The notes under the pieces: generated by a model
What the model was told of the DNA's origin: nothing
The model's input: the letters and a program-made list of their open reading frames with translations, nothing else
The model's database searches: none
From: Candidatus Liptonbacteria bacterium
Lineage (GTDB): Bacteria > Patescibacteriota > Minisyncoccia > UBA6257 > 2-01-FULL-56-20
Direction of reading: 5' to 3'
Assembly (NCBI GenBank): GCA_016204335.1
Contig: JACQKU010000008.1
Coordinates: 10,913-74,912 of the forward strand
DNA length: 64,000 nt
In this document: positions 1 through 64,000 of the stretch, in pieces
Numbering within the stretch: the stretch's first letter is position 1
Layout: each line of letters opens with the position of its first letter
Made by a program: the position numbers and the translations under genes

Positions 1-1240
1 TCGTGAGCTTGATGACGAGCTTGATGTCTTCCGAATAGCAGTGTCCGCTCGTGTGAATGTCGAGAAGTTGCGAATTGTGTATCTGGTCCACTTGCCGCGC
101 GATGTTGTCTTGCAGGCCCTGCACGCTTCGTTCGTTGCCGGGAATTACCGACGAAGAAAAGATGACAGTGTCTGTTTTTTTGAGCGCGACCAAGCGGTGT
201 TCGCCGTTTACAATTCGCATAAGGCCGGCATTCGGTTCTCCCTGCGCGCCGGTGGTGAGAAGAAGCACTTTTTCGTCCTTGTGCCTGTTGAGTTCTTCAA
301 GCGGAATAACCTGCCCTTTCTCCGTTTTAAGGTAGCCGAGCGAACGAGCCAATTCAACGTTGTCTTTCATCGAGCGGCCGTTCAGCGCGACTTTTCTGTC
401 GAGTTTCGCGGCGATTTTTATTATTTCGCCGATACGCGTAAGCATCGAGGAAAACGTGGCGACTATGATGCGTCCTTTGGCTTCGCGGAAAAGCCGTTCA
501 AGATTTTCTTCGACGACTCGTTCGGAAACGGAAAATCCTTCCCGGCGCGCGTTCGTGCTGTCCATAAAAACAGAGTGGATGTTGAGCGCGCCGAGCCGCT
601 CAAAAATTTCAAGATTCGTCGGCTTTCCTTCCTTCGTCATATCGAGCCGGAAGTCGCCGAAGTGGACCATTTTTCCCGCCGGCGTGTCCAAAATGAAACC
701 GAGCGCGTCGGGAATCGTGTGGCCGATGTCAAAAAACTCCGCTTTGAAATGTTCGGAAAGCGATACTTTGTCGCCGTTTTTCGCCACTTCGATCCGCGGT
801 TTCGGCAAATTCGGAAATTCCTGGAAGCGTTTTTCGATTATCGCCTTCGTGAGCGCGGCGGTGTAGATTACCGGATTGCCGAGTTTTTCGATGACGTAGG
901 GAAGCGCGTGGATGTGGTCGTAGTGGCCGTGAGTGAAAATGATGCCTTGAATGTGCTGTTTGCGCGGTTCCAGATAGGCGACATTCGGGATGATGTAATC
1001 CACGCCGGGCGTGTCTTCTTCCGGAAACTGGATGCCGACGTCCACAATCACGATTTCGTTTTTGTATTCGAAAAAGGCGCAGTTTCTGCCGATTTCTTCC
1101 AGTCCGCCGAGCGGGACGAAACGCAAAACATCCTCGCGTGGAGTTTGAGAAGTTGTTTCCGCCGCGGAATGTTTTTTCGGCTGGTGCTGGATTCCAGCCG
1201 GCCGTCTTGTGTTTCTTTGTTGCTGTTGCTGTCTTACCAT
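1..1240 (-). CDS. rnj: Ribonuclease J (metallo-beta-lactamase/beta-CASP), 5' part of gene; C-terminus lies beyond window start
   Basis: Reverse-strand translation from ATG (complement of 1238-1240) gives MVRQQQQRNT...GIIFTHGHYDHIHALP with the HxHxDH MBL motif and RNase J-like continuation. Absent from the ORF track only because it runs off the window edge. The 439-aa plus-strand ORF at 41-1360 is its antisense shadow. Confidence 0.85.
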   Translation of the reverse strand, partial: MVRQQQQQRNTRRPAGIQHQPKKHSAAETTSQTPREDVLRFVPLGGLEEIGRNCAFFEYKNEIVIVDVGIQFPEEDTPGVDYIIPNVAYLEPRKQHIQGIIFTHGHYDHIHALPYVIEKLGNPVIYTAALTKAIIEKRFQEFPNLPKPRIEVAKNGDKVSLSEHFKAEFFDIGHTIPDALGFILDTPAGKMVHFGDFRLDMTKEGKPTNLEIFERLGALNIHSVFMDSTNARREGFSVSERVVEENLERLFREAKGRIIVATFSSMLTRIGEIIKIAAKLDRKVALNGRSMKDNVELARSLGYLKTEKGQVIPLEELNRHKDEKVLLLTTGAQGEPNAGLMRIVNGEHRLVALKKTDTVIFSSSVIPGNERSVQGLQDNIARQVDQIHNSQLLDIHTSGHCYSEDIKLVIKLT

Positions 1241-1297
1241 TTCGGTTTATTAATGTTTATTTTTTTGAGAATTAGTTTTTGTATGTGCGACTTTTAT

Positions 1298-1534
1298 TTA
1301 ATTTCTTCTCTTCAAAAGAGTAAGTATTGCGATAAACCCCCAGACAAATTGTATTGCTAAAGACGGCCATGCATGTTGATAAAAAGCATTGATACCAACT
1401 CCAATAGCTCCGAATAGATTCATTGACTGGTAAATCTTGTTACTTCCATCAACTTTCTTATTTGAAATAAGTAAGTATGCAAGAACAACTAAAAATGCTC
1501 CTACCCAACCAATGATTTGCGCGAATATTTCCAT
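1298..1534 (-). CDS. Small hypothetical membrane protein (78 aa, 2 predicted TM helices)
   Basis: ORF with two hydrophobic stretches; no recognisable family. Confidence 0.35.
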   Translation of the reverse strand: MEIFAQIIGWVGAFLVVLAYLLISNKKVDGSNKIYQSMNLFGAIGVGINAFYQHAWPSLAIQFVWGFIAILTLLKRRN

Positions 1535-1622
1535 TTGGTTTTTAAGAGAATATTTGTGGGCAGGGAGGGACTCCCCGCCTTCGCTAAAGCTTCGGCGGGC
1601 AGGGAACCTCCCTATGCGCTTG

Positions 1623-1740
1623 CCCCCACACCAATGCCGTTTGTGCCGCGGGAGGGATTCGAACCCTCATGACCTTGCGGCCGCTAGCTCCTGAAGCTAG
1701 TGCGTCTGCCGATTCCGCCACCGCGGCATTGGTGTGGGGG
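1623..1740. repeat. Perfect 16-bp inverted repeat (CCCCCACACCAATGCC / GGCATTGGTGTGGGGG) bracketing the tRNA-Leu and extending its acceptor stem
   Basis: 1623-1638 and 1725-1740 are exact reverse complements. Additional G-rich hairpins lie at 1560-1620 and 1757-1800. Confidence 0.7.
1644..1727 (-). tRNA. tRNA-Leu (anticodon CAG), type II tRNA with long variable arm
   Basis: Reverse complement folds as acceptor GCCGCGG/CCGCGGC, D arm, anticodon stem CUAGC/GCUAG with loop UUCAGGA (anticodon CAG), variable stem GGCC/GGUC, T arm GAGGG-UUCGAAU-CCCUC, discriminator A. CCA is not encoded. Confidence 0.9.
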
Positions 1741-2148
1741 GTGAATTTGCCATTTCCTGCCTGCCCTGCCTATCGGCAGGCAGGCGGCAGGCAGGCACCA
1801 CCTGCCCTAGCGCATTAACTTTTTAAGTTAATCGATACTCTTCGTTTCCGCGGGGTCAACACGATTCAGTTTTGCCCAAAATATGTCGTCCAGTCCGCGA
1901 GCATAATTGTCCGCCGGGTTTTTTCAAATTTGCCGTTGTCGTTCAGTTTCAAGTTTAAAACAAATATTTCTTTTTCTCCAAAAAGTTTCCGGGTCAGCGA
2001 GTGTTCATGGATTTGACGTTCGTTAATTCAGATACCTTCAACCTGAATCCGGCGCCATGTGGAGTTGTTGCCAATGTGTAGAGTATCTTACCAGTGGTTT
2101 AGCTGGGCGTCAAGCCCCGCCGAGAAAGTCAATATATTTGGGGAACAC

Positions 2149-3798
2149 TTACTTCAGCACCCTTGCGGTTTTGAGATACCATTCGGAGACATTTTGGAAA
2201 CGGTCGGCCGGTTCGTCAATCAAGCCGGAACTCACGCCATATAAGTCCTTTCTCGTGAAATAAAAATAGTACGGCGAATAAAGGAAAATCGCCGGATGGT
2301 CGTTCGGGATTAGCGCCTGAAGCTCGGAGAGTTCTTTCCCGCGGAGAGATGCGTCGGGATTTTGGCGGATATCCGTCATCAGCCGGTCTGCTTTCGCGTT
2401 ATTGTAAAGCGACAGATTAAGTCCGGGGTAAAATCGTTGCGAAGAGTGCCAAAACGCGAATAAGTCGGAATCGGGGTTCAGCACGTTGCCGAAAAGAATC
2501 GCCTGGTAGTTTCTGTTTTTGATTATGTCGTTTGCCGTTTGTTCAAGCGGGACGAGGTCGATGTCGGCTTTAACTCCGATTTTCCGCCATTCTGCTTGAA
2601 GCTCTTTAGCCGTATCGACGAGAAAAGACACTTGCGGGACGGTTAACGTGAATTTTAAATCAACGGCAGTGTTTTTTATTCTTTTTTGGCGTATAGAACT
2701 CGATGAGTTTATGCGCCAGCCGTCGCTGTCCAGAATCCGGTTTGCGGATTCGAGAGACGCAGTACCCGATGCCGGTTGAATGTCGGAAGAAAGAAACGAA
2801 ACCGGCCCTCGACTTATGTTTCCTTTTCCGCCAAGCGCGACCGCAAGAATAGCGTTGCGGTCAACAGCCGCGTCCAGCGCCTCGCGGACTTTTCCGCTCT
2901 GAAGCGCCAAATTCTGATTTTGATTGAAGAACACCGCGTAGTAGCTCGGCATTGTAAAAGGGTATTCTTCATACGAGCGTTTGATGTTCGAGATATCGTC
3001 AGGTCCGATGCCCGCGAAGCCGTCAATTTGGCCCGTATTGAACGATTGTATAAGTTCGCCGGCGTTTGAAAAAAATTCCAGATTGAAATTGGTAATCATC
3101 GGCTTGGCCTTGAAGTAGCGTGGATTCGCTTTCAGACGATACCGCGTTATGAATCCGTCCGGCCTGTTTTCATACGAGGCGAACGCATACGGGCCGCTTC
3201 CGACCGGCTGGAGATTGTAGCGCGAGAGATTCCAGTTCGCCGCCGGCGTTTCGGCAAAAAGGTGTTTCGGCAGGATATGCAGATTTTTGAGATTTTCGGA
3301 AAAAAAAGCGTACGGGTTCGCCATTTTCAGCTGAATTTCAAGTTCGCTCATTCGTTGGGGAGTTATTCCCTGCCAGCTTGAAAAAAGAGGCGATTTTGTT
3401 TCCGGGTCGCGGATTTTTTGAATGGTGAAAATGATGTCGTCGCTTGTCAGTTTTTCGCCGTCAGACCAGAATATGTTTTCTTTGAGCCGGACATCCCACG
3501 TTTTGGCGTTTTGACTCGGAGTGACGTTGTCGGCAAGTTCGCTGAGATTCGCAAAAAGAAGCCGAACCAAAATTTTATCGGCTTCGGTGGAAGCAAGAAT
3601 CGGATTGATATACGCCGGCTGGCCGGCAATCCCTTCGGTATAATCTCCGCCGCTAGTCGGCACAACCGCTGTTTTCTGGGTTATGAAGATGAGGATTAAA
3701 CCGAGGGAGCTTCCGGCAATAAGGAAAAGCGCCGTCCAAAAGACAGGGCGCTCCCCGCGGGAAAACGCAAAAAAAATTTTCTTAAGTATGGTAATCAC
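2149..3798 (-). CDS. ABC transporter substrate-binding protein, family 5 (peptide/oligopeptide/nickel type)
   Basis: Long SBP_bac_5-like sequence. The ORF-track N-terminus (to 3951) overlaps secG; a GTG at 3796-3798 gives an N-terminal signal/TM segment (VITILKKIFFAF...) and avoids the overlap. Confidence 0.7.
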   Translation of the reverse strand: MITILKKIFFAFSRGERPVFWTALFLIAGSSLGLILIFITQKTAVVPTSGGDYTEGIAGQPAYINPILASTEADKILVRLLFANLSELADNVTPSQNAKTWDVRLKENIFWSDGEKLTSDDIIFTIQKIRDPETKSPLFSSWQGITPQRMSELEIQLKMANPYAFFSENLKNLHILPKHLFAETPAANWNLSRYNLQPVGSGPYAFASYENRPDGFITRYRLKANPRYFKAKPMITNFNLEFFSNAGELIQSFNTGQIDGFAGIGPDDISNIKRSYEEYPFTMPSYYAVFFNQNQNLALQSGKVREALDAAVDRNAILAVALGGKGNISRGPVSFLSSDIQPASGTASLESANRILDSDGWRINSSSSIRQKRIKNTAVDLKFTLTVPQVSFLVDTAKELQAEWRKIGVKADIDLVPLEQTANDIIKNRNYQAILFGNVLNPDSDLFAFWHSSQRFYPGLNLSLYNNAKADRLMTDIRQNPDASLRGKELSELQALIPNDHPAIFLYSPYYFYFTRKDLYGVSSGLIDEPADRFQNVSEWYLKTARVLK

Positions 3799-3826
3799 GA
3801 GCGCGCAAAAACCGGGGCGACGGGTT

Positions 3827-4042
3827 TTAGAATATGAGCTGGGCGATTGCCAGACAGACGAATATCGCCGCGGACACGATGGTGCCGATAAAAATGGCTT
3901 TTTCGGCTCCGCGCCTGGTCTGGTAAAACGCTCCGCCTTCGCCGCCGCCAAAGAGTCCGGAAAGACCAGCGGAACGCTCCTGTAGAAGAATCAGGACGAT
4001 TAAAACCACCGAAACGATTACTTGGCTGATTGCGATAATCAT
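3827..4042 (-). CDS. secG: Preprotein translocase subunit SecG
   Basis: 71 aa, two TM segments with a central Gly-rich loop (LLQERSAGLSGLFGGGEGGAF), typical of SecG. Confidence 0.75.
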   Translation of the reverse strand: MIIAISQVIVSVVLIVLILLQERSAGLSGLFGGGEGGAFYQTRRGAEKAIFIGTIVSAAIFVCLAIAQLIF

Positions 4043-4048
4043 TGTTCT

Positions 4049-4402
4049 TTATTTTTTTGTTGCGAGGTGAAATACGAAATTTACCGCGCCGACAATCAGG
4101 GACGAGTAAATTAGGGCGGTGACGGATTCAATGGTAAGATTTTTTGAAAAAATGTCAAGAATATAGAGAATCACGGCGTTTACCAGAATAAGACTGATGC
4201 CGAGAGTAAGGATTATTATCGGTCCGAAGAAAAGTTTGATAACCGGTTTCAGCACGAGATTGAGAACGGTGAGAGCGACGCCAAGCGCCAAAAGTTCCCG
4301 ATACCCGATGTTTAAATCAAACCCGGCGACGAAATATTCGGCAACAACCAAGCCGATTATGTTTCCAATAAGTGCGACCAGGATTTTTGAGGCCGCTTTC
4401 AT
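4049..4402 (-). CDS. Small 4-TM membrane protein, phage-holin-IV (PF04020)-like
   Basis: 117 aa with four hydrophobic helices; resembles the widespread 'phage holin family protein' annotation. Weak. Confidence 0.4.
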   Translation of the reverse strand: MKAASKILVALIGNIIGLVVAEYFVAGFDLNIGYRELLALGVALTVLNLVLKPVIKLFFGPIIILTLGISLILVNAVILYILDIFSKNLTIESVTALIYSSLIVGAVNFVFHLATKK

Positions 4403-4419
4403 TGGCGCATTATAGCATA

Positions 4420-5832
4420 TTAGGAGGGGGATAGAAAATTCTTGTTGCGCCGGACGCGGTGGAAGCGGATGGCGAAGTTATGGGTTTCGGTAATCACGGT
4501 CGGAATGATTTTTTGGAGCTCGGGCGGCGCTTCGCCAAGTTCTTTCGGATTTTTTTCCAGGCCGTAGACGAGCCGTCCGGGTTTTCCCAAAGAAAGAACG
4601 CGGATTTTTTTCGCGGCTTCGAACTGCCCGACAATTTCTTTCGCGGCGTTGAATTGCGCGAGGCCGCCGTCAATAATCATCATGTCGGGATACGGCCACT
4701 CCGGATGGTTCAGCCGCCGCGCCAAAGTTTCTTTTATTGCCGCCGGGTCGTCCGATGGTTTCGCGCTTCTGATTATGAATTTCCGCCAGAATTCTTTTCG
4801 CGGCCGTAGCGCAGTTTCGTTTCCGCTCGCGGCGGAAAATTCCCACGCGGTCATTCCCGCGACTGTTTCTTTGCCGGAAAGATGGGATATGTCGTAGCCC
4901 TCTATCCGAATCGCGGACTCACGCTGACTTGACCCTTCGACACGGCTCCCGTTCGAGGGCCTGAGCGGCCCCTCAGGGCTAGTCGAAGGCAGGGCAGGCG
5001 CGGAATCACGCGGACTATTTTCTGCGTATGTCTGCGTATGGTCTGCGTCACTCAGCGTTTCCAGAAAGTCGCGGTGCGCGAGGATTTTTTCAAGCGCCTC
5101 TTGCTCTCCGGGTTTGAGATTTTTTGCGAATTTTTTTATGGGTTTTCCGATAAGGAAGTTCTTTACGATAATTATATTTTTTCGATATGCGGTTATCTGT
5201 TTTTGAGTCGATGAACTTCCTTTTCGACAACAAAATCCGCCGCAATTTCCGATTTGCGCGTTGAGGCACAGCCGGAGATGCGGTTTTGGACAGGTGCAAT
5301 AAGGGAAATTCCTCCGGAGCATCCGGAGAACCAGTTTCAAAGCGCGGCCTTCGGTGAAGGGGCCGATGGAATTGGCAAGCGGTAGATGGTAGGTGGTAGG
5401 TAGTAGGTTTTTGTGAGTGACAAAAATACGTGGGAATTTTTCTTCGCTAATCGCCGCATAGAAATAGCTTTTGTCGTCGCGCCAGAGGACGTTATACGGC
5501 GGATGAAGCGTTTTAATCAGTTTTGCTTCTTCAATGAGCGCCTCGATTTCTGAGCGGAGAGGAATAAGTTTTAGATGAGTGGCGTTTTCTCGGAGACGTT
5601 CGCTTTTGCCGTCTGCGCCCTTTAGGTAGGATTGCAGGCGGTTTTTCAGGTTGGACGCCTTGCCGATATAGAGAGGTTTTTTGCCAGGCAGTAGAAATGC
5701 GACTTTCTTTGAATTTTTCGCTCGCCGTTGGCGAGCAGTCGCATTTTCACTGCCTGGTCCATAAAAAATATAAACGCCGGGCGTTTTCGGCGCGGTTTTT
5801 ATTTTTTCGCTGATTTTCTTCCAAGAGTTCAC
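4420..5832 (-). CDS. uvrC: UvrC-like excinuclease (GIY-YIG N-terminal domain plus UvrC endonuclease domain), short C-terminus, carrying two in-frame insertions
   Basis: GVYIFYG...LYIGKASNLKNRLQSY (GIY-YIG), HPPYNVLWRDDKSYFY, and RIEGYDISHLSGKETVAGM (UvrC C-domain motif). Extra segments at 5684-5767 and about 4912-5052 interrupt conserved spacing. Confidence 0.7.
   Translation of the reverse strand: MNSWKKISEKIKTAPKTPGVYIFYGPGSENATARQRRAKNSKKVAFLLPGKKPLYIGKASNLKNRLQSYLKGADGKSERLRENATHLKLIPLRSEIEALIEEAKLIKTLHPPYNVLWRDDKSYFYAAISEEKFPRIFVTHKNLLPTTYHLPLANSIGPFTEGRALKLVLRMLRRNFPYCTCPKPHLRLCLNAQIGNCGGFCCRKGSSSTQKQITAYRKNIIIVKNFLIGKPIKKFAKNLKPGEQEALEKILAHRDFLETLSDADHTQTYAENSPRDSAPALPSTSPEGPLRPSNGSRVEGSSQRESAIRIEGYDISHLSGKETVAGMTAWEFSAASGNETALRPRKEFWRKFIIRSAKPSDDPAAIKETLARRLNHPEWPYPDMMIIDGGLAQFNAAKEIVGQFEAAKKIRVLSLGKPGRLVYGLEKNPKELGEAPPELQKIIPTVITETHNFAIRFHRVRRNKNFLSPS
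4912..5052. repeat. GC-rich in-frame insertion within uvrC containing three tandem TCTGCGTATG-like 10-mers and short inverted repeats
   Basis: The region encodes SDADHTQTYAENSPRDSAPALPSTSPEGPLRPSNGSRVEGSSQRESA between conserved UvrC blocks. Composition is clearly higher in GC than the flanks. Repeats tctgcgtatg / tctgcgtatgg / tctgcgtcact. Confidence 0.5.
5684..5767. repeat. Palindromic element family B copy 1 (TIR CCAGGCAGTAGAAATGCGAC...GTCGCATTTTCACTGCCTGG), 84 nt, in-frame inside uvrC GIY-YIG domain
   Basis: Near-perfect 20-nt terminal inverted repeats. Related copies at 26456-26560 and 44778-44904. Confidence 0.6.
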
Positions 5833-5885
5833 ACAGATGTTATAGGTCTTTCACAAATTTTTGTAAAACAGCATTTTTTAGCGAT

Positions 5886-5941
5886 CAAAAGTTCTTCTCT
5901 ACAATCCTTACGATCGTAAAATTTGTAGAGAAGAACTTTTG
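5886..5941. promoter_or_regulatory. 19-bp perfect inverted repeat (CAAAAGTTCTTCTCTACAA...TTGTAGAGAAGAACTTTTG) with loop containing palindrome TTACGATCGTAA, in the uvrC upstream region
   Basis: Read directly from sequence. A CTTACGATCGTAAG palindrome recurs at 20066-20079 upstream of the GDPD gene. Confidence 0.55.
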
Positions 5942-5961
5942 TGTATTGTAAAAACAGAAAG

Positions 5962-5997
5962 CCCCGCGTACGAGAAAGCCGGAGCTTCTGTAGCGGG
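5962..5997 (-). terminator. Putative rho-independent terminator (GCCCCGC...GCGGGGC stem followed by T-tract on minus strand) after the 75-aa ORF
   Basis: 7-bp GC stem with a T-rich run on the minus strand at 5940-5960. Confidence 0.4.
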
Positions 5998-6020
5998 GCA
6001 AACTCGCCCGCAGTCTTACT

Positions 6021-6248
6021 TTACGACTTTACGAGCCGTAGCTTGATGGTTGCCAGGCTCTTTCCGGGGAGATCGGCTTTTTCTCGAGCGAGTACTTCGA
6101 TTTTTGCCTGGCACTTCCGTCCATCGGTGCAGATGATGTCGATGATCTCGTCGATACCCTCACGAACAGGAAGGGTCGCGAACACAGTCGTTGCTCTTCC
6201 TTCCTGGATCCAGCCGAAGATCATTTGGGATACTTCCAAGGTCGCCAC
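6021..6248 (-). CDS. Hypothetical small protein (75 aa)
   Basis: ORF followed by a terminator-like hairpin. No family recognised. Sits in a locally GC-richer segment. Confidence 0.3.
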   Translation of the reverse strand: MATLEVSQMIFGWIQEGRATTVFATLPVREGIDEIIDIICTDGRKCQAKIEVLAREKADLPGKSLATIKLRLVKS

Positions 6249-6335
6249 GCGACATCCTCCTTGTGATTGGGGTCAGGCAGGGGCTTTGTACTATGACAAA
6301 TATACTACATCATCTCTGTTTTTTACAAGCAGACC

Positions 6336-6425
6336 TTATATCAACTTCCTTATCAAGCTCTTCCCGTTCATTTCTTTCGGCTGTGGAATTTCCATCAGTT
6401 CCAGAATCGTCGGGGCGATATTCAT
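6336..6425 (-). pseudogene. Duplicated 3'-terminal fragment of gpmI (about 30 codons: ...PMNIAPTILELMEIPQPKEMNGKSLIRKLI*)
   Basis: About 90% identical to the genuine gpmI 3' end at 7002-7091 (...IAPMILELMEIPQPKEMTGKSLLREFI*). Forms a direct repeat bracketing the TA pair. Confidence 0.7.
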
Positions 6426-6679
6426 TGGTAAATATCATGGTCGCCGACCGAATGGAAATGCGCGATATTTTTTTCGGAGAACTCGAAAATAATTCTATAT
6501 TTGAAACCGATTGAAAACGACCAAAAATCTTTCAGGCGGCCATGGAGTTTATGCGTATCAAGCGTCGGTTCAAAAGGATTTTTTCTGAAAATTCCTTCTC
6601 GTTTTTCCGCGAGAGGTTTGACGGCTTTCGGCAGTTTCTTGTATTCTCTCGCGAACTTCGAAGTATAAATTATGTCCAT
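6422..6679 (-). CDS. Type II toxin, RelE/ParE family
   Basis: 85 aa; KFAREYKKLPKAVK...NPF...LHGRLKDFWSFSIGFKYRIIFEF...IAHFHSVGDHDIYQ matches the RelE/ParE fold signature. Confidence 0.8.
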   Translation of the reverse strand: MDIIYTSKFAREYKKLPKAVKPLAEKREGIFRKNPFEPTLDTHKLHGRLKDFWSFSIGFKYRIIFEFSEKNIAHFHSVGDHDIYQ

Positions 6680-6690
6680 AGCGCGGTGAG

Positions 6691-6906
6691 TTATCTTAAA
6701 TCTTTAAGCGATTTCAGGATTTTCCCCTTTCCGCGGACGATTTCTTTCTGGCTTCCCCGCAATTCCTGAAGCGTTTGTTCTTCTTTCCAAAGCCTGAGAA
6801 GGTCTCGGAAAAATTCGCTCTTCGTAGCGTATTGCCCGGTCCCCACCGCTTTTTCAACTTCCCGCTTTAGCTCTGCCGGGAGAGAAATGTTGACTATGTT
6901 TCTCAT
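6691..6906 (-). CDS. Ribbon-helix-helix antitoxin (ParD/CopG-like)
   Basis: 71 aa; NISLPAELKREVEKAVGTGQYATKSEFFRDLLRLW is an RHH signature. Immediately upstream of the toxin. A TGTAA-N9-TTACA palindrome sits in its promoter region (about 6945-6965). Confidence 0.7.
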   Translation of the reverse strand: MRNIVNISLPAELKREVEKAVGTGQYATKSEFFRDLLRLWKEEQTLQELRGSQKEIVRGKGKILKSLKDLR

Positions 6907-7001
6907 TGGTTTTTATTCTGAATACAATATGACCTTTATTCTATTGTAACAAATTATATTACAGAGTCAATGGGCAGAGCAAGAGAGATGGAACTAAGAT
7001 T

Positions 7002-8534
7002 TTATATAAACTCTCTCAGCAAACTCTTCCCGGTCATTTCTTTCGGCTGTGGAATTTCCATCAGTTCCAGAATCATCGGGGCGATGTCGGAAAGCACGCC
7101 GGTGACTTCCATTGAAAGATTTTTCCAGTTCACGAATTTTCTGCCTTTGAATTCCGGAGCGACGAGATACACGGGCACCGGATTCGGGTCGTGCTGGGTT
7201 TCCATTCTGCCTGTTTCCGGATTGAGCATTTCTTCGACATTCCCGTGGTCGGAAGAAATAACAATAATGGTTTCAGAATTAAGGCCGGCTTTCAGTACCC
7301 TCCCGATTTCTTTATCAATAACTTTGATTGTTTCAACCGCGGCTTCGAAATTGCCGGTGTGGCCAATCGTGTCGGGATTCGCGTAGTTCGCCAGAATAAA
7401 ATCGAACGAACGGCTTTCAATGGCTTGCACGAGGCGGTCGGTGATTGCGGACGCCATCATTTCCGGATGTTCGTCCGGATGGGGAGCGGTAAGCGAGGGA
7501 ATGAAAACCCGATATTCGTTTTTGAACACGGATTCGCGGTAGCCGTTGAAAAAATAGGTGACATGGGCATATTTGTATGTTTCAGCGAGCCGTAGCTGCG
7601 TCTTTCCCGCGTCGCTCAAAATTTTGCCGAGCGGCTCTTCAACGGCTTCCGGCGGATACGCGACCGGCACGGAAAACTTTTCTTCGTAGCGCGTCATTGT
7701 CGCAATATAGAGATTTTGGAATGTTTTGACCGGAAATTTGCCGAATTTTTTTTCGATAAACGCTTCGGCGAGCTGGCGGATGGAATCCTCGCGGAAGTTG
7801 AAAAAAATGAGAGCGTCATTGTCTTTGACCGTTCCGTCCCGCCCAACGCGAAGCGGGGGAAGAAATTCCTCGCTTATGCCGCGCGCATAGTTGTCTTTAA
7901 TCTCGGCTTCAATGTCGCCGGTCATTGGTTGCCGGTCATCGGTCATGCACTCATACGCCCGCCGGGTGACCTGCCAGTTTTGCGTTCTGTCCATAGCGTA
8001 GTATCTGCCGGTCAGCGTGGAGAGTTTTTCAATCGGGATTTCTTTGAGGAATTTTTCGAGCGAGCGCGGCGGACTGTCTTTTCCGTCGGCGAAGAGATGC
8101 AGTTTTACGTTTTCTACATTTTGCTCTTCCGCCATTTGAAGAAGCGCCTGAAGATGTTCGATGGACGCGTGAACGTTCGCGTTGGTAAGGAGGCCGACGA
8201 GATTTACTCCGGAATTATTTTTCCTTGCGTGCAAAAAAGCGTCTTTCAGCGCTTTATTTTCAAAAAAGCTTTTGTCCTGGATTCCGAGCGTAATACGCGG
8301 GAAATACTGGTAAATGACTTTTCCGGCGCCGATGGTCAAATGGCCGACTTCGCTGTTGCCGGTTTCGCCCCACGGCAGGCCCACGCCGATTCCCGATGCC
8401 TGCAAACTGCCCGTCGGAAAGTTTTCTTCGAGCATCCGGAAGCTTTCCGGCTTGACGGCGTGAATCGGATTCGAGGCGTCGTTTCTGCCGATGCCCCATC
8501 CGTCGAGGATGATAAGTACTACGGTTCGTTTCAT
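7002..8534 (-). CDS. gpmI: 2,3-bisphosphoglycerate-independent phosphoglycerate mutase
   Basis: 510 aa; N-terminal VVLIILDGWGIG...NSEVGHLTIGAG and full-length iPGM architecture. Confidence 0.9.
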   Translation of the reverse strand: MKRTVVLIILDGWGIGRNDASNPIHAVKPESFRMLEENFPTGSLQASGIGVGLPWGETGNSEVGHLTIGAGKVIYQYFPRITLGIQDKSFFENKALKDAFLHARKNNSGVNLVGLLTNANVHASIEHLQALLQMAEEQNVENVKLHLFADGKDSPPRSLEKFLKEIPIEKLSTLTGRYYAMDRTQNWQVTRRAYECMTDDRQPMTGDIEAEIKDNYARGISEEFLPPLRVGRDGTVKDNDALIFFNFREDSIRQLAEAFIEKKFGKFPVKTFQNLYIATMTRYEEKFSVPVAYPPEAVEEPLGKILSDAGKTQLRLAETYKYAHVTYFFNGYRESVFKNEYRVFIPSLTAPHPDEHPEMMASAITDRLVQAIESRSFDFILANYANPDTIGHTGNFEAAVETIKVIDKEIGRVLKAGLNSETIIVISSDHGNVEEMLNPETGRMETQHDPNPVPVYLVAPEFKGRKFVNWKNLSMEVTGVLSDIAPMILELMEIPQPKEMTGKSLLREFI

Positions 8535-8921
8535 GAGAGTAATCGCGAACCATTCGACAGGCTCATGATGATTCGGCGAATGATGGTGAGCAAGGTCGAA
8601 CCATAACGCGAATCAAAGAGGTAATAATGCGAATCCGGTATTGTTACTATTTTTCTAATGGGATTCATTACCTTTATATTGTAAGCGATTTTACCCTGTG
8701 TTATCCAGATGTCCCTCTTGACCGAAGTATCCTCGTCTTGCTATCATACAATCATTAAAGAGTCACCAAACAATTTTTCCTAAAAAACTCAAGGAGTAAT
8801 CGCGAATATCACGAATAAAAAGAGATAATAATGCGAATAGTACGTATAGTATTCGCGTTATTACTCGAAGATTCGCGTTATTAGCGAATACTGATTATGA
8901 AGAATTTAGGGATACAACAGT

Positions 8922-10445
8922 ATGGAAATTTCCATTCCGGCAGTTATCGGAGGGTTGGTTTTGGGTTTGCTCGTCGGGTACTTCGCGCGGCAGTTCTTTG
9001 CGGCGCGGCAGGCAGAGTCGGTTGAACATAAAAGCAGGCGGAAAGTCGAAGACGCGGAAGCGCAGGCCAGAAAAGTCGTTTTAAGCGCGGAGGAAAAAGC
9101 CGCTTCGATTCTCGCCGAGTCAAAAGAAGAGAGGAAAAAGCGCGAAGAGGAAATTAGGCAATCGGAAAAACATCTTCTCCAGCGCGAGGAGATTCTCGAC
9201 AAGCGGCTTTCTTCCATCGGCGAGGAAGAACAGACAATTAAAAACAAGACCGAAACTCTTAAGGCGAAAGAAGCGGAAGTCGCGGAACTGAAAAATAAAA
9301 TTCAGAGCGAGTTCGAAAAAATAAGCGGCCTTTCGCGCGAAGAGGCGCGTCAGGAGTTGTTCCGCGAAGTCAAAGAAAACAACCATAAGGAACTTGCCGA
9401 ACTTCTTCAAAAGTTCGACAAGGAACGGCGCGACGAGATTGAAAAGAAGTCGCTCGATATTCTGACGGTCGCACTTCAGCGCTACGCGCGCTCGCACGTT
9501 TCCGAACTTACCACGACGGTTTTTCCGCTCGGCGACGAGGAATTGAAAGGAAAAATAATCGGACGCGAAGGCAGGAACATTCGCGCGCTCGAACGCGCGA
9601 CCGGCGTGGAATTCGTGATTGACGAAACGCCGGACAGCGTCGTCATTTCCTCATTCGACCCGTTCCGGAGAGAAATCGCCAGAATCGCGCTCGGGAAATT
9701 GATAAAAGACGGCAGGATTCAGCCGGCTAAAATCGAAGAAAAAGTCGAGGAGGCGAAAGAGGAACTGAACAAACGAGTGCTTGAAATCGGAGAAGAAGCG
9801 TCGGCGGAAGTGGGAATTTACGATTTGCCGAAAGAGATACTACAATTGCTGGGCCGGCTGAATTTCCGCACCAGTTTCGGCCAGAATGTTTTGACGCACT
9901 CCGTTGAAATGGCGCATCTCGCGAGCATGATTGCGGCTGACCTAGGTCTGAACGTTCAGGTTGCCAAAAAGGGAGCGCTTCTTCACGACATCGGCAAAGC
10001 AATCGACCACGAGGTCGAAGGAACGCATGTGGAGATAGGGATGAAGCTTCTCAAAAAATACGAGATTGACGAGAAGGTGATTCAGGCGATGCAGTCGCAC
10101 CACGAAGAATATCCGTACGCGACTTCTGAGGCGTATGTCGTGACGGCGGTTGACGCGCTTTCTGCGGCGCGGCCCGGCGCGCGGCGGGGAACCCTTGAAA
10201 ACTATATCAAGCGGCTTGGAGACCTTGAAAAAATAGCCGGCGAGTTCCCGGCGGTCAAAAATGCCTATGCCATCTCGGCGGGACGCGAGCTTCGTGTATT
10301 CGTCATTCCGGAAAAGATAGACGATTTCGGAGCGCTGGAGCTCGCGAGGCAGATTGCCAACCGCATCCAATCCGAGTTAAAATATCCGGGCGAGATTAAA
10401 GTAAATGTAATCCGTGAAATGCGGGCGGTGGAATACGCAAAGTAA
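8922..10445 (+). CDS. rny: Ribonuclease Y (N-terminal TM, coiled coil, KH and HD domains)
   Basis: 507 aa; TM anchor, KH region GREGRNIRALE, HD motif LLHDIGKAIDHEVEGTHVEIG. Confidence 0.9.
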   Translation: MEISIPAVIGGLVLGLLVGYFARQFFAARQAESVEHKSRRKVEDAEAQARKVVLSAEEKAASILAESKEERKKREEEIRQSEKHLLQREEILDKRLSSIGEEEQTIKNKTETLKAKEAEVAELKNKIQSEFEKISGLSREEARQELFREVKENNHKELAELLQKFDKERRDEIEKKSLDILTVALQRYARSHVSELTTTVFPLGDEELKGKIIGREGRNIRALERATGVEFVIDETPDSVVISSFDPFRREIARIALGKLIKDGRIQPAKIEEKVEEAKEELNKRVLEIGEEASAEVGIYDLPKEILQLLGRLNFRTSFGQNVLTHSVEMAHLASMIAADLGLNVQVAKKGALLHDIGKAIDHEVEGTHVEIGMKLLKKYEIDEKVIQAMQSHHEEYPYATSEAYVVTAVDALSAARPGARRGTLENYIKRLGDLEKIAGEFPAVKNAYAISAGRELRVFVIPEKIDDFGALELARQIANRIQSELKYPGEIKVNVIREMRAVEYAK

Positions 10446-10547
10446 TCGCGAATAATGCGAATATAGGCGAAATAATGCGAATAAGATGCATTATTTTCTG
10501 GACAAATTCGCATTATTTGCTAAAATTAGCATTATTAGCGAACACTC

Positions 10548-11960
10548 ATGCTGTTAAAAATTTCCAAATCTTTTCTTTACTGCTCGGTTTTGAGCGTCCT
10601 TGTTGTTTTGAACGGCACTTTTTTCCCGTTCATCGGCGGCAAGAATTACTTTTACAGGGCCATAATTGAATTGGCGTTTATATTTTTTCTCTTATGGTGG
10701 GCGTTCGAGGCGCCGGTTGGCGAGGTTCTTGCCAGAATGAAGCGGTTATTGAAACAGCCGCTTTTTCTCGCCGTTTCGCTCTTTTTCATTTTTTTTATGC
10801 TCGCGACCGTATTCGCGTTTGATTCCCATGCCGCGTTTTGGTCAAATTACGAACGCGGAGAAGGCGGTTTTCAGATGCTTCATTATTACGGCTTTTTCTT
10901 TCTCGCAGTTCTTCTTTTTGACCGGAAAAAGGACTGGCAATGGATGTTTTGGGCGTCGCTTGCCGCGGGCATCGGGATGATTTTTTACGGTATTGCGGCG
11001 GCGATAGATTTTACGCCGATGTGGCGGAATCTCCTTCGTCCGGGTCAGGCGCCCCCGTTAAATTTTATAGGCCCTTATTTTCCGGGCGGAGCGCCCATAA
11101 AAGAGACGCTTATCGAACGTCTCTTCGCGAGCTCCAGATTTCAGGGTTCTCTAGGCAATCCGGCGTACGTGGCTCCCTATCTGATGTTTTCTCTTTTTTA
11201 TCTTGCCTGGCTTTGGGTTTCCGAGCATAGACGCACGCTTCTTAAAAATATTTCGTACGGCGTTCTTGCGGCTTTTTTTTCGGTGTTCTTTCTTGCTTCC
11301 CAAACGCGCGGCGCGTTCGTGGGCTTGGTTGCGGCGATTTTCGTATTCCTTGCCATATTGGTGATGAAGAATCAAGTATGGAGAAAATGGCTTATACTTC
11401 TTATCGCGGTTCTCGCGATGTTGCTGGGGACACTCATATATTATCGACAGAATGATTTTGTTAAAAAGCTTCCAGCCAGCCGGCTTTTTGACATCACTCT
11501 GAATAATCAAACATTCCAAACGCGGCTTTGGACATGGAACTCGGCGTGGCAGGGATTTAAAGACAGGCCTATCCTCGGGTGGGGTCCCGAAAATTTTTCC
11601 GCGGTCTTCGATAAATATTTCGACCCGCGCCATTTCGTTCCCGGCCAGCCGTCCGAGACATGGTTCGATTACGCTCACAGCGCAATCTTCGATTATCTTT
11701 CGGAAACGGGGATTCTCGGCCTTTTGAGTTATCTTGCCATCTTCGGAGTATTTTATTGGGAATGGTTCAGAAAGAAATTTAATTCTGGCAACGGGATACT
11801 GCTCTTCGCGCTTATGGCCGCAATTCCCATCGGATATCTTGTCCAGGGACTCGCGCTTTTTAACGTTCTTCCCATCTATATCAATCTGTTTTTGCTCTTA
11901 GCGTTCGCATGTTATGAATTTCGTCCTCATGCCGATAAGGCATCTCAGGATAAAATTTGA
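10548..11960 (+). CDS. Polytopic membrane protein, O-antigen ligase/Wzy_C-like
   Basis: 470 aa with 10 or more predicted TM helices and a central periplasmic loop, an architecture typical of O-antigen ligase family proteins. No catalytic motif verified. Confidence 0.45.
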   Translation: MLLKISKSFLYCSVLSVLVVLNGTFFPFIGGKNYFYRAIIELAFIFFLLWWAFEAPVGEVLARMKRLLKQPLFLAVSLFFIFFMLATVFAFDSHAAFWSNYERGEGGFQMLHYYGFFFLAVLLFDRKKDWQWMFWASLAAGIGMIFYGIAAAIDFTPMWRNLLRPGQAPPLNFIGPYFPGGAPIKETLIERLFASSRFQGSLGNPAYVAPYLMFSLFYLAWLWVSEHRRTLLKNISYGVLAAFFSVFFLASQTRGAFVGLVAAIFVFLAILVMKNQVWRKWLILLIAVLAMLLGTLIYYRQNDFVKKLPASRLFDITLNNQTFQTRLWTWNSAWQGFKDRPILGWGPENFSAVFDKYFDPRHFVPGQPSETWFDYAHSAIFDYLSETGILGLLSYLAIFGVFYWEWFRKKFNSGNGILLFALMAAIPIGYLVQGLALFNVLPIYINLFLLLAFACYEFRPHADKASQDKI

Positions 11961-11967
11961 AGCTACA

Positions 11968-12603
11968 ATGATGAATCCAACAATCAAAAAGGCAATCGCA
12001 ATATCGGCAAGCATTTTCATTCTGTTGATTGGTTATTACGGCTCGTATCTGCCGATGAGAAAATCCATGATTTTTATCGGCGTCATACAGAATACGGGAG
12101 GGATAAAGACCCTTGCCGATTTTGAACAGGCATTTTCCGAACCTCTTGATTATCCGTCGCCCATCGGCCAGGAAGAATTGGTGCGAAACACCGCGAATAT
12201 GACGGTAGGCAGTATTCAAAATATTTCTCCGGAAGGCGTCGACCAAATGGTGAATTATATCGAGAGCTATTACGAACCGATCATCAGCCGCGGCCGTGGC
12301 ATGAGTTTCGGGCAGAATCTCTATCTTCTCGGGGCTATCAACGAACTCGCCTTTTTGAAGACGCAAAAAACGAAGTATATTGACGATGCGGAAAAATACT
12401 TTACAAAAGCCCTTGATTTGGGGCCGAAACGGCCGCAGGGCCTGTACGGACTTTTTGACGTCTATCGCGTAAAAGGCGATATTCCGAACGCAACGAAAGT
12501 CGGGGAACAGATTCTCGGCCAGTGGCCAACCGACACGAAGATAAAGGAAACGCTTGATGCCATGTCCGCCGGCGCTTCTTCGGGCGCTGAAAAGAAGCGG
12601 TAA
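11968..12603 (+). CDS. Membrane-anchored protein with TPR-like C-terminal region
   Basis: N-terminal TM (AIAISASIFILLIGYYGSY) and C-terminal AEKYFTKALDLGPKRPQGLYGLFDVYRVKGD repeat-like segment. The antisense 258-aa ORF is rejected. Confidence 0.4.
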   Translation: MMNPTIKKAIAISASIFILLIGYYGSYLPMRKSMIFIGVIQNTGGIKTLADFEQAFSEPLDYPSPIGQEELVRNTANMTVGSIQNISPEGVDQMVNYIESYYEPIISRGRGMSFGQNLYLLGAINELAFLKTQKTKYIDDAEKYFTKALDLGPKRPQGLYGLFDVYRVKGDIPNATKVGEQILGQWPTDTKIKETLDAMSAGASSGAEKKR

Positions 12604-12607
12604 ATTT

Positions 12608-13633
12608 ATGCCGGAATCAGAAACGGGGAAAAAAGTCGCGCTCATTACCGGAGTCACGGGCCAGGATGGCAGCTATCTGGCGGAGCTTCTTTTGAAAAAA
12701 GGCTACGAGGTGCACGGCGTTATGCGCCGCGCTTCGACGTTCAATACGTACCGCATCGAGCATCTTTATCAGGATATTCACGAACAGAAAATTCCTTTTT
12801 TTCTTCATTTCGGCGACTTGGCCGACGCGAATACCATCCGCAAGCTTATTTATAAGATTCGGCCCGGCGAAATTTACAATCTCGGCGCGCAATCGCATGT
12901 ACGCGTGAGTTTCGACATCCCCGAATACACGGCGAATATCACCGGACTTGGAACTCTTCGCGTACTCGAAGCGATAAAGGACTTTGAAGAACAAACCGGC
13001 GGAAAAGTAAAATTCTACCAGGCGAGTTCGAGCGAAATGTTCGGTTCGGCGCCGCCGCCGCAAAACGAGCAGACGCCGTTTCAGCCCCGCAGTCCATACG
13101 GCATTTCGAAAGTATTCGCATTCCATACCGCCAAGAATTACCGGGACGCGTACGGAATTTTCGCGGTCAACGGCGTGCTTTTTAACCATGAGTCCGAACG
13201 GCGCGGCGAAACGTTTGTCACGCGGAAAATTACCCGTGGCATCGCGCGGATTCTCGCCGGACTCGATAAAAAAATTTATCTCGGCAATCTCGAGGCGAGG
13301 CGAGATTGGGGATACGCGCCCGAATATATGGAAGCCGCTTGGCTGATGATGCAGCAGGAAAAACCGGACGATTATGTGATTGGCACCGGCGAAAGCCATT
13401 CAGTGAGAGAATTCGCGGAAACCGCGTTCAAGCACGCGGGAATTTCCGATTGGGAGAAATATATCGGCATTGACACCCGTTATTATCGGCCTACCGAGGT
13501 TGAAAATCTTGTCGCAGACGCGAAAAAGGCGAAAGAAAAGCTGGGGTGGGAGGCGAAAACAAAGTTCAACGGACTCGTGACTATTATGGTTGACGCGGAG
13601 TTGAAGCACTATGGGCTGAAGAAAGGTTTCTAA
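12608..13633 (+). CDS. gmd: GDP-mannose 4,6-dehydratase
   Basis: [29 protein letters not shown]..., YxxxK region SPYGISK, and a typical GMD C-terminus. Confidence 0.9.
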
Positions 13634-13634
13634 T

Positions 13635-14567
13635 ATGGAGTTAAAAGAAAAAAAAATTTTAGTCACCGGCGGCGCGGGATTTTTGGGAAAATTTGTCATT
13701 GAGAAGTTAATCGGACGCGGAGTGGCGACAGAAAATATTTTCATACCCCGCGAGGCGGAATTCGATTTGCGGAATCGGGAACAATGTCTTCGCGCGACCG
13801 AAGGGCAAGACATTGTAATCCATCTGGCGGGCAAAGCCGGCGGCATCGGGTTCAACCGCGAGCGTCCCGGCGAACTTTTTTACGACAATATCGTTATGGG
13901 CGTCGAGTTGATGGAGGCGGCTCGGAAAGCCGGAGCCGGGAAATTCGTCGGCATCGCGTCGGTTTGTTCGTATCCGAAATTCACCCCTGTTCCGTTCAGG
14001 GAAGACGATTTGTGGAGCGGCTATCCCGAAGAAACGAACGCGCCGTACGGCCTCGCGAAGAAAATGCTTCTGGTGCAGGCGCAGGCGTATCGCGCCCAAT
14101 ACGGCATGAACGCGATTACCCTTTTCCCGGTTAATTTATACGGTCCCGGCGACAGTTTCGACCTTTCGCGGGCGCACGTTATTTCTTCATTGATTAAAAA
14201 AGTCGCGGATGCAAAAAAAGAGAATAACGGTTTTATTGAAGCGTGGGGAAGCGGCAAGCCGACCCGGGAATTTTTATACGTTGAAGATGCCGCCGAGGGA
14301 ATCGCGCTCGCGGCGGAAAAATACGACAAGCCGGAGCCGGTGAATTTGGGCTCGGGAAAAGAAATTTCGATAAAGGAACTCGCGGAGACGATATGCCGGC
14401 TGATGGATTTTCGGGGCGAACTGCGCTGGGACGCTTCCAAACCCGACGGTCAGCCGCGCCGCCAACTGGATGTGTCGCGCGCCGAGAAAGAATTCGGCTT
14501 CAAGGCAAAAACCGATTTTGAGACAGGGTTAAAGAAGACGATTGAGTGGTATATGTCCAATAATTGA
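13635..14567 (+). CDS. fcl: GDP-L-fucose synthase (GDP-4-keto-6-deoxy-D-mannose 3,5-epimerase/4-reductase)
   Basis: [40 protein letters not shown] and [19 protein letters not shown] blocks match Fcl/WcaG. Confidence 0.85.
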
Positions 14568-14584
14568 TACCGCGACTTCGCGGT

Positions 14585-15331
14585 TCATTTGATTCCTCTT
14601 AGCTTCGGTCCGTACTCAAGCGTAAACGACCCGTCGTTTTTTTCTTTATTGCGGATGATATGCACTTCGCGGCAAACTTCTTTTTGATTTAAAACCTCGT
14701 TCCATACGGCTTTTGCGACTTCAAGCGGTTCCATATATCCTGTCGTATCCTGCTTGGTGTCTTTGAATATCTCCGTTTTCATGCCGCCCGGGTAAAAAAT
14801 GGTTGCATGCGAGCCGGGCAGTTCCAGCGCCAATTCATCCGCGAAGTTTAAGACGAACACCGCTTGCGCGTCTTTTGAGGCGCAGTATACCGTTTCGTTT
14901 TTGCGAATGAGCCATGCGGAAGCCGATGAGATGGCGATGAGATGATACGGCTTTTTTTGTAATTCGCGCTTCTCGTGAAATCGATGAAGTACTTTCAGAG
15001 GCCCCGTAAAATTTGTGGCAGTTATATTGTCGATGTCAGCCGGCGAAAGTTCCCGAAATGATTTTCTGCCCGGCCACGTGCCGGCGTTCCAGAAAAAATA
15101 GTCGATTGCATCATACTCAAGAACGGACATTGCCTTATCAATACTCTCGTCGTCGGTGAGGTCCATCGCGATTCGTATTGCGTTTTCCGGAAGCGAGGCC
15201 TTGATATTCGGTTCTTCTACGGATCGGCCGGTTACAATCGGCTGAATATCTCTCTCTGCCGATTCCTTTGCGAGAGCGAGCCCAAGCCCTTTTGTGCCGC
15301 CTAAAATAAGTGAGCGTTTCATTGAAGGCAT
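14585..15331 (-). CDS. Short-chain dehydrogenase/reductase (SDR) family oxidoreductase
   Basis: N-terminal SLILGGTKGLGLALAK (Rossmann) and catalytic YCASK. Confidence 0.7.
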   Translation of the reverse strand: MPSMKRSLILGGTKGLGLALAKESAERDIQPIVTGRSVEEPNIKASLPENAIRIAMDLTDDESIDKAMSVLEYDAIDYFFWNAGTWPGRKSFRELSPADIDNITATNFTGPLKVLHRFHEKRELQKKPYHLIAISSASAWLIRKNETVYCASKDAQAVFVLNFADELALELPGSHATIFYPGGMKTEIFKDTKQDTTGYMEPLEVAKAVWNEVLNQKEVCREVHIIRNKEKNDGSFTLEYGPKLRGIK

Positions 15332-15386
15332 AGTAGCACATCGGTTGTCTTTTCTCCACTCATTATTTATGCTATAATTCAAATAT

Positions 15387-16358
15387 ATGATCTACGACGA
15401 TATCAAAAATTCCAGCAAACAATTTACATGGGAGCCGAAAATTGAGAATGCCTCCGCGCTAAAAAAATTTAAGAAATTTATTGTTGTCGGCATGGGCGGT
15501 TCGCATTTCCCCGCCGATATCATAAAAACATGGCGGCCCGATTTTCAGGTTATCTCGTGGTCAAATTACGGTCTGCCTCCGCTGCCCCCGAAAGAGCTTA
15601 AAGAACACCTTATTATCGCGAGTTCATATTCGGGGAACACCGAAGAAACGATTGACGGATTTGAGCTCGCGTTAAAAAAGAAATTGAATGTTGCCGTAAT
15701 GGCTTCAGGCGGAAAATTGGTCGCGATGGCGGAGATTCTTAAATTGCCCTATGCTAAAGTGCCGTCCGGGGTCCAACCGAGGTCCGCTCTGGGGTATATG
15801 CTCAAAGCCACTCTCGCGCTTATGGGCGAACGGCAGGCGCTAACAGACCTCAGCAAGCTTACAAAAACATTTCGCTCGAAGAGTTATGAAAAAAAGGGGA
15901 AAGAGCTCGCGAGGAAACTTAAAGGAAGCGTGCCAGCGATATACGCCTCGCCTCGGAATTATTCGATTGTTTACAACTGGAAAATACGATTCAATGAAAC
16001 GGGAAAAATTCCGGCGTTTTACAATCTGATACCGGAAATGAATCATAACGAGATGAGCGGTTTCGACGCGACTCGGAGCGCGGCGCCTCTCTCGCGGCAT
16101 TTCTATTTTATTTTCCTTAAAGACAAGGACGACCATCCGCAGATTATAAAAAGAATGGATGTAATGCGGAGAATTTTCACGAACCGCGGTTTTCGTTCGG
16201 AAGTTATATTGCTCGGCGGCAAAAATTGCTGGGAGAAAATTTTTTCATCGATTATGCTCGCGGACTGGACTTCGTATTACACGGGAAAGCAATACCACGC
16301 CGAGCCGGAAGCGGTTAAAATGATAGAGGAATTCAAGCGATTGGTTGCAAAGAGATAA
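15387..16358 (+). CDS. SIS-domain bifunctional phosphoglucose/phosphomannose isomerase-like protein
   Basis: About 320 aa with FIVVGMGGSHFPAD and the second SIS-like half SSYSGNTEET; resembles archaeal-type PGI/PMI. Confidence 0.6.
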   Translation: MIYDDIKNSSKQFTWEPKIENASALKKFKKFIVVGMGGSHFPADIIKTWRPDFQVISWSNYGLPPLPPKELKEHLIIASSYSGNTEETIDGFELALKKKLNVAVMASGGKLVAMAEILKLPYAKVPSGVQPRSALGYMLKATLALMGERQALTDLSKLTKTFRSKSYEKKGKELARKLKGSVPAIYASPRNYSIVYNWKIRFNETGKIPAFYNLIPEMNHNEMSGFDATRSAAPLSRHFYFIFLKDKDDHPQIIKRMDVMRRIFTNRGFRSEVILLGGKNCWEKIFSSIMLADWTSYYTGKQYHAEPEAVKMIEEFKRLVAKR

Positions 16359-16404
16359 GCGAAAAAGTGGACAAACTAGAATCGCGGTTTAGAATTAGAT
16401 TGCA

Positions 16405-17457
16405 ATGCGCGCTTTAATATTCCGGGGGCCAAACGATTATAGTGTCGAAGAAAAACCGATTCCGCAGATTGGCGAAGGAGAAATGTTGCTCAAAATTATC
16501 GCTTGCGGATTGTGCGGCACCGATGTGAAGGTTTTCGGCAACGGCCATCGCGCGATTACGCCGCCGAGGACAACTGGACATGAAATCGTGGGAACGGTTG
16601 CGGAATCAAAGTCCGACAAAGCAGGAGTCGTAAAGGGAGACAATGTTTTAGTCGTAGCGCCCATCGGATGTATGAAGTGCAGTTTCTGCCTCCGGGGAGA
16701 ACAGAATATCTGCCCGGTTGTCGTGGAGAAGGTACATGCGTTTGGCTACGATACCGACGGGGGATTTGCGGAGTATTTGCTAATTCCGAAAGAAGCCGCG
16801 GAACAGGGAGTCCTCATCAAGATTCCCGAAACCGAAATCCCGCTGACATTATTGGCGGTCGCGGAACCGTTGGCGTGCGTTTTGAACGGCCAGGAAAAGC
16901 TCCGCATCGGCCCCGATGATGTCGTTGTCGTAATCGGCGCAGGTCCCATCGGTTCTATGAATGTAATTGCGGCCCGCGCGGAGGGCGCGAAGAAAATTAT
17001 TCTTGCGGATATCGATTCCGCAAAGCTTGCGCTCGCTTCCGTTGTCCATCCGGATGTTTCGGTGGACAGTTCGAAAGAGAATCTTGTCGAGCGCGTCCGG
17101 AAAGAGACGGATGGACGGGGAGCCGATGTCGTGATTGTCGCGGCGCCCGCGCCTGCGCTTCAGACCGAGGCGATCGAAATGGCGGCGGTGCGCGCGCGTG
17201 TTTCATTCTTCGCCGGACTCGCGAAAGGAACCGTGTCGCCCATTATAGACACCAATAAGATCCATTATTGGGAGATCGAGGTTTATGGGGCTTTTGGCGC
17301 ATGCCGGAAGCAATACGAGAAAGCAATGCAGCTTATCATAAGCCGCCCTGCTGATTTCCAGGCGCTTGTCACACATACGATGCCTCTTGGAGACATTAAA
17401 AAAGCCGTGGATCTTATGAAAACAGGGCAGACGATCAAGGTAGTGATTGCGCCATAG
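16405..17457 (+). CDS. Zn-dependent medium-chain alcohol/polyol dehydrogenase (TarJ/threonine-dehydrogenase-like)
   Basis: CGLCGTDVK..GH (catalytic Zn), GCMKCSFCLRGEQNIC (structural Zn), and VIGAGPIGS Rossmann. Confidence 0.8.
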   Translation: MRALIFRGPNDYSVEEKPIPQIGEGEMLLKIIACGLCGTDVKVFGNGHRAITPPRTTGHEIVGTVAESKSDKAGVVKGDNVLVVAPIGCMKCSFCLRGEQNICPVVVEKVHAFGYDTDGGFAEYLLIPKEAAEQGVLIKIPETEIPLTLLAVAEPLACVLNGQEKLRIGPDDVVVVIGAGPIGSMNVIAARAEGAKKIILADIDSAKLALASVVHPDVSVDSSKENLVERVRKETDGRGADVVIVAAPAPALQTEAIEMAAVRARVSFFAGLAKGTVSPIIDTNKIHYWEIEVYGAFGACRKQYEKAMQLIISRPADFQALVTHTMPLGDIKKAVDLMKTGQTIKVVIAP

Positions 17458-17481
17458 TGGGAAAGGGAGAATAATGTAAAC

Positions 17482-18426
17482 ATGCCGGAACTACCCGAAA
17501 AACAAAATAATTCTGAAAGGGTTGAAAATCCGAAATTGGCGGAAGAAATGGCTTACATCGAAAAGCCGTATAGAGACGAGTCTTTTGAGCGAAAGGAGGA
17601 AACGCAGGCTCGCTACGATTTCATTCATTCGGATGCATATCGCGAGTATTTAAGAAAAATCCAGGAAGAACACCTAGAACGATTAAACTACCGCGCAAAT
17701 CACCTGGACGAAATAATTAAAGAAAGACTGGCAAGAGAGGAAGCATGGAAAAGAGAACGAGAAGTTTTGGAGAAGATGGATTTAGAAGAGCGTGGTAAGG
17801 AAATAGAGCGTTTCGGTAAAGAAGAAATGGAATTTGACGAGGAAAAAATTCAGGCGATAAAAGAGAGATATAAACGATTTTTAGAGAGATATTTGGCGTC
17901 GAGCGAACAAAGGCTAGATGAACTTTTTGAAGAAATGGTCAGAGGTCTTGATGAAGAGGAATTTAATGAAGATGAGCTTCGAGAAGCAAGGGAATATGCT
18001 GAAGGCCCAATTCCCACAGGGATAAAGAAAGCGGAAGATTATCAGCGTACTTATCTCAGGAGGGCCAAGCAGAAACCTCTATCCGAGCAAGAAGCCCTAA
18101 AAGAGGGCTCTTTGGTTCAAGAACAAGCCAGAGAACAGGTGGAATCTCTTCTTCCCTATGGCGAAATGATGACTCCGCTTGGTCCCAGAGAAGAATGGGG
18201 ATGGGAAGAGCTTACGCAATATAATGATGTAAGGAATTGGGTCAAGCAGCCGCTCGACGAGCATATTACTTCTGCAGACTATGATAAAGCACTTGAATAT
18301 ATCGAACGCTTGAAAGAAGTTAAACCTTCTGATTTGGTAACATGGCTTACTGCGAGATTGCAATTGAAGTCGCTCGAAATTAAGGCCTGGTTGCGGAATA
18401 AAAAAAAGGAAGCAGAAGGAACTTGA
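17482..18426 (+). CDS. Highly charged E/R/K-rich coiled-coil hypothetical protein
   Basis: 314 aa dominated by E, R and K with heptad-like periodicity. No known domain. Confidence 0.35.
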   Translation: MPELPEKQNNSERVENPKLAEEMAYIEKPYRDESFERKEETQARYDFIHSDAYREYLRKIQEEHLERLNYRANHLDEIIKERLAREEAWKREREVLEKMDLEERGKEIERFGKEEMEFDEEKIQAIKERYKRFLERYLASSEQRLDELFEEMVRGLDEEEFNEDELREAREYAEGPIPTGIKKAEDYQRTYLRRAKQKPLSEQEALKEGSLVQEQAREQVESLLPYGEMMTPLGPREEWGWEELTQYNDVRNWVKQPLDEHITSADYDKALEYIERLKEVKPSDLVTWLTARLQLKSLEIKAWLRNKKKEAEGT

Positions 18427-19149
18427 GTGGATATGAATATCGTAATTCCGTTAGCCGGCAAAGATCCGCGATATTTGGATTTGCCGAAACTTCTCACTGA
18501 TGTTCGCGGCAAACCTCTTCTCGCGTATGTTCTCGAACAGCTCCGCATTGAGCCGGAAGATAAATTGATTTTTGTCGTTCTACGGGAGTATGTCGAGAAA
18601 TTTTCCATCGATAAAATACTCAAGAGCGTTGCTGGAGAGAAAGCGATAATCCGGATTCTTCCGAATGTTACGGACGGCTCGCCGTGTTCGATTTTGGAAG
18701 CCGCGCGGGATTTGATTGATAACGAAACAGATCTTTTGGTTGAGCTCGGTGATGTGATCCGGGGACTCGATAATTTTTATGAAGATATAAAGACCCATCG
18801 GTCGGAGGTTTCGGGAATTATCCCGGTTGAGCGGCGCGATATGACGGGACGCCCTTTCGGTTATGTCAGGACTGATGAAAACGGTTTTACTGAAGCGCTT
18901 CTTGAAAAAGAACTAACCTACGTCGCTCCGTGGGCGACAATGGGACTCTATTATTTTTCTCATGGGAAGGACTTCGTCTGGGCCGCGGAGGAAATGATTA
19001 AGAATAAAAGTTTCGTTTATCATGATATGTTTTTCGTCGGGCCGGTGTATAATGAGCTTATCAAACGAGGCGACAAAGTTATCATTTCGAAAAATATCAT
19101 CGAGATGATGCTGGGGACTCCGGAAGAAGTCAGTGCGTTCGGAGCATAG
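18427..19149 (+). CDS. MobA/IspD/TarI-like sugar(-alcohol)-phosphate nucleotidyltransferase (paralog 1)
   Basis: N-terminal VIPLAGKDPRY (P-loop-like AAGxGxR variant). Paralog of 21005-21745 with shared GPVYNELI and LGTPEE blocks. Confidence 0.5.
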   Translation: MDMNIVIPLAGKDPRYLDLPKLLTDVRGKPLLAYVLEQLRIEPEDKLIFVVLREYVEKFSIDKILKSVAGEKAIIRILPNVTDGSPCSILEAARDLIDNETDLLVELGDVIRGLDNFYEDIKTHRSEVSGIIPVERRDMTGRPFGYVRTDENGFTEALLEKELTYVAPWATMGLYYFSHGKDFVWAAEEMIKNKSFVYHDMFFVGPVYNELIKRGDKVIISKNIIEMMLGTPEEVSAFGA

Positions 19150-19266
19150 AGTATTTCAATAAAAAGAAAAGCGGCGCCGAGTGTTGTTACCCTGGCGCCG
19201 TTGTTGCTGATTGAGCGAGTGCCGTCTCTTGATGGCGGCGAGCCTCGCTGGTTCGGTGGGAAGCGG

Positions 19267-19902
19267 TCAGAACCGCGCTTCATGAATCACCTCCTGGCAG
19301 GAGAATCCTGTGCCAACTCGTCCTACGTGGACGCGGTCCACATGAAACTTTTCGGGCTTCGCCTTAAGTCCGCGCAAGCCCTCCTCGAACTTTTCTTCTT
19401 CATCCTCCCATCGGAAAGTTCCGAGCGTGAGGTGCGGAACGAAGTTGACTTGGGTCATCGGGGTTCCGTACGACCTGAAGCCGTTCCGCATGCCCGGGGT
19501 CATCTTTCCCCAGCGAGTCCTGATCTCTTCTCGCCTAGCCTCGTCGAAGAAATGGCGCAGTGCTTTGATGACCAGGAGATGGAGATCGGATAGCCACTTC
19601 GGTTTGTCGGTGGTAAGGAAAACAGCTCGATGGATCCGTCGCACGGAAACACCAGTGAGTCGGAGATCTCCGCCACGGAAGCCACATACCACGTCGTCGA
19701 GTGCGCCGGTGAACTCCCTGAACTTCTCCGGGCGCACAGGCAAGTGATACAGCGAGAGGTGCGGTAAGAACTCCTCCGCGCCGAGTTTCCATGGCGAGCC
19801 GTTTTCGTGAAGCCAGGCACTCAGCTTGATCGCCTGTCGCTGAATCGGTTCCGGCGGCAGGATGATGATGTCGTAGAAGCCGGGCCAAATCTCGGCCATC
19901 AC
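19267..19902 (-). CDS. 2H phosphoesterase superfamily protein (LigT/2'-5' RNA ligase-like)
   Basis: Two H-x-[ST]-x motifs (PHLSLYHL and PHLTLGTF) at the expected spacing. Gene lies in a clearly GC-richer segment (about 19190-19910). Confidence 0.55.
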   Translation of the reverse strand: MMAEIWPGFYDIIILPPEPIQRQAIKLSAWLHENGSPWKLGAEEFLPHLSLYHLPVRPEKFREFTGALDDVVCGFRGGDLRLTGVSVRRIHRAVFLTTDKPKWLSDLHLLVIKALRHFFDEARREEIRTRWGKMTPGMRNGFRSYGTPMTQVNFVPHLTLGTFRWEDEEEKFEEGLRGLKAKPEKFHVDRVHVGRVGTGFSCQEVIHEARF

Positions 19903-20149
19903 GCACTCCTTTTCTTAATTCGCAGGATTCACTGCGTTATTCGTATTTTCAAGCGTTGATCCGGGCCAATCCCGAACCAGCGCGAAAGTTGTTGAACTTC
20001 CGATGCTACCGTAAGTAAAGCATAAAACTTACAAAAAAGTCAAGTTTTTTTGTTTACTATGATAACTTACGATCGTAAGATATAATAGTAGATACAAGCG
20101 TTGCAGTAGCTGCGGTAGCGGTTGATTTCTGGATATCCATCATGTCATA

Positions 20150-20926
20150 ATGGTTGCTATGGAAATCTTCGCCCATCGCGGACTTCTCGACGAATATCCC
20201 CAAAACAGTTTGCCGGCAATGCGAGAGAGTTTTCGGCGCGGGTTCGGCATTGAAACCGATTTGCGGCTCACAAAAGACAATGATTTTTTGATTATTCATG
20301 ATGATACGTTTTTGAAGGATGCGAATGTGCGCCGCCGGGTTCTGGATGCGACGCTTGCCGAAGCGGAGGCGATTACCTATTTGCATTCGAACGAGCATCT
20401 GATATCACTTAGGACGTTTTTGGAAATGGCAGCGAAAGAAAACAAAAGTAACCAGATGGCGCTCCAACTCAAGAACACGAGCCAGAACGAAACGGGACTT
20501 CAGCTCCTCGCGCGGTATTGGGAAGAGTTCAATCTCTATGACACCGCGTTTACGTTTGACCTTACCAAAGAAGCCGCAACCCGGCTCAAAGAAATAGACC
20601 CGAATATAAAAATCGCACTCATTGTTTCCGAATTCAAATTCGAGCCAACCATTTATTTGTGGGAAGAAGTGAAAAATTTCAAGCCGATGGATATCGTGTG
20701 GGCCGCCGAATATGTGAAGTTCTACAGCAAAGAATTTTTTGATGTGGCAAAAGCAAGCGGGAGGATTGTGTATGCGATGTCGCCGGATGTGCACTGGATT
20801 TTGGGTCACCCCCTGGCTTACGAGGGATATGAGAAGGTTTGGGAAAATCTTATTGCCTGGGGCGCTGAAGGAATCTGTACGGATTATCCGGAAAAGCTCA
20901 AAAAGCGATTAAGTCAAAAACAGTAA
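20150..20926 (+). CDS. Glycerophosphodiester phosphodiesterase (GDPD) family
   Basis: EIFAHRG...ENSLPAMRESFRRGFGIETDLRLTKDNDFLIIHDDT matches the GDPD catalytic N-terminus. Confidence 0.75.
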   Translation: MVAMEIFAHRGLLDEYPQNSLPAMRESFRRGFGIETDLRLTKDNDFLIIHDDTFLKDANVRRRVLDATLAEAEAITYLHSNEHLISLRTFLEMAAKENKSNQMALQLKNTSQNETGLQLLARYWEEFNLYDTAFTFDLTKEAATRLKEIDPNIKIALIVSEFKFEPTIYLWEEVKNFKPMDIVWAAEYVKFYSKEFFDVAKASGRIVYAMSPDVHWILGHPLAYEGYEKVWENLIAWGAEGICTDYPEKLKKRLSQKQ

Positions 20927-20950
20927 AATAGCTACGAAATACGAAACAAT

Positions 20951-20976
20951 ACGAATATACGAATTCGTATATTCGT
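20951..20976. promoter_or_regulatory. Perfect 26-bp AT-rich palindrome ACGAATATACGAATTCGTATATTCGT nested in a 67-nt imperfect palindrome (20930-20996) between the GDPD gene and the nucleotidyltransferase paralog
   Basis: Read directly. Outer arms are GCTACGAA / TTCGTAGC. Confidence 0.55.
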
Positions 20977-21004
20977 AAAAATTCGTAATTCGTAGCCCAG
21001 TATC

Positions 21005-21745
21005 ATGAAGATTGTTATGCCAATGGCGGGACGGGGCTCGCGGTTCACAAAAATCGGGGTCACGACGCCGAAGCCGCTCATCGAGGTCTTGGGAAAGACG
21101 ATGGTGCAGTGGTCTATTGAAGGGATGAGGCACACGCGCCCTGAAATCAAAGACAGCGATTTTGTGTTTATCTGCCACGCGGACCACGAGCGGGATTACG
21201 GCATCAGCGCCCGGCTTCAACGTATTGCGCCCGGCGCAACAGTGCTTTTCACGCCGGTCGTGACCGAAGGCGCGGCGTGCACCGTGCTCCTTGCCAAAAG
21301 GTACATCGATGACGAAGAAGATATGCTGATGGTCGACTCCGACCATTTTGTGGTGTGCCCGGAATTCAGAAAACACCGCGAGCTCGCAATAAAAAATGAC
21401 TGGGGCGGCTTAATTCCCACATTCGAGAGAACGGCCCCGAACTATTCCTACGCGAGGATTGACGAACAAGGCAATGTGGTTGAAACCCGCGAGAAACAGG
21501 TCATTTCAACCCACGCCGCAGTAATGTATTACTTCACGAAATGGAAGTATTTCGTGTCCGCAGCGGAAGCGATGATTCAAAAAAATATCCGCTACAACAA
21601 TGAATTTTATATGTGTCCGGTATACAACGAGGTTATCGCGCAGGGTCATATAGTGCGAACCATTCCGGTCGAACTTGCCATGCATCTTGGCACGCCGGAA
21701 GAATTGCAGTACTTTATCGAACACGTGCCGGAAAAATATCGGTAG
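21005..21745 (+). CDS. MobA/IspD/TarI-like nucleotidyltransferase (paralog 2)
   Basis: MKIVMPMAGRGSRF N-terminus; shares CPVYNEVI and LGTPEE blocks with 18427-19149. Confidence 0.55.
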   Translation: MKIVMPMAGRGSRFTKIGVTTPKPLIEVLGKTMVQWSIEGMRHTRPEIKDSDFVFICHADHERDYGISARLQRIAPGATVLFTPVVTEGAACTVLLAKRYIDDEEDMLMVDSDHFVVCPEFRKHRELAIKNDWGGLIPTFERTAPNYSYARIDEQGNVVETREKQVISTHAAVMYYFTKWKYFVSAAEAMIQKNIRYNNEFYMCPVYNEVIAQGHIVRTIPVELAMHLGTPEELQYFIEHVPEKYR

Positions 21746-21780
21746 TTGCGAAAAAAACATAAATCGCATAGCATACGCGC

Positions 21781-22638
21781 ATGCGATTAGGCAGATTGAT
21801 TCTCACCCATCGGGAGAAATACGTCGGCCGGCTCAAAGAGTTTTATCTTGACAGCGGCCGCACGGAATTTTTAGTGGTTGCGTATAATAAAAAAACCGTC
21901 GATCCCTCCAAGCTCAAAGCGACTGATTCATTCAAATTGGCGCCTTACTGCGTAGGCGAGGAATGCAGCGCGACAGGCCAGCAGTATCGCGTCTGGGTGG
22001 ATGTCGTGCGGCAATTTCCGGAAATCGAGGGCTGGGTGGTGCATGATTACGATTTTGTCTGCCGCGTGCCCGACGAGGAAATTTTTTCCCATATCGGCGC
22101 GGGCGAGTACGCGATGGTCGGGAAAGCGTTTCCCATCTGGCAGGAGGGAATGAAAGAAGCGGGAGTTGACACGTATCCTTTTGCGCAAGACCATCAGCAT
22201 TGGCACAACGATAATCCTCCGAATCCCATACGGCTAAAGGTGGACGAGATACTTTTCCGCTCGTTCCCTTATTTTTTTCAAAACATTAAAACGTTCTTCG
22301 GTGGGTACAGCGATTTTATCGCTACGACGAGCGGGAATTTTTTATTACTTGACGACCCGGCAATCAGGGAATTGGAGCGCGGCGGAATTGAACAGGTGCC
22401 ACACAGCATCTGGGCCGCCAAAGGAGTTAAGCCCGTTGATATGCGTCCGTGGTACACGATGAAAGTGCTTTTGGACGTAATGTACGTTCCCATGGATGAG
22501 CGCTACCAGATGATTCACCCCGCGAAAGTTTGGGAAGGAGAACCCGTGTCGTTCAAAGACCGCCTCAGGAATTCAAAACGGAAATTCAAAAATTTCGTTA
22601 AATGGCTCATAGGATATCAGGGCTGGAAACGGATATAA
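21781..22638 (+). CDS. Hypothetical protein (285 aa) conserved within the glycan locus
   Basis: Long ORF in a coding-dense operon. No family recognised. Confidence 0.35.
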   Translation: MRLGRLILTHREKYVGRLKEFYLDSGRTEFLVVAYNKKTVDPSKLKATDSFKLAPYCVGEECSATGQQYRVWVDVVRQFPEIEGWVVHDYDFVCRVPDEEIFSHIGAGEYAMVGKAFPIWQEGMKEAGVDTYPFAQDHQHWHNDNPPNPIRLKVDEILFRSFPYFFQNIKTFFGGYSDFIATTSGNFLLLDDPAIRELERGGIEQVPHSIWAAKGVKPVDMRPWYTMKVLLDVMYVPMDERYQMIHPAKVWEGEPVSFKDRLRNSKRKFKNFVKWLIGYQGWKRI

Positions 22639-22665
22639 CGGCAAATAAATTTACCCATTCTTTTT

Positions 22666-23832
22666 ATGAAGCATACAGAGCGTCTCGACACACTGCTGAA
22701 TACGCGGCGATGCACCCTGCTTGGCGTTGGGCCAATGAGCAAGAATTGCGTGGATGCCGCGATTGAACTTGCGAACGACGTAAGCGCCCCCATTATCCTT
22801 ATCGCTACCCGCCGGCAGATTGAAACGGCGGAATCAGGAGGCGGTTACGTCAATAACTGGACGACAGAAGCCTTCGCGAAATACGTGCGCGAACGCGACC
22901 TGCGCGGGAATGTTGTATTGGCGCGCGACCACGGCGGCCCGTGGCAGAATTACCTCGAGGTTAAACAGCGCATGAACTTGAAAGACGCGATGGAATCCTC
23001 CAAGCGCTCGTATCTCGCCGACATTCAAGCCGGCTTCGATATGATTCACATCGACCCCTCGATTGATATATATAAAAAACCTTCGTTCGAGGAAGTCCTC
23101 GAACGGCTTTTTGAACTGTATATTTTTTGCGTCGAAAAAGCCCGCGCGCTGGGGCGCGACGTTTTTTTTGAGTTTGGCACCGATGAACAGAGCGAGGGGT
23201 TGCACGATGCCGAAGAACTTGAAGCGCTTACCGAAGAAATAATAAATTTTTGCGAAAAAAACCGCCTGCCCAAGCCGTATTTTGTAGTCGCGCAAACGGG
23301 AACGAAAGTCAAGGAAACGACAAACGTCGGCATTCTGGCAAAGCCCGAGGAATCCCGCCAGGCAAAAGCGCATTTAAAGAAACTCGTGGAAATTTGCAAC
23401 CGCTACGGCGTCCGCCTCAAAGAGCATAACGCCGATTATCTCTCGGACGAAGTTCTGCGTTGGCATCCCGAAGCTGGAATTCACGCCATTAACGTCGCGC
23501 CGGAGTTCGGAGTGGTTGAGACGAGGCACATTCTGAGTATTTGCAAAGACCTGAACCTCGGCGAAGAACGAGACCGGTTCCTGGCTTTGGCTCATGCGTC
23601 AAACAAATGGGACAAATGGCTGCTTTCTGATACGAAAACAACCGATTATGACAGAGCTGTCATTGCGGGACATTATGTTTTTTCCGCGCCGGAGTTCGAG
23701 AAAATAAAAGCGCGAATCGCCGCGGCGTGCCGCGCGCGCGGTTTTGACCTTGACGAGAGCATCAAACAGGCGTTAAAGTCAGCCATTATGCGTTATTCGC
23801 GCAATTTAAATTTACACGATGACCATCGTTGA
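22666..23832 (+). CDS. GatZ/KbaZ-like protein (tagatose-bisphosphate aldolase accessory subunit / tagatose-6-P kinase family)
   Basis: LLGVGPMS...IILIATRRQIETAESGGGYVNNWTTEAFAKYV...LARDHGGPWQN parallels the GatZ IEATSNQV..GGYTGMTP...GGDHLGPNxWQ blocks. Confidence 0.5.
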   Translation: MKHTERLDTLLNTRRCTLLGVGPMSKNCVDAAIELANDVSAPIILIATRRQIETAESGGGYVNNWTTEAFAKYVRERDLRGNVVLARDHGGPWQNYLEVKQRMNLKDAMESSKRSYLADIQAGFDMIHIDPSIDIYKKPSFEEVLERLFELYIFCVEKARALGRDVFFEFGTDEQSEGLHDAEELEALTEEIINFCEKNRLPKPYFVVAQTGTKVKETTNVGILAKPEESRQAKAHLKKLVEICNRYGVRLKEHNADYLSDEVLRWHPEAGIHAINVAPEFGVVETRHILSICKDLNLGEERDRFLALAHASNKWDKWLLSDTKTTDYDRAVIAGHYVFSAPEFEKIKARIAAACRARGFDLDESIKQALKSAIMRYSRNLNLHDDHR

Positions 23833-24298
23833 GTATCTACATTCATTATTCGGCGGCGAGGAAACCGGAACGCCGAAAGACGCGCAGCCCGGTTTTCTCG
23901 TGAGAAGTTTTTCCAACATAAAAAAAGTGACGAAGCCATGGGGGTTTGAGCTGTGGCTTTCGGATGCCACGGAAACGCCGTACGCGTTGAAAATTATCTA
24001 TATAAAAAAAGGGACCAAGACGAGTTTGCAGGTTCATAGAAAGAAGGCGGAGCATAATACTATTTTTTTCGGCAAAGCGCGATTTTATTATGAGAACGCG
24101 GACAAAGAGCTGAAGACCGTTGATATGGGTCCGGGCCATGTAATCACGATTTTACCCAATACCGTGCATCGCCTTGAGGCGCTCACGGACCTGGTTCTTT
24201 TCGAGGGGTCAACCGGCGAGCTTGACGACGTGATACGCCTTGCCGATGATTACCAAAGACCGGACGGAAAAATTTTATCTGAACATGATGGGGCGTAA
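23819..24298 (+). CDS. Cupin-domain protein, mannose-6-phosphate isomerase type II C-terminal-like
   Basis: KPWGFELWL...KIIYIKKGTKTSLQVHRKKAEH...TVHRL and a DDVIRLADDYQR tail match the PMI-II/ManC cupin. Confidence 0.65.
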   Translation: MTIVEYLHSLFGGEETGTPKDAQPGFLVRSFSNIKKVTKPWGFELWLSDATETPYALKIIYIKKGTKTSLQVHRKKAEHNTIFFGKARFYYENADKELKTVDMGPGHVITILPNTVHRLEALTDLVLFEGSTGELDDVIRLADDYQRPDGKILSEHDGA

Positions 24299-24318
24299 GA
24301 CCTGTTTTTTTCTTTCGG

Positions 24319-24336
24319 GCATGCCCCGTAGGAAAT
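24319..24336. repeat. Motif D copy (GCATGCCCCGTAGGAAAT), left arm of an inverted pair with 24601-24618
   Basis: Reverse complement of ATTTCCTACGGGGCATGC. See findings. Confidence 0.5.
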
Positions 24337-24437
24337 GGCGAGAAAATATGAAAATATTTTCGAGACAAAACCAAGTATTCCATACTACGAAATATCTGCT
24401 TGCTATAACCTGTGAATTACGAAACTCCTCTGCAACC

Positions 24438-24537
24438 GTCATTGCGAGGACCGCGAGCGAAGCATGGCGGGACGAAGCAATCCAGTAAACGATATGTAAG
24501 AACTGGATTGCCGCGCCCCTTTGGGGCTCGCAATGAC
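24438..24537. repeat. Palindromic element family A copy 1 (TIR GTCATTGCGAG...CTCGCAATGAC), nested inside a longer IR GAATTACGAAAC / GTTTCGTAATTC (24411-24561)
   Basis: 11-nt perfect termini plus internal GCAATCCAG...CTGGATTGC palindrome. Confidence 0.6.
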
Positions 24538-24600
24538 GACAAAAAAGTGTTTCGTAATTCAAAGTATAAAGTCCAAGCAAAAGGCAACGGAAAATATTTA

Positions 24601-24618
24601 ATTTCCTACGGGGTATGC
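24601..24618. repeat. Motif D copy ATTTCCTACGGGGTATGC; its ATG (24615) is the start codon of the Fcl-like gene
   Basis: Sequence read directly. The ORF begins ATGCTCGAT (MLDLKNKKILVAGG). Confidence 0.55.
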
Positions 24619-25559
24619 TCGATTTAAAAAATAAAAAAATACTCGTTGCGGGCGGCAGCGGATTTATGGGTTCTCATGTGGTAGCCGCGCTGAAGTCGCG
24701 CGGAGTTTCGGATGAAAAGATCGTTGCGCCAAATTCGGCGGAGTGCGATTTGCGGGTTTTCGCGGATTGCCAAAAAGCCGTCAAGGGAATAGACGTGGTA
24801 TTCGACTGCGCGGCAGTGCCGGGAGACATCCTGATGCGGGAGAAAATTCCCGGCCAGCTCTTTTATGAAAATCTTTTAATGGGAATCCAGCTTCTTGAGG
24901 CGGCGCGGCAGGAAGGAGTCGGGAAAGCCGTGGTGATCGGAAGCGCTACGGAATACCCGGCGGATGCGCCGACACCGTTGAACGAAGAATCTCTTTGGAA
25001 CGGACTTCCGTCGTCGGGCAATATTCCATACGGCATGTCGAAACGCATCGTGGGAATTCAAGGGGCGATGTACCGCCGCGAGTCCGGATTCAACGCCATT
25101 CATCTCCTTCTCACGAATTCCTACGGGCCGGGCGAGAAATTCGAGAGCGGTTATATGGTTCCCTCGCTCATACAAAAAATCATGAATGCGAAAGCGCGCG
25201 GAGAACAAGAAATCGAAGTATGGGGAACCGGACAGGCGCTCCGCGATCTCATGTACGTCGAAGATGCGGCGGAAGGAATCGTCCGCGCCGCGGAACGGTA
25301 TGACGATGCGGCGCCGCTCAACATCGGCTCCGGCGCCGGAATTTCGGTGAAAGATTTGGTAATGCTCCTCTCGAAACTTATCGGATTCGAAGGAACGATT
25401 CGCTGGGATACGACAAAACCGGAAGGCGACTTGAAGCGGCTCTTGGATGTAAGCCGCGCCGAACGCACGATCGGATTCAAAACGAAAACTCCGCTCGAGG
25501 AAGGGCTGAAAAAAACGATTGAGTGGCATAGGGAACAATCTTCCGTTACCCAAGTATAA
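24615..25559 (+). CDS. Fcl-family NAD(P)-dependent GDP-6-deoxy-4-keto-hexose epimerase/reductase (paralog 2)
   Basis: [59 protein letters not shown]. Confidence 0.75.
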   Translation: MLDLKNKKILVAGGSGFMGSHVVAALKSRGVSDEKIVAPNSAECDLRVFADCQKAVKGIDVVFDCAAVPGDILMREKIPGQLFYENLLMGIQLLEAARQEGVGKAVVIGSATEYPADAPTPLNEESLWNGLPSSGNIPYGMSKRIVGIQGAMYRRESGFNAIHLLLTNSYGPGEKFESGYMVPSLIQKIMNAKARGEQEIEVWGTGQALRDLMYVEDAAEGIVRAAERYDDAAPLNIGSGAGISVKDLVMLLSKLIGFEGTIRWDTTKPEGDLKRLLDVSRAERTIGFKTKTPLEEGLKKTIEWHREQSSVTQV

Positions 25560-26427
25560 ACCGATGGTGGAATCTCTTGAACCTACAAACGAACCGTTCA
25601 ACCCGGATGAGCTGTATAGAAAAGCGCTCGCGGATCACACCGACTACGGAAATTTGCCCGAGAGCGAAATTAAGGCCTTGATTACCGAAATTGCACAGGA
25701 GATAAAGCAACTCGAAGAGGTTGGCGAAAAAGAAAAAGCGAGAATTGAGATGCCCGCGGAAACGGCGAAGAAAATCGGCGCGATCTGGGTGAACTCCGGA
25801 GTGGGAACCTACGATACGCCTCTTAAAGAAAAAGAGCGGGGTGTGTATAAAAATCTTCCCTGGATTCAGTGGGCAGACCGGCAACGGTTGAATCACGCGG
25901 CGATTCTTGCGCGGAAAGTGGCGGAAGCAAGAAGCGGAGAAAATTTTGACAGGGGCTCTCTTGCGAGCATCAAAGAGCGGAAAGCAAAAATCAAAGAGAT
26001 GATTGGGAGGTACGGCCCCAAAATCATCTATAACGGCACGGAACTTGAAGACGATACCGTTGCTGACGTGCTTTCGCGGGAAGGAACTATTATTCCGGAA
26101 GATGATGTAATTATCATACGAGGTTCTGTCGAACGTCCAATTATCAACACGCTTGATACCGTAAAAACGCTCAAACTGCCTCCCGAGTTCAGAGATGACC
26201 AGGAGCTCGCAATTGTCGCTCATGCTCCCCATCTTGCGCGAATCATGCGTATGCTCAACAAACAACCGCCGTTCCCGAGAACCACAAAGGTAAGATTGTT
26301 TCCCGTGCCTACGCCCGAAGCAGGGAAAAAAGAATACGCCGAGCTCGAAATACTCGGAATTCTGAATTATGTATTGCGGCGAGGAGTCGCGGAGAAGGAG
26401 TCGTATCCTTATGTCATGAACGAGTAA
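25519..26427 (+). CDS. Hypothetical protein (possibly DUF218/YdcF-like C-terminal region)
   Basis: ORF with an ELAIVAHAPHLARIMRML segment reminiscent of DUF218. The start may be the downstream Met at 25564. Confidence 0.35.
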   Translation: MSGIGNNLPLPKYKPMVESLEPTNEPFNPDELYRKALADHTDYGNLPESEIKALITEIAQEIKQLEEVGEKEKARIEMPAETAKKIGAIWVNSGVGTYDTPLKEKERGVYKNLPWIQWADRQRLNHAAILARKVAEARSGENFDRGSLASIKERKAKIKEMIGRYGPKIIYNGTELEDDTVADVLSREGTIIPEDDVIIIRGSVERPIINTLDTVKTLKLPPEFRDDQELAIVAHAPHLARIMRMLNKQPPFPRTTKVRLFPVPTPEAGKKEYAELEILGILNYVLRRGVAEKESYPYVMNE

Positions 26428-26455
26428 TTTTTTTCCCAAGCTTTATCCGGTTAGC

Positions 26456-26560
26456 CAGGTAGTGAAAATTCGACTTGCAGGGTAGCGAAGCCAAGCTCTA
26501 CCACCCTGCTTGTCGCCAACTGCGGCAGATAAGTCTTTCAGTCGAATTTCTACTACCTGG
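26456..26560. repeat. Palindromic element family B copy 3 (CCAGGTAGTGAAAATTCGAC...GTCGAATTTCTACTACCTGG)
   Basis: 20-nt near-perfect inverted termini. Intergenic. Followed by a partial motif-C-like palindrome at about 26636-26690. Confidence 0.5.
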
Positions 26561-35870: not shown

Positions 35871-37142
35871 ATGGCAAAAACGGGTAAAAAAAGAAAAAAA
35901 ACGGTGGAAACGAGAACGACATGCCGCATCTGCGGGAGTTCCAATCTCGCGCGGTTTTTGAGTTTGGGAGAAACGCCGCTCGCGGACGCTTTCGTCGAAC
36001 GGGAAAATCTCGATAAGCCGGAGAAAAAATTTCCGCTTGACGTGGCGGTCTGCGCCGATTGCAATCTGGTGAAACTTGTGAACATCGTCGACCCCGAGTT
36101 GCTCTTCGGAGACAACTACGCGTTCTATACGTCGGCATCGCCGCAAGCTGTAATTCATTTCCGAAAATACGCGCACGAGGTGATGCGGAGATTTCCCAAA
36201 CTCGCGAAGAAGCTCACCGTCGATATCGCGTCGAATGACGGCGTGCTCCTCCGGCCAATGAAAGAGCTCGGGGCGAAAGTGCTCGGCGTTGACCCGGCGA
36301 AGAACGTCGTACCGGTCGCGCGCGCCGCCGGAATAGAAACGATAAACGATTTTTTCGGCGAGCGGTGCGGGGCGACCATTGTCAAGAAGTACGGGAGAGC
36401 GGGGCTCGTTCTTGCGAATAACGTTCTCGCGCACGTGGACGACGTGCATGATTTTATCAAAGGCGTACGATTGCTCCTTGACCCGAGGGGCGTTTTTATT
36501 TTTGAAACGCAGTATTTCCCGGCTCTATTTTTTAAGAACCAATTCGACAACGTGTATCACGAGCATCATTCGTTTTTTGCTTTGCGTCCGCTTATACGCC
36601 TGCTTGAGGCGAACAATATGAAGATATTCGATGTTGAGAAAATTGACACCCAGGGCGGGTCGATTCGGGTGTACGCCGAACATAAAAAAGGTCCGCATAA
36701 CATCCGGCCGATTGTCGGAAAAATGGTTCGTGCGGAACTTGATATGGGGCTTGACAGGGTAGAGACATACAAAGGGCTTCAGGAGCGCGCGCAGTATGTA
36801 AAAAAAGAGCTTTTGCGGATTCTCACGGATTTGAAGCGGCGGGGGAAAAAAATCGTCGGATACGGCGCGCCCGCGAAAGGCAACACGCTCCTCAACTTTT
36901 GCAAAATAGGCCCGGAACACCTCGATTACATTATTGACAAAACGTACTTCAAGCACGGGAAGTTCACGCCCGGCACGCACATTCCCGTGTTCCCGGTGGA
37001 AAAAATACAGGAGGACGGTCCGCCGGATTATTATCTTCTGCTTGTCTGGAATTACGCGCCGGGAATTTTGAAGCAAGAGAAAGAATTCAGGAAGAGAGGA
37101 GGTAAATTCATTATTCCGATTCCAGAGCCGGTCATTGTTTAA
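35871..37142 (+). CDS. NDP-hexose C-methyltransferase (TylC3/TcaB9-like: Zn-ribbon + SAM MTase + C-methyltransferase C-terminal domain), paralog 1
   Basis: CRICGSSNLARFLSLGETPLADAF (Cys4-type Zn ribbon), SAM-binding VDIASNDGVLL, and the C-terminal IVGYGAPAKGNTLLNFC domain. Confidence 0.75.
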   Translation: MAKTGKKRKKTVETRTTCRICGSSNLARFLSLGETPLADAFVERENLDKPEKKFPLDVAVCADCNLVKLVNIVDPELLFGDNYAFYTSASPQAVIHFRKYAHEVMRRFPKLAKKLTVDIASNDGVLLRPMKELGAKVLGVDPAKNVVPVARAAGIETINDFFGERCGATIVKKYGRAGLVLANNVLAHVDDVHDFIKGVRLLLDPRGVFIFETQYFPALFFKNQFDNVYHEHHSFFALRPLIRLLEANNMKIFDVEKIDTQGGSIRVYAEHKKGPHNIRPIVGKMVRAELDMGLDRVETYKGLQERAQYVKKELLRILTDLKRRGKKIVGYGAPAKGNTLLNFCKIGPEHLDYIIDKTYFKHGKFTPGTHIPVFPVEKIQEDGPPDYYLLLVWNYAPGILKQEKEFRKRGGKFIIPIPEPVIV

Positions 37143-37156
37143 TTTCTTGTTATTTT

Positions 37157-38245
37157 ATGCAAGGCGTAAAAAGAATATTTTTCATACCGCCGGGCTCGTC
37201 CGCCCGCACCGGCAAACATTTACTTGAAGACCTCAATTTGGTTTTTTTGGACAAAACATTTTTTGATTTTTTTCGGGAGCGTGGAATGGAACTTTATACG
37301 ATAGACGCCTGGAGGCCGGAATCCCACAACGATAAAGAAGACGCGCTTGCGGTTTTCAACCATCCGGACGAAGGGTTCCTTCTTCGCGCGTTCTATTATC
37401 TGAAATTCGCCGGAAAAGGGAGGGGAAAATATTCGGTCGACAAAAAAACGCTTAACGTTCTCCTTGGCGCGTTTTCGCGGAAAATTCTTTTTCAGGCAGA
37501 GCCGCCGATTGTCATGCCGTGGCCGTACCGGCATATGAAAAAACTGAAAAAAGAATACAGCTCTGTTTTTTCGACCATTCATCTCGAAAGCGAAGGAGTC
37601 AAGTATTTTATTCTCCCATACAATTACACCGACAGGTTCGGAAAAAATAAAATCGGGGAACACTTCGACGCGCCCAAAGAAAAATTTCTCGTGATGATTA
37701 ACTCCAACGCAAGGCCGCATGGCTACTTCAAATATGAGCTCTATTCGGAGCGTCTGCGCGCCATAAAATATTTTTGCGACAAGCCGGGATTCGACCTTTA
37801 CGGAGTGCGCTGGGACAGGAAGCCGTTTCTGCATTGGAGCTACGCGCCATACGTGAAAAAGGTCTGGCGCGGGAGCATTCCCGGGGATAATATCGAGAGT
37901 AAGCTTCCCACGCTCGCCATGTACAAGTTCACGCTGCTTTTTGAAAACAGCACTTTCCCGGGTTATGTGGATATAAAACTTCTCGACCCGCTGGTTACGG
38001 GGACCGTCCCTGTGTATTTGGGAGCGCCCGATATTGCGAATTATATTCCCAAAGGATGTTTTATTGACATGCGTGATTTCAGAACCTATAATGAACTGGA
38101 AAAATATCTCCGCGCGATGAGTGATACGGAGCGGGAACGGTATCGTTCGAACATCCGCGATTTTTTCCGTTCGGAACAGGCAAAGGTTTTTACTCCGCGT
38201 TATTTCGCGGAAGTCGTGCATCGGGCCGTTCAGGAAGTTTTTTGA
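37157..38245 (+). CDS. GT10-family alpha-1,3/4-fucosyltransferase-like glycosyltransferase
   Basis: YKFTLLFENSTFPGYVDIKLLDPLVTGTVPVYLGAP matches the GT10 FxLxFENS...TEK...IPVxxG motifs. Confidence 0.7.
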   Translation: MQGVKRIFFIPPGSSARTGKHLLEDLNLVFLDKTFFDFFRERGMELYTIDAWRPESHNDKEDALAVFNHPDEGFLLRAFYYLKFAGKGRGKYSVDKKTLNVLLGAFSRKILFQAEPPIVMPWPYRHMKKLKKEYSSVFSTIHLESEGVKYFILPYNYTDRFGKNKIGEHFDAPKEKFLVMINSNARPHGYFKYELYSERLRAIKYFCDKPGFDLYGVRWDRKPFLHWSYAPYVKKVWRGSIPGDNIESKLPTLAMYKFTLLFENSTFPGYVDIKLLDPLVTGTVPVYLGAPDIANYIPKGCFIDMRDFRTYNELEKYLRAMSDTERERYRSNIRDFFRSEQAKVFTPRYFAEVVHRAVQEVF

Positions 38246-38260
38246 GATAGAATGAGATGA

Positions 38261-38384
38261 ATCCCGTTAGAAACAACAGCTCCATGATTTTTACTACAAT
38301 GTTTCATATTTCAAACAAAAAAGTCGATTCAACTAAAATCGTTGATGTACGGTCGCCCGGGGCGGCCCGCTTCTAATGGGATGA
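38261..38384. repeat. Motif C module 1: ATCCCGTTAGAAACA - 92-nt spacer - TCTAATGGGATG (ATG = GT4 start)
   Basis: 15-nt terminus after the GT10 stop. A degenerate inverted copy supplies the GT4 start codon. Confidence 0.5.
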
Positions 38385-39607
38385 AAGTCGCTTTGGTTTG
38401 TTACAACTTGAAATGGGAAGGCGGGGGACAGCGCCTGATTTACGACTTGGCTCACGTTCTAACAGATACGGGCCACCGCGCGACGGTTTTTGCTCCGGAT
38501 ACCGAATATGAACCCAATGCCTACGCGGAGCTTCAGCGCGGCGTCGATATCCGGCTGGTCAAAATGCCCTCTCCATACAATTGGGCTCCGCTTCGCGCCA
38601 ATGCGTTCCGCCGCATGCTGTACAAATTTAAAAAGGAGCGGTGGCTCATCAACGCGGCGCGCATAATGGCAGCGCAGTTTCCGGTCGGCGAGTACGATGT
38701 TATAAATCTTCACGACCAGGCGTATAAATTCGCCTATTTTTACCGCAAACGCGAGCCGAACATCCGCATCGTCTGGACGAATAACGATGCGCAGTATTTA
38801 TATTTACCGCATCCGGAGAGCGTGATTTACGATTGGGGCAGTTGGATTTACAATAAATTCAAAGATTATGCCGAATCGCGGTTTTTCAAGGTATTCGATG
38901 CGGTTCAGGTTATCGAACTTGTGAACGCGCGCTGGACGGAAGAACGCGGAATGAAAGCGAACATTATCCGCCCCGGCGTCGATTTCGAAAAATTTTACGA
39001 CCCGGTTCGCGATGTCACATCCAGGGCAAAACAGAAAAAAGTCCAGATTCTCGGGTTCGGGAATCTTAATCCTTCGCGGCGTTATGAAAATATCGTCGAA
39101 GCGGTAAAAATTCTCCGCGACCGCGGCTATGACGCAAACGCCAAAATCGTTTGCCGCGATTTGTGGAAGAACGCGGCGCTCCGCGAAAAGCTTCTTACGC
39201 TCACCAAGGACTGGGGTCTCGACATAGAATTCAATTTTAACGGCGTGAGCGAGGAGAGAGCCCGGGCGTTGAGACATGAGAGCGACGTGATGGTACTTGC
39301 CATCCATCTGCCGCCGCCGAGGGACGGATTCCCCTGGCAGCTTATCGGCATCGAAGGAATGGCCGCAGGTCTGCCCCTCGTTCTTTCTAGAAAAAACGGC
39401 CTTTGCGAGGTTCTTACCGACGGAGAGAACGCTCTCTTTTTTGAACCGCTCCACGCCGAGCAAATTGCGGATAAAGTGCAATTTTTAGTCGATAATCCGG
39501 AACGACGGAATGAAATCGCGAAAAACGGCCAAGAATTTGTGCGCAAAGAACTTCAATGGAGCCACTATACGAAAGAAATACTGCGGCTTTTTGAGGGAAA
39601 GAGTTAA
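38381..39607 (+). CDS. GT4-family (group 1) glycosyltransferase
   Basis: C-terminal EGMAAGLPLVLSRKNGLCEVLTDGENALFFEP (E-x7-E-like GT4 motif). Confidence 0.8.
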   Translation: MKVALVCYNLKWEGGGQRLIYDLAHVLTDTGHRATVFAPDTEYEPNAYAELQRGVDIRLVKMPSPYNWAPLRANAFRRMLYKFKKERWLINAARIMAAQFPVGEYDVINLHDQAYKFAYFYRKREPNIRIVWTNNDAQYLYLPHPESVIYDWGSWIYNKFKDYAESRFFKVFDAVQVIELVNARWTEERGMKANIIRPGVDFEKFYDPVRDVTSRAKQKKVQILGFGNLNPSRRYENIVEAVKILRDRGYDANAKIVCRDLWKNAALREKLLTLTKDWGLDIEFNFNGVSEERARALRHESDVMVLAIHLPPPRDGFPWQLIGIEGMAAGLPLVLSRKNGLCEVLTDGENALFFEPLHAEQIADKVQFLVDNPERRNEIAKNGQEFVRKELQWSHYTKEILRLFEGKS

Positions 39608-39614
39608 CGTTTTC

Positions 39615-39629
39615 TGTTTCTAACGGGAT
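39615..39629. repeat. Motif C copy TGTTTCTAACGGGAT followed by ATG (start of NUDIX gene 39628)
   Basis: Perfect reverse complement of 38261-38275. It lies 7 nt after the GT4 stop. Confidence 0.6.
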
Positions 39630-40092
39630 GAAAAAGTATTCTGTCGTCCGAAAAAGAATTCCCGAAAAGATTTATAAGGAAATCCACCGTTCATTGCCGA
39701 TAGTTTGCACGGACCTCGTCGTAACCGATGGAAAGCGGTTTTTTCTGGTAAGACGGAAAAATAAACCCGAAGCCGGCCGGTGGTGGTTTCCGGGCGGCAG
39801 AATTTTTAAAAATGAACTGTTAAAAAATGCGGCGCTAAGATTTTTAAAGCGCGAAACCGGGCTCAAAGGAAGTAAGCCAAGCCTATTGGGATTTTACGAG
39901 TACTTTGCGACGCCGGGGTATTTCCCCCGGATAAGTTCACATACCGTCATTTTTGTATTTAAAATAAAAGCTTCTTCAAATTTAAAATTCCGCCTGGATA
40001 GACAAAGCTCGGCCGCCAAATGGTTTTCAAGAATTAATCCGGCGTGGCATCCATACATCAAAACCTTTTTAAGGAAAGCTGGTTTAGAGTAA
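39628..40092 (+). CDS. NUDIX hydrolase, GDP-mannose mannosyl hydrolase (Gmm/NudD)-like
   Basis: RWWFPGGRIFKNELLKNAALRFLKRETGL parallels the Gmm variant Nudix box ([29 protein letters not shown]). Confidence 0.6.
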   Translation: MKKYSVVRKRIPEKIYKEIHRSLPIVCTDLVVTDGKRFFLVRRKNKPEAGRWWFPGGRIFKNELLKNAALRFLKRETGLKGSKPSLLGFYEYFATPGYFPRISSHTVIFVFKIKASSNLKFRLDRQSSAAKWFSRINPAWHPYIKTFLRKAGLE

Positions 40093-40138
40093 TGACATTA
40101 TGAAAATTCTCAGCTTGGCGCAATAAGATTTATATTCA

Positions 40139-40642
40139 ATGACAACGCTCGTCTTCAAAAGATTTTTTTGTAAAATCGCGTATCCGCTTGCCGCCTGGAT
40201 TCTTTGGCGGGTTAGGCCGGATGCCTCGGCCTCTGCCTGCGCGATCGCGACAAACGGGAAATTGCTTTTAATTCAGCGTTCGTACGGGCCAGGCATGTGG
40301 GATCTTCCCGGAGGGAGAATCGGCAATAAGGAAACACCGGAAGAAACCGTGCGGCGTGAAGTTGAGGAGGAAGTTGGCGTCACTCTTGGGACGGTAAAAC
40401 TGTTCGGTGAGCATTTTTTTCTTCGCGATGATGGCATTAAGCGCGGCGTGGTGCATTGTTTTTACATTGAAGTGCCGAACGAGAATTTTATCCTAAAAAG
40501 CGGGGAAATCGCCGCGGCGAAATGGGTTGCCTTAGATAGCATTCCCGAATTTCATACTCAGTCGGTTGACACCACGCTCAGATTTTTGGACCCTCAAAGG
40601 CCCTGCCCGCCGTCAATTTCCAAGCACATCACGATTTTTTGA
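40139..40642 (+). CDS. NUDIX hydrolase (canonical Nudix box)
   Basis: GGRIGNKETPEETVRREVEEEVGV = GX5EX7REVXEEXGV. Confidence 0.7.
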   Translation: MTTLVFKRFFCKIAYPLAAWILWRVRPDASASACAIATNGKLLLIQRSYGPGMWDLPGGRIGNKETPEETVRREVEEEVGVTLGTVKLFGEHFFLRDDGIKRGVVHCFYIEVPNENFILKSGEIAAAKWVALDSIPEFHTQSVDTTLRFLDPQRPCPPSISKHITIF

Positions 40643-40675
40643 AACGGCTATCCTTAATGGCTATATAAGTCGGCG

Positions 40676-41737
40676 CTAAATATAATTTAACTCGTTAAGG
40701 CGTTCAATGACGCCAGTCGAATTGTTTTTTTGTTGTATAGCGAGGACGACCTCGGCTTCCGACACAATTTTTCTTAACGTACCCAAAATTTTTACCGGGT
40801 TTTTGCCCACTGCGGTTTCCGAAGAAAGAATCAGGCCATTCACGCCGTCGAGTACAAGGTTGATTATATCGTTGACTTCGCCTCTTGTAGGTTTGTCTTT
40901 GTGGAGCATGTTTTCAAGGAGGTGAGTAGCCACGAAAATAGGTTTCCTTTCTTTAACGCACTGTTTAGTGATGAGTTTCTGAACAAACGGTATTTTTTCG
41001 TAACCGATTTCCGTTCCGAGATCGTTTCTGTCGATAAGAATAGTGTCGCTTGCCGCGATTAGAGAATCAAGATTGTTAATTGCCCGGCGCGTTTCGATTT
41101 TCGAGGAAATCAGGATATTTTTTTTGCCGATAAATCGCCGTACTTCCTCCACATCTTTCGCGGCGCTGACGTACGACAGGGAAATCTCGGAGATTCCGTA
41201 TGGGAGAGCTTTTTTTATTACCAAACGGTCTGCGTCGGTAAGCATCGTTTTCGGTTCAATCTTTTTTTCGAGTCGGATGTTTTTTGGCACGCTCATTTCG
41301 CCTCCGCGCACTATCACGCACTCCAGCCGCGGGGACGGATCTTTTTTTCGCCCCAATACTTTTAGCACGATCCGGTTGTCGTCTATGGATATTTTTTCGC
41401 CTCTCGGGATGGCGGCGATGAATTCGGGGCGCGTGATCCATAAGGATTTTGATTGCATCGAAGAACCAAACGGTATTATTGAGATATGTTCGCGGCGTTT
41501 CAATATCGCCGTTTTTCCGAAAGGAGCCATCATTCTTGTTTCTTTTCCCTGGGTGTCAATGATGATGGGAATTTTCTTCGAGAGCGCGCGAATGTCCTCG
41601 ATAAGCTTTATCGCGCGTTCAGGGGGGGTGTGGCTAAGATTGATGCGAAGCGCATCGGTTTTTTTCCTTATGAGACCGGAAAGGGTTTTTGCGGAATCGG
41701 ACTTCGGTCCTATTGTGCAAATAATTTTTGTTTTCAT
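40676..41737 (-). CDS. Pyruvate kinase-like protein (barrel and cap domains only; lacks the usual C-terminal domain)
   Basis: MKTKIICTIGPKS...RINLSHT, ISKIETRRA, DRNDLGTEI, VATHLLENM...PTRGEVNDI follow the PK barrel. 353 aa versus about 470 for typical PK. Confidence 0.6.
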   Translation of the reverse strand: MKTKIICTIGPKSDSAKTLSGLIRKKTDALRINLSHTPPERAIKLIEDIRALSKKIPIIIDTQGKETRMMAPFGKTAILKRREHISIIPFGSSMQSKSLWITRPEFIAAIPRGEKISIDDNRIVLKVLGRKKDPSPRLECVIVRGGEMSVPKNIRLEKKIEPKTMLTDADRLVIKKALPYGISEISLSYVSAAKDVEEVRRFIGKKNILISSKIETRRAINNLDSLIAASDTILIDRNDLGTEIGYEKIPFVQKLITKQCVKERKPIFVATHLLENMLHKDKPTRGEVNDIINLVLDGVNGLILSSETAVGKNPVKILGTLRKIVSEAEVVLAIQQKNNSTGVIERLNELNYI

Positions 41738-41752
41738 GGTTATAATTATGCG

Positions 41753-43144
41753 CTATATCAATGGTTTTCCGGAGAGTTTTTTATACTCTTTTATCCCGAG
41801 CGCCTTGAGAATTGTAGGGGCGATTTGAACGGTTTCGACCTGCCCGAGGTTTCCTAAGGGGCCGCCTTCTTTTTTTAATATAATGACGCCTTCGGGAGCA
41901 TGCCCGGCATCGTCGGTCCCGACAGTAGTTCCTTCGGAATACAGCCCTTTATTCCCGATATCGTTATTGGTTCCGTAGCGAAGGTTGTCGAAATACACTA
42001 CTGCGTCAGGGGCTTTATCGCCTTTTTTCCTGTAAATTTTTGAAGTATCGTATACCTTTGTATTCAATTTTTCGCCTTTTACGCCTCTAATTAGCGGAAG
42101 TTCTTTACTAATCCGTCTCAAAATTTTCACCCTGTTTTTTTTGTCGTAAATATAAACATTTGCCTGATATCCTTCAGTGGCTATGACACTCGTTTTATCC
42201 CAGTCTATGGTTTCGTAGTCGAGTCGTTTCGGGCCGTTTGCGTAAAAATCCGCAAATTCTTTTTTTACGGCCAAAAAACCTTTTTCCCGCAGCCAGTCAT
42301 TTAAATTTATCCGGCGAATCATGTGGTCCATTCCATGGTCGGACACCACCATCACCGTTGTTCCGGAATCCATTTTTGAATGTTTCATAAATTTTCCGAA
42401 CTCCCCATCCACGTATTTATAGAAATCCAATACCGCGTTTTTGTAGGGTGAATTTTTGACGTAGCGTTCATGAGTGGGGTCAATATGCGCCCAGAACATA
42501 TGGTGAAGTCGGTCTGTGCCGATAGTCACAAAATCAAAAAGGTCCCAATCCATTTTTTCAAAAAGATAGCGGGCAATTTTGAAATGCTGTTTGGTCATTT
42601 TATAACTTTGCGAGATGAGAAAATCCAAATTCATTTTCTTATATCCCAGAAATCCGGCCACATCAAACATGTAATCTTTGCCGAAAAGAAGTTCTTGGAT
42701 TTTCTTCTTGAAAGAAACCGGATAGACGCTCTTATCGTCAAAGCTTGGAGTCAAAAAATCGGTTACCATTACCCCGTTAATTTTTTTTGCGGGATAGGTG
42801 AGAGGGATATTGAGCGCAATTGTCTTCTTTCCTTTTCTGCTCAGCATATCCCAAAGCAGAGGAGTTTTTATATCGGTAGATGTAACGAGCGAAGGAGTGC
42901 GGTAATGGCGTCCTTGTTTTGCCATATAACTTTGAATACCGGTTTCTCCGGGGTCCCTGCCGCTGTTGATAGAAGTCCAGGCGACGGTTGAAGTCGGCGG
43001 AACGGTGGAGTTCAAGATTCCGTAAGAACCTTCTTCGATAAGACAGGAAAAGTTGGGCAATTGGTTTCTATAACGCCCGAATACCAGTTTAGGGACAAAT
43101 CCATCTATGCCGAAAAGAAATACTTTTTGCTTTTTGGGTTTCAT
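41753..43144 (-). CDS. Alkaline-phosphatase-superfamily type I phosphodiesterase / nucleotide pyrophosphatase (PF01663-like)
   Basis: FLFGIDGFVP...STVPPTSTVAWTSINSGRDPGETG (metal-binding T/S nucleophile region) and MVVSDHGMD. Confidence 0.65.
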   Translation of the reverse strand: MKPKKQKVFLFGIDGFVPKLVFGRYRNQLPNFSCLIEEGSYGILNSTVPPTSTVAWTSINSGRDPGETGIQSYMAKQGRHYRTPSLVTSTDIKTPLLWDMLSRKGKKTIALNIPLTYPAKKINGVMVTDFLTPSFDDKSVYPVSFKKKIQELLFGKDYMFDVAGFLGYKKMNLDFLISQSYKMTKQHFKIARYLFEKMDWDLFDFVTIGTDRLHHMFWAHIDPTHERYVKNSPYKNAVLDFYKYVDGEFGKFMKHSKMDSGTTVMVVSDHGMDHMIRRINLNDWLREKGFLAVKKEFADFYANGPKRLDYETIDWDKTSVIATEGYQANVYIYDKKNRVKILRRISKELPLIRGVKGEKLNTKVYDTSKIYRKKGDKAPDAVVYFDNLRYGTNNDIGNKGLYSEGTTVGTDDAGHAPEGVIILKKEGGPLGNLGQVETVQIAPTILKALGIKEYKKLSGKPLI

Positions 43145-43149
43145 CGCAG

Positions 43150-44289
43150 TTATACGAATAATTTTTTTTCTTTAAGCAGTATCCTTGATATCTCGCGTCT
43201 TAGCATTTCCGCGGGAGGGGCTTTACCAATCGTAAGCATGTTCCGTATGAGCGTACCAGAGGAGTGCACGCGATACTTTTCTCCGTGCGGGCAGGCGTCC
43301 TCGAATGCGGTAGTCTTGCAACGCGTGCAGTAAAAGGCTTTTCCAAAATGGAAAATTTTTATGCCCATTGCGCGGTTATATTTTCCAATCATAAAGGCGT
43401 AATTTTGAAGCGTGTAAAAGTTTCCGACGCCCGTGTGGTCGCGCCCGACGATAAAATGCGTACAGCCGAAATTTTTGCGGATAACGGCGGTTAAAAGAGC
43501 CTCGCGCGGCCCCGCGTAGTAGGCATTGTAGGGAAGAAAGCTCAAGACGGCTTTCCCGCGCGGAAGAATGTGCGCCACAAAATAACGATAAGCTTTTGCC
43601 ACGACCTCATTCCGGAAATCGCCTTTCTTTTTAGAACCGATTAACGGATGCACAAGAATGCCGTCGGTTTTTTTAAGACCTTCCTTCTGGATGTGTTCAT
43701 GCCCAAGATGAGGCACATTCCTGGTATGAAACGCGACAATCTGTTTCCAATGCTTTTTTTGAAAAAGAGTTCTTGTTTCGCGCGGAGTCAGATACGGAAG
43801 TAATGTTCGAAGCGGTTTTCCGATCCAGGTAATATCTCCGCCGATAAGATACGGTTTTGCGCGTTTAAGTTTCGCCACGCCGGGATGCGCGACATCTGTC
43901 GTGCCGAATACTTTTTTTGCGAAAAGCGTTTTGGGAAAAGGATATATTTCTGAAATTTCGAGAAGCCCTATGATTTTTCCGGAAAAGTTCTTAAGAAATA
44001 TCTCCTTTTCTTTGAAAATTTTTTTTCGTTCGTCGGCATCAATATCAAGGATAATCGGGATAGGCCAGAAGACGTTGTTTTTCAGAGACAAATGATTGAG
44101 CACAGACAGGAAATCTTTTTTATTCAAGAATCCACTAAGGGGACTGTATGCTCCCGTTGCGATATTCCACAGTTCAACGATTTTTTCGTGAGCTATCGGA
44201 AGCGACCGAAGTTTTTGCGCCAAAAGCCGTCTCTTTTCTTTTGGAGACGCGATACGATTAATCAGCTTGTTGCCCAGAGGTTTATTCAT
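43150..44289 (-). CDS. sat: Sulfate adenylyltransferase (ATP sulfurylase)
   Basis: AFHTRNVPHLGHEHI (QTRNxxHRAHE-type motif) and IVGRDHTGVG (GRDHAG motif). Confidence 0.85.
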   Translation of the reverse strand: MNKPLGNKLINRIASPKEKRRLLAQKLRSLPIAHEKIVELWNIATGAYSPLSGFLNKKDFLSVLNHLSLKNNVFWPIPIILDIDADERKKIFKEKEIFLKNFSGKIIGLLEISEIYPFPKTLFAKKVFGTTDVAHPGVAKLKRAKPYLIGGDITWIGKPLRTLLPYLTPRETRTLFQKKHWKQIVAFHTRNVPHLGHEHIQKEGLKKTDGILVHPLIGSKKKGDFRNEVVAKAYRYFVAHILPRGKAVLSFLPYNAYYAGPREALLTAVIRKNFGCTHFIVGRDHTGVGNFYTLQNYAFMIGKYNRAMGIKIFHFGKAFYCTRCKTTAFEDACPHGEKYRVHSSGTLIRNMLTIGKAPPAEMLRREISRILLKEKKLFV

Positions 44290-44292
44290 GGA

Positions 44293-44511
44293 TTAAAGAT
44301 ATCCGAGTTTTTTCAGATGCTCGCGGATTTGCGTTTCTTCAGCAAAGAGCGGCTTATCGGTTTTTTCCAAAAGAAGTTCGCGCAAAATAAAGGCGACAAA
44401 AGCGGATACAGACACAAAGCCCGTGCCGTCGATTGTTTTTTCTATCCGGGCGTGAAGCGAACGGGGGATTGAGACAGTCGTGTAATCATTCCGTTTCTTT
44501 TTGATAGCCAT
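44293..44511 (-). CDS. Ribbon-helix-helix (CopG/NikR-like) DNA-binding protein
   Basis: TVSIPRSLHARIEKTI...GFVSVSAFVAFILRELL is an RHH signature. First gene of the sat operon. Confidence 0.6.
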   Translation of the reverse strand: MAIKKKRNDYTTVSIPRSLHARIEKTIDGTGFVSVSAFVAFILRELLLEKTDKPLFAEETQIREHLKKLGYL

Positions 44512-44777
44512 AGTGTAATTATGGGTAATTACAATTTGGTGTCAAGGGGTGGCTGTGGATAAACGTATTGGGTTAACAAAATGCCGATATAAGGCCTGTT
44601 TTATTGCTTATCCAGCCGGATTTTGCTAATATACGGCAATGATAAAGAAAAAATCTTCAAAAAAGCGGGTGCCAGAAAAAGAAGCGGGGAACGCCGACAT
44701 AGAAAAGCGGAAGGAGGGGGAGCGGAAAAAAGTTATGGAACAGTTGCGCGCGCTGGGATATATTTAGGGAACCAATG

Positions 44778-44904
44778 CCAGGCAGTAGAACTGCGACATT
44801 GGCAGTTCGTAATTTCAATGATTCATATCGCGAGAAAGGTCTTTTTTACTTTAGAAACTTGTAACAAGTCAGCCGCAGGCTGAAGTCGCAGTTTCACTGC
44901 CTGG
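44778..44904. repeat. Palindromic element family B copy 2 (CCAGGCAGTAGAACTGCGAC...GTCGCAGTTTCACTGCCTGG)
   Basis: Ends 2 nt before the ATG of the sulfatase-like gene. Confidence 0.5.
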
Positions 44905-44905
44905 T

Positions 44906-46300
44906 ATGCCTTCACAGAAAAGGAGAACAAAGCCCAACGTCATTTTTATTGTCATCGACGGACTGCGCGCCGACCATCTCGGCTCGTTCGGCTACCGCCG
45001 CCCCACGAGCAGATTTTTGGATGCGTTCGCGAAAAACTCGGTTAATTTCCGTTCGCACTTTTCAAACAGTTCTCAATCGGCGCCGGGATTTTTTTCTATT
45101 TTTGCATCGGCATATCCTTTTATGCGGAGCGATTGGACGACGACCAAGGGTCCTTATGAATTTTTAAGTGAAGTTTTTCGAAAAAACGGTTACAAAACTG
45201 CAGGATTCGCCTGTTCTCCTTATATCTCTTCATTCTTCGGCTATGACCGCGGGTTCGACGATTTTTATTATTCCGGATGCCATGATGATTCGGATGCGGT
45301 GAAAAAAACCATAAAGTCGACATTACCCTCGCGGATGTTCGAAATGCTCAAGAAGTTTGTTAAAACCACCACTATCGGAAAAATGATGAATCGTATCAGA
45401 TTCCGTTTTTTAATGCAGCCCGCTTACAGCAATTCGGAAGCAATCAATGAAATCGTGGAAAATCATCTTTCTCGTAGCGATTGCAATGACAGGCCTCTTT
45501 TCGCGTGGATCCACTACTTGGATGCGCATGTTCCTTTTAGAAGCAAAAAAAATGATATTCGGGCGGTGGGAGGACGCTTTGGCGCGCGGCGCGCAAATTT
45601 TTTGGACCGTAAAGTATTCAGCTTTACACTCCTCAATCCTTTTGTCGATGAAGAACGGATGACCGTTCAAGAACTCAAAGACCTTGAGCTATGTTATGAC
45701 GCGCAAATTTACCGCGCCGATCGCAATCTCGAAAAATTGTTTTCAATGCTTTCGGAGAACGGTATCTCCCGGGAGAATTCCGTAATCGCGATTACCGCCG
45801 ACCACGGAGAGGGATTCGGGGAACACTTCGGCATAGGGCATACTATGCGTCTTTATGATGAGTTGGTGCATGTTCCTTTCTTTTTATCAGTACCGGGAGG
45901 AAAACCGCGCGAAGTTTATGATCTCACCAATCATATCGATATTGTGCCGACACTCGCCGCATCCGCGGGAATTTCTTTGCGAAGCCGTTTCATCAAAGGC
46001 AAAAATGTGCTTAAGGGTTCGGATACAAAGTATGTCTTTAGCGAAGTCGCGCCGAACCTCGGCGGCATGCTCTCTAAAATAGATTTTTCAAGAAGCGTGT
46101 TTTCCGTCCGCGGAAAGGAATGGAAATATATCAAGGATTATGCAAGGGAAAGAGAGGAACTTTACCATTTATCGGAAGATCCTGACGAGTTGAAAGATCT
46201 GTCGCAAACGGAAGTAGACGTTAAAAACAAACTTTGGAATTTGTTGAGAGTACATATCAAGAGGAAAACGAAAGCGGTGCCGTATCTTAAGGATGTCTAG
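44906..46300 (+). CDS. Sulfatase-like hydrolase/transferase (alkaline phosphatase superfamily); canonical C/S-x-P-x-R sulfatase motif not evident
   Basis: NVIFIVIDGLRADHLGSFGY (metal site), TADHGEGFGEHF and overall sulfatase-domain layout, but NSSQSAPG in place of CxPxR. Confidence 0.65.
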   Translation: MPSQKRRTKPNVIFIVIDGLRADHLGSFGYRRPTSRFLDAFAKNSVNFRSHFSNSSQSAPGFFSIFASAYPFMRSDWTTTKGPYEFLSEVFRKNGYKTAGFACSPYISSFFGYDRGFDDFYYSGCHDDSDAVKKTIKSTLPSRMFEMLKKFVKTTTIGKMMNRIRFRFLMQPAYSNSEAINEIVENHLSRSDCNDRPLFAWIHYLDAHVPFRSKKNDIRAVGGRFGARRANFLDRKVFSFTLLNPFVDEERMTVQELKDLELCYDAQIYRADRNLEKLFSMLSENGISRENSVIAITADHGEGFGEHFGIGHTMRLYDELVHVPFFLSVPGGKPREVYDLTNHIDIVPTLAASAGISLRSRFIKGKNVLKGSDTKYVFSEVAPNLGGMLSKIDFSRSVFSVRGKEWKYIKDYAREREELYHLSEDPDELKDLSQTEVDVKNKLWNLLRVHIKRKTKAVPYLKDV

Positions 46301-46333
46301 TTCTCTAGGCTTCAAAGGTTCCTTCAATAGTAC

Positions 46334-47149
46334 TCAATCTTTCCCTTTCCAAAAAAATGTATTGTTAAGATCGACTATTTTGTGAACGTATCCCATTTTT
46401 TCTAATTTTTGCGTAATGAAGGGTGTCGGGTCTTCTATGAGAAGTTTTATATCGGGGTTGCGCCGTATTGTTTCCATTGCGCCCCGAAATACGGGGTCAA
46501 CTACGCCCTCAACGTCAATCTTTATAAAGTCAGCGCGCTGGGGGCTTATATCGTCTATCCGGACCGCATCGACACGATACTCGCGTATTGTCTTATCGTC
46601 ATCTTTGCCGAAATTCGATCCTATTTTATGTTCATAATCTTTTCTTGGATCTTCCATACTTGACCATGTCCACGCATCTCCGACAACATACAGAGTTTTC
46701 TTCTCTTGAGAATCAGACGCGGCGGCTTGCTTTGAAGACACAACATTCTCGAAGCCATTTTCTTTAATGTTTTTGGTAAGAAGCGCGAAGCTGTTTGGTT
46801 CCGGCTCTATTGCAACTACCTTTCCCGTTTCACCCACCAATTTCGCCGCAATGAGCGTGAACCATCCTATTGATGCTCCGATATCAATGAATACCCCACC
46901 CTCTTGCAAGTTCTTAAAAAGTAATTGAGTGGACTCCGGTTCTTTGGCACCGAATTTTTCCGCCAATGATTCACGTGGGTCAAGCCAAATTTTTAGTCCG
47001 TGCTTGTGCACAAACGATTCTTTTTTGCCTTTCAAAAATTTCTCGAAACGAACATTTAAATTTCGTATCCATGTAATTTTACTAAGACCCAAGCCGCGCA
47101 CTATATGGCGGCGGAAAAATATATAAATTTTGATTAAGATTTTTTTCAT
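46334..47149 (-). CDS. FkbM-family methyltransferase
   Basis: VFIDIGASIGWFTLIAAKLVGETGKVVAIEPEPNSFALLTKN. Confidence 0.7.
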   Translation of the reverse strand: MKKILIKIYIFFRRHIVRGLGLSKITWIRNLNVRFEKFLKGKKESFVHKHGLKIWLDPRESLAEKFGAKEPESTQLLFKNLQEGGVFIDIGASIGWFTLIAAKLVGETGKVVAIEPEPNSFALLTKNIKENGFENVVSSKQAAASDSQEKKTLYVVGDAWTWSSMEDPRKDYEHKIGSNFGKDDDKTIREYRVDAVRIDDISPQRADFIKIDVEGVVDPVFRGAMETIRRNPDIKLLIEDPTPFITQKLEKMGYVHKIVDLNNTFFWKGKD

Positions 47150-47245
47150 TTTTTATCGCGCATTCGGTTGTCCCTTGTCCATTTTTTATTCCATTTATTT
47201 TGTTATATTGGTGATGATAATGTGCAAGCGTTATGCGCCCATTAA

Positions 47246-48355
47246 TTATGAATTCGCGTAAAACTCTTTTATTTTTTCAATAACCTCATCTTTTTGTTCT
47301 TTGGTGATATGCGATGCTGACGGAAGTTGGAGCCCGTTCGCGCCGTAGTGGTCAGCCCACTTGAAATCACCCTTGTCGTTGTAAATCGGCTGGGCATGCA
47401 TGGGGATAAAGAATGTCCTTGTTTCTATCCCGTTCTTCGCAAGATATTCCATTAGCTCGTCGCGCCGCGGCGCCAAGAGTCCGAACATCCAAAATACGCA
47501 AAAAGTGTTTAGTGGTTCGGGAAAGAACCTTAATCCGGGGATATTTTTTAGGCCGTTCAGGTAATATTTCGCATTCGCCCTTCTTTTCAGAACCAATTCA
47601 TCAAGCCGCTTTAGTTGCGCAAGACCAAGTGCGGCACCTAACGCGGACATTCTAAGATTCCAGGCGATCGTTTTATGCCAGAAGTGTTTTTCATCATCAA
47701 AGTCATAACCTCGTATGTGGCGGAGCTTGTCGGTTAATTCGTAGTTATTCGTAAGGATCATACCTCCTTCTCCTGTGGTCATTATTTTGTTGGCATAAAA
47801 AGAAAAACAACTTGCTTCGCCGAATGTTCCCATAAGTTTTCCTTTGTATTTTGCGCCGTGTGCTTCGGCTGTGTCTTCGATAACAAGTAGATTATGTTTT
47901 TTAGCGATATCCATTATTTTGGACATGTCGCATGGTTCGCCGTATGCATGCACAGGCATGATGGCGCGCGTTTTTACAGTTATTTTTTCCTCAATTTTAC
48001 TTGGGTCGATGTTGAAACTTTTTTCGCTGGAGTCCACGAAAACAGGTGTCGCGCCGCAGTGGCTTACGGCTCCAGCGGTTGCCACCATTGTAAAACTTGG
48101 CATAATCACCTCATCGCCAGGAACAATTCCAAGCGCTTTCAGAGTCAAAAAAAGCGCGGAGCCGCCGGAATTCACGGCCACTGCATACTTCATCCCGAAT
48201 TTTTCCGCAAATGCGTCTTCCAGTTTTCCAACCGGCGAGGCTATCGAAGAGATTTCTTTGTTTTTTATGGCATCAACCACATAATTTATCTCAAGCTCTG
48301 ATATGTCCGGTTCGCAGACGCGGATTTTCACCGGATATTTATTGACACTGGGCAT
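47246..48355 (-). CDS. DegT/DnrJ/EryC1/StrS-family PLP-dependent sugar aminotransferase (GDP-perosamine synthase-like by context)
   Basis: VIEDTAEAHGAKYKGKLMGTFGEASCFSFYANKIMTTGEGGMI with the Schiff-base Lys region. Confidence 0.85.
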   Translation of the reverse strand: MPSVNKYPVKIRVCEPDISELEINYVVDAIKNKEISSIASPVGKLEDAFAEKFGMKYAVAVNSGGSALFLTLKALGIVPGDEVIMPSFTMVATAGAVSHCGATPVFVDSSEKSFNIDPSKIEEKITVKTRAIMPVHAYGEPCDMSKIMDIAKKHNLLVIEDTAEAHGAKYKGKLMGTFGEASCFSFYANKIMTTGEGGMILTNNYELTDKLRHIRGYDFDDEKHFWHKTIAWNLRMSALGAALGLAQLKRLDELVLKRRANAKYYLNGLKNIPGLRFFPEPLNTFCVFWMFGLLAPRRDELMEYLAKNGIETRTFFIPMHAQPIYNDKGDFKWADHYGANGLQLPSASHITKEQKDEVIEKIKEFYANS

Positions 48356-48369
48356 ATAAGTTTGTTATC

Positions 48370-49338
48370 TTATTTAGATTTTTTTTGCAAGTCGGCCAAA
48401 TCTGCTTCCACCATTAGCTTCACAAGTTCTTTGAATTTTATTTTTGGACTAAAACCAAATGCGTTTTGCGCTCTTGAGATATCGCCTACGAGTGCCGTGT
48501 TTTGCGCCGGCCTTAAAAATTTCGGATTTATTTTGACATATTTTTGAGAGTCAAGTCCGACGGTGGCAAAGGCCTCGTCTACGAATTCTTGCACCGAGTG
48601 CGCTTCTCCGGTGCAAATGATATAGTCATCCGCTTTTGGCTGTTGCATGATGTTCCACGCCGCCTCCATGTATTCTTCGGCGTAGCCCCAGTCGATTTTA
48701 GCCGAGAGGTCACCCAATTCAAGAACATCCTGGAGGCCGAGCGAAATTCGAGCGACGGACTTGGTTATCTTTCTTGTGACGTATTCGTCTGGTCTCCGCG
48801 GCGATTCGTGATTGTAAAAAATGGCAGTGGCAACGAACATGTCATACGCTTCGCGATAAAAGCGGCTTACGACGTAGGCCAGGACTTTAGCGCATGCATA
48901 GGGGCTCTGCGGCCGAAACGGAGTGTTCTCGTTCTGCGGATGTTCCGTTGCCTTGCCGAAGACATTCGAAGTGATGGGCTGGAAGAATTTTATGTCCGGA
49001 TTTACTTGTTTTACGATTTCAAGAATTTTTCCGACAGCCACGCCGGTAACATTATATTGATATTCCACGATGTCAAAACTCCAGCCAGCGTGGTCCTGGT
49101 CGGCTTCGTTGTAGATTTCTTCCGGATTAACTTCGCGGATTACCTTCCAGAGCGAGTTCGTGTCCAAAAGGTCGCCGCGATGAAGTATCAAAGAGTCCTT
49201 TATGTGTTCAATGTTTTTGGTGTTGCCGGTCGCGGTGCGCCGGATAAACCCGTGGACTTCGTATCCTTTTTCAAGAAGTATTTCGGCAAGATATGACCCG
49301 TCTTGCCCCGTGATGCCTAAAATGAGAGCTTTTTTCAT
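48370..49338 (-). CDS. GDP-mannose 4,6-dehydratase paralog
   Basis: [40 protein letters not shown]; about 60% similar in motif pattern to gmd at 12608. Confidence 0.8.
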   Translation of the reverse strand: MKKALILGITGQDGSYLAEILLEKGYEVHGFIRRTATGNTKNIEHIKDSLILHRGDLLDTNSLWKVIREVNPEEIYNEADQDHAGWSFDIVEYQYNVTGVAVGKILEIVKQVNPDIKFFQPITSNVFGKATEHPQNENTPFRPQSPYACAKVLAYVVSRFYREAYDMFVATAIFYNHESPRRPDEYVTRKITKSVARISLGLQDVLELGDLSAKIDWGYAEEYMEAAWNIMQQPKADDYIICTGEAHSVQEFVDEAFATVGLDSQKYVKINPKFLRPAQNTALVGDISRAQNAFGFSPKIKFKELVKLMVEADLADLQKKSK

Positions 49339-49411
49339 GCTTGTCAATTTTACCATCTTATCAACTCTTGAGAAAATATGAAAGAGGAGATGGATTGTCC
49401 TGCCCCGTTAT

Positions 49412-49921
49412 TCATTTCCTCCGGCGCCGATTATGAAAATGCCGCGCGATAAATCGGCGATGGATGGTAATCATCTTTCGCGGCAGGCGCGATGCGTCCC
49501 AAAATTTCATGTCCGCGGTTTCCCGAACCGTTTTCCTTGGCTCGCAAAGAACGTACACCGAGAGCGGTCGTCCGTAGGGATGTTCGCCTTCGCGCCATTT
49601 ATCGGCATCGAGGACTTCGAGATACTTCACATCGAAATCCAACTCGCGTTTTGCGACGCGCGAGCAGGTTTCCTGGATCGTTTCATTCCAGATATTATAG
49701 CCGCCAGGAATGTGCCAATAGCCGCGCGCGAATTTCCCCTGATAGGGCGTGAGAAGTATCTCGGCGCCATGCGTGCGTTTGCGGAGGATCACGAGTTCCG
49801 GCGCCCACATTGAAACCGCGCCATGGAGCGGTTCGAACGCTTCATCGGGAATAAAAAAATTTTGCTCGGGTATTTTTTTGAGGAGCCGCGCCAGTGTTTG
49901 CGCTTCTTTTTTCGTCATCAT
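49412..49921 (-). CDS. Divergent NUDIX-like hydrolase
   Basis: WHIPGGYNIWNETIQETCSRVAKRELD is a degenerate Nudix box. Confidence 0.4.
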   Translation of the reverse strand: MMTKKEAQTLARLLKKIPEQNFFIPDEAFEPLHGAVSMWAPELVILRKRTHGAEILLTPYQGKFARGYWHIPGGYNIWNETIQETCSRVAKRELDFDVKYLEVLDADKWREGEHPYGRPLSVYVLCEPRKTVRETADMKFWDASRLPRKMITIHRRFIARHFHNRRRRK

Positions 49922-50162
49922 GTCGTTCTCATCATAACCGATTTACCGAAGAATGAAAAAAAGGATGTGGTTCGCTCTTCCGTGAATCGAAAACTCCTCG
50001 CTAAATTGTGAGCAATTTCTTCTCCGTTTCCATCGCGGTGATTTGGAGGTGCCTTCTTTTAAAAATGGAAGAGGGGAACGCGGCGATGTCGTCGCGTCCC
50101 CCTCGGTGCTTCCCCGCGCGTCCTCCTGGTGCCGGGGTTTTCTGACCATATCGGCCGGTGCT

Positions 50163-50885
50163 CTAGTCGCCGAACGGGTAAGGTATGATTCCCTCCTCCT
50201 CGAGCTGGTCGCGGAGGCCGTCCGTGACCAGGCGGAAGATCGCGGCCCGCTTCGCGGCGAGGAGCTTCCCGAGCTGGGTGCGGATGCACACGCCCGACTC
50301 GGAATCGACCCAGTCGAGCGAGTAGGCGATGTCCCGGAACACCGTCCTCGGTGCCTGGTACGTTGCCTCAGGGTCGTCGAGGAAGTGTTTGTAGTCGACG
50401 ACCGGCAGATCCGCATAGTGCTGACCGGACCTTGCGAAAAGATCGCCGTCCAAGTTCACGATCCGGTCGGCGTCCATCAGCGCGATGAGCACCGGCGAGT
50501 CGTTCGAAGAGTTCTTGCCGTCGTGGCCGAGGACTGCGGCCACGATAGCATCCACTTCGGGGCCGTAGTAGCCGAAGACCGGCTCCGGGACGTGCCCATA
50601 CGCGGATGGGCGAGTCTCGGTCATAAGCCAGCTCTTGACGAGCCGGCTCGTTTCGTCAGTGGGCACTTCGCGCCGGCCAACGCCGAGCTTCTTCTGTATC
50701 ACCTTGTCGGCGTTGTGGCAGAGCCCGGCTACACCGGCGAGCTCAGCGGTCTGCTTGTCGGTCTCGTTGAGGCCGATCTGGTAGGCGATCTGGCCTACCC
50801 GCGCGGCGTGCACCCAATCGTGGTGCCCGACGAGACCGACTTCCTCGTGGCTCTTGTGGACTGCAGCGAACAAATCGGGGAACAT
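50163..50885 (-). CDS. HD-domain metal-dependent phosphohydrolase-like protein, paralog 1 (GC-rich xenolog)
   Basis: Shares ordered blocks with the next two genes (LAGVAGLCHNADKV / DADRIVNL / IIPYPFGD). Own SD (GGAGGGG) and terminator hairpin at about 50085-50115. GC content far above the window average. Confidence 0.6.
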   Translation of the reverse strand: MFPDLFAAVHKSHEEVGLVGHHDWVHAARVGQIAYQIGLNETDKQTAELAGVAGLCHNADKVIQKKLGVGRREVPTDETSRLVKSWLMTETRPSAYGHVPEPVFGYYGPEVDAIVAAVLGHDGKNSSNDSPVLIALMDADRIVNLDGDLFARSGQHYADLPVVDYKHFLDDPEATYQAPRTVFRDIAYSLDWVDSESGVCIRTQLGKLLAAKRAAIFRLVTDGLRDQLEEEGIIPYPFGD

Positions 50886-51119
50886 CTCCCAGATTCTCAC
50901 TTGCCCCTCCCTTCGGGTTAGAGTCGTTGCAAGAGCAGTTCGTCGGCAGAGATACACTCCGCCGTCAAACCGCCGGTTTTCGGTAAGGACGATACACATA
51001 CTTCCTTTCTTCAGTCGTATTCACTTTTCAAGGGCTGATATAGCGAAAGGGGCCAGGTCCGCCGAACTGCTTTTAGTGAAACATAAATCAAAAGATATGT
51101 CAAATCACCGCTCCCCCCG

Positions 51120-51821
51120 TTAATTCTTTTTTCGCGAAAACGGATACGGCCGAAGGCGGCTTTCCTTCAGCTGGTTTTCTATGTCCTGCATGAATATTTT
51201 GAGAAATGCGAACCGCTTCGCGCCGATTTTTTTTGCCTTGGGGAGCCGGAGCCATTTTTTCCACTCAAGCGAGTATGAGATGTCTTTTCCGACTGACTCG
51301 GGATGACGATAACTCGATGAGGGATGGTGGAACAGATGAATATAGTCAAGAACTGGAAGGTGTTCGAGCTCCTTCGCGCTCCGAAGGCACAGGAGCGCGC
51401 CGACATTCGCGAGACGATCCGCGTCTTTGAGCGCTACGGTTACTTTGCTGTCGCGCGGATCGTTTCGTTTGCGATGCTCCATTACTGCTTCGATCACCAA
51501 TTGTTTGTCGTTATGGTTGAGTGTGGTGTATTGTAAATATTGGATAAGTTTTTTCCGGACAAGAGTATCAAGGGTATGCTTTTTTCGGAAATGTTCCGGA
51601 ACGAGACCTCGTTCGATAAGATGATCCGTATTGTGGCATATTCCGGCAACCCACGCGAGTTTGGCTGTTCGCGCGTCGTCTGCGATGCGAACGCTGTAAT
51701 TCGCGACCATCAGCGCGTGCTCAAAGTCATGCCCGCTCTCGCTTGCCCTCACTTTTTCGTGATCGCGAATGACCATAGTAAGAAGTTCCGTGTATTTTTT
51801 GATGAGTGTTTCGATGGACAT
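51120..51821 (-). CDS. HD-domain phosphohydrolase-like protein, paralog 2
   Basis: RDHEKVR..GHDFEHAL...LAWVAGICHNTDHL...ALKDADRLANVGA...RPYPF. Confidence 0.6.
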   Translation of the reverse strand: MSIETLIKKYTELLTMVIRDHEKVRASESGHDFEHALMVANYSVRIADDARTAKLAWVAGICHNTDHLIERGLVPEHFRKKHTLDTLVRKKLIQYLQYTTLNHNDKQLVIEAVMEHRKRNDPRDSKVTVALKDADRLANVGALLCLRSAKELEHLPVLDYIHLFHHPSSSYRHPESVGKDISYSLEWKKWLRLPKAKKIGAKRFAFLKIFMQDIENQLKESRLRPYPFSRKKN

Positions 51822-51829
51822 GATTTATA

Positions 51830-52528
51830 TTATAGGAGGTGCTTGTATGTTGCGGGAAGCGGATACATCCCGATTGATTTCAATTGGCGCATAATATCGT
51901 TGAGCGCTTGGCGCATAAACTCGGCGCCCGGTTTGGAAATATGTTTTGCTTTCAGAAGCCGAATTTTCACCGATGGCTTCTCGGTCCATTCCAAAACATA
52001 GGTCAAATCTTCCACTGCTGTTTTTTCTTTGCCGAACGAATTTTTCAAGCGCATTGGCGAAACAAAATCGAAGAGCGACCTATTGTGATAATATTGCCCA
52101 ATGCGAAGGAGTACAATCGCGCCGAAATCCGCGATTCTGTCCGCGTCTTTCAGCGTTACGGTTACCCTATCATCGTTCGGATCATTTTTTTTCGTGTGAT
52201 TCATCACTGCCCGGAAAACGATTTCTTTTTCTGAAGCCGTGAGGGGAGTTTTTTGAAGATGCGCCTTAAGTATTCGCGGGGTGTTTCTGTTTCCGAACAA
52301 GCGGTCAGTGTTGTGGAGAATTGCCGCCAGCCAGGCAAGCCGCGCGGTTTTTTTATCCGGAGCGATTTTGAGCGCGGTGTTTGCCACGCGGAACGTATGC
52401 CCGATGTCGTGATGATGCCCCACTTTTTTCACTCGCGTTTTATGATCGCGCGATACTCGAGCAAGAAGCAGATGAAATTCTTTTCCCAAAGAAGGAAGCA
52501 GATAGGTAAAATCTTTCGAATTTCTCAT
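51830..52528 (-). CDS. HD-domain phosphohydrolase-like protein, paralog 3
   Basis: RDHKTRV..GHHHDIGHTF...LAWLAAILHNTDRL...TLKDADRIADFGA...MYPLP. The start codon is embedded in motif C (52528-52542). Confidence 0.6.
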   Translation of the reverse strand: MRNSKDFTYLLPSLGKEFHLLLARVSRDHKTRVKKVGHHHDIGHTFRVANTALKIAPDKKTARLAWLAAILHNTDRLFGNRNTPRILKAHLQKTPLTASEKEIVFRAVMNHTKKNDPNDDRVTVTLKDADRIADFGAIVLLRIGQYYHNRSLFDFVSPMRLKNSFGKEKTAVEDLTYVLEWTEKPSVKIRLLKAKHISKPGAEFMRQALNDIMRQLKSIGMYPLPATYKHLL

Positions 52529-52647
52529 CCCGTTAGAGACAGGTCGCCTCGGGCGACCGTAATTCAGCGGTTTTTACTGCAATCGCTTTTGGGACGGCAA
52601 GATAAGACATAGTTTAGAAATCATAGTATTGTTGTCTCTAACGGGAT
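52528..52647. repeat. Motif C module 2: ATCCCGTTAGAGACA - spacer with GGTCGCCTCGGGCGACC hairpin - TGTCTCTAACGGGAT
   Basis: 15-nt perfect inverted termini bracket the C-MT2 stop / HD3 start junction. Confidence 0.6.
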
Positions 52648-53855
52648 TTCTTCCCGATAATTCTGAATCGAGGAATCGGGACGATGAATTTTCCTCCGTT
52701 TTTGAGCCAGATTTGCTCGCGCTTCACGAATGTATCCGTGAACGCCCACGGCAAAATCAAAAAATAGTCGGGATTTTTTTTGCGCGCTTGTTCCTCGGAA
52801 ACGATAGGAATGTTTGTGCCAACGGTGAACTTGCCCCATTTTACTTTGTCTTTGTCGGCGGCGGCTGTGATTAACTTTGACGTGAGTCCATAGTATTGGA
52901 GAATGGTGTTGCCTTTTGTTGACGCGCCGTAGGCATAAACTGTTTTGCCTTTTTCAACTTCGCGTTTGATGAACTCAACGCACTTCCTTTTGTTTTCTTC
53001 GAGTCGCTTTGCGAAAGCGGGGTAATCGAATTTCGGCTCCGGATATTTGACGCTTCCCTTGTTTAGTTTTCGCGCGAACAAACGATAACTTCCTCCGTTT
53101 ATGGAATTTTCTTCGACTTTGAATATCTCGAGGCCGTTTTTCTCAAACAGGTACATCAGCGACGGATAAGAATAAAATTCAAGATGTTCGTGGCAAATGT
53201 TGCCGACGTCGTTTTTTTCGATCATGGGTTTCAGCGTCATCAGTTGCGCGATGAATACGCCGTCGTCGGCAAGGGCTTGAGCGGCGTCGCCGACGAACTG
53301 CCCCGGATTTTCCATATCGTAAAACATTCCGATGGCGGTGATGATTTTCGCTTTTGGAATCCCGAGTTTTTTATACGCCGCGTACGACCAGAAATCGTGA
53401 ATGATTTTGTCGGCGTGTTTTTTAAGCTTCGCTTGGAGATTGTTCGCGGGTTCGCAGGCGGCACGGATATAGTTCGGAGAGAAAAATTTCAAGAGCGTGC
53501 CGTCGTTCGCGCCGATATCCAAAACAACATCGTCTTTCTTGAGCTCCGCGAGTTTTTGGGAAACGCGGGCAATTTCTTTCAAATCGCTCACGATAACCGG
53601 ATTGACGGCGGACTGATACCAATAATGCCGTGAGTACATTATTTCTTGCGGGGCGGTATGTTTCAGTTGAAGCAAGCCGCACTTTGAATTTGAGCACAGA
53701 ACCAATTCCAGCGGCGCAAGTATCGGCTTTTTAGATTGTTTGGTTACGAAATCGGAAACCGCCAACTTCCCCAAAGAAAGAATTTTTTTGAGTTTTTTGC
53801 CTCCGCAGAGGCGGCAGGTTTTTCTTGTGATGTAAGATAGTTTTATTGCCTTCAT
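52638..53855 (-). CDS. NDP-hexose C-methyltransferase (TylC3-like), paralog 2
   Basis: CRLCGGKKLKKILSLGKLAVSDF Zn-ribbon, VLDIGANDGTLL, and C-terminal TVYAYGASTKGNTILQYY domain. Confidence 0.75.
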   Translation of the reverse strand: MKAIKLSYITRKTCRLCGGKKLKKILSLGKLAVSDFVTKQSKKPILAPLELVLCSNSKCGLLQLKHTAPQEIMYSRHYWYQSAVNPVIVSDLKEIARVSQKLAELKKDDVVLDIGANDGTLLKFFSPNYIRAACEPANNLQAKLKKHADKIIHDFWSYAAYKKLGIPKAKIITAIGMFYDMENPGQFVGDAAQALADDGVFIAQLMTLKPMIEKNDVGNICHEHLEFYSYPSLMYLFEKNGLEIFKVEENSINGGSYRLFARKLNKGSVKYPEPKFDYPAFAKRLEENKRKCVEFIKREVEKGKTVYAYGASTKGNTILQYYGLTSKLITAAADKDKVKWGKFTVGTNIPIVSEEQARKKNPDYFLILPWAFTDTFVKREQIWLKNGGKFIVPIPRFRIIGKKSR

Positions 53856-53932
53856 TTTGATCGTAAGATACTGTATCATATTATTAATCTGCCGTTAAGC
53901 CAAGCGAGCTTTTCACGACACATTTTGCTTAA

Positions 53933-55129
53933 ATGAAAATAGGAATTGTAAATTTTGATCTCGGCGCGCCCATGGGGGATACGAGGTGCACCGGCTCTTT
54001 TGCCCGCGCTTTAAAAAAATCGGGTCATGAAGTTATTGTCTATACCACAGATTTCAACCCTGGACTTTTTTACGACTTGTGGAGCGGCATTGAGGTAAAA
54101 GTTTTTCCGCAAAAACCGCCGCTCGAAAAGATTCTTCTCGGCTCGTCAGGGATTTTCGCGAGGGCGTTGAGAAAAGTTCGGACAAACCTCTGGGCCCGGC
54201 GCGCCGCGCGCGATTTCAGCGGCAAAATAGATCCCGATTTAGACATTCTTGATTGCCACAATTGGTACACGTATAAGATTGCTCCGCTTTACCGCAAAAT
54301 AAATTCGCGAGCGCGGATTATTTGGACGATGCACGATCCGCCGTTCAATTACCGCCCTAAAAAAAACCCAATTTTAAACTTACTAGCGCTTATCCAGTTT
54401 TACGTTGAGCCGTTGTACGAGAAACGGTTTTACTCGTGCGTCGATGAAATTATCGTCATGGACGAGAGAAGTCGCAACATTGCCAAAGATTACTCTCCTA
54501 AAGTGCGCCTGCTTTATTTGGGCATTGACTATGACCATTTTTATATGCCGCCCCGCAAGCGCGATCGCAAAAAGCGCCTCCGACTTTTAGGCGTTGGCTC
54601 AATGAGTCCCTACCGCCGCTTCGAAGATATTATCGAAGCAACTCGTCAAATGCGCGAGAACGGATTGGATGCTTTGGCGACTATTGTTTGCCGTGATTTT
54701 TGGGGAGATAAGGCTTATCAAGAAAGCTTTTTATCGGCGATGAAGAATTCCGGAATAGAAAAATTTTTGGATTCGCGTCAAGATGGCGTAAGCGAAGAAG
54801 AGCTCTTAAAAATTTTCCGCGAAAGTGACGTTTACGTGTTCCCGAATCACATCCGCATTTGGGGCATGGCAGCCTTCGAAGCTATGGCTGCCGGTTTGCC
54901 TCTTATTGTTTCAAACATAACCAGCGCCTCCGAAGTTCTTAAGGACGGTGAAAATGCCCTTTTTGTTGACCCGCTAAGGCCTGATCAGATAGCGCAACAG
55001 GCCAAAAAACTTTCCGAGGATGATGGTTTTTATCGAAAGATAGCGGGAAATGGACAAAAGTTTGTCCGCGACAATTTGACTTGGGAAAATTACGCCAAGA
55101 ATTTTTTAAGTGATTCAGCGTCACAATGA
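53933..55129 (+). CDS. GT4-family glycosyltransferase
   Basis: FEAMAAGLPLIVSNITSASEVLKDGENALFVDP. N-terminal half resembles the GT4 at 38381. Confidence 0.8.
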   Translation: MKIGIVNFDLGAPMGDTRCTGSFARALKKSGHEVIVYTTDFNPGLFYDLWSGIEVKVFPQKPPLEKILLGSSGIFARALRKVRTNLWARRAARDFSGKIDPDLDILDCHNWYTYKIAPLYRKINSRARIIWTMHDPPFNYRPKKNPILNLLALIQFYVEPLYEKRFYSCVDEIIVMDERSRNIAKDYSPKVRLLYLGIDYDHFYMPPRKRDRKKRLRLLGVGSMSPYRRFEDIIEATRQMRENGLDALATIVCRDFWGDKAYQESFLSAMKNSGIEKFLDSRQDGVSEEELLKIFRESDVYVFPNHIRIWGMAAFEAMAAGLPLIVSNITSASEVLKDGENALFVDPLRPDQIAQQAKKLSEDDGFYRKIAGNGQKFVRDNLTWENYAKNFLSDSASQ

Positions 55130-55256
55130 ATCCCATTAGAGACAACTTTGCTATGAATTCAAGATTTACAAAATGCAATAAGGTAAGCCAAAAGTCGAAG
55201 CAATGCGGCTTAATCACGGGTATGCTCTTAGGCATACCCTGTCTCTAAACGGGATG
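55130..55256. repeat. Motif C module 3: ATCCCATTAGAGACA - spacer with GGGTATGC..GCATACCC hairpin - TGTCTCTAAACGGGATG (ATG = start of next gene)
   Basis: Begins the nucleotide after the GT4 TGA stop. The right terminus carries the ATG of the CgeB-like gene. Confidence 0.6.
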
Positions 55257-56333
55257 AAGATAATTTACTCCGGTCTTCGAGTGGAAAATTATAATCCGAA
55301 ACGTTCTCCAAGCTTCGAATATACCAACTTTTATTTAACATTGAAATCGCTGTTCAGCGCGGAGGTGATTGAATATCCGTTCGATAATATTCTGAAAGTT
55401 GGCAAGCGGTGGTTTAATAAAAACCTTCTCGATCTCATTCTGCGCGAGAAGCCGGATCTTTTTTTCGCATTCATGTACACAGACGAATTGGACGTTGAAA
55501 CGCTTGATGCGATAAAGCGAAAAACGAAAACCATCGCGTGGTTCGCGGACGACCATTGGAGGATTTGGAATTATTCACGCCATTACGCGCCGCACTTTAC
55601 ATGGGGCGCGACCACCTGGTCCATGGCGCCGGCGATATACGCAAGGTACGGAATTAAAAATATAATCCGTTCGCAGTGGGCGTGCAGTCCGCGAGAGCGG
55701 GAACCCTTCGACTTCGCTCAGGACAAGCTCTTCGACGTGGCTCAGGGTAAGCCGCTTAATAAAGATATAAACGTGAGTTTTGTGGGCCAGCGCACCGAGA
55801 AACGAGCGAATATCATTGAAGAATTGCGCCGGGCCGGAATAAATATTTACGTTCGCGGCTGGGGTTGGCCCGAAGGCAGAGTATCAGAAGAAGAAGCGGT
55901 GAAGATATTTTCGCGAAGTAAAATAAACTTGAATATCAACGATTCGCCGAATTTGTTTAAGCCGAAATATCTGGCGCGGCTGTTTCTGCGGCGGTCAATG
56001 AATCGTTTTGTTCCCAGTTTGAATTTTTTGGACAATTTTCAGTCGTGGAGAGGAATGTCCGTCCCGCAGATTAAGGCAAGACCATTCGAACTTTCCGCCC
56101 GCGGCGCGTTCGTTATTTCCGGCTACGCCGACGATATGGACGCGTATTACGAAGAAAACGAAGAAATGATTTTTTATCGTTCGTCCGCCGAGCTTGCCCA
56201 AAAAATAGCATATTATTTGGAGCGCGGCGATGAGCGGGAAAAAATCGCCGAAGCCGGGTATCAGCGAACCCTGCGCGAACATACGTACAAAAAAAGGTTC
56301 GAAGAGATATTTGAGAAAATCGGTTTACGTTGA
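55254..56333 (+). CDS. CgeB-family (Glyco_trans_1_2 / DUF3880-like) putative glycosyltransferase
   Basis: About 360 aa with FVGQRTEKRANIIEEL...GYADDMDAYYEENEEMIFY pattern typical of CgeB-like proteins. Moderate. Confidence 0.45.
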   Translation: MKIIYSGLRVENYNPKRSPSFEYTNFYLTLKSLFSAEVIEYPFDNILKVGKRWFNKNLLDLILREKPDLFFAFMYTDELDVETLDAIKRKTKTIAWFADDHWRIWNYSRHYAPHFTWGATTWSMAPAIYARYGIKNIIRSQWACSPREREPFDFAQDKLFDVAQGKPLNKDINVSFVGQRTEKRANIIEELRRAGINIYVRGWGWPEGRVSEEEAVKIFSRSKINLNINDSPNLFKPKYLARLFLRRSMNRFVPSLNFLDNFQSWRGMSVPQIKARPFELSARGAFVISGYADDMDAYYEENEEMIFYRSSAELAQKIAYYLERGDEREKIAEAGYQRTLREHTYKKRFEEIFEKIGLR

Positions 56334-56379
56334 AGGGTGTCGAAGCCAGTATCGGCCGTCGGCTTACGTTATTTAGTTC

Positions 56380-56788
56380 ATGGATGAAACAAAAAAACCT
56401 AAAATAAAGTCATTTCGCGATTTAGATGTTTATCGAAATGCTTATGATGCAATGCTGATTGTGGCGCAGAAATTATTACCGCAATTGCCAGCCAGCGAAA
56501 AATTCGATCTTCGAGATCAATTATCGCGCTCCACAAAAGCAGTTCCGCGCCTTATTGCTGAAGGATATGTCAAGAAACACCAGAAATTTGGTTTCAAAAA
56601 AATATCTTGATGATGCGATGGCCGAAGCCAATGAAACTATTGTTGGCGTTGAACAATGCCGCGATATTTACCAAATAAATAAAGAACTTTGCGATGATTT
56701 GGTTGATAGATATGATAAAATTGCTTGCCAGCTTTATCGACTTTCTGAATCATGGGATAATTTCAGCCGTAAGACGAAAAACGAATAA
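56380..56788 (+). pseudogene. Four-helix-bundle protein (TIGR02436, 'S23 ribosomal protein/23S rRNA IVS protein' family) interrupted by a frameshift near an A7 run
   Basis: Frame 1 gives FRDLDVYRNAYDAMLIVAQ...RDQLSRSTKAVPRLIAEGYVKKHQK then stops at 56610. The family continues in another frame (...YLDDAMAEANETIVGVEQCRDIYQ). The frame break maps at about 56575-56600 around CAAAAAAATA. Confidence 0.55.
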
Positions 56789-56817
56789 CGATACGGGCTT
56801 CGCTAACGTACAACCTT

Positions 56818-57792
56818 ATGATAACGGCAAAAGTTTCCATAATTATTCCTTCGTATAACGCGGGGGCATACGTCAAAGAAGCGGTGGATTCGGCGCTTGC
56901 CCAAACCTATCCGCACTGTGAAATAATCGTGGTCGACGACGGGTCAACCGACGATACCCAAGAAATTCTGGCGCCGTATGCGGAAAAAGGAAGCGTGCAG
57001 TATGTCTATCAGGACAATAAAGGCCTGGCGGGCGCCCGGAATACAGCCATAAAAATCGCTCGCGGCGAATATATCGCGTTTCTCGACGCCGACGACGTTT
57101 TTATACCGCAAAAAATGGAACGGCAGGTTCAGTATCTCAAAGACCATGCCGAGTGCGATGTTTCCTATTGCGACCTGTATCATTTTTGGGACGGCCGGCC
57201 CGAGACATTGCTGAAGCTGGATTACCGTTATTATTCCGGAGACGAAGTCTTGCCGAATCTGATAAAACGGGATTTCATAGCGCCGCTCTCGATGCTTGTC
57301 AGAAAATCGGTTTTTGAAAAATTCGGATTGTTCGACGAACATTTCCGCCGTTCGGAGGACCTGGAATTTTTGGTCAGAATTCTCCGCGGCGGCGCGAGAA
57401 TTTGTTTTCTCGATGAAATCCTGGCGAAGCTCCGCCTGCGCCGGACTTCCAACCTCCAGGGTTTTTTGAGCCAGCCGGAAGTCAAGAAAACGGGGCTGGC
57501 TGTTTTTGAAAATCTTTATGACAATATCGGCCCCGAAGAGCGGGAACGGCTGAAGCTTAAAAAATATCTGGCACTGTACCGCCTGAAAGTCGGGCTGGCG
57601 TACTTGGAAAACAATAATAAGATGGAAGCAAAGAAATTTATGTACGATAGTTTTTCAGGTTTTAGGGGCGGGTATGTCTTTGGTCGACTCTTCTGGTTTT
57701 TAATCGTCATCACGCCCGGCAGTTTACTTTCCTCGTTTATTCGGTATTATCACTTAAAGAAGCAGGATTCTAACCTTGAAGAAATAACATGA
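56818..57792 (+). CDS. Family 2 glycosyltransferase
   Basis: VSIIIPSYNAGAYVKEAVDSALAQTY...IIVVDDGSTDDT...FLDADD. Confidence 0.85.
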   Translation: MITAKVSIIIPSYNAGAYVKEAVDSALAQTYPHCEIIVVDDGSTDDTQEILAPYAEKGSVQYVYQDNKGLAGARNTAIKIARGEYIAFLDADDVFIPQKMERQVQYLKDHAECDVSYCDLYHFWDGRPETLLKLDYRYYSGDEVLPNLIKRDFIAPLSMLVRKSVFEKFGLFDEHFRRSEDLEFLVRILRGGARICFLDEILAKLRLRRTSNLQGFLSQPEVKKTGLAVFENLYDNIGPEERERLKLKKYLALYRLKVGLAYLENNNKMEAKKFMYDSFSGFRGGYVFGRLFWFLIVITPGSLLSSFIRYYHLKKQDSNLEEIT

Positions 57793-58883
57793 GAGAGAAA
57801 GTTCTAATCACCGGCGGCGCGGGATTTATCGGTTCTCATACCGCCGACGCTTTGTCAAAACACGGCTATCGGATAAGAATTTTGGACAATCTGCAGCCGC
57901 CCGTTCACAGCGGCAAGTGGCCGGCTTACGTATTGAACAAAGGATTCGAGTTGGTTCGCGGCGACGTTCGCAAAAAAGCGGATTTCCTGAAAGCGTTGCG
58001 GGGGGTTTCCTATGTCTATCATCTTGCGGCGTATCAGGACCAGCGTCCGGATTTCAGCAAGTTTTTCGAAACGAATACCGTCGGCACGGCACTTCTCTAC
58101 GAACTTATTGTCGAAAAAAAACTTCCTATCAAAAAAGTGATTCTCGCGAGTTCGCAGTTCGCGTACGGAGACGGCAAGTATCAGTGCGTTCATAACGCCC
58201 ATCCTTCGCCAATGCTTCGGAGGACAAGAAAGTTTTTTTATCCCGAGCCGAGAACCGAACGACAGTTCAAATCAAAAAAATTCGATATTCTGTGCAGTCA
58301 CGGCAGGATAGCGAAATTTTTTCCGTTCCGCGAGGAACAGCCGCTTGTCCCGACGAACTCCTACGGACTTTCCAAAGAGGCGCTGGAACGCTTGGCCTTC
58401 CGGCTCGGCAAAACCTACGGTATTCCGACAACGGCTCTCCGGTATTCGGTTGTCCAGGGGCCACGGCAGTCGCCGAAGAATCTTTATTCCGGCGCGCTTC
58501 GAATTTTCACGGTTCAGGCGCTTTCCGGAAAACCCATTACCGTATACGAAGACGGTCTGCAGACCCGCGATTTCGTGAACGTGAACGATGTGGTTTCAGC
58601 GAATATTTTAGCGTTAAAGAATCCCAGGACAAACTTTTCCGCCTTCGGCGGAGAAGTTTTTAACGTAGGCGGCGGCAAAGCGTACAGGGTTTTGGATTTT
58701 GCGAAACTCGTCAAGAAAATAACCGGGTCCTCTTCGCCGATTCTCATCGGCGGTTTCCGGAGAACCGACACGCGCCACGCGGTTTCTGACATCGGCAAGC
58801 TCAAAAAACTCGGCTGGCGGCCGCGGTTCGCGCCGGAAAAGTCGGTTCGCGATTATGTCGAGTGGTATCAAGAAAATTTTTGA
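57789..58883 (+). CDS. NAD-dependent epimerase/dehydratase family protein with long internal insertion
   Basis: KVLITGGAGFIGSHTADAL; catalytic YGLSK. About 60-aa insertion between the Rossmann and catalytic blocks. Confidence 0.7.
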   Translation: MREKVLITGGAGFIGSHTADALSKHGYRIRILDNLQPPVHSGKWPAYVLNKGFELVRGDVRKKADFLKALRGVSYVYHLAAYQDQRPDFSKFFETNTVGTALLYELIVEKKLPIKKVILASSQFAYGDGKYQCVHNAHPSPMLRRTRKFFYPEPRTERQFKSKKFDILCSHGRIAKFFPFREEQPLVPTNSYGLSKEALERLAFRLGKTYGIPTTALRYSVVQGPRQSPKNLYSGALRIFTVQALSGKPITVYEDGLQTRDFVNVNDVVSANILALKNPRTNFSAFGGEVFNVGGGKAYRVLDFAKLVKKITGSSSPILIGGFRRTDTRHAVSDIGKLKKLGWRPRFAPEKSVRDYVEWYQENF

Positions 58884-58952
58884 CCGAAGATATGTCGTGC
58901 TTTTATCTGCGCGCTTTTGACATCAAGCCGTTCTTTTTTTATACTGCTTGGT

Positions 58953-59972
58953 ATGATTGTTGTTCGCGCTCCTCTTCGCATCAGCTTTGTCGGCGGCGGC
59001 ACGGACCTACCGGATTTTTACCGGCGTTCGCCCGGCCGCGTGATTTCGACCGCGATCGATAAATTTGTTTATGTAGTCATCAATCGGACGCCGCTCATCG
59101 ACAAAGTGTCGGCGCGGTACTCAATTGCCGAAACAGTCAATCATCCGAGCGAACTCAAGCATACCCGCATTAAGGCCGCGCTTCTTGACCTCGGGATTCA
59201 TAAAAATATCGAAATCGCGTCGTTCGGAACACTGCCTGCGAAAACGGGCCTTGGCTCTTCGTCGTCCTTTTCGGTCGCTCTTATGAGAGGACTTCACGGT
59301 TTTCTCGGCAGGAAAATTGATAAACGGCAAACTGCCGAAGCCGCGAGCCGTCTTGAAATCGAGCTTGTCGGCGAACCGATCGGCAAACAAGACCAGTATG
59401 CGGCATCGTTCGGCGGCTTTAATGTTTTGCAGTTCAACCCAGATGAATCGGTGGACGTTGACCCGGTATTGCTTCACTACAAAACACAGCTCGGCCTTGA
59501 GGACCACTTGCTGCTTTTTTTCACCGGAATTACCCGCAATGCTTCGGAAGTCCTTGCGGAGCAGAAAACGAATATAGGGAAAAAAGTGGACACCCTGAAA
59601 GAAATGGCCGAATCGGTTCATGAATTTAAGGAGAAACTTCTCAACGGGAATTTCAGGGGGATGGCGGAGATGCTTCACGCAAGATGGCTCAAAAAGAAGA
59701 CCCTTGCGTCGAATGTTTCGAATTCGACGATAGACGAATTATATGAAGCCGGCATTTCTTCAGGCGCGTGGGGCGGCAAAGTGCTCGGGGCAGGCGGAGA
59801 CGGCTGTATTATGTTTATAGCGCCGCCCGAAAAAAAGAACGATATCAGGCATGCGCTCAAAAAGATTGTCAGTGAAAAGAAAATCGCCGATTTTCAGGAA
59901 ATACCCGTAAAATTCGTACAAGCGGGCGCGGAAATTCTTTATAACGGCGACTACGTTCATAATTTCGGATAA
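58953..59972 (+). CDS. GHMP-family sugar kinase, D-glycero-D-manno-heptose 7-phosphate kinase (HddA)-like, paralog 1
   Basis: MIVVRAPLRISFVGGGTDLPDFY N-terminus and GHMP ATP-binding loop GTLPAKTGLGSSSSF. Confidence 0.7.
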   Translation: MIVVRAPLRISFVGGGTDLPDFYRRSPGRVISTAIDKFVYVVINRTPLIDKVSARYSIAETVNHPSELKHTRIKAALLDLGIHKNIEIASFGTLPAKTGLGSSSSFSVALMRGLHGFLGRKIDKRQTAEAASRLEIELVGEPIGKQDQYAASFGGFNVLQFNPDESVDVDPVLLHYKTQLGLEDHLLLFFTGITRNASEVLAEQKTNIGKKVDTLKEMAESVHEFKEKLLNGNFRGMAEMLHARWLKKKTLASNVSNSTIDELYEAGISSGAWGGKVLGAGGDGCIMFIAPPEKKNDIRHALKKIVSEKKIADFQEIPVKFVQAGAEILYNGDYVHNFG

Positions 59973-59978
59973 AATCAA

Positions 59979-60581
59979 ATGGAAGAATTCATCAGAAAAT
60001 TCGGAGAACGCGCCGCAGAACTGCTTAAGCGTCTTCCTGCCGGTGAAATCGCGAAGGCGCTGAGTATTTTGCAGGCGACGTACGAACGCGACGGGCGTAT
60101 TTATGTTTTTGGGAACGGCGGTTCGTGGGCGATTGCCGGACACTGGGTGACCGATTTCAATAAAACCGTGTTCAGCGCGCATCTTGACGAACACCACCGG
60201 CGCTTCCGTATCAGCAGAGTGCCCGATACCGCAGAGGAACTTACCGCGTGGGCGAACGATATCGGTTACGACATGATTTTCGCCGGCCCGCTTGCGAACG
60301 TTCTTGAAGATACCGACGTGGTCATCGCAATTTCAAGTTCGGGGAATTCCTCGAACATAATCAAGGCGGTCGAGGTCGCGAAAAAAAAGAACGTGCCGGT
60401 CATAGGGCTTTCCGGTTTCGACGGCGGGAAACTGAACCAGCTCGCGGACGTAAAAATTCTGGTTCCGACATTGAAGGGAGATTACGAACTTGTTGAGAGC
60501 ACTCACGACACAATTATGCATCTGATGACCGTGTATTTCCGCGAATATTTCGCGCACCTCGCCGAGACGAATCAATCATGA
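59979..60581 (+). CDS. gmhA: Phosphoheptose isomerase (sedoheptulose-7-phosphate isomerase), SIS domain
   Basis: GRIYVFGNGGSWAIAGHWVTDF...VVIAISSSGNSSNIIKAVEVAKKKNVPVIGLSGFDGG. Confidence 0.8.
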   Translation: MEEFIRKFGERAAELLKRLPAGEIAKALSILQATYERDGRIYVFGNGGSWAIAGHWVTDFNKTVFSAHLDEHHRRFRISRVPDTAEELTAWANDIGYDMIFAGPLANVLEDTDVVIAISSSGNSSNIIKAVEVAKKKNVPVIGLSGFDGGKLNQLADVKILVPTLKGDYELVESTHDTIMHLMTVYFREYFAHLAETNQS

Positions 60582-61546
60582 TTATCGCCCGTGTTCCTTT
60601 AAGGCTTGAATTTCTTGGTGGAAGCACCGATATCGCCTCATTCTATAAGCGTTATCCAGGCCACATCCTAAATACCACCATTGACAAGTATATTTATGTG
60701 ATTGTGAAATCGGCTCCGGGGCGCGGCGTGACACTGGTGCACGAAAAAACGGAACGAGTTTCGGATCGGGACAAGTTAACACACGCGCGGACTCGAGCGG
60801 TGCTTACGCATTTCGGTTTGAGGAACGGCGTTGAAATTATTTCGTTGTCTGATGTATTTGGCGGTTCTGGGCTCGGCTCGTCGAGTGCTTTTGTTGTCGG
60901 CTTAGTTCAAGCGCTTGCTGTCTATACCGGCAGGCGGATGTCAAAGCGTGCTATCGCCGAACTTGCCGCGCATATCGAAATCAATGTGCTTGGGGAACCT
61001 ATAGGGAAACAAGACCATTATGCCGCGGCATTCGGCGGTTTGACCGTAACGACCTATCAAAAAAACGGGTTTGTTGATGTCCAGCCAATCCGACTCCCGC
61101 CCAAAATTATGGAAGCTCTCCAGAATCACCTGCTGCTGTTTTATTCAGGAGAAAAGCGTTCGGCGTCTAAAATTTTAAGAAGTCAGAGTAAACAGAATAA
61201 AGAAAATTTTTCGTATCTTGTTCAAATGTCTGATATTGTTGAACCGGCGACGAAAGCACTCAAGCGCGGAAACCTCAAGCGTTTTGCGGAGTATCTTTTC
61301 GAAGAGTGGACTATCAAGAAAAATTTGTCTTCCGGTGTTACGACACGAAAGTTGGAAGATATGTATGCGACAGCGGTGCGTGCCGGCGCGTGGGGCGGCA
61401 GAGTGAGCGGCGCAGGCGGCGGCGGATTTATTTTTTTCTTCGCGCCGCCATCGCGGCACGCGGCGATACGGAAAGCGCTCAAAAACTACGAAGAATTTCC
61501 ACTCCGTTTCACCGAAGAAGGGAGTGAGGTACTTTACAGTTCTTGA
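60578..61546 (+). CDS. GHMP-family sugar kinase, HddA-like, paralog 2
   Basis: MIIARVPLRLEFLGGSTDIASFY; SDVFGGSGLGSSSAF. Confidence 0.7.
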   Translation: MIIARVPLRLEFLGGSTDIASFYKRYPGHILNTTIDKYIYVIVKSAPGRGVTLVHEKTERVSDRDKLTHARTRAVLTHFGLRNGVEIISLSDVFGGSGLGSSSAFVVGLVQALAVYTGRRMSKRAIAELAAHIEINVLGEPIGKQDHYAAAFGGLTVTTYQKNGFVDVQPIRLPPKIMEALQNHLLLFYSGEKRSASKILRSQSKQNKENFSYLVQMSDIVEPATKALKRGNLKRFAEYLFEEWTIKKNLSSGVTTRKLEDMYATAVRAGAWGGRVSGAGGGGFIFFFAPPSRHAAIRKALKNYEEFPLRFTEEGSEVLYSS

Positions 61547-62241
61547 AGAAGTTCTGCGAGATTAACACTTTTCCAGTCCAGGAAAACTTTGGAGGCGCCG
61601 GCTTTCCAAAGGGCATCAATCGTTTCAGATCTTTTATAAACCGGCATGCCAATTGCTTTTGACCCGGCGGTGAGCGCCGCTTGTACGCCACGTGGCGAGT
61701 CCTCAAAAACAAGTTGTTCATTTGGAGAAATATTCATCCGCCGTGCGGTTTCGAGAAACACGTCGGGGGCGGGCTTCAAATTTTTCACATGCTCTTCGAG
61801 GGTAATTCGTTCCATGGGGAAGAGTTTCAAAAGCCCTGAATGTTCAAGGAGTTTTGTTGCTTGATTTTTAGGCGTGAGTGATCCGATGGCAATTTCAAGG
61901 CCATGTCGCTGTGCCGTTTCGAGGAAATCTAAAAATCCCGGCCGCGGAGCAATCGTGAGCGAGGCCAGAAATTCCTCATAGTATTCGTCACCCCTTTGGA
62001 GCATCGCTTCGGGAGATAGGCTCTTATTTGAGAGGTCGTACAGTTCTTGCATAAGAACCTTGCCGGGTCCGCCGATGAAATGCGGAATTTTCAGGATCGC
62101 CTCGTCGAGCGTGAGCAACACGCCCGCATCCCGCGCTACGTTCAAATGCGCCTTATGGTGCGCTTCTTCAACGTCAATCACTGTCCCTTCAAGATCGAAT
62201 GCGATTCCTTTTATCATGATATCGTCTATGTTATTATGCAT
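61534..62241 (-). CDS. HAD-superfamily hydrolase, subfamily IA (beta-phosphoglucomutase-like phosphatase)
   Basis: GIAFDLEGTVID (motif I variant) and later HAD motifs. Candidate sugar-phosphate phosphatase of the heptose module. Confidence 0.6.
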   Translation of the reverse strand: MHNNIDDIMIKGIAFDLEGTVIDVEEAHHKAHLNVARDAGVLLTLDEAILKIPHFIGGPGKVLMQELYDLSNKSLSPEAMLQRGDEYYEEFLASLTIAPRPGFLDFLETAQRHGLEIAIGSLTPKNQATKLLEHSGLLKLFPMERITLEEHVKNLKPAPDVFLETARRMNISPNEQLVFEDSPRGVQAALTAGSKAIGMPVYKRSETIDALWKAGASKVFLDWKSVNLAELLQEL

Positions 62242-62266
62242 TTTGACTTTTGTCGAACATACTTTT

Positions 62267-63001
62267 ATGCAAAATCAGCCAATTAAACAGGCAGTGATTC
62301 TTTCGGCGGGGCTCGGCACTCATTTACGGCCTTTGACGGATAACATTCCGAAAGTAATGGTGCCGCTCGGCGGAAAGCCGCTTTTGGAACATCACATCGA
62401 ACAGTTTAAAAAACACGGCGTCACGGATTTTTTTATCAACCTTCACTATCTCCCGGATGCAATTACTAATTACTTCGGTGACGGTTCGCAATGGGGAGTA
62501 AAGATTACCTATACCCTTGAAAAACCGGATATTCGGGGGACAGCCGGCGGGATGAAAAATTTTGAACCGTATCTTCATGAACCATTTTTTGTTATTTATG
62601 GAGATATGTTTAGCATGTTGGATTACACGGCAATGGCAAATGAGTTTATGCGGCATCCGGACAATATTGGCATGATGCTCATCGGTCCGGCAAATCATCT
62701 CCACGATTCCGATCTTGTCGAAGTGGATGACAAGTTTGATTTCGTGAAGCTGTATTTAAAACCGCATAGTATTTTGCCGGCCACGGAAATGACCCTTCTT
62801 GCAACTTATATTTTTACTCCAAAGATTTTGTCTTATATCCCTGTGAATGCGTATTACGAAATAGACCACCAGCTTTTGCCGGATATTCTCGCTCACGGCG
62901 AAAAGTTTTCTGGATACACTTCATCGGATTATATTTTGGATATCGGTACGATGGAACGATATCAGAAAGTTCAGGAGTATTTGAAAAGTTTGAAGAAATA
63001 A
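62267..63001 (+). CDS. Sugar-1-phosphate nucleotidyltransferase (HddC / mannose-1-P guanylyltransferase-like)
   Basis: AVILSAGLGTHLRPLTDNIPKVMVPLGGKPLL N-terminal NTP-transferase signature. About 245 aa. Confidence 0.7.
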   Translation: MQNQPIKQAVILSAGLGTHLRPLTDNIPKVMVPLGGKPLLEHHIEQFKKHGVTDFFINLHYLPDAITNYFGDGSQWGVKITYTLEKPDIRGTAGGMKNFEPYLHEPFFVIYGDMFSMLDYTAMANEFMRHPDNIGMMLIGPANHLHDSDLVEVDDKFDFVKLYLKPHSILPATEMTLLATYIFTPKILSYIPVNAYYEIDHQLLPDILAHGEKFSGYTSSDYILDIGTMERYQKVQEYLKSLKK

Positions 63002-63002
63002 A

Positions 63003-63917
63003 ATGCAATCTCCGAAAGTAAGTATTTTAATGGCAACATACAATCGTGCCGGTTTCATCGGCCCGGCGATTGAAAGTGTCAGAAAGCAGACACGTAAAGA
63101 TTGGGAATTGATTATCGCGGACGACGGTTCGAGCGACGCTACTTCGGAAGTCGTAAAAAGCTGGGAGAAAAAAGAATCTCGAATTGTCTACGCGCGGAGC
63201 GAGATAAATCAGGGCATTTCCAAAAACTACAACCGCGGCCTGCGGCTCGCGAAAGGGGAATACGTCGCGATGATTGACGACGACGACCCGTGGCTGGATG
63301 ACGGAAAGCTCGAAAAGCAGATTAAATTTCTGGACGGCAATCCCGATTACGTCGGCTGCGGCGGCGGAGTGATTGTGGTTGGTCCTTCGGCCGTCATTGC
63401 GAGCGAAGCCGAGTCAGACTCGGCGAAGCGAAGCAATCTCGGGATTGCTTCGTCGTTTGAAACTCCTCGCAATGACGTGAAAGAACTCTATCGTTATTTG
63501 AAACCAGAGAAAGACGAAGAAATCAGAAAATACATGCTTTTCTCGAATCCGATGGCGAACAGCACGACCGTTTTCAGGAAAGCCGCCGGCGAGAAAGTCG
63601 GCTGGTACGACGAATCGACGAGATACTCGGGCGACCGCGATTTCTGGCTCAAAATGGGGCTTGTCGGAAAGTTATACAACTTTCCGGAATACTTTTCCTA
63701 TTACACGATGAGCGACAGCAATACCTCCGTTCAAAAAATCAGGCCGCATCTCAAGGCGTCGCTGATGATTATGAAGCGGTACAAAGGAAAATATCCGGGC
63801 TATGTTTCCGCTCTTGCGTTCAACGAGCTCCAGTATTTTTATTCTTTTCTGCCGGAGAAAATCAGAAAGCCGATACACTTTGCTCTCGCTAGGATGAAGC
63901 GCCGGACATTAGGATAG
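63003..63917 (+). CDS. Family 2 glycosyltransferase carrying an in-frame palindromic-element insertion
   Basis: VSILMATYNRAGFIGPAIESVRKQT...LIIADDGSSDAT...IDDDD. Family A element at 63393-63476 encodes AVIASEAESDSAKRSNLGIASSFETPRND in frame. Confidence 0.8.
   Translation: MQSPKVSILMATYNRAGFIGPAIESVRKQTRKDWELIIADDGSSDATSEVVKSWEKKESRIVYARSEINQGISKNYNRGLRLAKGEYVAMIDDDDPWLDDGKLEKQIKFLDGNPDYVGCGGGVIVVGPSAVIASEAESDSAKRSNLGIASSFETPRNDVKELYRYLKPEKDEEIRKYMLFSNPMANSTTVFRKAAGEKVGWYDESTRYSGDRDFWLKMGLVGKLYNFPEYFSYYTMSDSNTSVQKIRPHLKASLMIMKRYKGKYPGYVSALAFNELQYFYSFLPEKIRKPIHFALARMKRRTLG
63393..63476. repeat. Palindromic element family A copy 3 (GTCATTGCGAGCGAAGC...CTCGCAATGAC), 84 nt, in-frame within GT2 CDS
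   Basis: Perfect 11-nt termini. Internal palindromes GCCGAGTCAGACTCGGC and GAAGCAATCTCGGGATTGCTTC. Confidence 0.6.
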
Positions 63918-64000
63918 CTTTCAGGTCTCTTAGCAAGGACTCACCGAGTATTTGAAGGAGGGCAATGTATACCGCCGAAGCGCCCATGAGAGCAAAAATC

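Follow-up and report, generated by a model that had tools for sequence, protein, structure and literature searches.

Single-gene GC outliers are routinely taken as recent horizontal transfer. The question raised here is whether that reading applies to HD1, the GC-rich member of three adjacent HD-domain genes, or whether its composition has long been held in the gene lineage. The DNA analysed, referred to as the window, is a stretch of 64,000 nucleotides from a Candidatus Liptonbacteria genome. It contains a large surface-glycan locus, and the three genes fill a variable slot of that locus.

The GC-rich block and its gene slot

The features used below are listed in window coordinates; L numbers designate the genomes and loci compared.

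8922-10445: RNase Y gene.
47246..48355, minus strand: DegT/DnrJ/EryC1 sugar aminotransferase.
48370..49356, minus strand: GMD-like NDP-sugar 4,6-dehydratase/epimerase (Pfam matches), the downstream boundary of the slot.
49412..49921, minus strand: NUDIX hydrolase with weak similarity to GDP-mannose mannosyl hydrolase, directly downstream of HD1.
50043..50921, plus strand: antisense ORF of 292 aa across HD1, a composition artefact and no gene.
50061..50960, no strand: GC-rich block (63.3% GC versus 47.8% in the window), consisting of the HD1 coding sequence, terminator and a short leader.
50163..50900, minus strand: HD1, HD1-type HD-domain phosphohydrolase of 245 aa from GTG 50900; 63.9% GC, GC3 0.84.
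50901..51119, minus strand: HD2-HD1 spacer, with patches homologous to the L008 spacer by DNA alignment.
51120..51821, minus strand: HD2, HD2-type HD-domain phosphohydrolase of 233 aa; GC3 0.55, host-like; in a 48-tip subclade.
51830..52528, minus strand: HD3, HD3-type HD-domain phosphohydrolase of 232 aa; GC3 0.51, host-like; in a 19-tip subclade, a rare subfamily.
52638..53879, minus strand: sugar C-methyltransferase (MT13; Pfam Methyltransf_13/23/14), the upstream boundary of the slot.

The initial annotation had described three neighbouring minus-strand genes (50163-50885, 51120-51821 and 51830-52528) in a sugar-modification setting. ORFs were confirmed at these coordinates, and the setting was borne out, the slot being bounded by the sugar C-methyltransferase and the GMD-like dehydratase. 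The former was the commonest partner of the HD family, lying within ±6 kb in 30 of 49 HD loci; MT13, GMD-like or DegT genes were found within ±6 kb in 37 of the 49. The DegT aminotransferase was present in 24/49 loci (in L039 as a 72% orthologue at the same position), GMD-like dehydratase orthologues (71–78%) came after HD1 in L008, L039 and L102, and HD-NUDIX adjacency was seen again in L015, L016, L018 and L045.

The sharply GC-rich block reported earlier is a genuine compositional outlier, of about 0.9 kb (~50061-50960) rather than 1.1 kb. Neighbouring genes had 42–49% GC and GC3 values of 0.41–0.56, compared with 63.9% and 0.84 for HD1. GC3 of the window genes averaged 0.535 (sd 0.063); HD1 was highest among ~60 genes (z = 4.2 in its ORF-call form), and none of the others exceeded 0.69. 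When the window was divided into 64 one-kb bins, that at 50-51 kb (61.7% GC) was the sole outlier, the rest ranging from 41 to 54%. The spacers flanking the block were host-like (50961-51119, 47.8% GC; 49922-50060, 43.2% GC), and the non-coding 3′UTR of HD1 was also GC-rich (64.7%). Every class of synonymous site in HD1 showed the excess, also through AAG, GAG and CAG, none of them a typical optimal codon; NNY boxes were mostly C-ending (His 10/10, Phe 8/8, Asn 5/5), and amino acids were skewed to those with GC-rich codons (HD1 has 10 Lys where HD2 and HD3 have 24, and is richer in Ala and Gly). Assembly support was checked and no chimera was found: the separate Logan per-run assemblies SRR12113383, SRR12113424 and SRR12113385 each span HD2-HD1-NUDIX and both junctions, with 100% identity to the window over 4001, 3799 and 3191 nt, respectively.

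HD1 carries its own Shine-Dalgarno sequence and terminator hairpin, as the initial annotation had proposed. GGAGG (50906..50910, minus strand), read from the sequence, lies 5 nt upstream of the GTG at 50900, which is most likely the start of a 245-aa product beginning MRIWE, as in nearly all homologues; the ATG at 50885 given previously and the 278-aa NCBI call were disfavoured relative to this GTG with its GGAGG. The GGAGG box and the RIWE codons were conserved in L008. The intrinsic terminator (50061..50104, minus strand) is a GC-rich hairpin (50104-50071) followed by UUCCAUUUUU, a U-run, and folded with z = -2.56 in a 126-nt context; L008 has an equivalent hairpin and U-run with a different stem sequence. 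A consensus promoter scan of the HD2-HD1 spacer gave no match at the scan threshold. A TTGAC box at 51103-51099, within the patches homologous to the L008 spacer, may by its sequence be the -35 element of a putative HD1 promoter.

Spurious ORFs in other frames, also noted earlier, were found at 50043-50921 (plus strand), 49943-50416 (minus strand) and 50059-50289 (minus strand). The first is in codon alignment with HD1, and it is the rarity of TTA, CTA and TCA codons that keeps it open. Dual coding by this ORF was rejected, as antisense stops per 245 codons were similar in GC-rich HD genes (1.05) and GC-rich control genes (1.09) and the frame was kept open in 0/43 HD homologues with GC3 below 0.6.

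Protein family and age of the paralogues

The ordered blocks described for the three proteins could be aligned across all of them, giving 46 invariant columns, and their assignment as paralogues of an HD-type metal-dependent phosphohydrolase held up, through Pfam HD for HD2 and HD3 and through profile and fold comparison for HD1. With the Pfam HD profile (PF01966, cut-off 22 bits), HD2 scored 29.7 bits and HD3 27.3 bits, while HD1 had no Pfam match; scores with the family HMM were 369 bits for HD1, 197 for HD2 and 132 for HD3. A sequence-profile search of PDB HD proteins gave E = 1e-6 for 3DTO and 3e-4 for YpgQ. The AF2 model of HD1 (pLDDT 94.2) had the all-helical HD fold, and the closest neighbours in both fold and sequence were YpgQ-type proteins, with which size and single-domain architecture agree. 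The family comprised only 452 clusters among 1.84 billion representatives; named contigs carrying it were all CPR save one labelled Gammaproteobacteria, and there was one DPANN-labelled match. By sequence profile and predicted fold, HD1, HD2 and HD3 are therefore classed as a small, CPR-restricted branch of YpgQ/YedJ-like HD phosphohydrolases.

H27, H31, H62, H126, D143 and D145 were essentially invariant across 153 family proteins. At the Asp position of the doublet, directly after H62, 132 of the 153 have N, 15 have S and 3 have D, and D65 was kept in 146/153, so that the canonical H-D doublet becomes H-N-x-D. Replacement of this metal-binding Asp by Asn could alter or abolish catalysis. The diiron HD oxygenases have a six-ligand H...HD...H...H...D dinuclear motif (PMC8177086), and the suggestion that HD1 and its neighbours might be such enzymes (MIOX/PhnZ/TmpB) was rejected, since the family has Asn at the bridging Asp and only one invariant His (H126) between the doublet and the terminal Asp; fold ranking likewise points to hydrolases, structural similarity to MIOX, PhnZ or TmpB not being above that to hydrolases. 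Each copy is predicted to be a metal-dependent phosphohydrolase, probably with a different nucleotide, nucleotide-sugar or sugar-phosphate substrate, and these substrates would probably belong to a C-methylated, aminated GDP-6-deoxyhexose branch. Substrate diversification of the paralogues, proposed in the initial annotation, was judged plausible.

The same annotation had read the three genes as a tandem triplication in which a newly acquired copy lies next to two resident, ameliorated ones. Neither part agreed with the relationships found. BLASTP identity was 32.5% for HD1-HD2, 29% for HD1-HD3 and 37% for HD2-HD3, with Kimura distances of 1.2–1.6, and the root of the family tree separated an HD1 side (82 tips) from an HD2/HD3 side (71 tips). 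Against these 29–37% identities, closest relatives outside the window reached 85% for HD2, 82–83% for HD3 and 65% for HD1. The copies come from anciently separated subfamilies in separate clades, and therefore no recent triplication occurred; HD2 and HD3 are simply members of host-like subfamilies, and their orthologues in L038, the closest sampled relative, are 85% and 82% identical to them. HD1 had 86 homologues and HD3 only 7. HD arrays of differing membership, flanked by C-methyltransferase and GMD-like dehydratase genes, were a recurrent feature and were seen in L038, L039, L008, L102 and L053-55, with HD1 in the same slot in L039 and L102 as in the window.

Age and maintenance of the HD1 composition

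Recent acquisition of HD1 from a high-GC donor, as first proposed, was not supported. The best homologue among 5.8 billion proteins was 65% identical, in genome L008. In this search, the matches with a named source, a minority of all matches, were without exception CPR, and no named high-GC phylum was among them. A phage, defence or mobile-element origin was likewise rejected: PADLOC gave no matches, tblastn found none in 50,697 phage records, the only PHROG matches were weak ones of HD2 and HD3, to a family without assigned function, and searches at HD1 revealed no convincing terminal repeats and no target-site duplication.

In L008, HD1 lies at the orthologous HD2-HD1 junction, and the HD2-HD1 spacer, HD1 3′UTR and terminator are alignable with those of the window. 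GC3 of HD1 was 0.84 in both, compared with 0.54 and 0.65 in the flanks. G<->C differences at four-fold sites were 0.17 for HD1, 0.18 for HD2 and 0.17 for the dehydratase. The two-fold-site saturation index was 0.90 for HD1 versus 0.85–0.87 for the flanks, and G/C-ending two-fold sites made up 86%/75% (window/L008) in HD1 versus 44–54% in the flanks; to explain these sites, an inherited offset would have to be > 1.0. Because HD1 diverged like its flanks and its two-fold sites are ~90% saturated, a single decaying import is hard to reconcile with the data. The comparison used one 3.2-kb contig with 59–83 sites per class and a standard error of ~0.04–0.06, so that co-divergence of HD1 with the L008 flanks is a consistent, not an exclusive, reading.

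The offset extends beyond this pair. At the loci of the closest relatives of HD1 (54–65%; L008, L009, L010, L039 and L041), the gene was GC-richer than its own neighbours, and HD had the top GC3 of its neighbourhood in 20/52 loci versus 4.9 expected (p = 2e-8). Regression of gene GC3 on host GC3 gave a slope of 0.53 (r 0.49) for HD, compared with slopes of 1.07–1.17 (r 0.88–0.97) for MT13, GMD-like and DegT genes. In many CPR lineages the composition of HD genes, chiefly those of the HD1-type clade, is thus uncoupled from that of the host. Offsets were over-dispersed in both directions: HD GC3 was 0.52 versus 0.19 in the very AT-rich host L022, 0.36 versus 0.42 in L103, whose HD is a 57% relative of HD1, and ~0.1 below the host in Peribacteria loci. 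The latter two, at or below host GC3, weaken the idea of a universal GC "set-point" for the family.

Folding z-scores of mRNAs were calculated against synonymous-codon shuffles; dinucleotide shuffles were dropped because they destroy codon periodicity. Window HD1 had z = -3.35, and 13 ordinary window genes given the same test had a mean z of -0.04 (sd 1.28). Over 39 matched pairs, HD genes averaged -1.81 versus -0.83 for neighbours (paired p = 0.014), a modest excess of about 1 z-unit, and z was correlated with GC3 offset (rho = -0.37, p = 0.02). The median for GC-offset non-HD controls was -0.71, with Mem_trans genes (-7.7, -5.1) as exceptions. GC-rich HD genes, like the Mem_trans genes that accompany them, exceeded their synonymous-codon shuffles in mRNA stability. 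RNAalifold on 14 HD1-clade genes detected no conserved helices (energy -15 kcal/mol; covariation term -0.7 kcal/mol), and the sole Rfam match in the window was a tRNA, with none in the HD1 coding sequence. As no helices are conserved in the clade, structural selection, if any, would be generic rather than helix-specific.

Given the L008 co-divergence, the family-wide uncoupling and the mRNA folding, the GC-richness of HD1 looks long held in the gene lineage and maintained, not the trace of a recent import. The explanation that we prefer, to which as a whole we assign about an even chance, is that the HD paralogues are ancient and that the GC-richness of HD1 is ancestral and maintained by a gene-specific force. 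HD1 would have stood beside HD2, already GC-rich, in the common ancestor with L008, and its excess of G/C-ending codons would have been held through near-saturating synonymous turnover. The force would act on nucleotides or RNA, with selection for a stable, structured transcript as first candidate and GC-biased gene conversion in a putatively recombination-prone slot as second.

Lateral exchange of HD1-type genes among CPR lineages that differ in GC, a broader form of the initial proposal, is a serious competitor, though clearly the less probable account. In this view a CPR donor of higher GC, perhaps a Liptonbacteria lineage at ~60% GC, supplied the HD1 of the window, which is still unameliorated, and L008 gained a related allele on its own or through replacement. 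The block is sharply bounded, with its own Shine-Dalgarno and terminator, and HD1 is GC-skewed in its amino acids as well. In L038 the corresponding site lacks HD1 and is taken up by another GC-rich trio, gene order right of HD2 is mosaic among relatives, and between L009 and L039 MT13 is 91% identical but HD only 66%. Read as GC%, the numbers in Liptonbacteria MAG names span _35_ to _60_, which makes a GC-rich donor inside the phylum possible. Over-dispersed HD offsets with extremes in AT-rich hosts, and the slope of 0.53, are the pattern expected of frequent lateral exchange and count against the explanation that we prefer. A Mantel test of HD against MT13, dehydratase and DegT distances, addressing whether HD is more mobile, gave weak correlations throughout (r = 0.16–0.61) because of paralogy and locus mosaicism. 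Against lateral exchange, the search of 5.8 billion proteins yielded no donor-like sequence, and no source genome is visible, the HD1 genes of the sampled closest relatives being themselves GC-richer than their neighbours. Junction and UTRs have their orthologues in L008, and HD1 keeps pace with its flanks on the G<->C clock. The flanking genes, at 65–78% amino-acid identity, would be too diverged for precise homologous replacement by a GC-rich donor. Phage, defence and mobile-element hallmarks were absent in the searches above, and folding in excess of synonymous-codon shuffles is not predicted by transfer.

A bolder form of the maintained-composition reading, which we regard as doubtful, treats the GC-richness of HD1-type and accompanying Mem_trans genes as a selected transcript trait with its own base-composition set-point across hosts. 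Being G/C-rich and well folded, these mRNAs of AT-leaning CPR genomes may be protected from an AU-directed endoribonuclease, for example the RNase Y encoded in the window; alternatively, the HD proteins themselves might have ribonuclease-like activity.

GC-biased gene conversion on its own, with a putative hot spot after HD2 driving HD1 (and the Mem_trans and His_Phos_1 genes of relatives) to G/C and no selection on RNA or protein, is improbable. The mosaic locus, the excess on all synonymous classes including AAG, GAG and CAG and its extension into the non-coding 3′UTR fit conversion, as does the higher GC3 of recombining bacterial genes in 11/14 taxa, chiefly on non-optimal GC-ending codons (Lassalle et al. 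2015, PMC4450053). However, MT13, GMD-like and DegT genes of the same loci are without offset, the block boundaries are those of one transcription unit and not of an arbitrary tract, and conversion does not predict folding beyond synonymous-codon shuffles. Bacterial conversion is moreover reported to shift GC3 by a few percentage points, far short of +0.3.

Translational selection, in which HD1 is very highly expressed and its optimal codons happen to end in G or C, is very unlikely: the C-ending NNY boxes would fit, but GC3 of iPGM and RNase Y, the housekeeping genes of the window, is no higher than 0.60 (ribosomal-protein genes, the usual reference, lie outside it), and the bias covers AAG, GAG, CAG and the amino-acid level. 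Hardly credible is an artefact, with the block as chimera or contaminant or the antisense ORF as the real gene, for although composition changes abruptly and the antisense ORF is full-length, the NCBI MAG and three per-run assemblies agree with 100% identity across both junctions, HD1 is backed by 86 homologues and a model of pLDDT 94, and no more of the antisense frame is open than composition would predict.

Implications and comparison with known systems

If HD1 is indeed a maintained outlier, composition-based calls of horizontal transfer can be wrong for whole gene families, and RNA-level selection or biased conversion can hold one gene ~0.3 GC3 units off its genome. The proteins form a small, uncharacterised branch of HD phosphohydrolases, nearly exclusive to CPR, which has H-N-x-D where others keep a canonical metal ligand, and their genes lie in close linkage with a C-methyl, amino, 6-deoxy-sugar pathway. 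The enzymes are candidates for an undescribed step by which ultra-small symbiotic bacteria make their surface glycans, and the variable paralogue slot offers a concrete case of glycan-locus diversification.

Among characterised proteins, the family was likened to YpgQ of Bacillus subtilis (PDB 5DQV/5DQW), an Mn-dependent (d)NTP pyrophosphohydrolase, near which the structural-genomics entries 2PQ7, 3DTO, 3B57, 2PJQ, 3DJB and 2QGS also fall. Both are single-domain, all-helical proteins of ~190–245 aa. The mononuclear Mn site of YpgQ is formed by H29, H58, D59 and D124, with H25 and R136 nearby (PMC8177086). YpgQ H29, H58, D124, H25 and R136 correspond to the invariant H31, H62, D145, H27 and R157, so that three of four Mn ligands are conserved; the equivalent of D59 is Asn or Ser in 147/153 proteins, with a conserved Asp two residues on. 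The family differs in showing only 14–19% sequence identity to YpgQ, in having invariant H126, N130 and D143, a variable insertion (~95–115 of HD1) and a conserved C-terminal PYPF motif, and in being known from sequence only, confined to CPR (plus the DPANN-labelled match) and sitting in glycan loci. The match to Escherichia coli YedJ (PDB 3GW7; NCBIfam PRK10119 "phosphohydrolase") scored 23 bits, far below the NCBIfam cut-off of 286; YedJ presumably retains the H-D doublet. MIOX, PhnZ and TmpB have the HD superfamily and several conserved histidines in common with it.

With respect to composition, HD1 resembles cases of bacterial GC-biased gene conversion in that its GC3 excess lies largely on translationally non-optimal codons at a putatively recombination-prone locus; it differs in that the magnitude is far larger and the effect is confined to one transcription unit, locus neighbours being unaffected. 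Under the model of Lawrence and Ochman, compositionally atypical genes reportedly mark recent horizontal transfer and then ameliorate. HD1 looks like such a case: one gene whose GC3 exceeds that of its genome by 0.3, sharply bounded, skewed in amino acids and absent from the closest relative. It departs from the model in that no donor-like genome was found, the offset is common to the L008 orthologue after near-saturating synonymous divergence and reflects a family-wide tendency, and the mRNA shows excess folding.

The HD gene array and its GC-rich member

Three adjoining minus-strand HD-domain genes (HD1, HD2 and HD3) lie in this Candidatus Liptonbacteria MAG, in which the HD1 protein is HY433_01315. 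As the initial annotation had it, their products share an ordered series of blocks, spanned by 46 invariant columns in our alignment; HD1 has its own Shine-Dalgarno sequence and terminator, and its GC-rich block gives rise to spurious ORFs in other frames.

50163-50999 or 50163-50885, minus strand, HD1 ORF as called
51120-51821, minus strand, HD2 ORF as called
51830-52528, minus strand, HD3 ORF as called
about 50061 to 50960, GC-rich block of about 0.9 kb, 63.3% GC, with host-like spacers on its two sides (47.8% and 43.2% GC)
50910-50906, minus strand, Shine-Dalgarno GGAGG preceding GTG 50900 of HD1
50104-50071, minus strand, HD1 terminator, a GC-rich hairpin of 12-bp-plus followed by UUCCAUUUUU

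Nearly all homologues begin with MRIWE, which makes GTG 50900 the most probable start of HD1 (245 aa). The ATG at 50885 chosen initially is five codons short of this position, and the public NCBI annotation (278 aa, ATG 50999, 50163-50999, minus strand) appears to begin 33 codons too early compared with the MRIWE start.

Whole-window GC was 47.8%, and 1-kb bins ranged from 41 to 54% with the sole exception of 50001-51000 (61.7%); the GC-rich block measures about 0.9 kb rather than 1.1 kb. HD1 is 63.9% GC (GC1/GC2/GC3 = 0.68/0.39/0.84) and has the top GC3 among about 60 window genes, the ten genes neighbouring it lying at 0.41-0.60. The second outlier (GC3 0.69 vs a mean of 0.53) encodes a 211-aa LigT/2'-5' RNA ligase-like phosphoesterase (19267-19902, minus strand), whose transcript was, as for HD1, more stable than its synonymous-codon shuffles (z of -2.2 in one run and -2.4 in the other). 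On the assembled sequences, an artefact, chimera or contaminant was rejected, as Logan assemblies of three separate runs each carried HD2-HD1-NUDIX at 100% identity to the window over 4001 (SRR12113383), 3799 (SRR12113424) and 3191 nt (SRR12113385).

An 11-nt perfect inverted repeat (GCGGTGATTTG; 50035-50045 / 51101-51111) flanks the HD1 cassette, and an 11-nt direct repeat (49904-49914 / 51124-51134) has its copies at the HD2 3' end and the NUDIX 5' end. Neither is conserved in L008, the SRR22388145 contig with the best HD1 match, and neither outranks other repeats of the region; both are probably chance.

Paralogue subfamilies in a variable glycan slot

The tandem triplication originally proposed did not hold. 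BLASTP identities within the window were low (HD1-HD2 32.5%, HD1-HD3 29%, HD2-HD3 37%) with Kimura distances of 1.2-1.6, and each gene has closer relatives in other genomes (HD2 85%, HD3 82-83%, HD1 65% identity). In a distance tree of 153 homologues, HD1 fell inside an 82-tip clade; the remaining clade, of 71 tips, has HD2 in one subclade (48 tips) and HD3 in another (19 tips). Judged from these comparisons, HD1-HD2-HD3 brings together three old subfamilies as an array, and the slot they occupy is variable. Arrays of differing membership recur in this slot, between a Methyltransf_13/14 C-methyltransferase (MT13) and a GMD-like dehydratase.

Membership of arrays in fetched loci with HD-family homologues
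L038: MT13-HD3-HD2-Mem_trans-His_Phos_1-229aa
L039: MT13-HD2(partial)-Mem_trans-HD1-dehydratase-DegT
L008: HD2-HD1-dehydratase
L102: MT13-HD3-HD1-dehydratase
L009: MT13-Mem_trans-His_Phos_1-HD1
L053-L055: two HD1-type genes in tandem directly after Mem_trans (about 1800-3900 in L055)

At the site equivalent to HD1, L038 has three different GC-rich genes (10813-13224): Mem_trans (GC3 0.69), His_Phos_1 (0.80) and a 229-aa protein without Pfam match (0.77), vs about 0.55 nearby.

Of 49 HD loci, 37 had MT13, the GMD-like dehydratase or DegT (one or more of them) within ±6 kb, and a NUDIX gene adjoins the HD gene in four Peribacteria loci and in the window. The window is one large glycan island containing Wzy, a bona fide GMD (12554-13633, plus strand), a second Methyltransf_13/14 C-methyltransferase (35820-37142, plus strand), glycosyltransferases, phosphodiesterases, heptose-type genes and a sulfation-type module (41753-46300: phosphodiesterase, ATP-sulfurylase, sulfatase-like gene). 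In L009, L014 and L039, HD1-type genes likewise have CysN/CysD and sulfatase-like genes nearby. The predicted HD proteins may hydrolyze phosphorylated or nucleotide-linked intermediates of a C-methylated and aminated GDP-6-deoxyhexose branch, and the three subfamilies would differ in specificity. Two other genes of the fetched loci carry unusual matches: an intein match in a 669-aa GMD-like/epimerase gene (L098, 12095-12672) and an internal His_Phos_1 match in a 1077-aa valyl-tRNA synthetase (L097, 9736-12678).

Possible causes of the GC excess of HD1

A further 86 loci were fetched, and the 52 unique cases with at least 5 neighbours were used. The HD gene had the highest GC3 of its neighbourhood in 20/52 loci (4.9 expected, p = 2e-8) and the lowest in 6/52 (4.9 expected); offsets exceeded +0.1 in 19 and were below -0.1 in two. 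Extremes of HD GC3 vs surroundings were 0.52 vs 0.19 (L022), 0.61 vs 0.28 (L095) and 0.83 vs 0.52 (L025). Offsets are spread throughout the HD1-type clade and are mild in HD2-type genes (0 to +0.12). Exceptions are L103, a 57% relative of HD1 slightly below host GC3, and four syntenic Peribacteria loci with the HD gene about 0.1 below.

Gene GC3 regressed on that of the neighbours (partner offset sd is the range over the three partner families)
HD: slope 0.53, r 0.49, sd of offset 0.115
MT13: slope 1.07, r 0.88, sd of offset 0.04-0.06
GMD-like: slope 1.11, r 0.97, sd of offset 0.04-0.06
DegT: slope 1.17, r 0.95, sd of offset 0.04-0.06

A GC-rich HD1 beside two HD paralogues is real, and the recent xenologue of the initial annotation is replaced by a maintained, gene-specific GC-rich state at about an even chance. 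Transcript stability was compared with synonymous-codon shuffles, which hold protein and codon usage fixed. Window HD1 mRNA was more stable than its shuffles (z = -3.35), while thirteen ordinary window genes averaged -0.04 (sd 1.28). Over 39 locus-matched pairs, mean z was -1.81 for HD genes and -0.83 for neighbours (paired Wilcoxon p = 0.014), with z < -2 in 17/39 and 5/39, respectively. HD folding z fell with GC3 offset (rho = -0.37, p = 0.02) and was negative in 18/18 HD genes with offset of at least +0.10; in the neighbours, z was unrelated to GC3. Among non-HD genes with a GC offset the median z was -0.71; exceptions were the Mem_trans genes found alongside HD1-type genes (-7.7 in L038, -5.1 in L009, -2.5 and -1.7). 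These data give moderate support to a generic selection for transcript stability; the folding excess is predicted neither by recent horizontal transfer nor by GC-biased conversion.

The main rival is recurrent lateral exchange. As regards a recent import of HD1, sharp boundaries of the GC block, a bias that reaches all codon classes (G or C ends 85% of the two-fold codons, vs 41% across the genome), a shifted amino-acid make-up (10 Lys vs 24 in HD2 and HD3) and the absence of HD1 at its site in L038, the closest relative (MT13, HD3 and HD2 81-85% identical), all favour it; however, no donor is visible, the best match among 5.8 billion proteins being 65% identical. No phage or defence matches were found. 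The 65% match sits in L008 in an orthologous-looking context, where it follows an HD2 (65% identical) and precedes a dehydratase (77.5% identical), with alignable HD2-HD1 spacer and HD1 3'UTR (including an identical 16-mer and the terminator), and it is equally GC-rich (GC3 0.835 vs 0.65 in flanks). Using G<->C differences at four-fold sites as a clock blind to GC pressure, we obtained 0.17 for HD1, 0.18 for HD2 and 0.17 for the dehydratase, with only 59-83 sites per class on this 3.2-kb contig; HD1 would thus have diverged together with its flanks, which argues against the recent acquisition first proposed. Two-fold sites are near saturation (index 0.90 for HD1, 0.85-0.87 for flanks), yet those of HD1 are 86%/75% G/C-ending vs 44-54% in flanks. 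At such turnover an inherited offset is calculated to decay to about one-third per lineage, and the present +0.42 would therefore need an ancestral offset >1.0, which is impossible. For this pair, the numbers reject one import ahead of the window/L008 split with neutral amelioration ever since; two precise replacements, each independent of the other, would be a less parsimonious alternative.

GC-biased gene conversion (PMC4450053) is a further candidate that would fit the mosaic of the slot among relatives. Translational selection is unlikely to be the cause, the antisense ORF across HD1 is a composition artefact rather than a gene, and no conserved RNA structure was found in HD1-type genes by an Rfam match scan of the window or an alignment of 14 HD1-clade genes. 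An RNase Y gene (RNase_Y_N + KH + HD; 8922-10445, plus strand) lies about 40 kb from the array; its sole relevance, a speculative one, would be that GC-rich transcripts escape AU-directed cleavage.

Relation to YpgQ-like hydrolases

The HD family comprises 452 clusters at E <= 1e-3 among 1.84 billion representatives, and its named source records are CPR/Patescibacteria except for one DPANN-labelled and one Gammaproteobacteria-labelled record. P0160, a 45% identical HD3-type homologue (one of only seven found), is labelled Nanoarchaeota (DPANN), which hints at gene sharing between two ultra-small symbiont groups or at a binning error. The Pfam HD threshold was passed by HD2 and HD3 and not by HD1. 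For HD1, an AF2 model from 29 sequences reached pLDDT 94.2, and Foldseek and a PDB sequence-profile search were concordant. Of the two activities first considered, HD phosphohydrolase was retained as the predicted one, in a YpgQ/YedJ-like branch; the diiron oxygenase alternative is unsupported because MIOX, PhnZ and TmpB were absent from the matches of both searches.

YpgQ binds one Mn via H29, H58, D59 and D124, and H25 and R136 lie close to the site (PMC8177086). Among 153 HD-family members, the equivalents H31, H62, D145, H27 and R157 are essentially invariant, and H126, N130 and D143 likewise. Unlike in YpgQ, the D59 position is Asn in 132/153, Ser in 15/153 and Asp in 3/153; 146/153 retain an Asp two positions further on. 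On these residues, the family belongs to the YpgQ/YedJ-like branch as an H-N-x-D variant.
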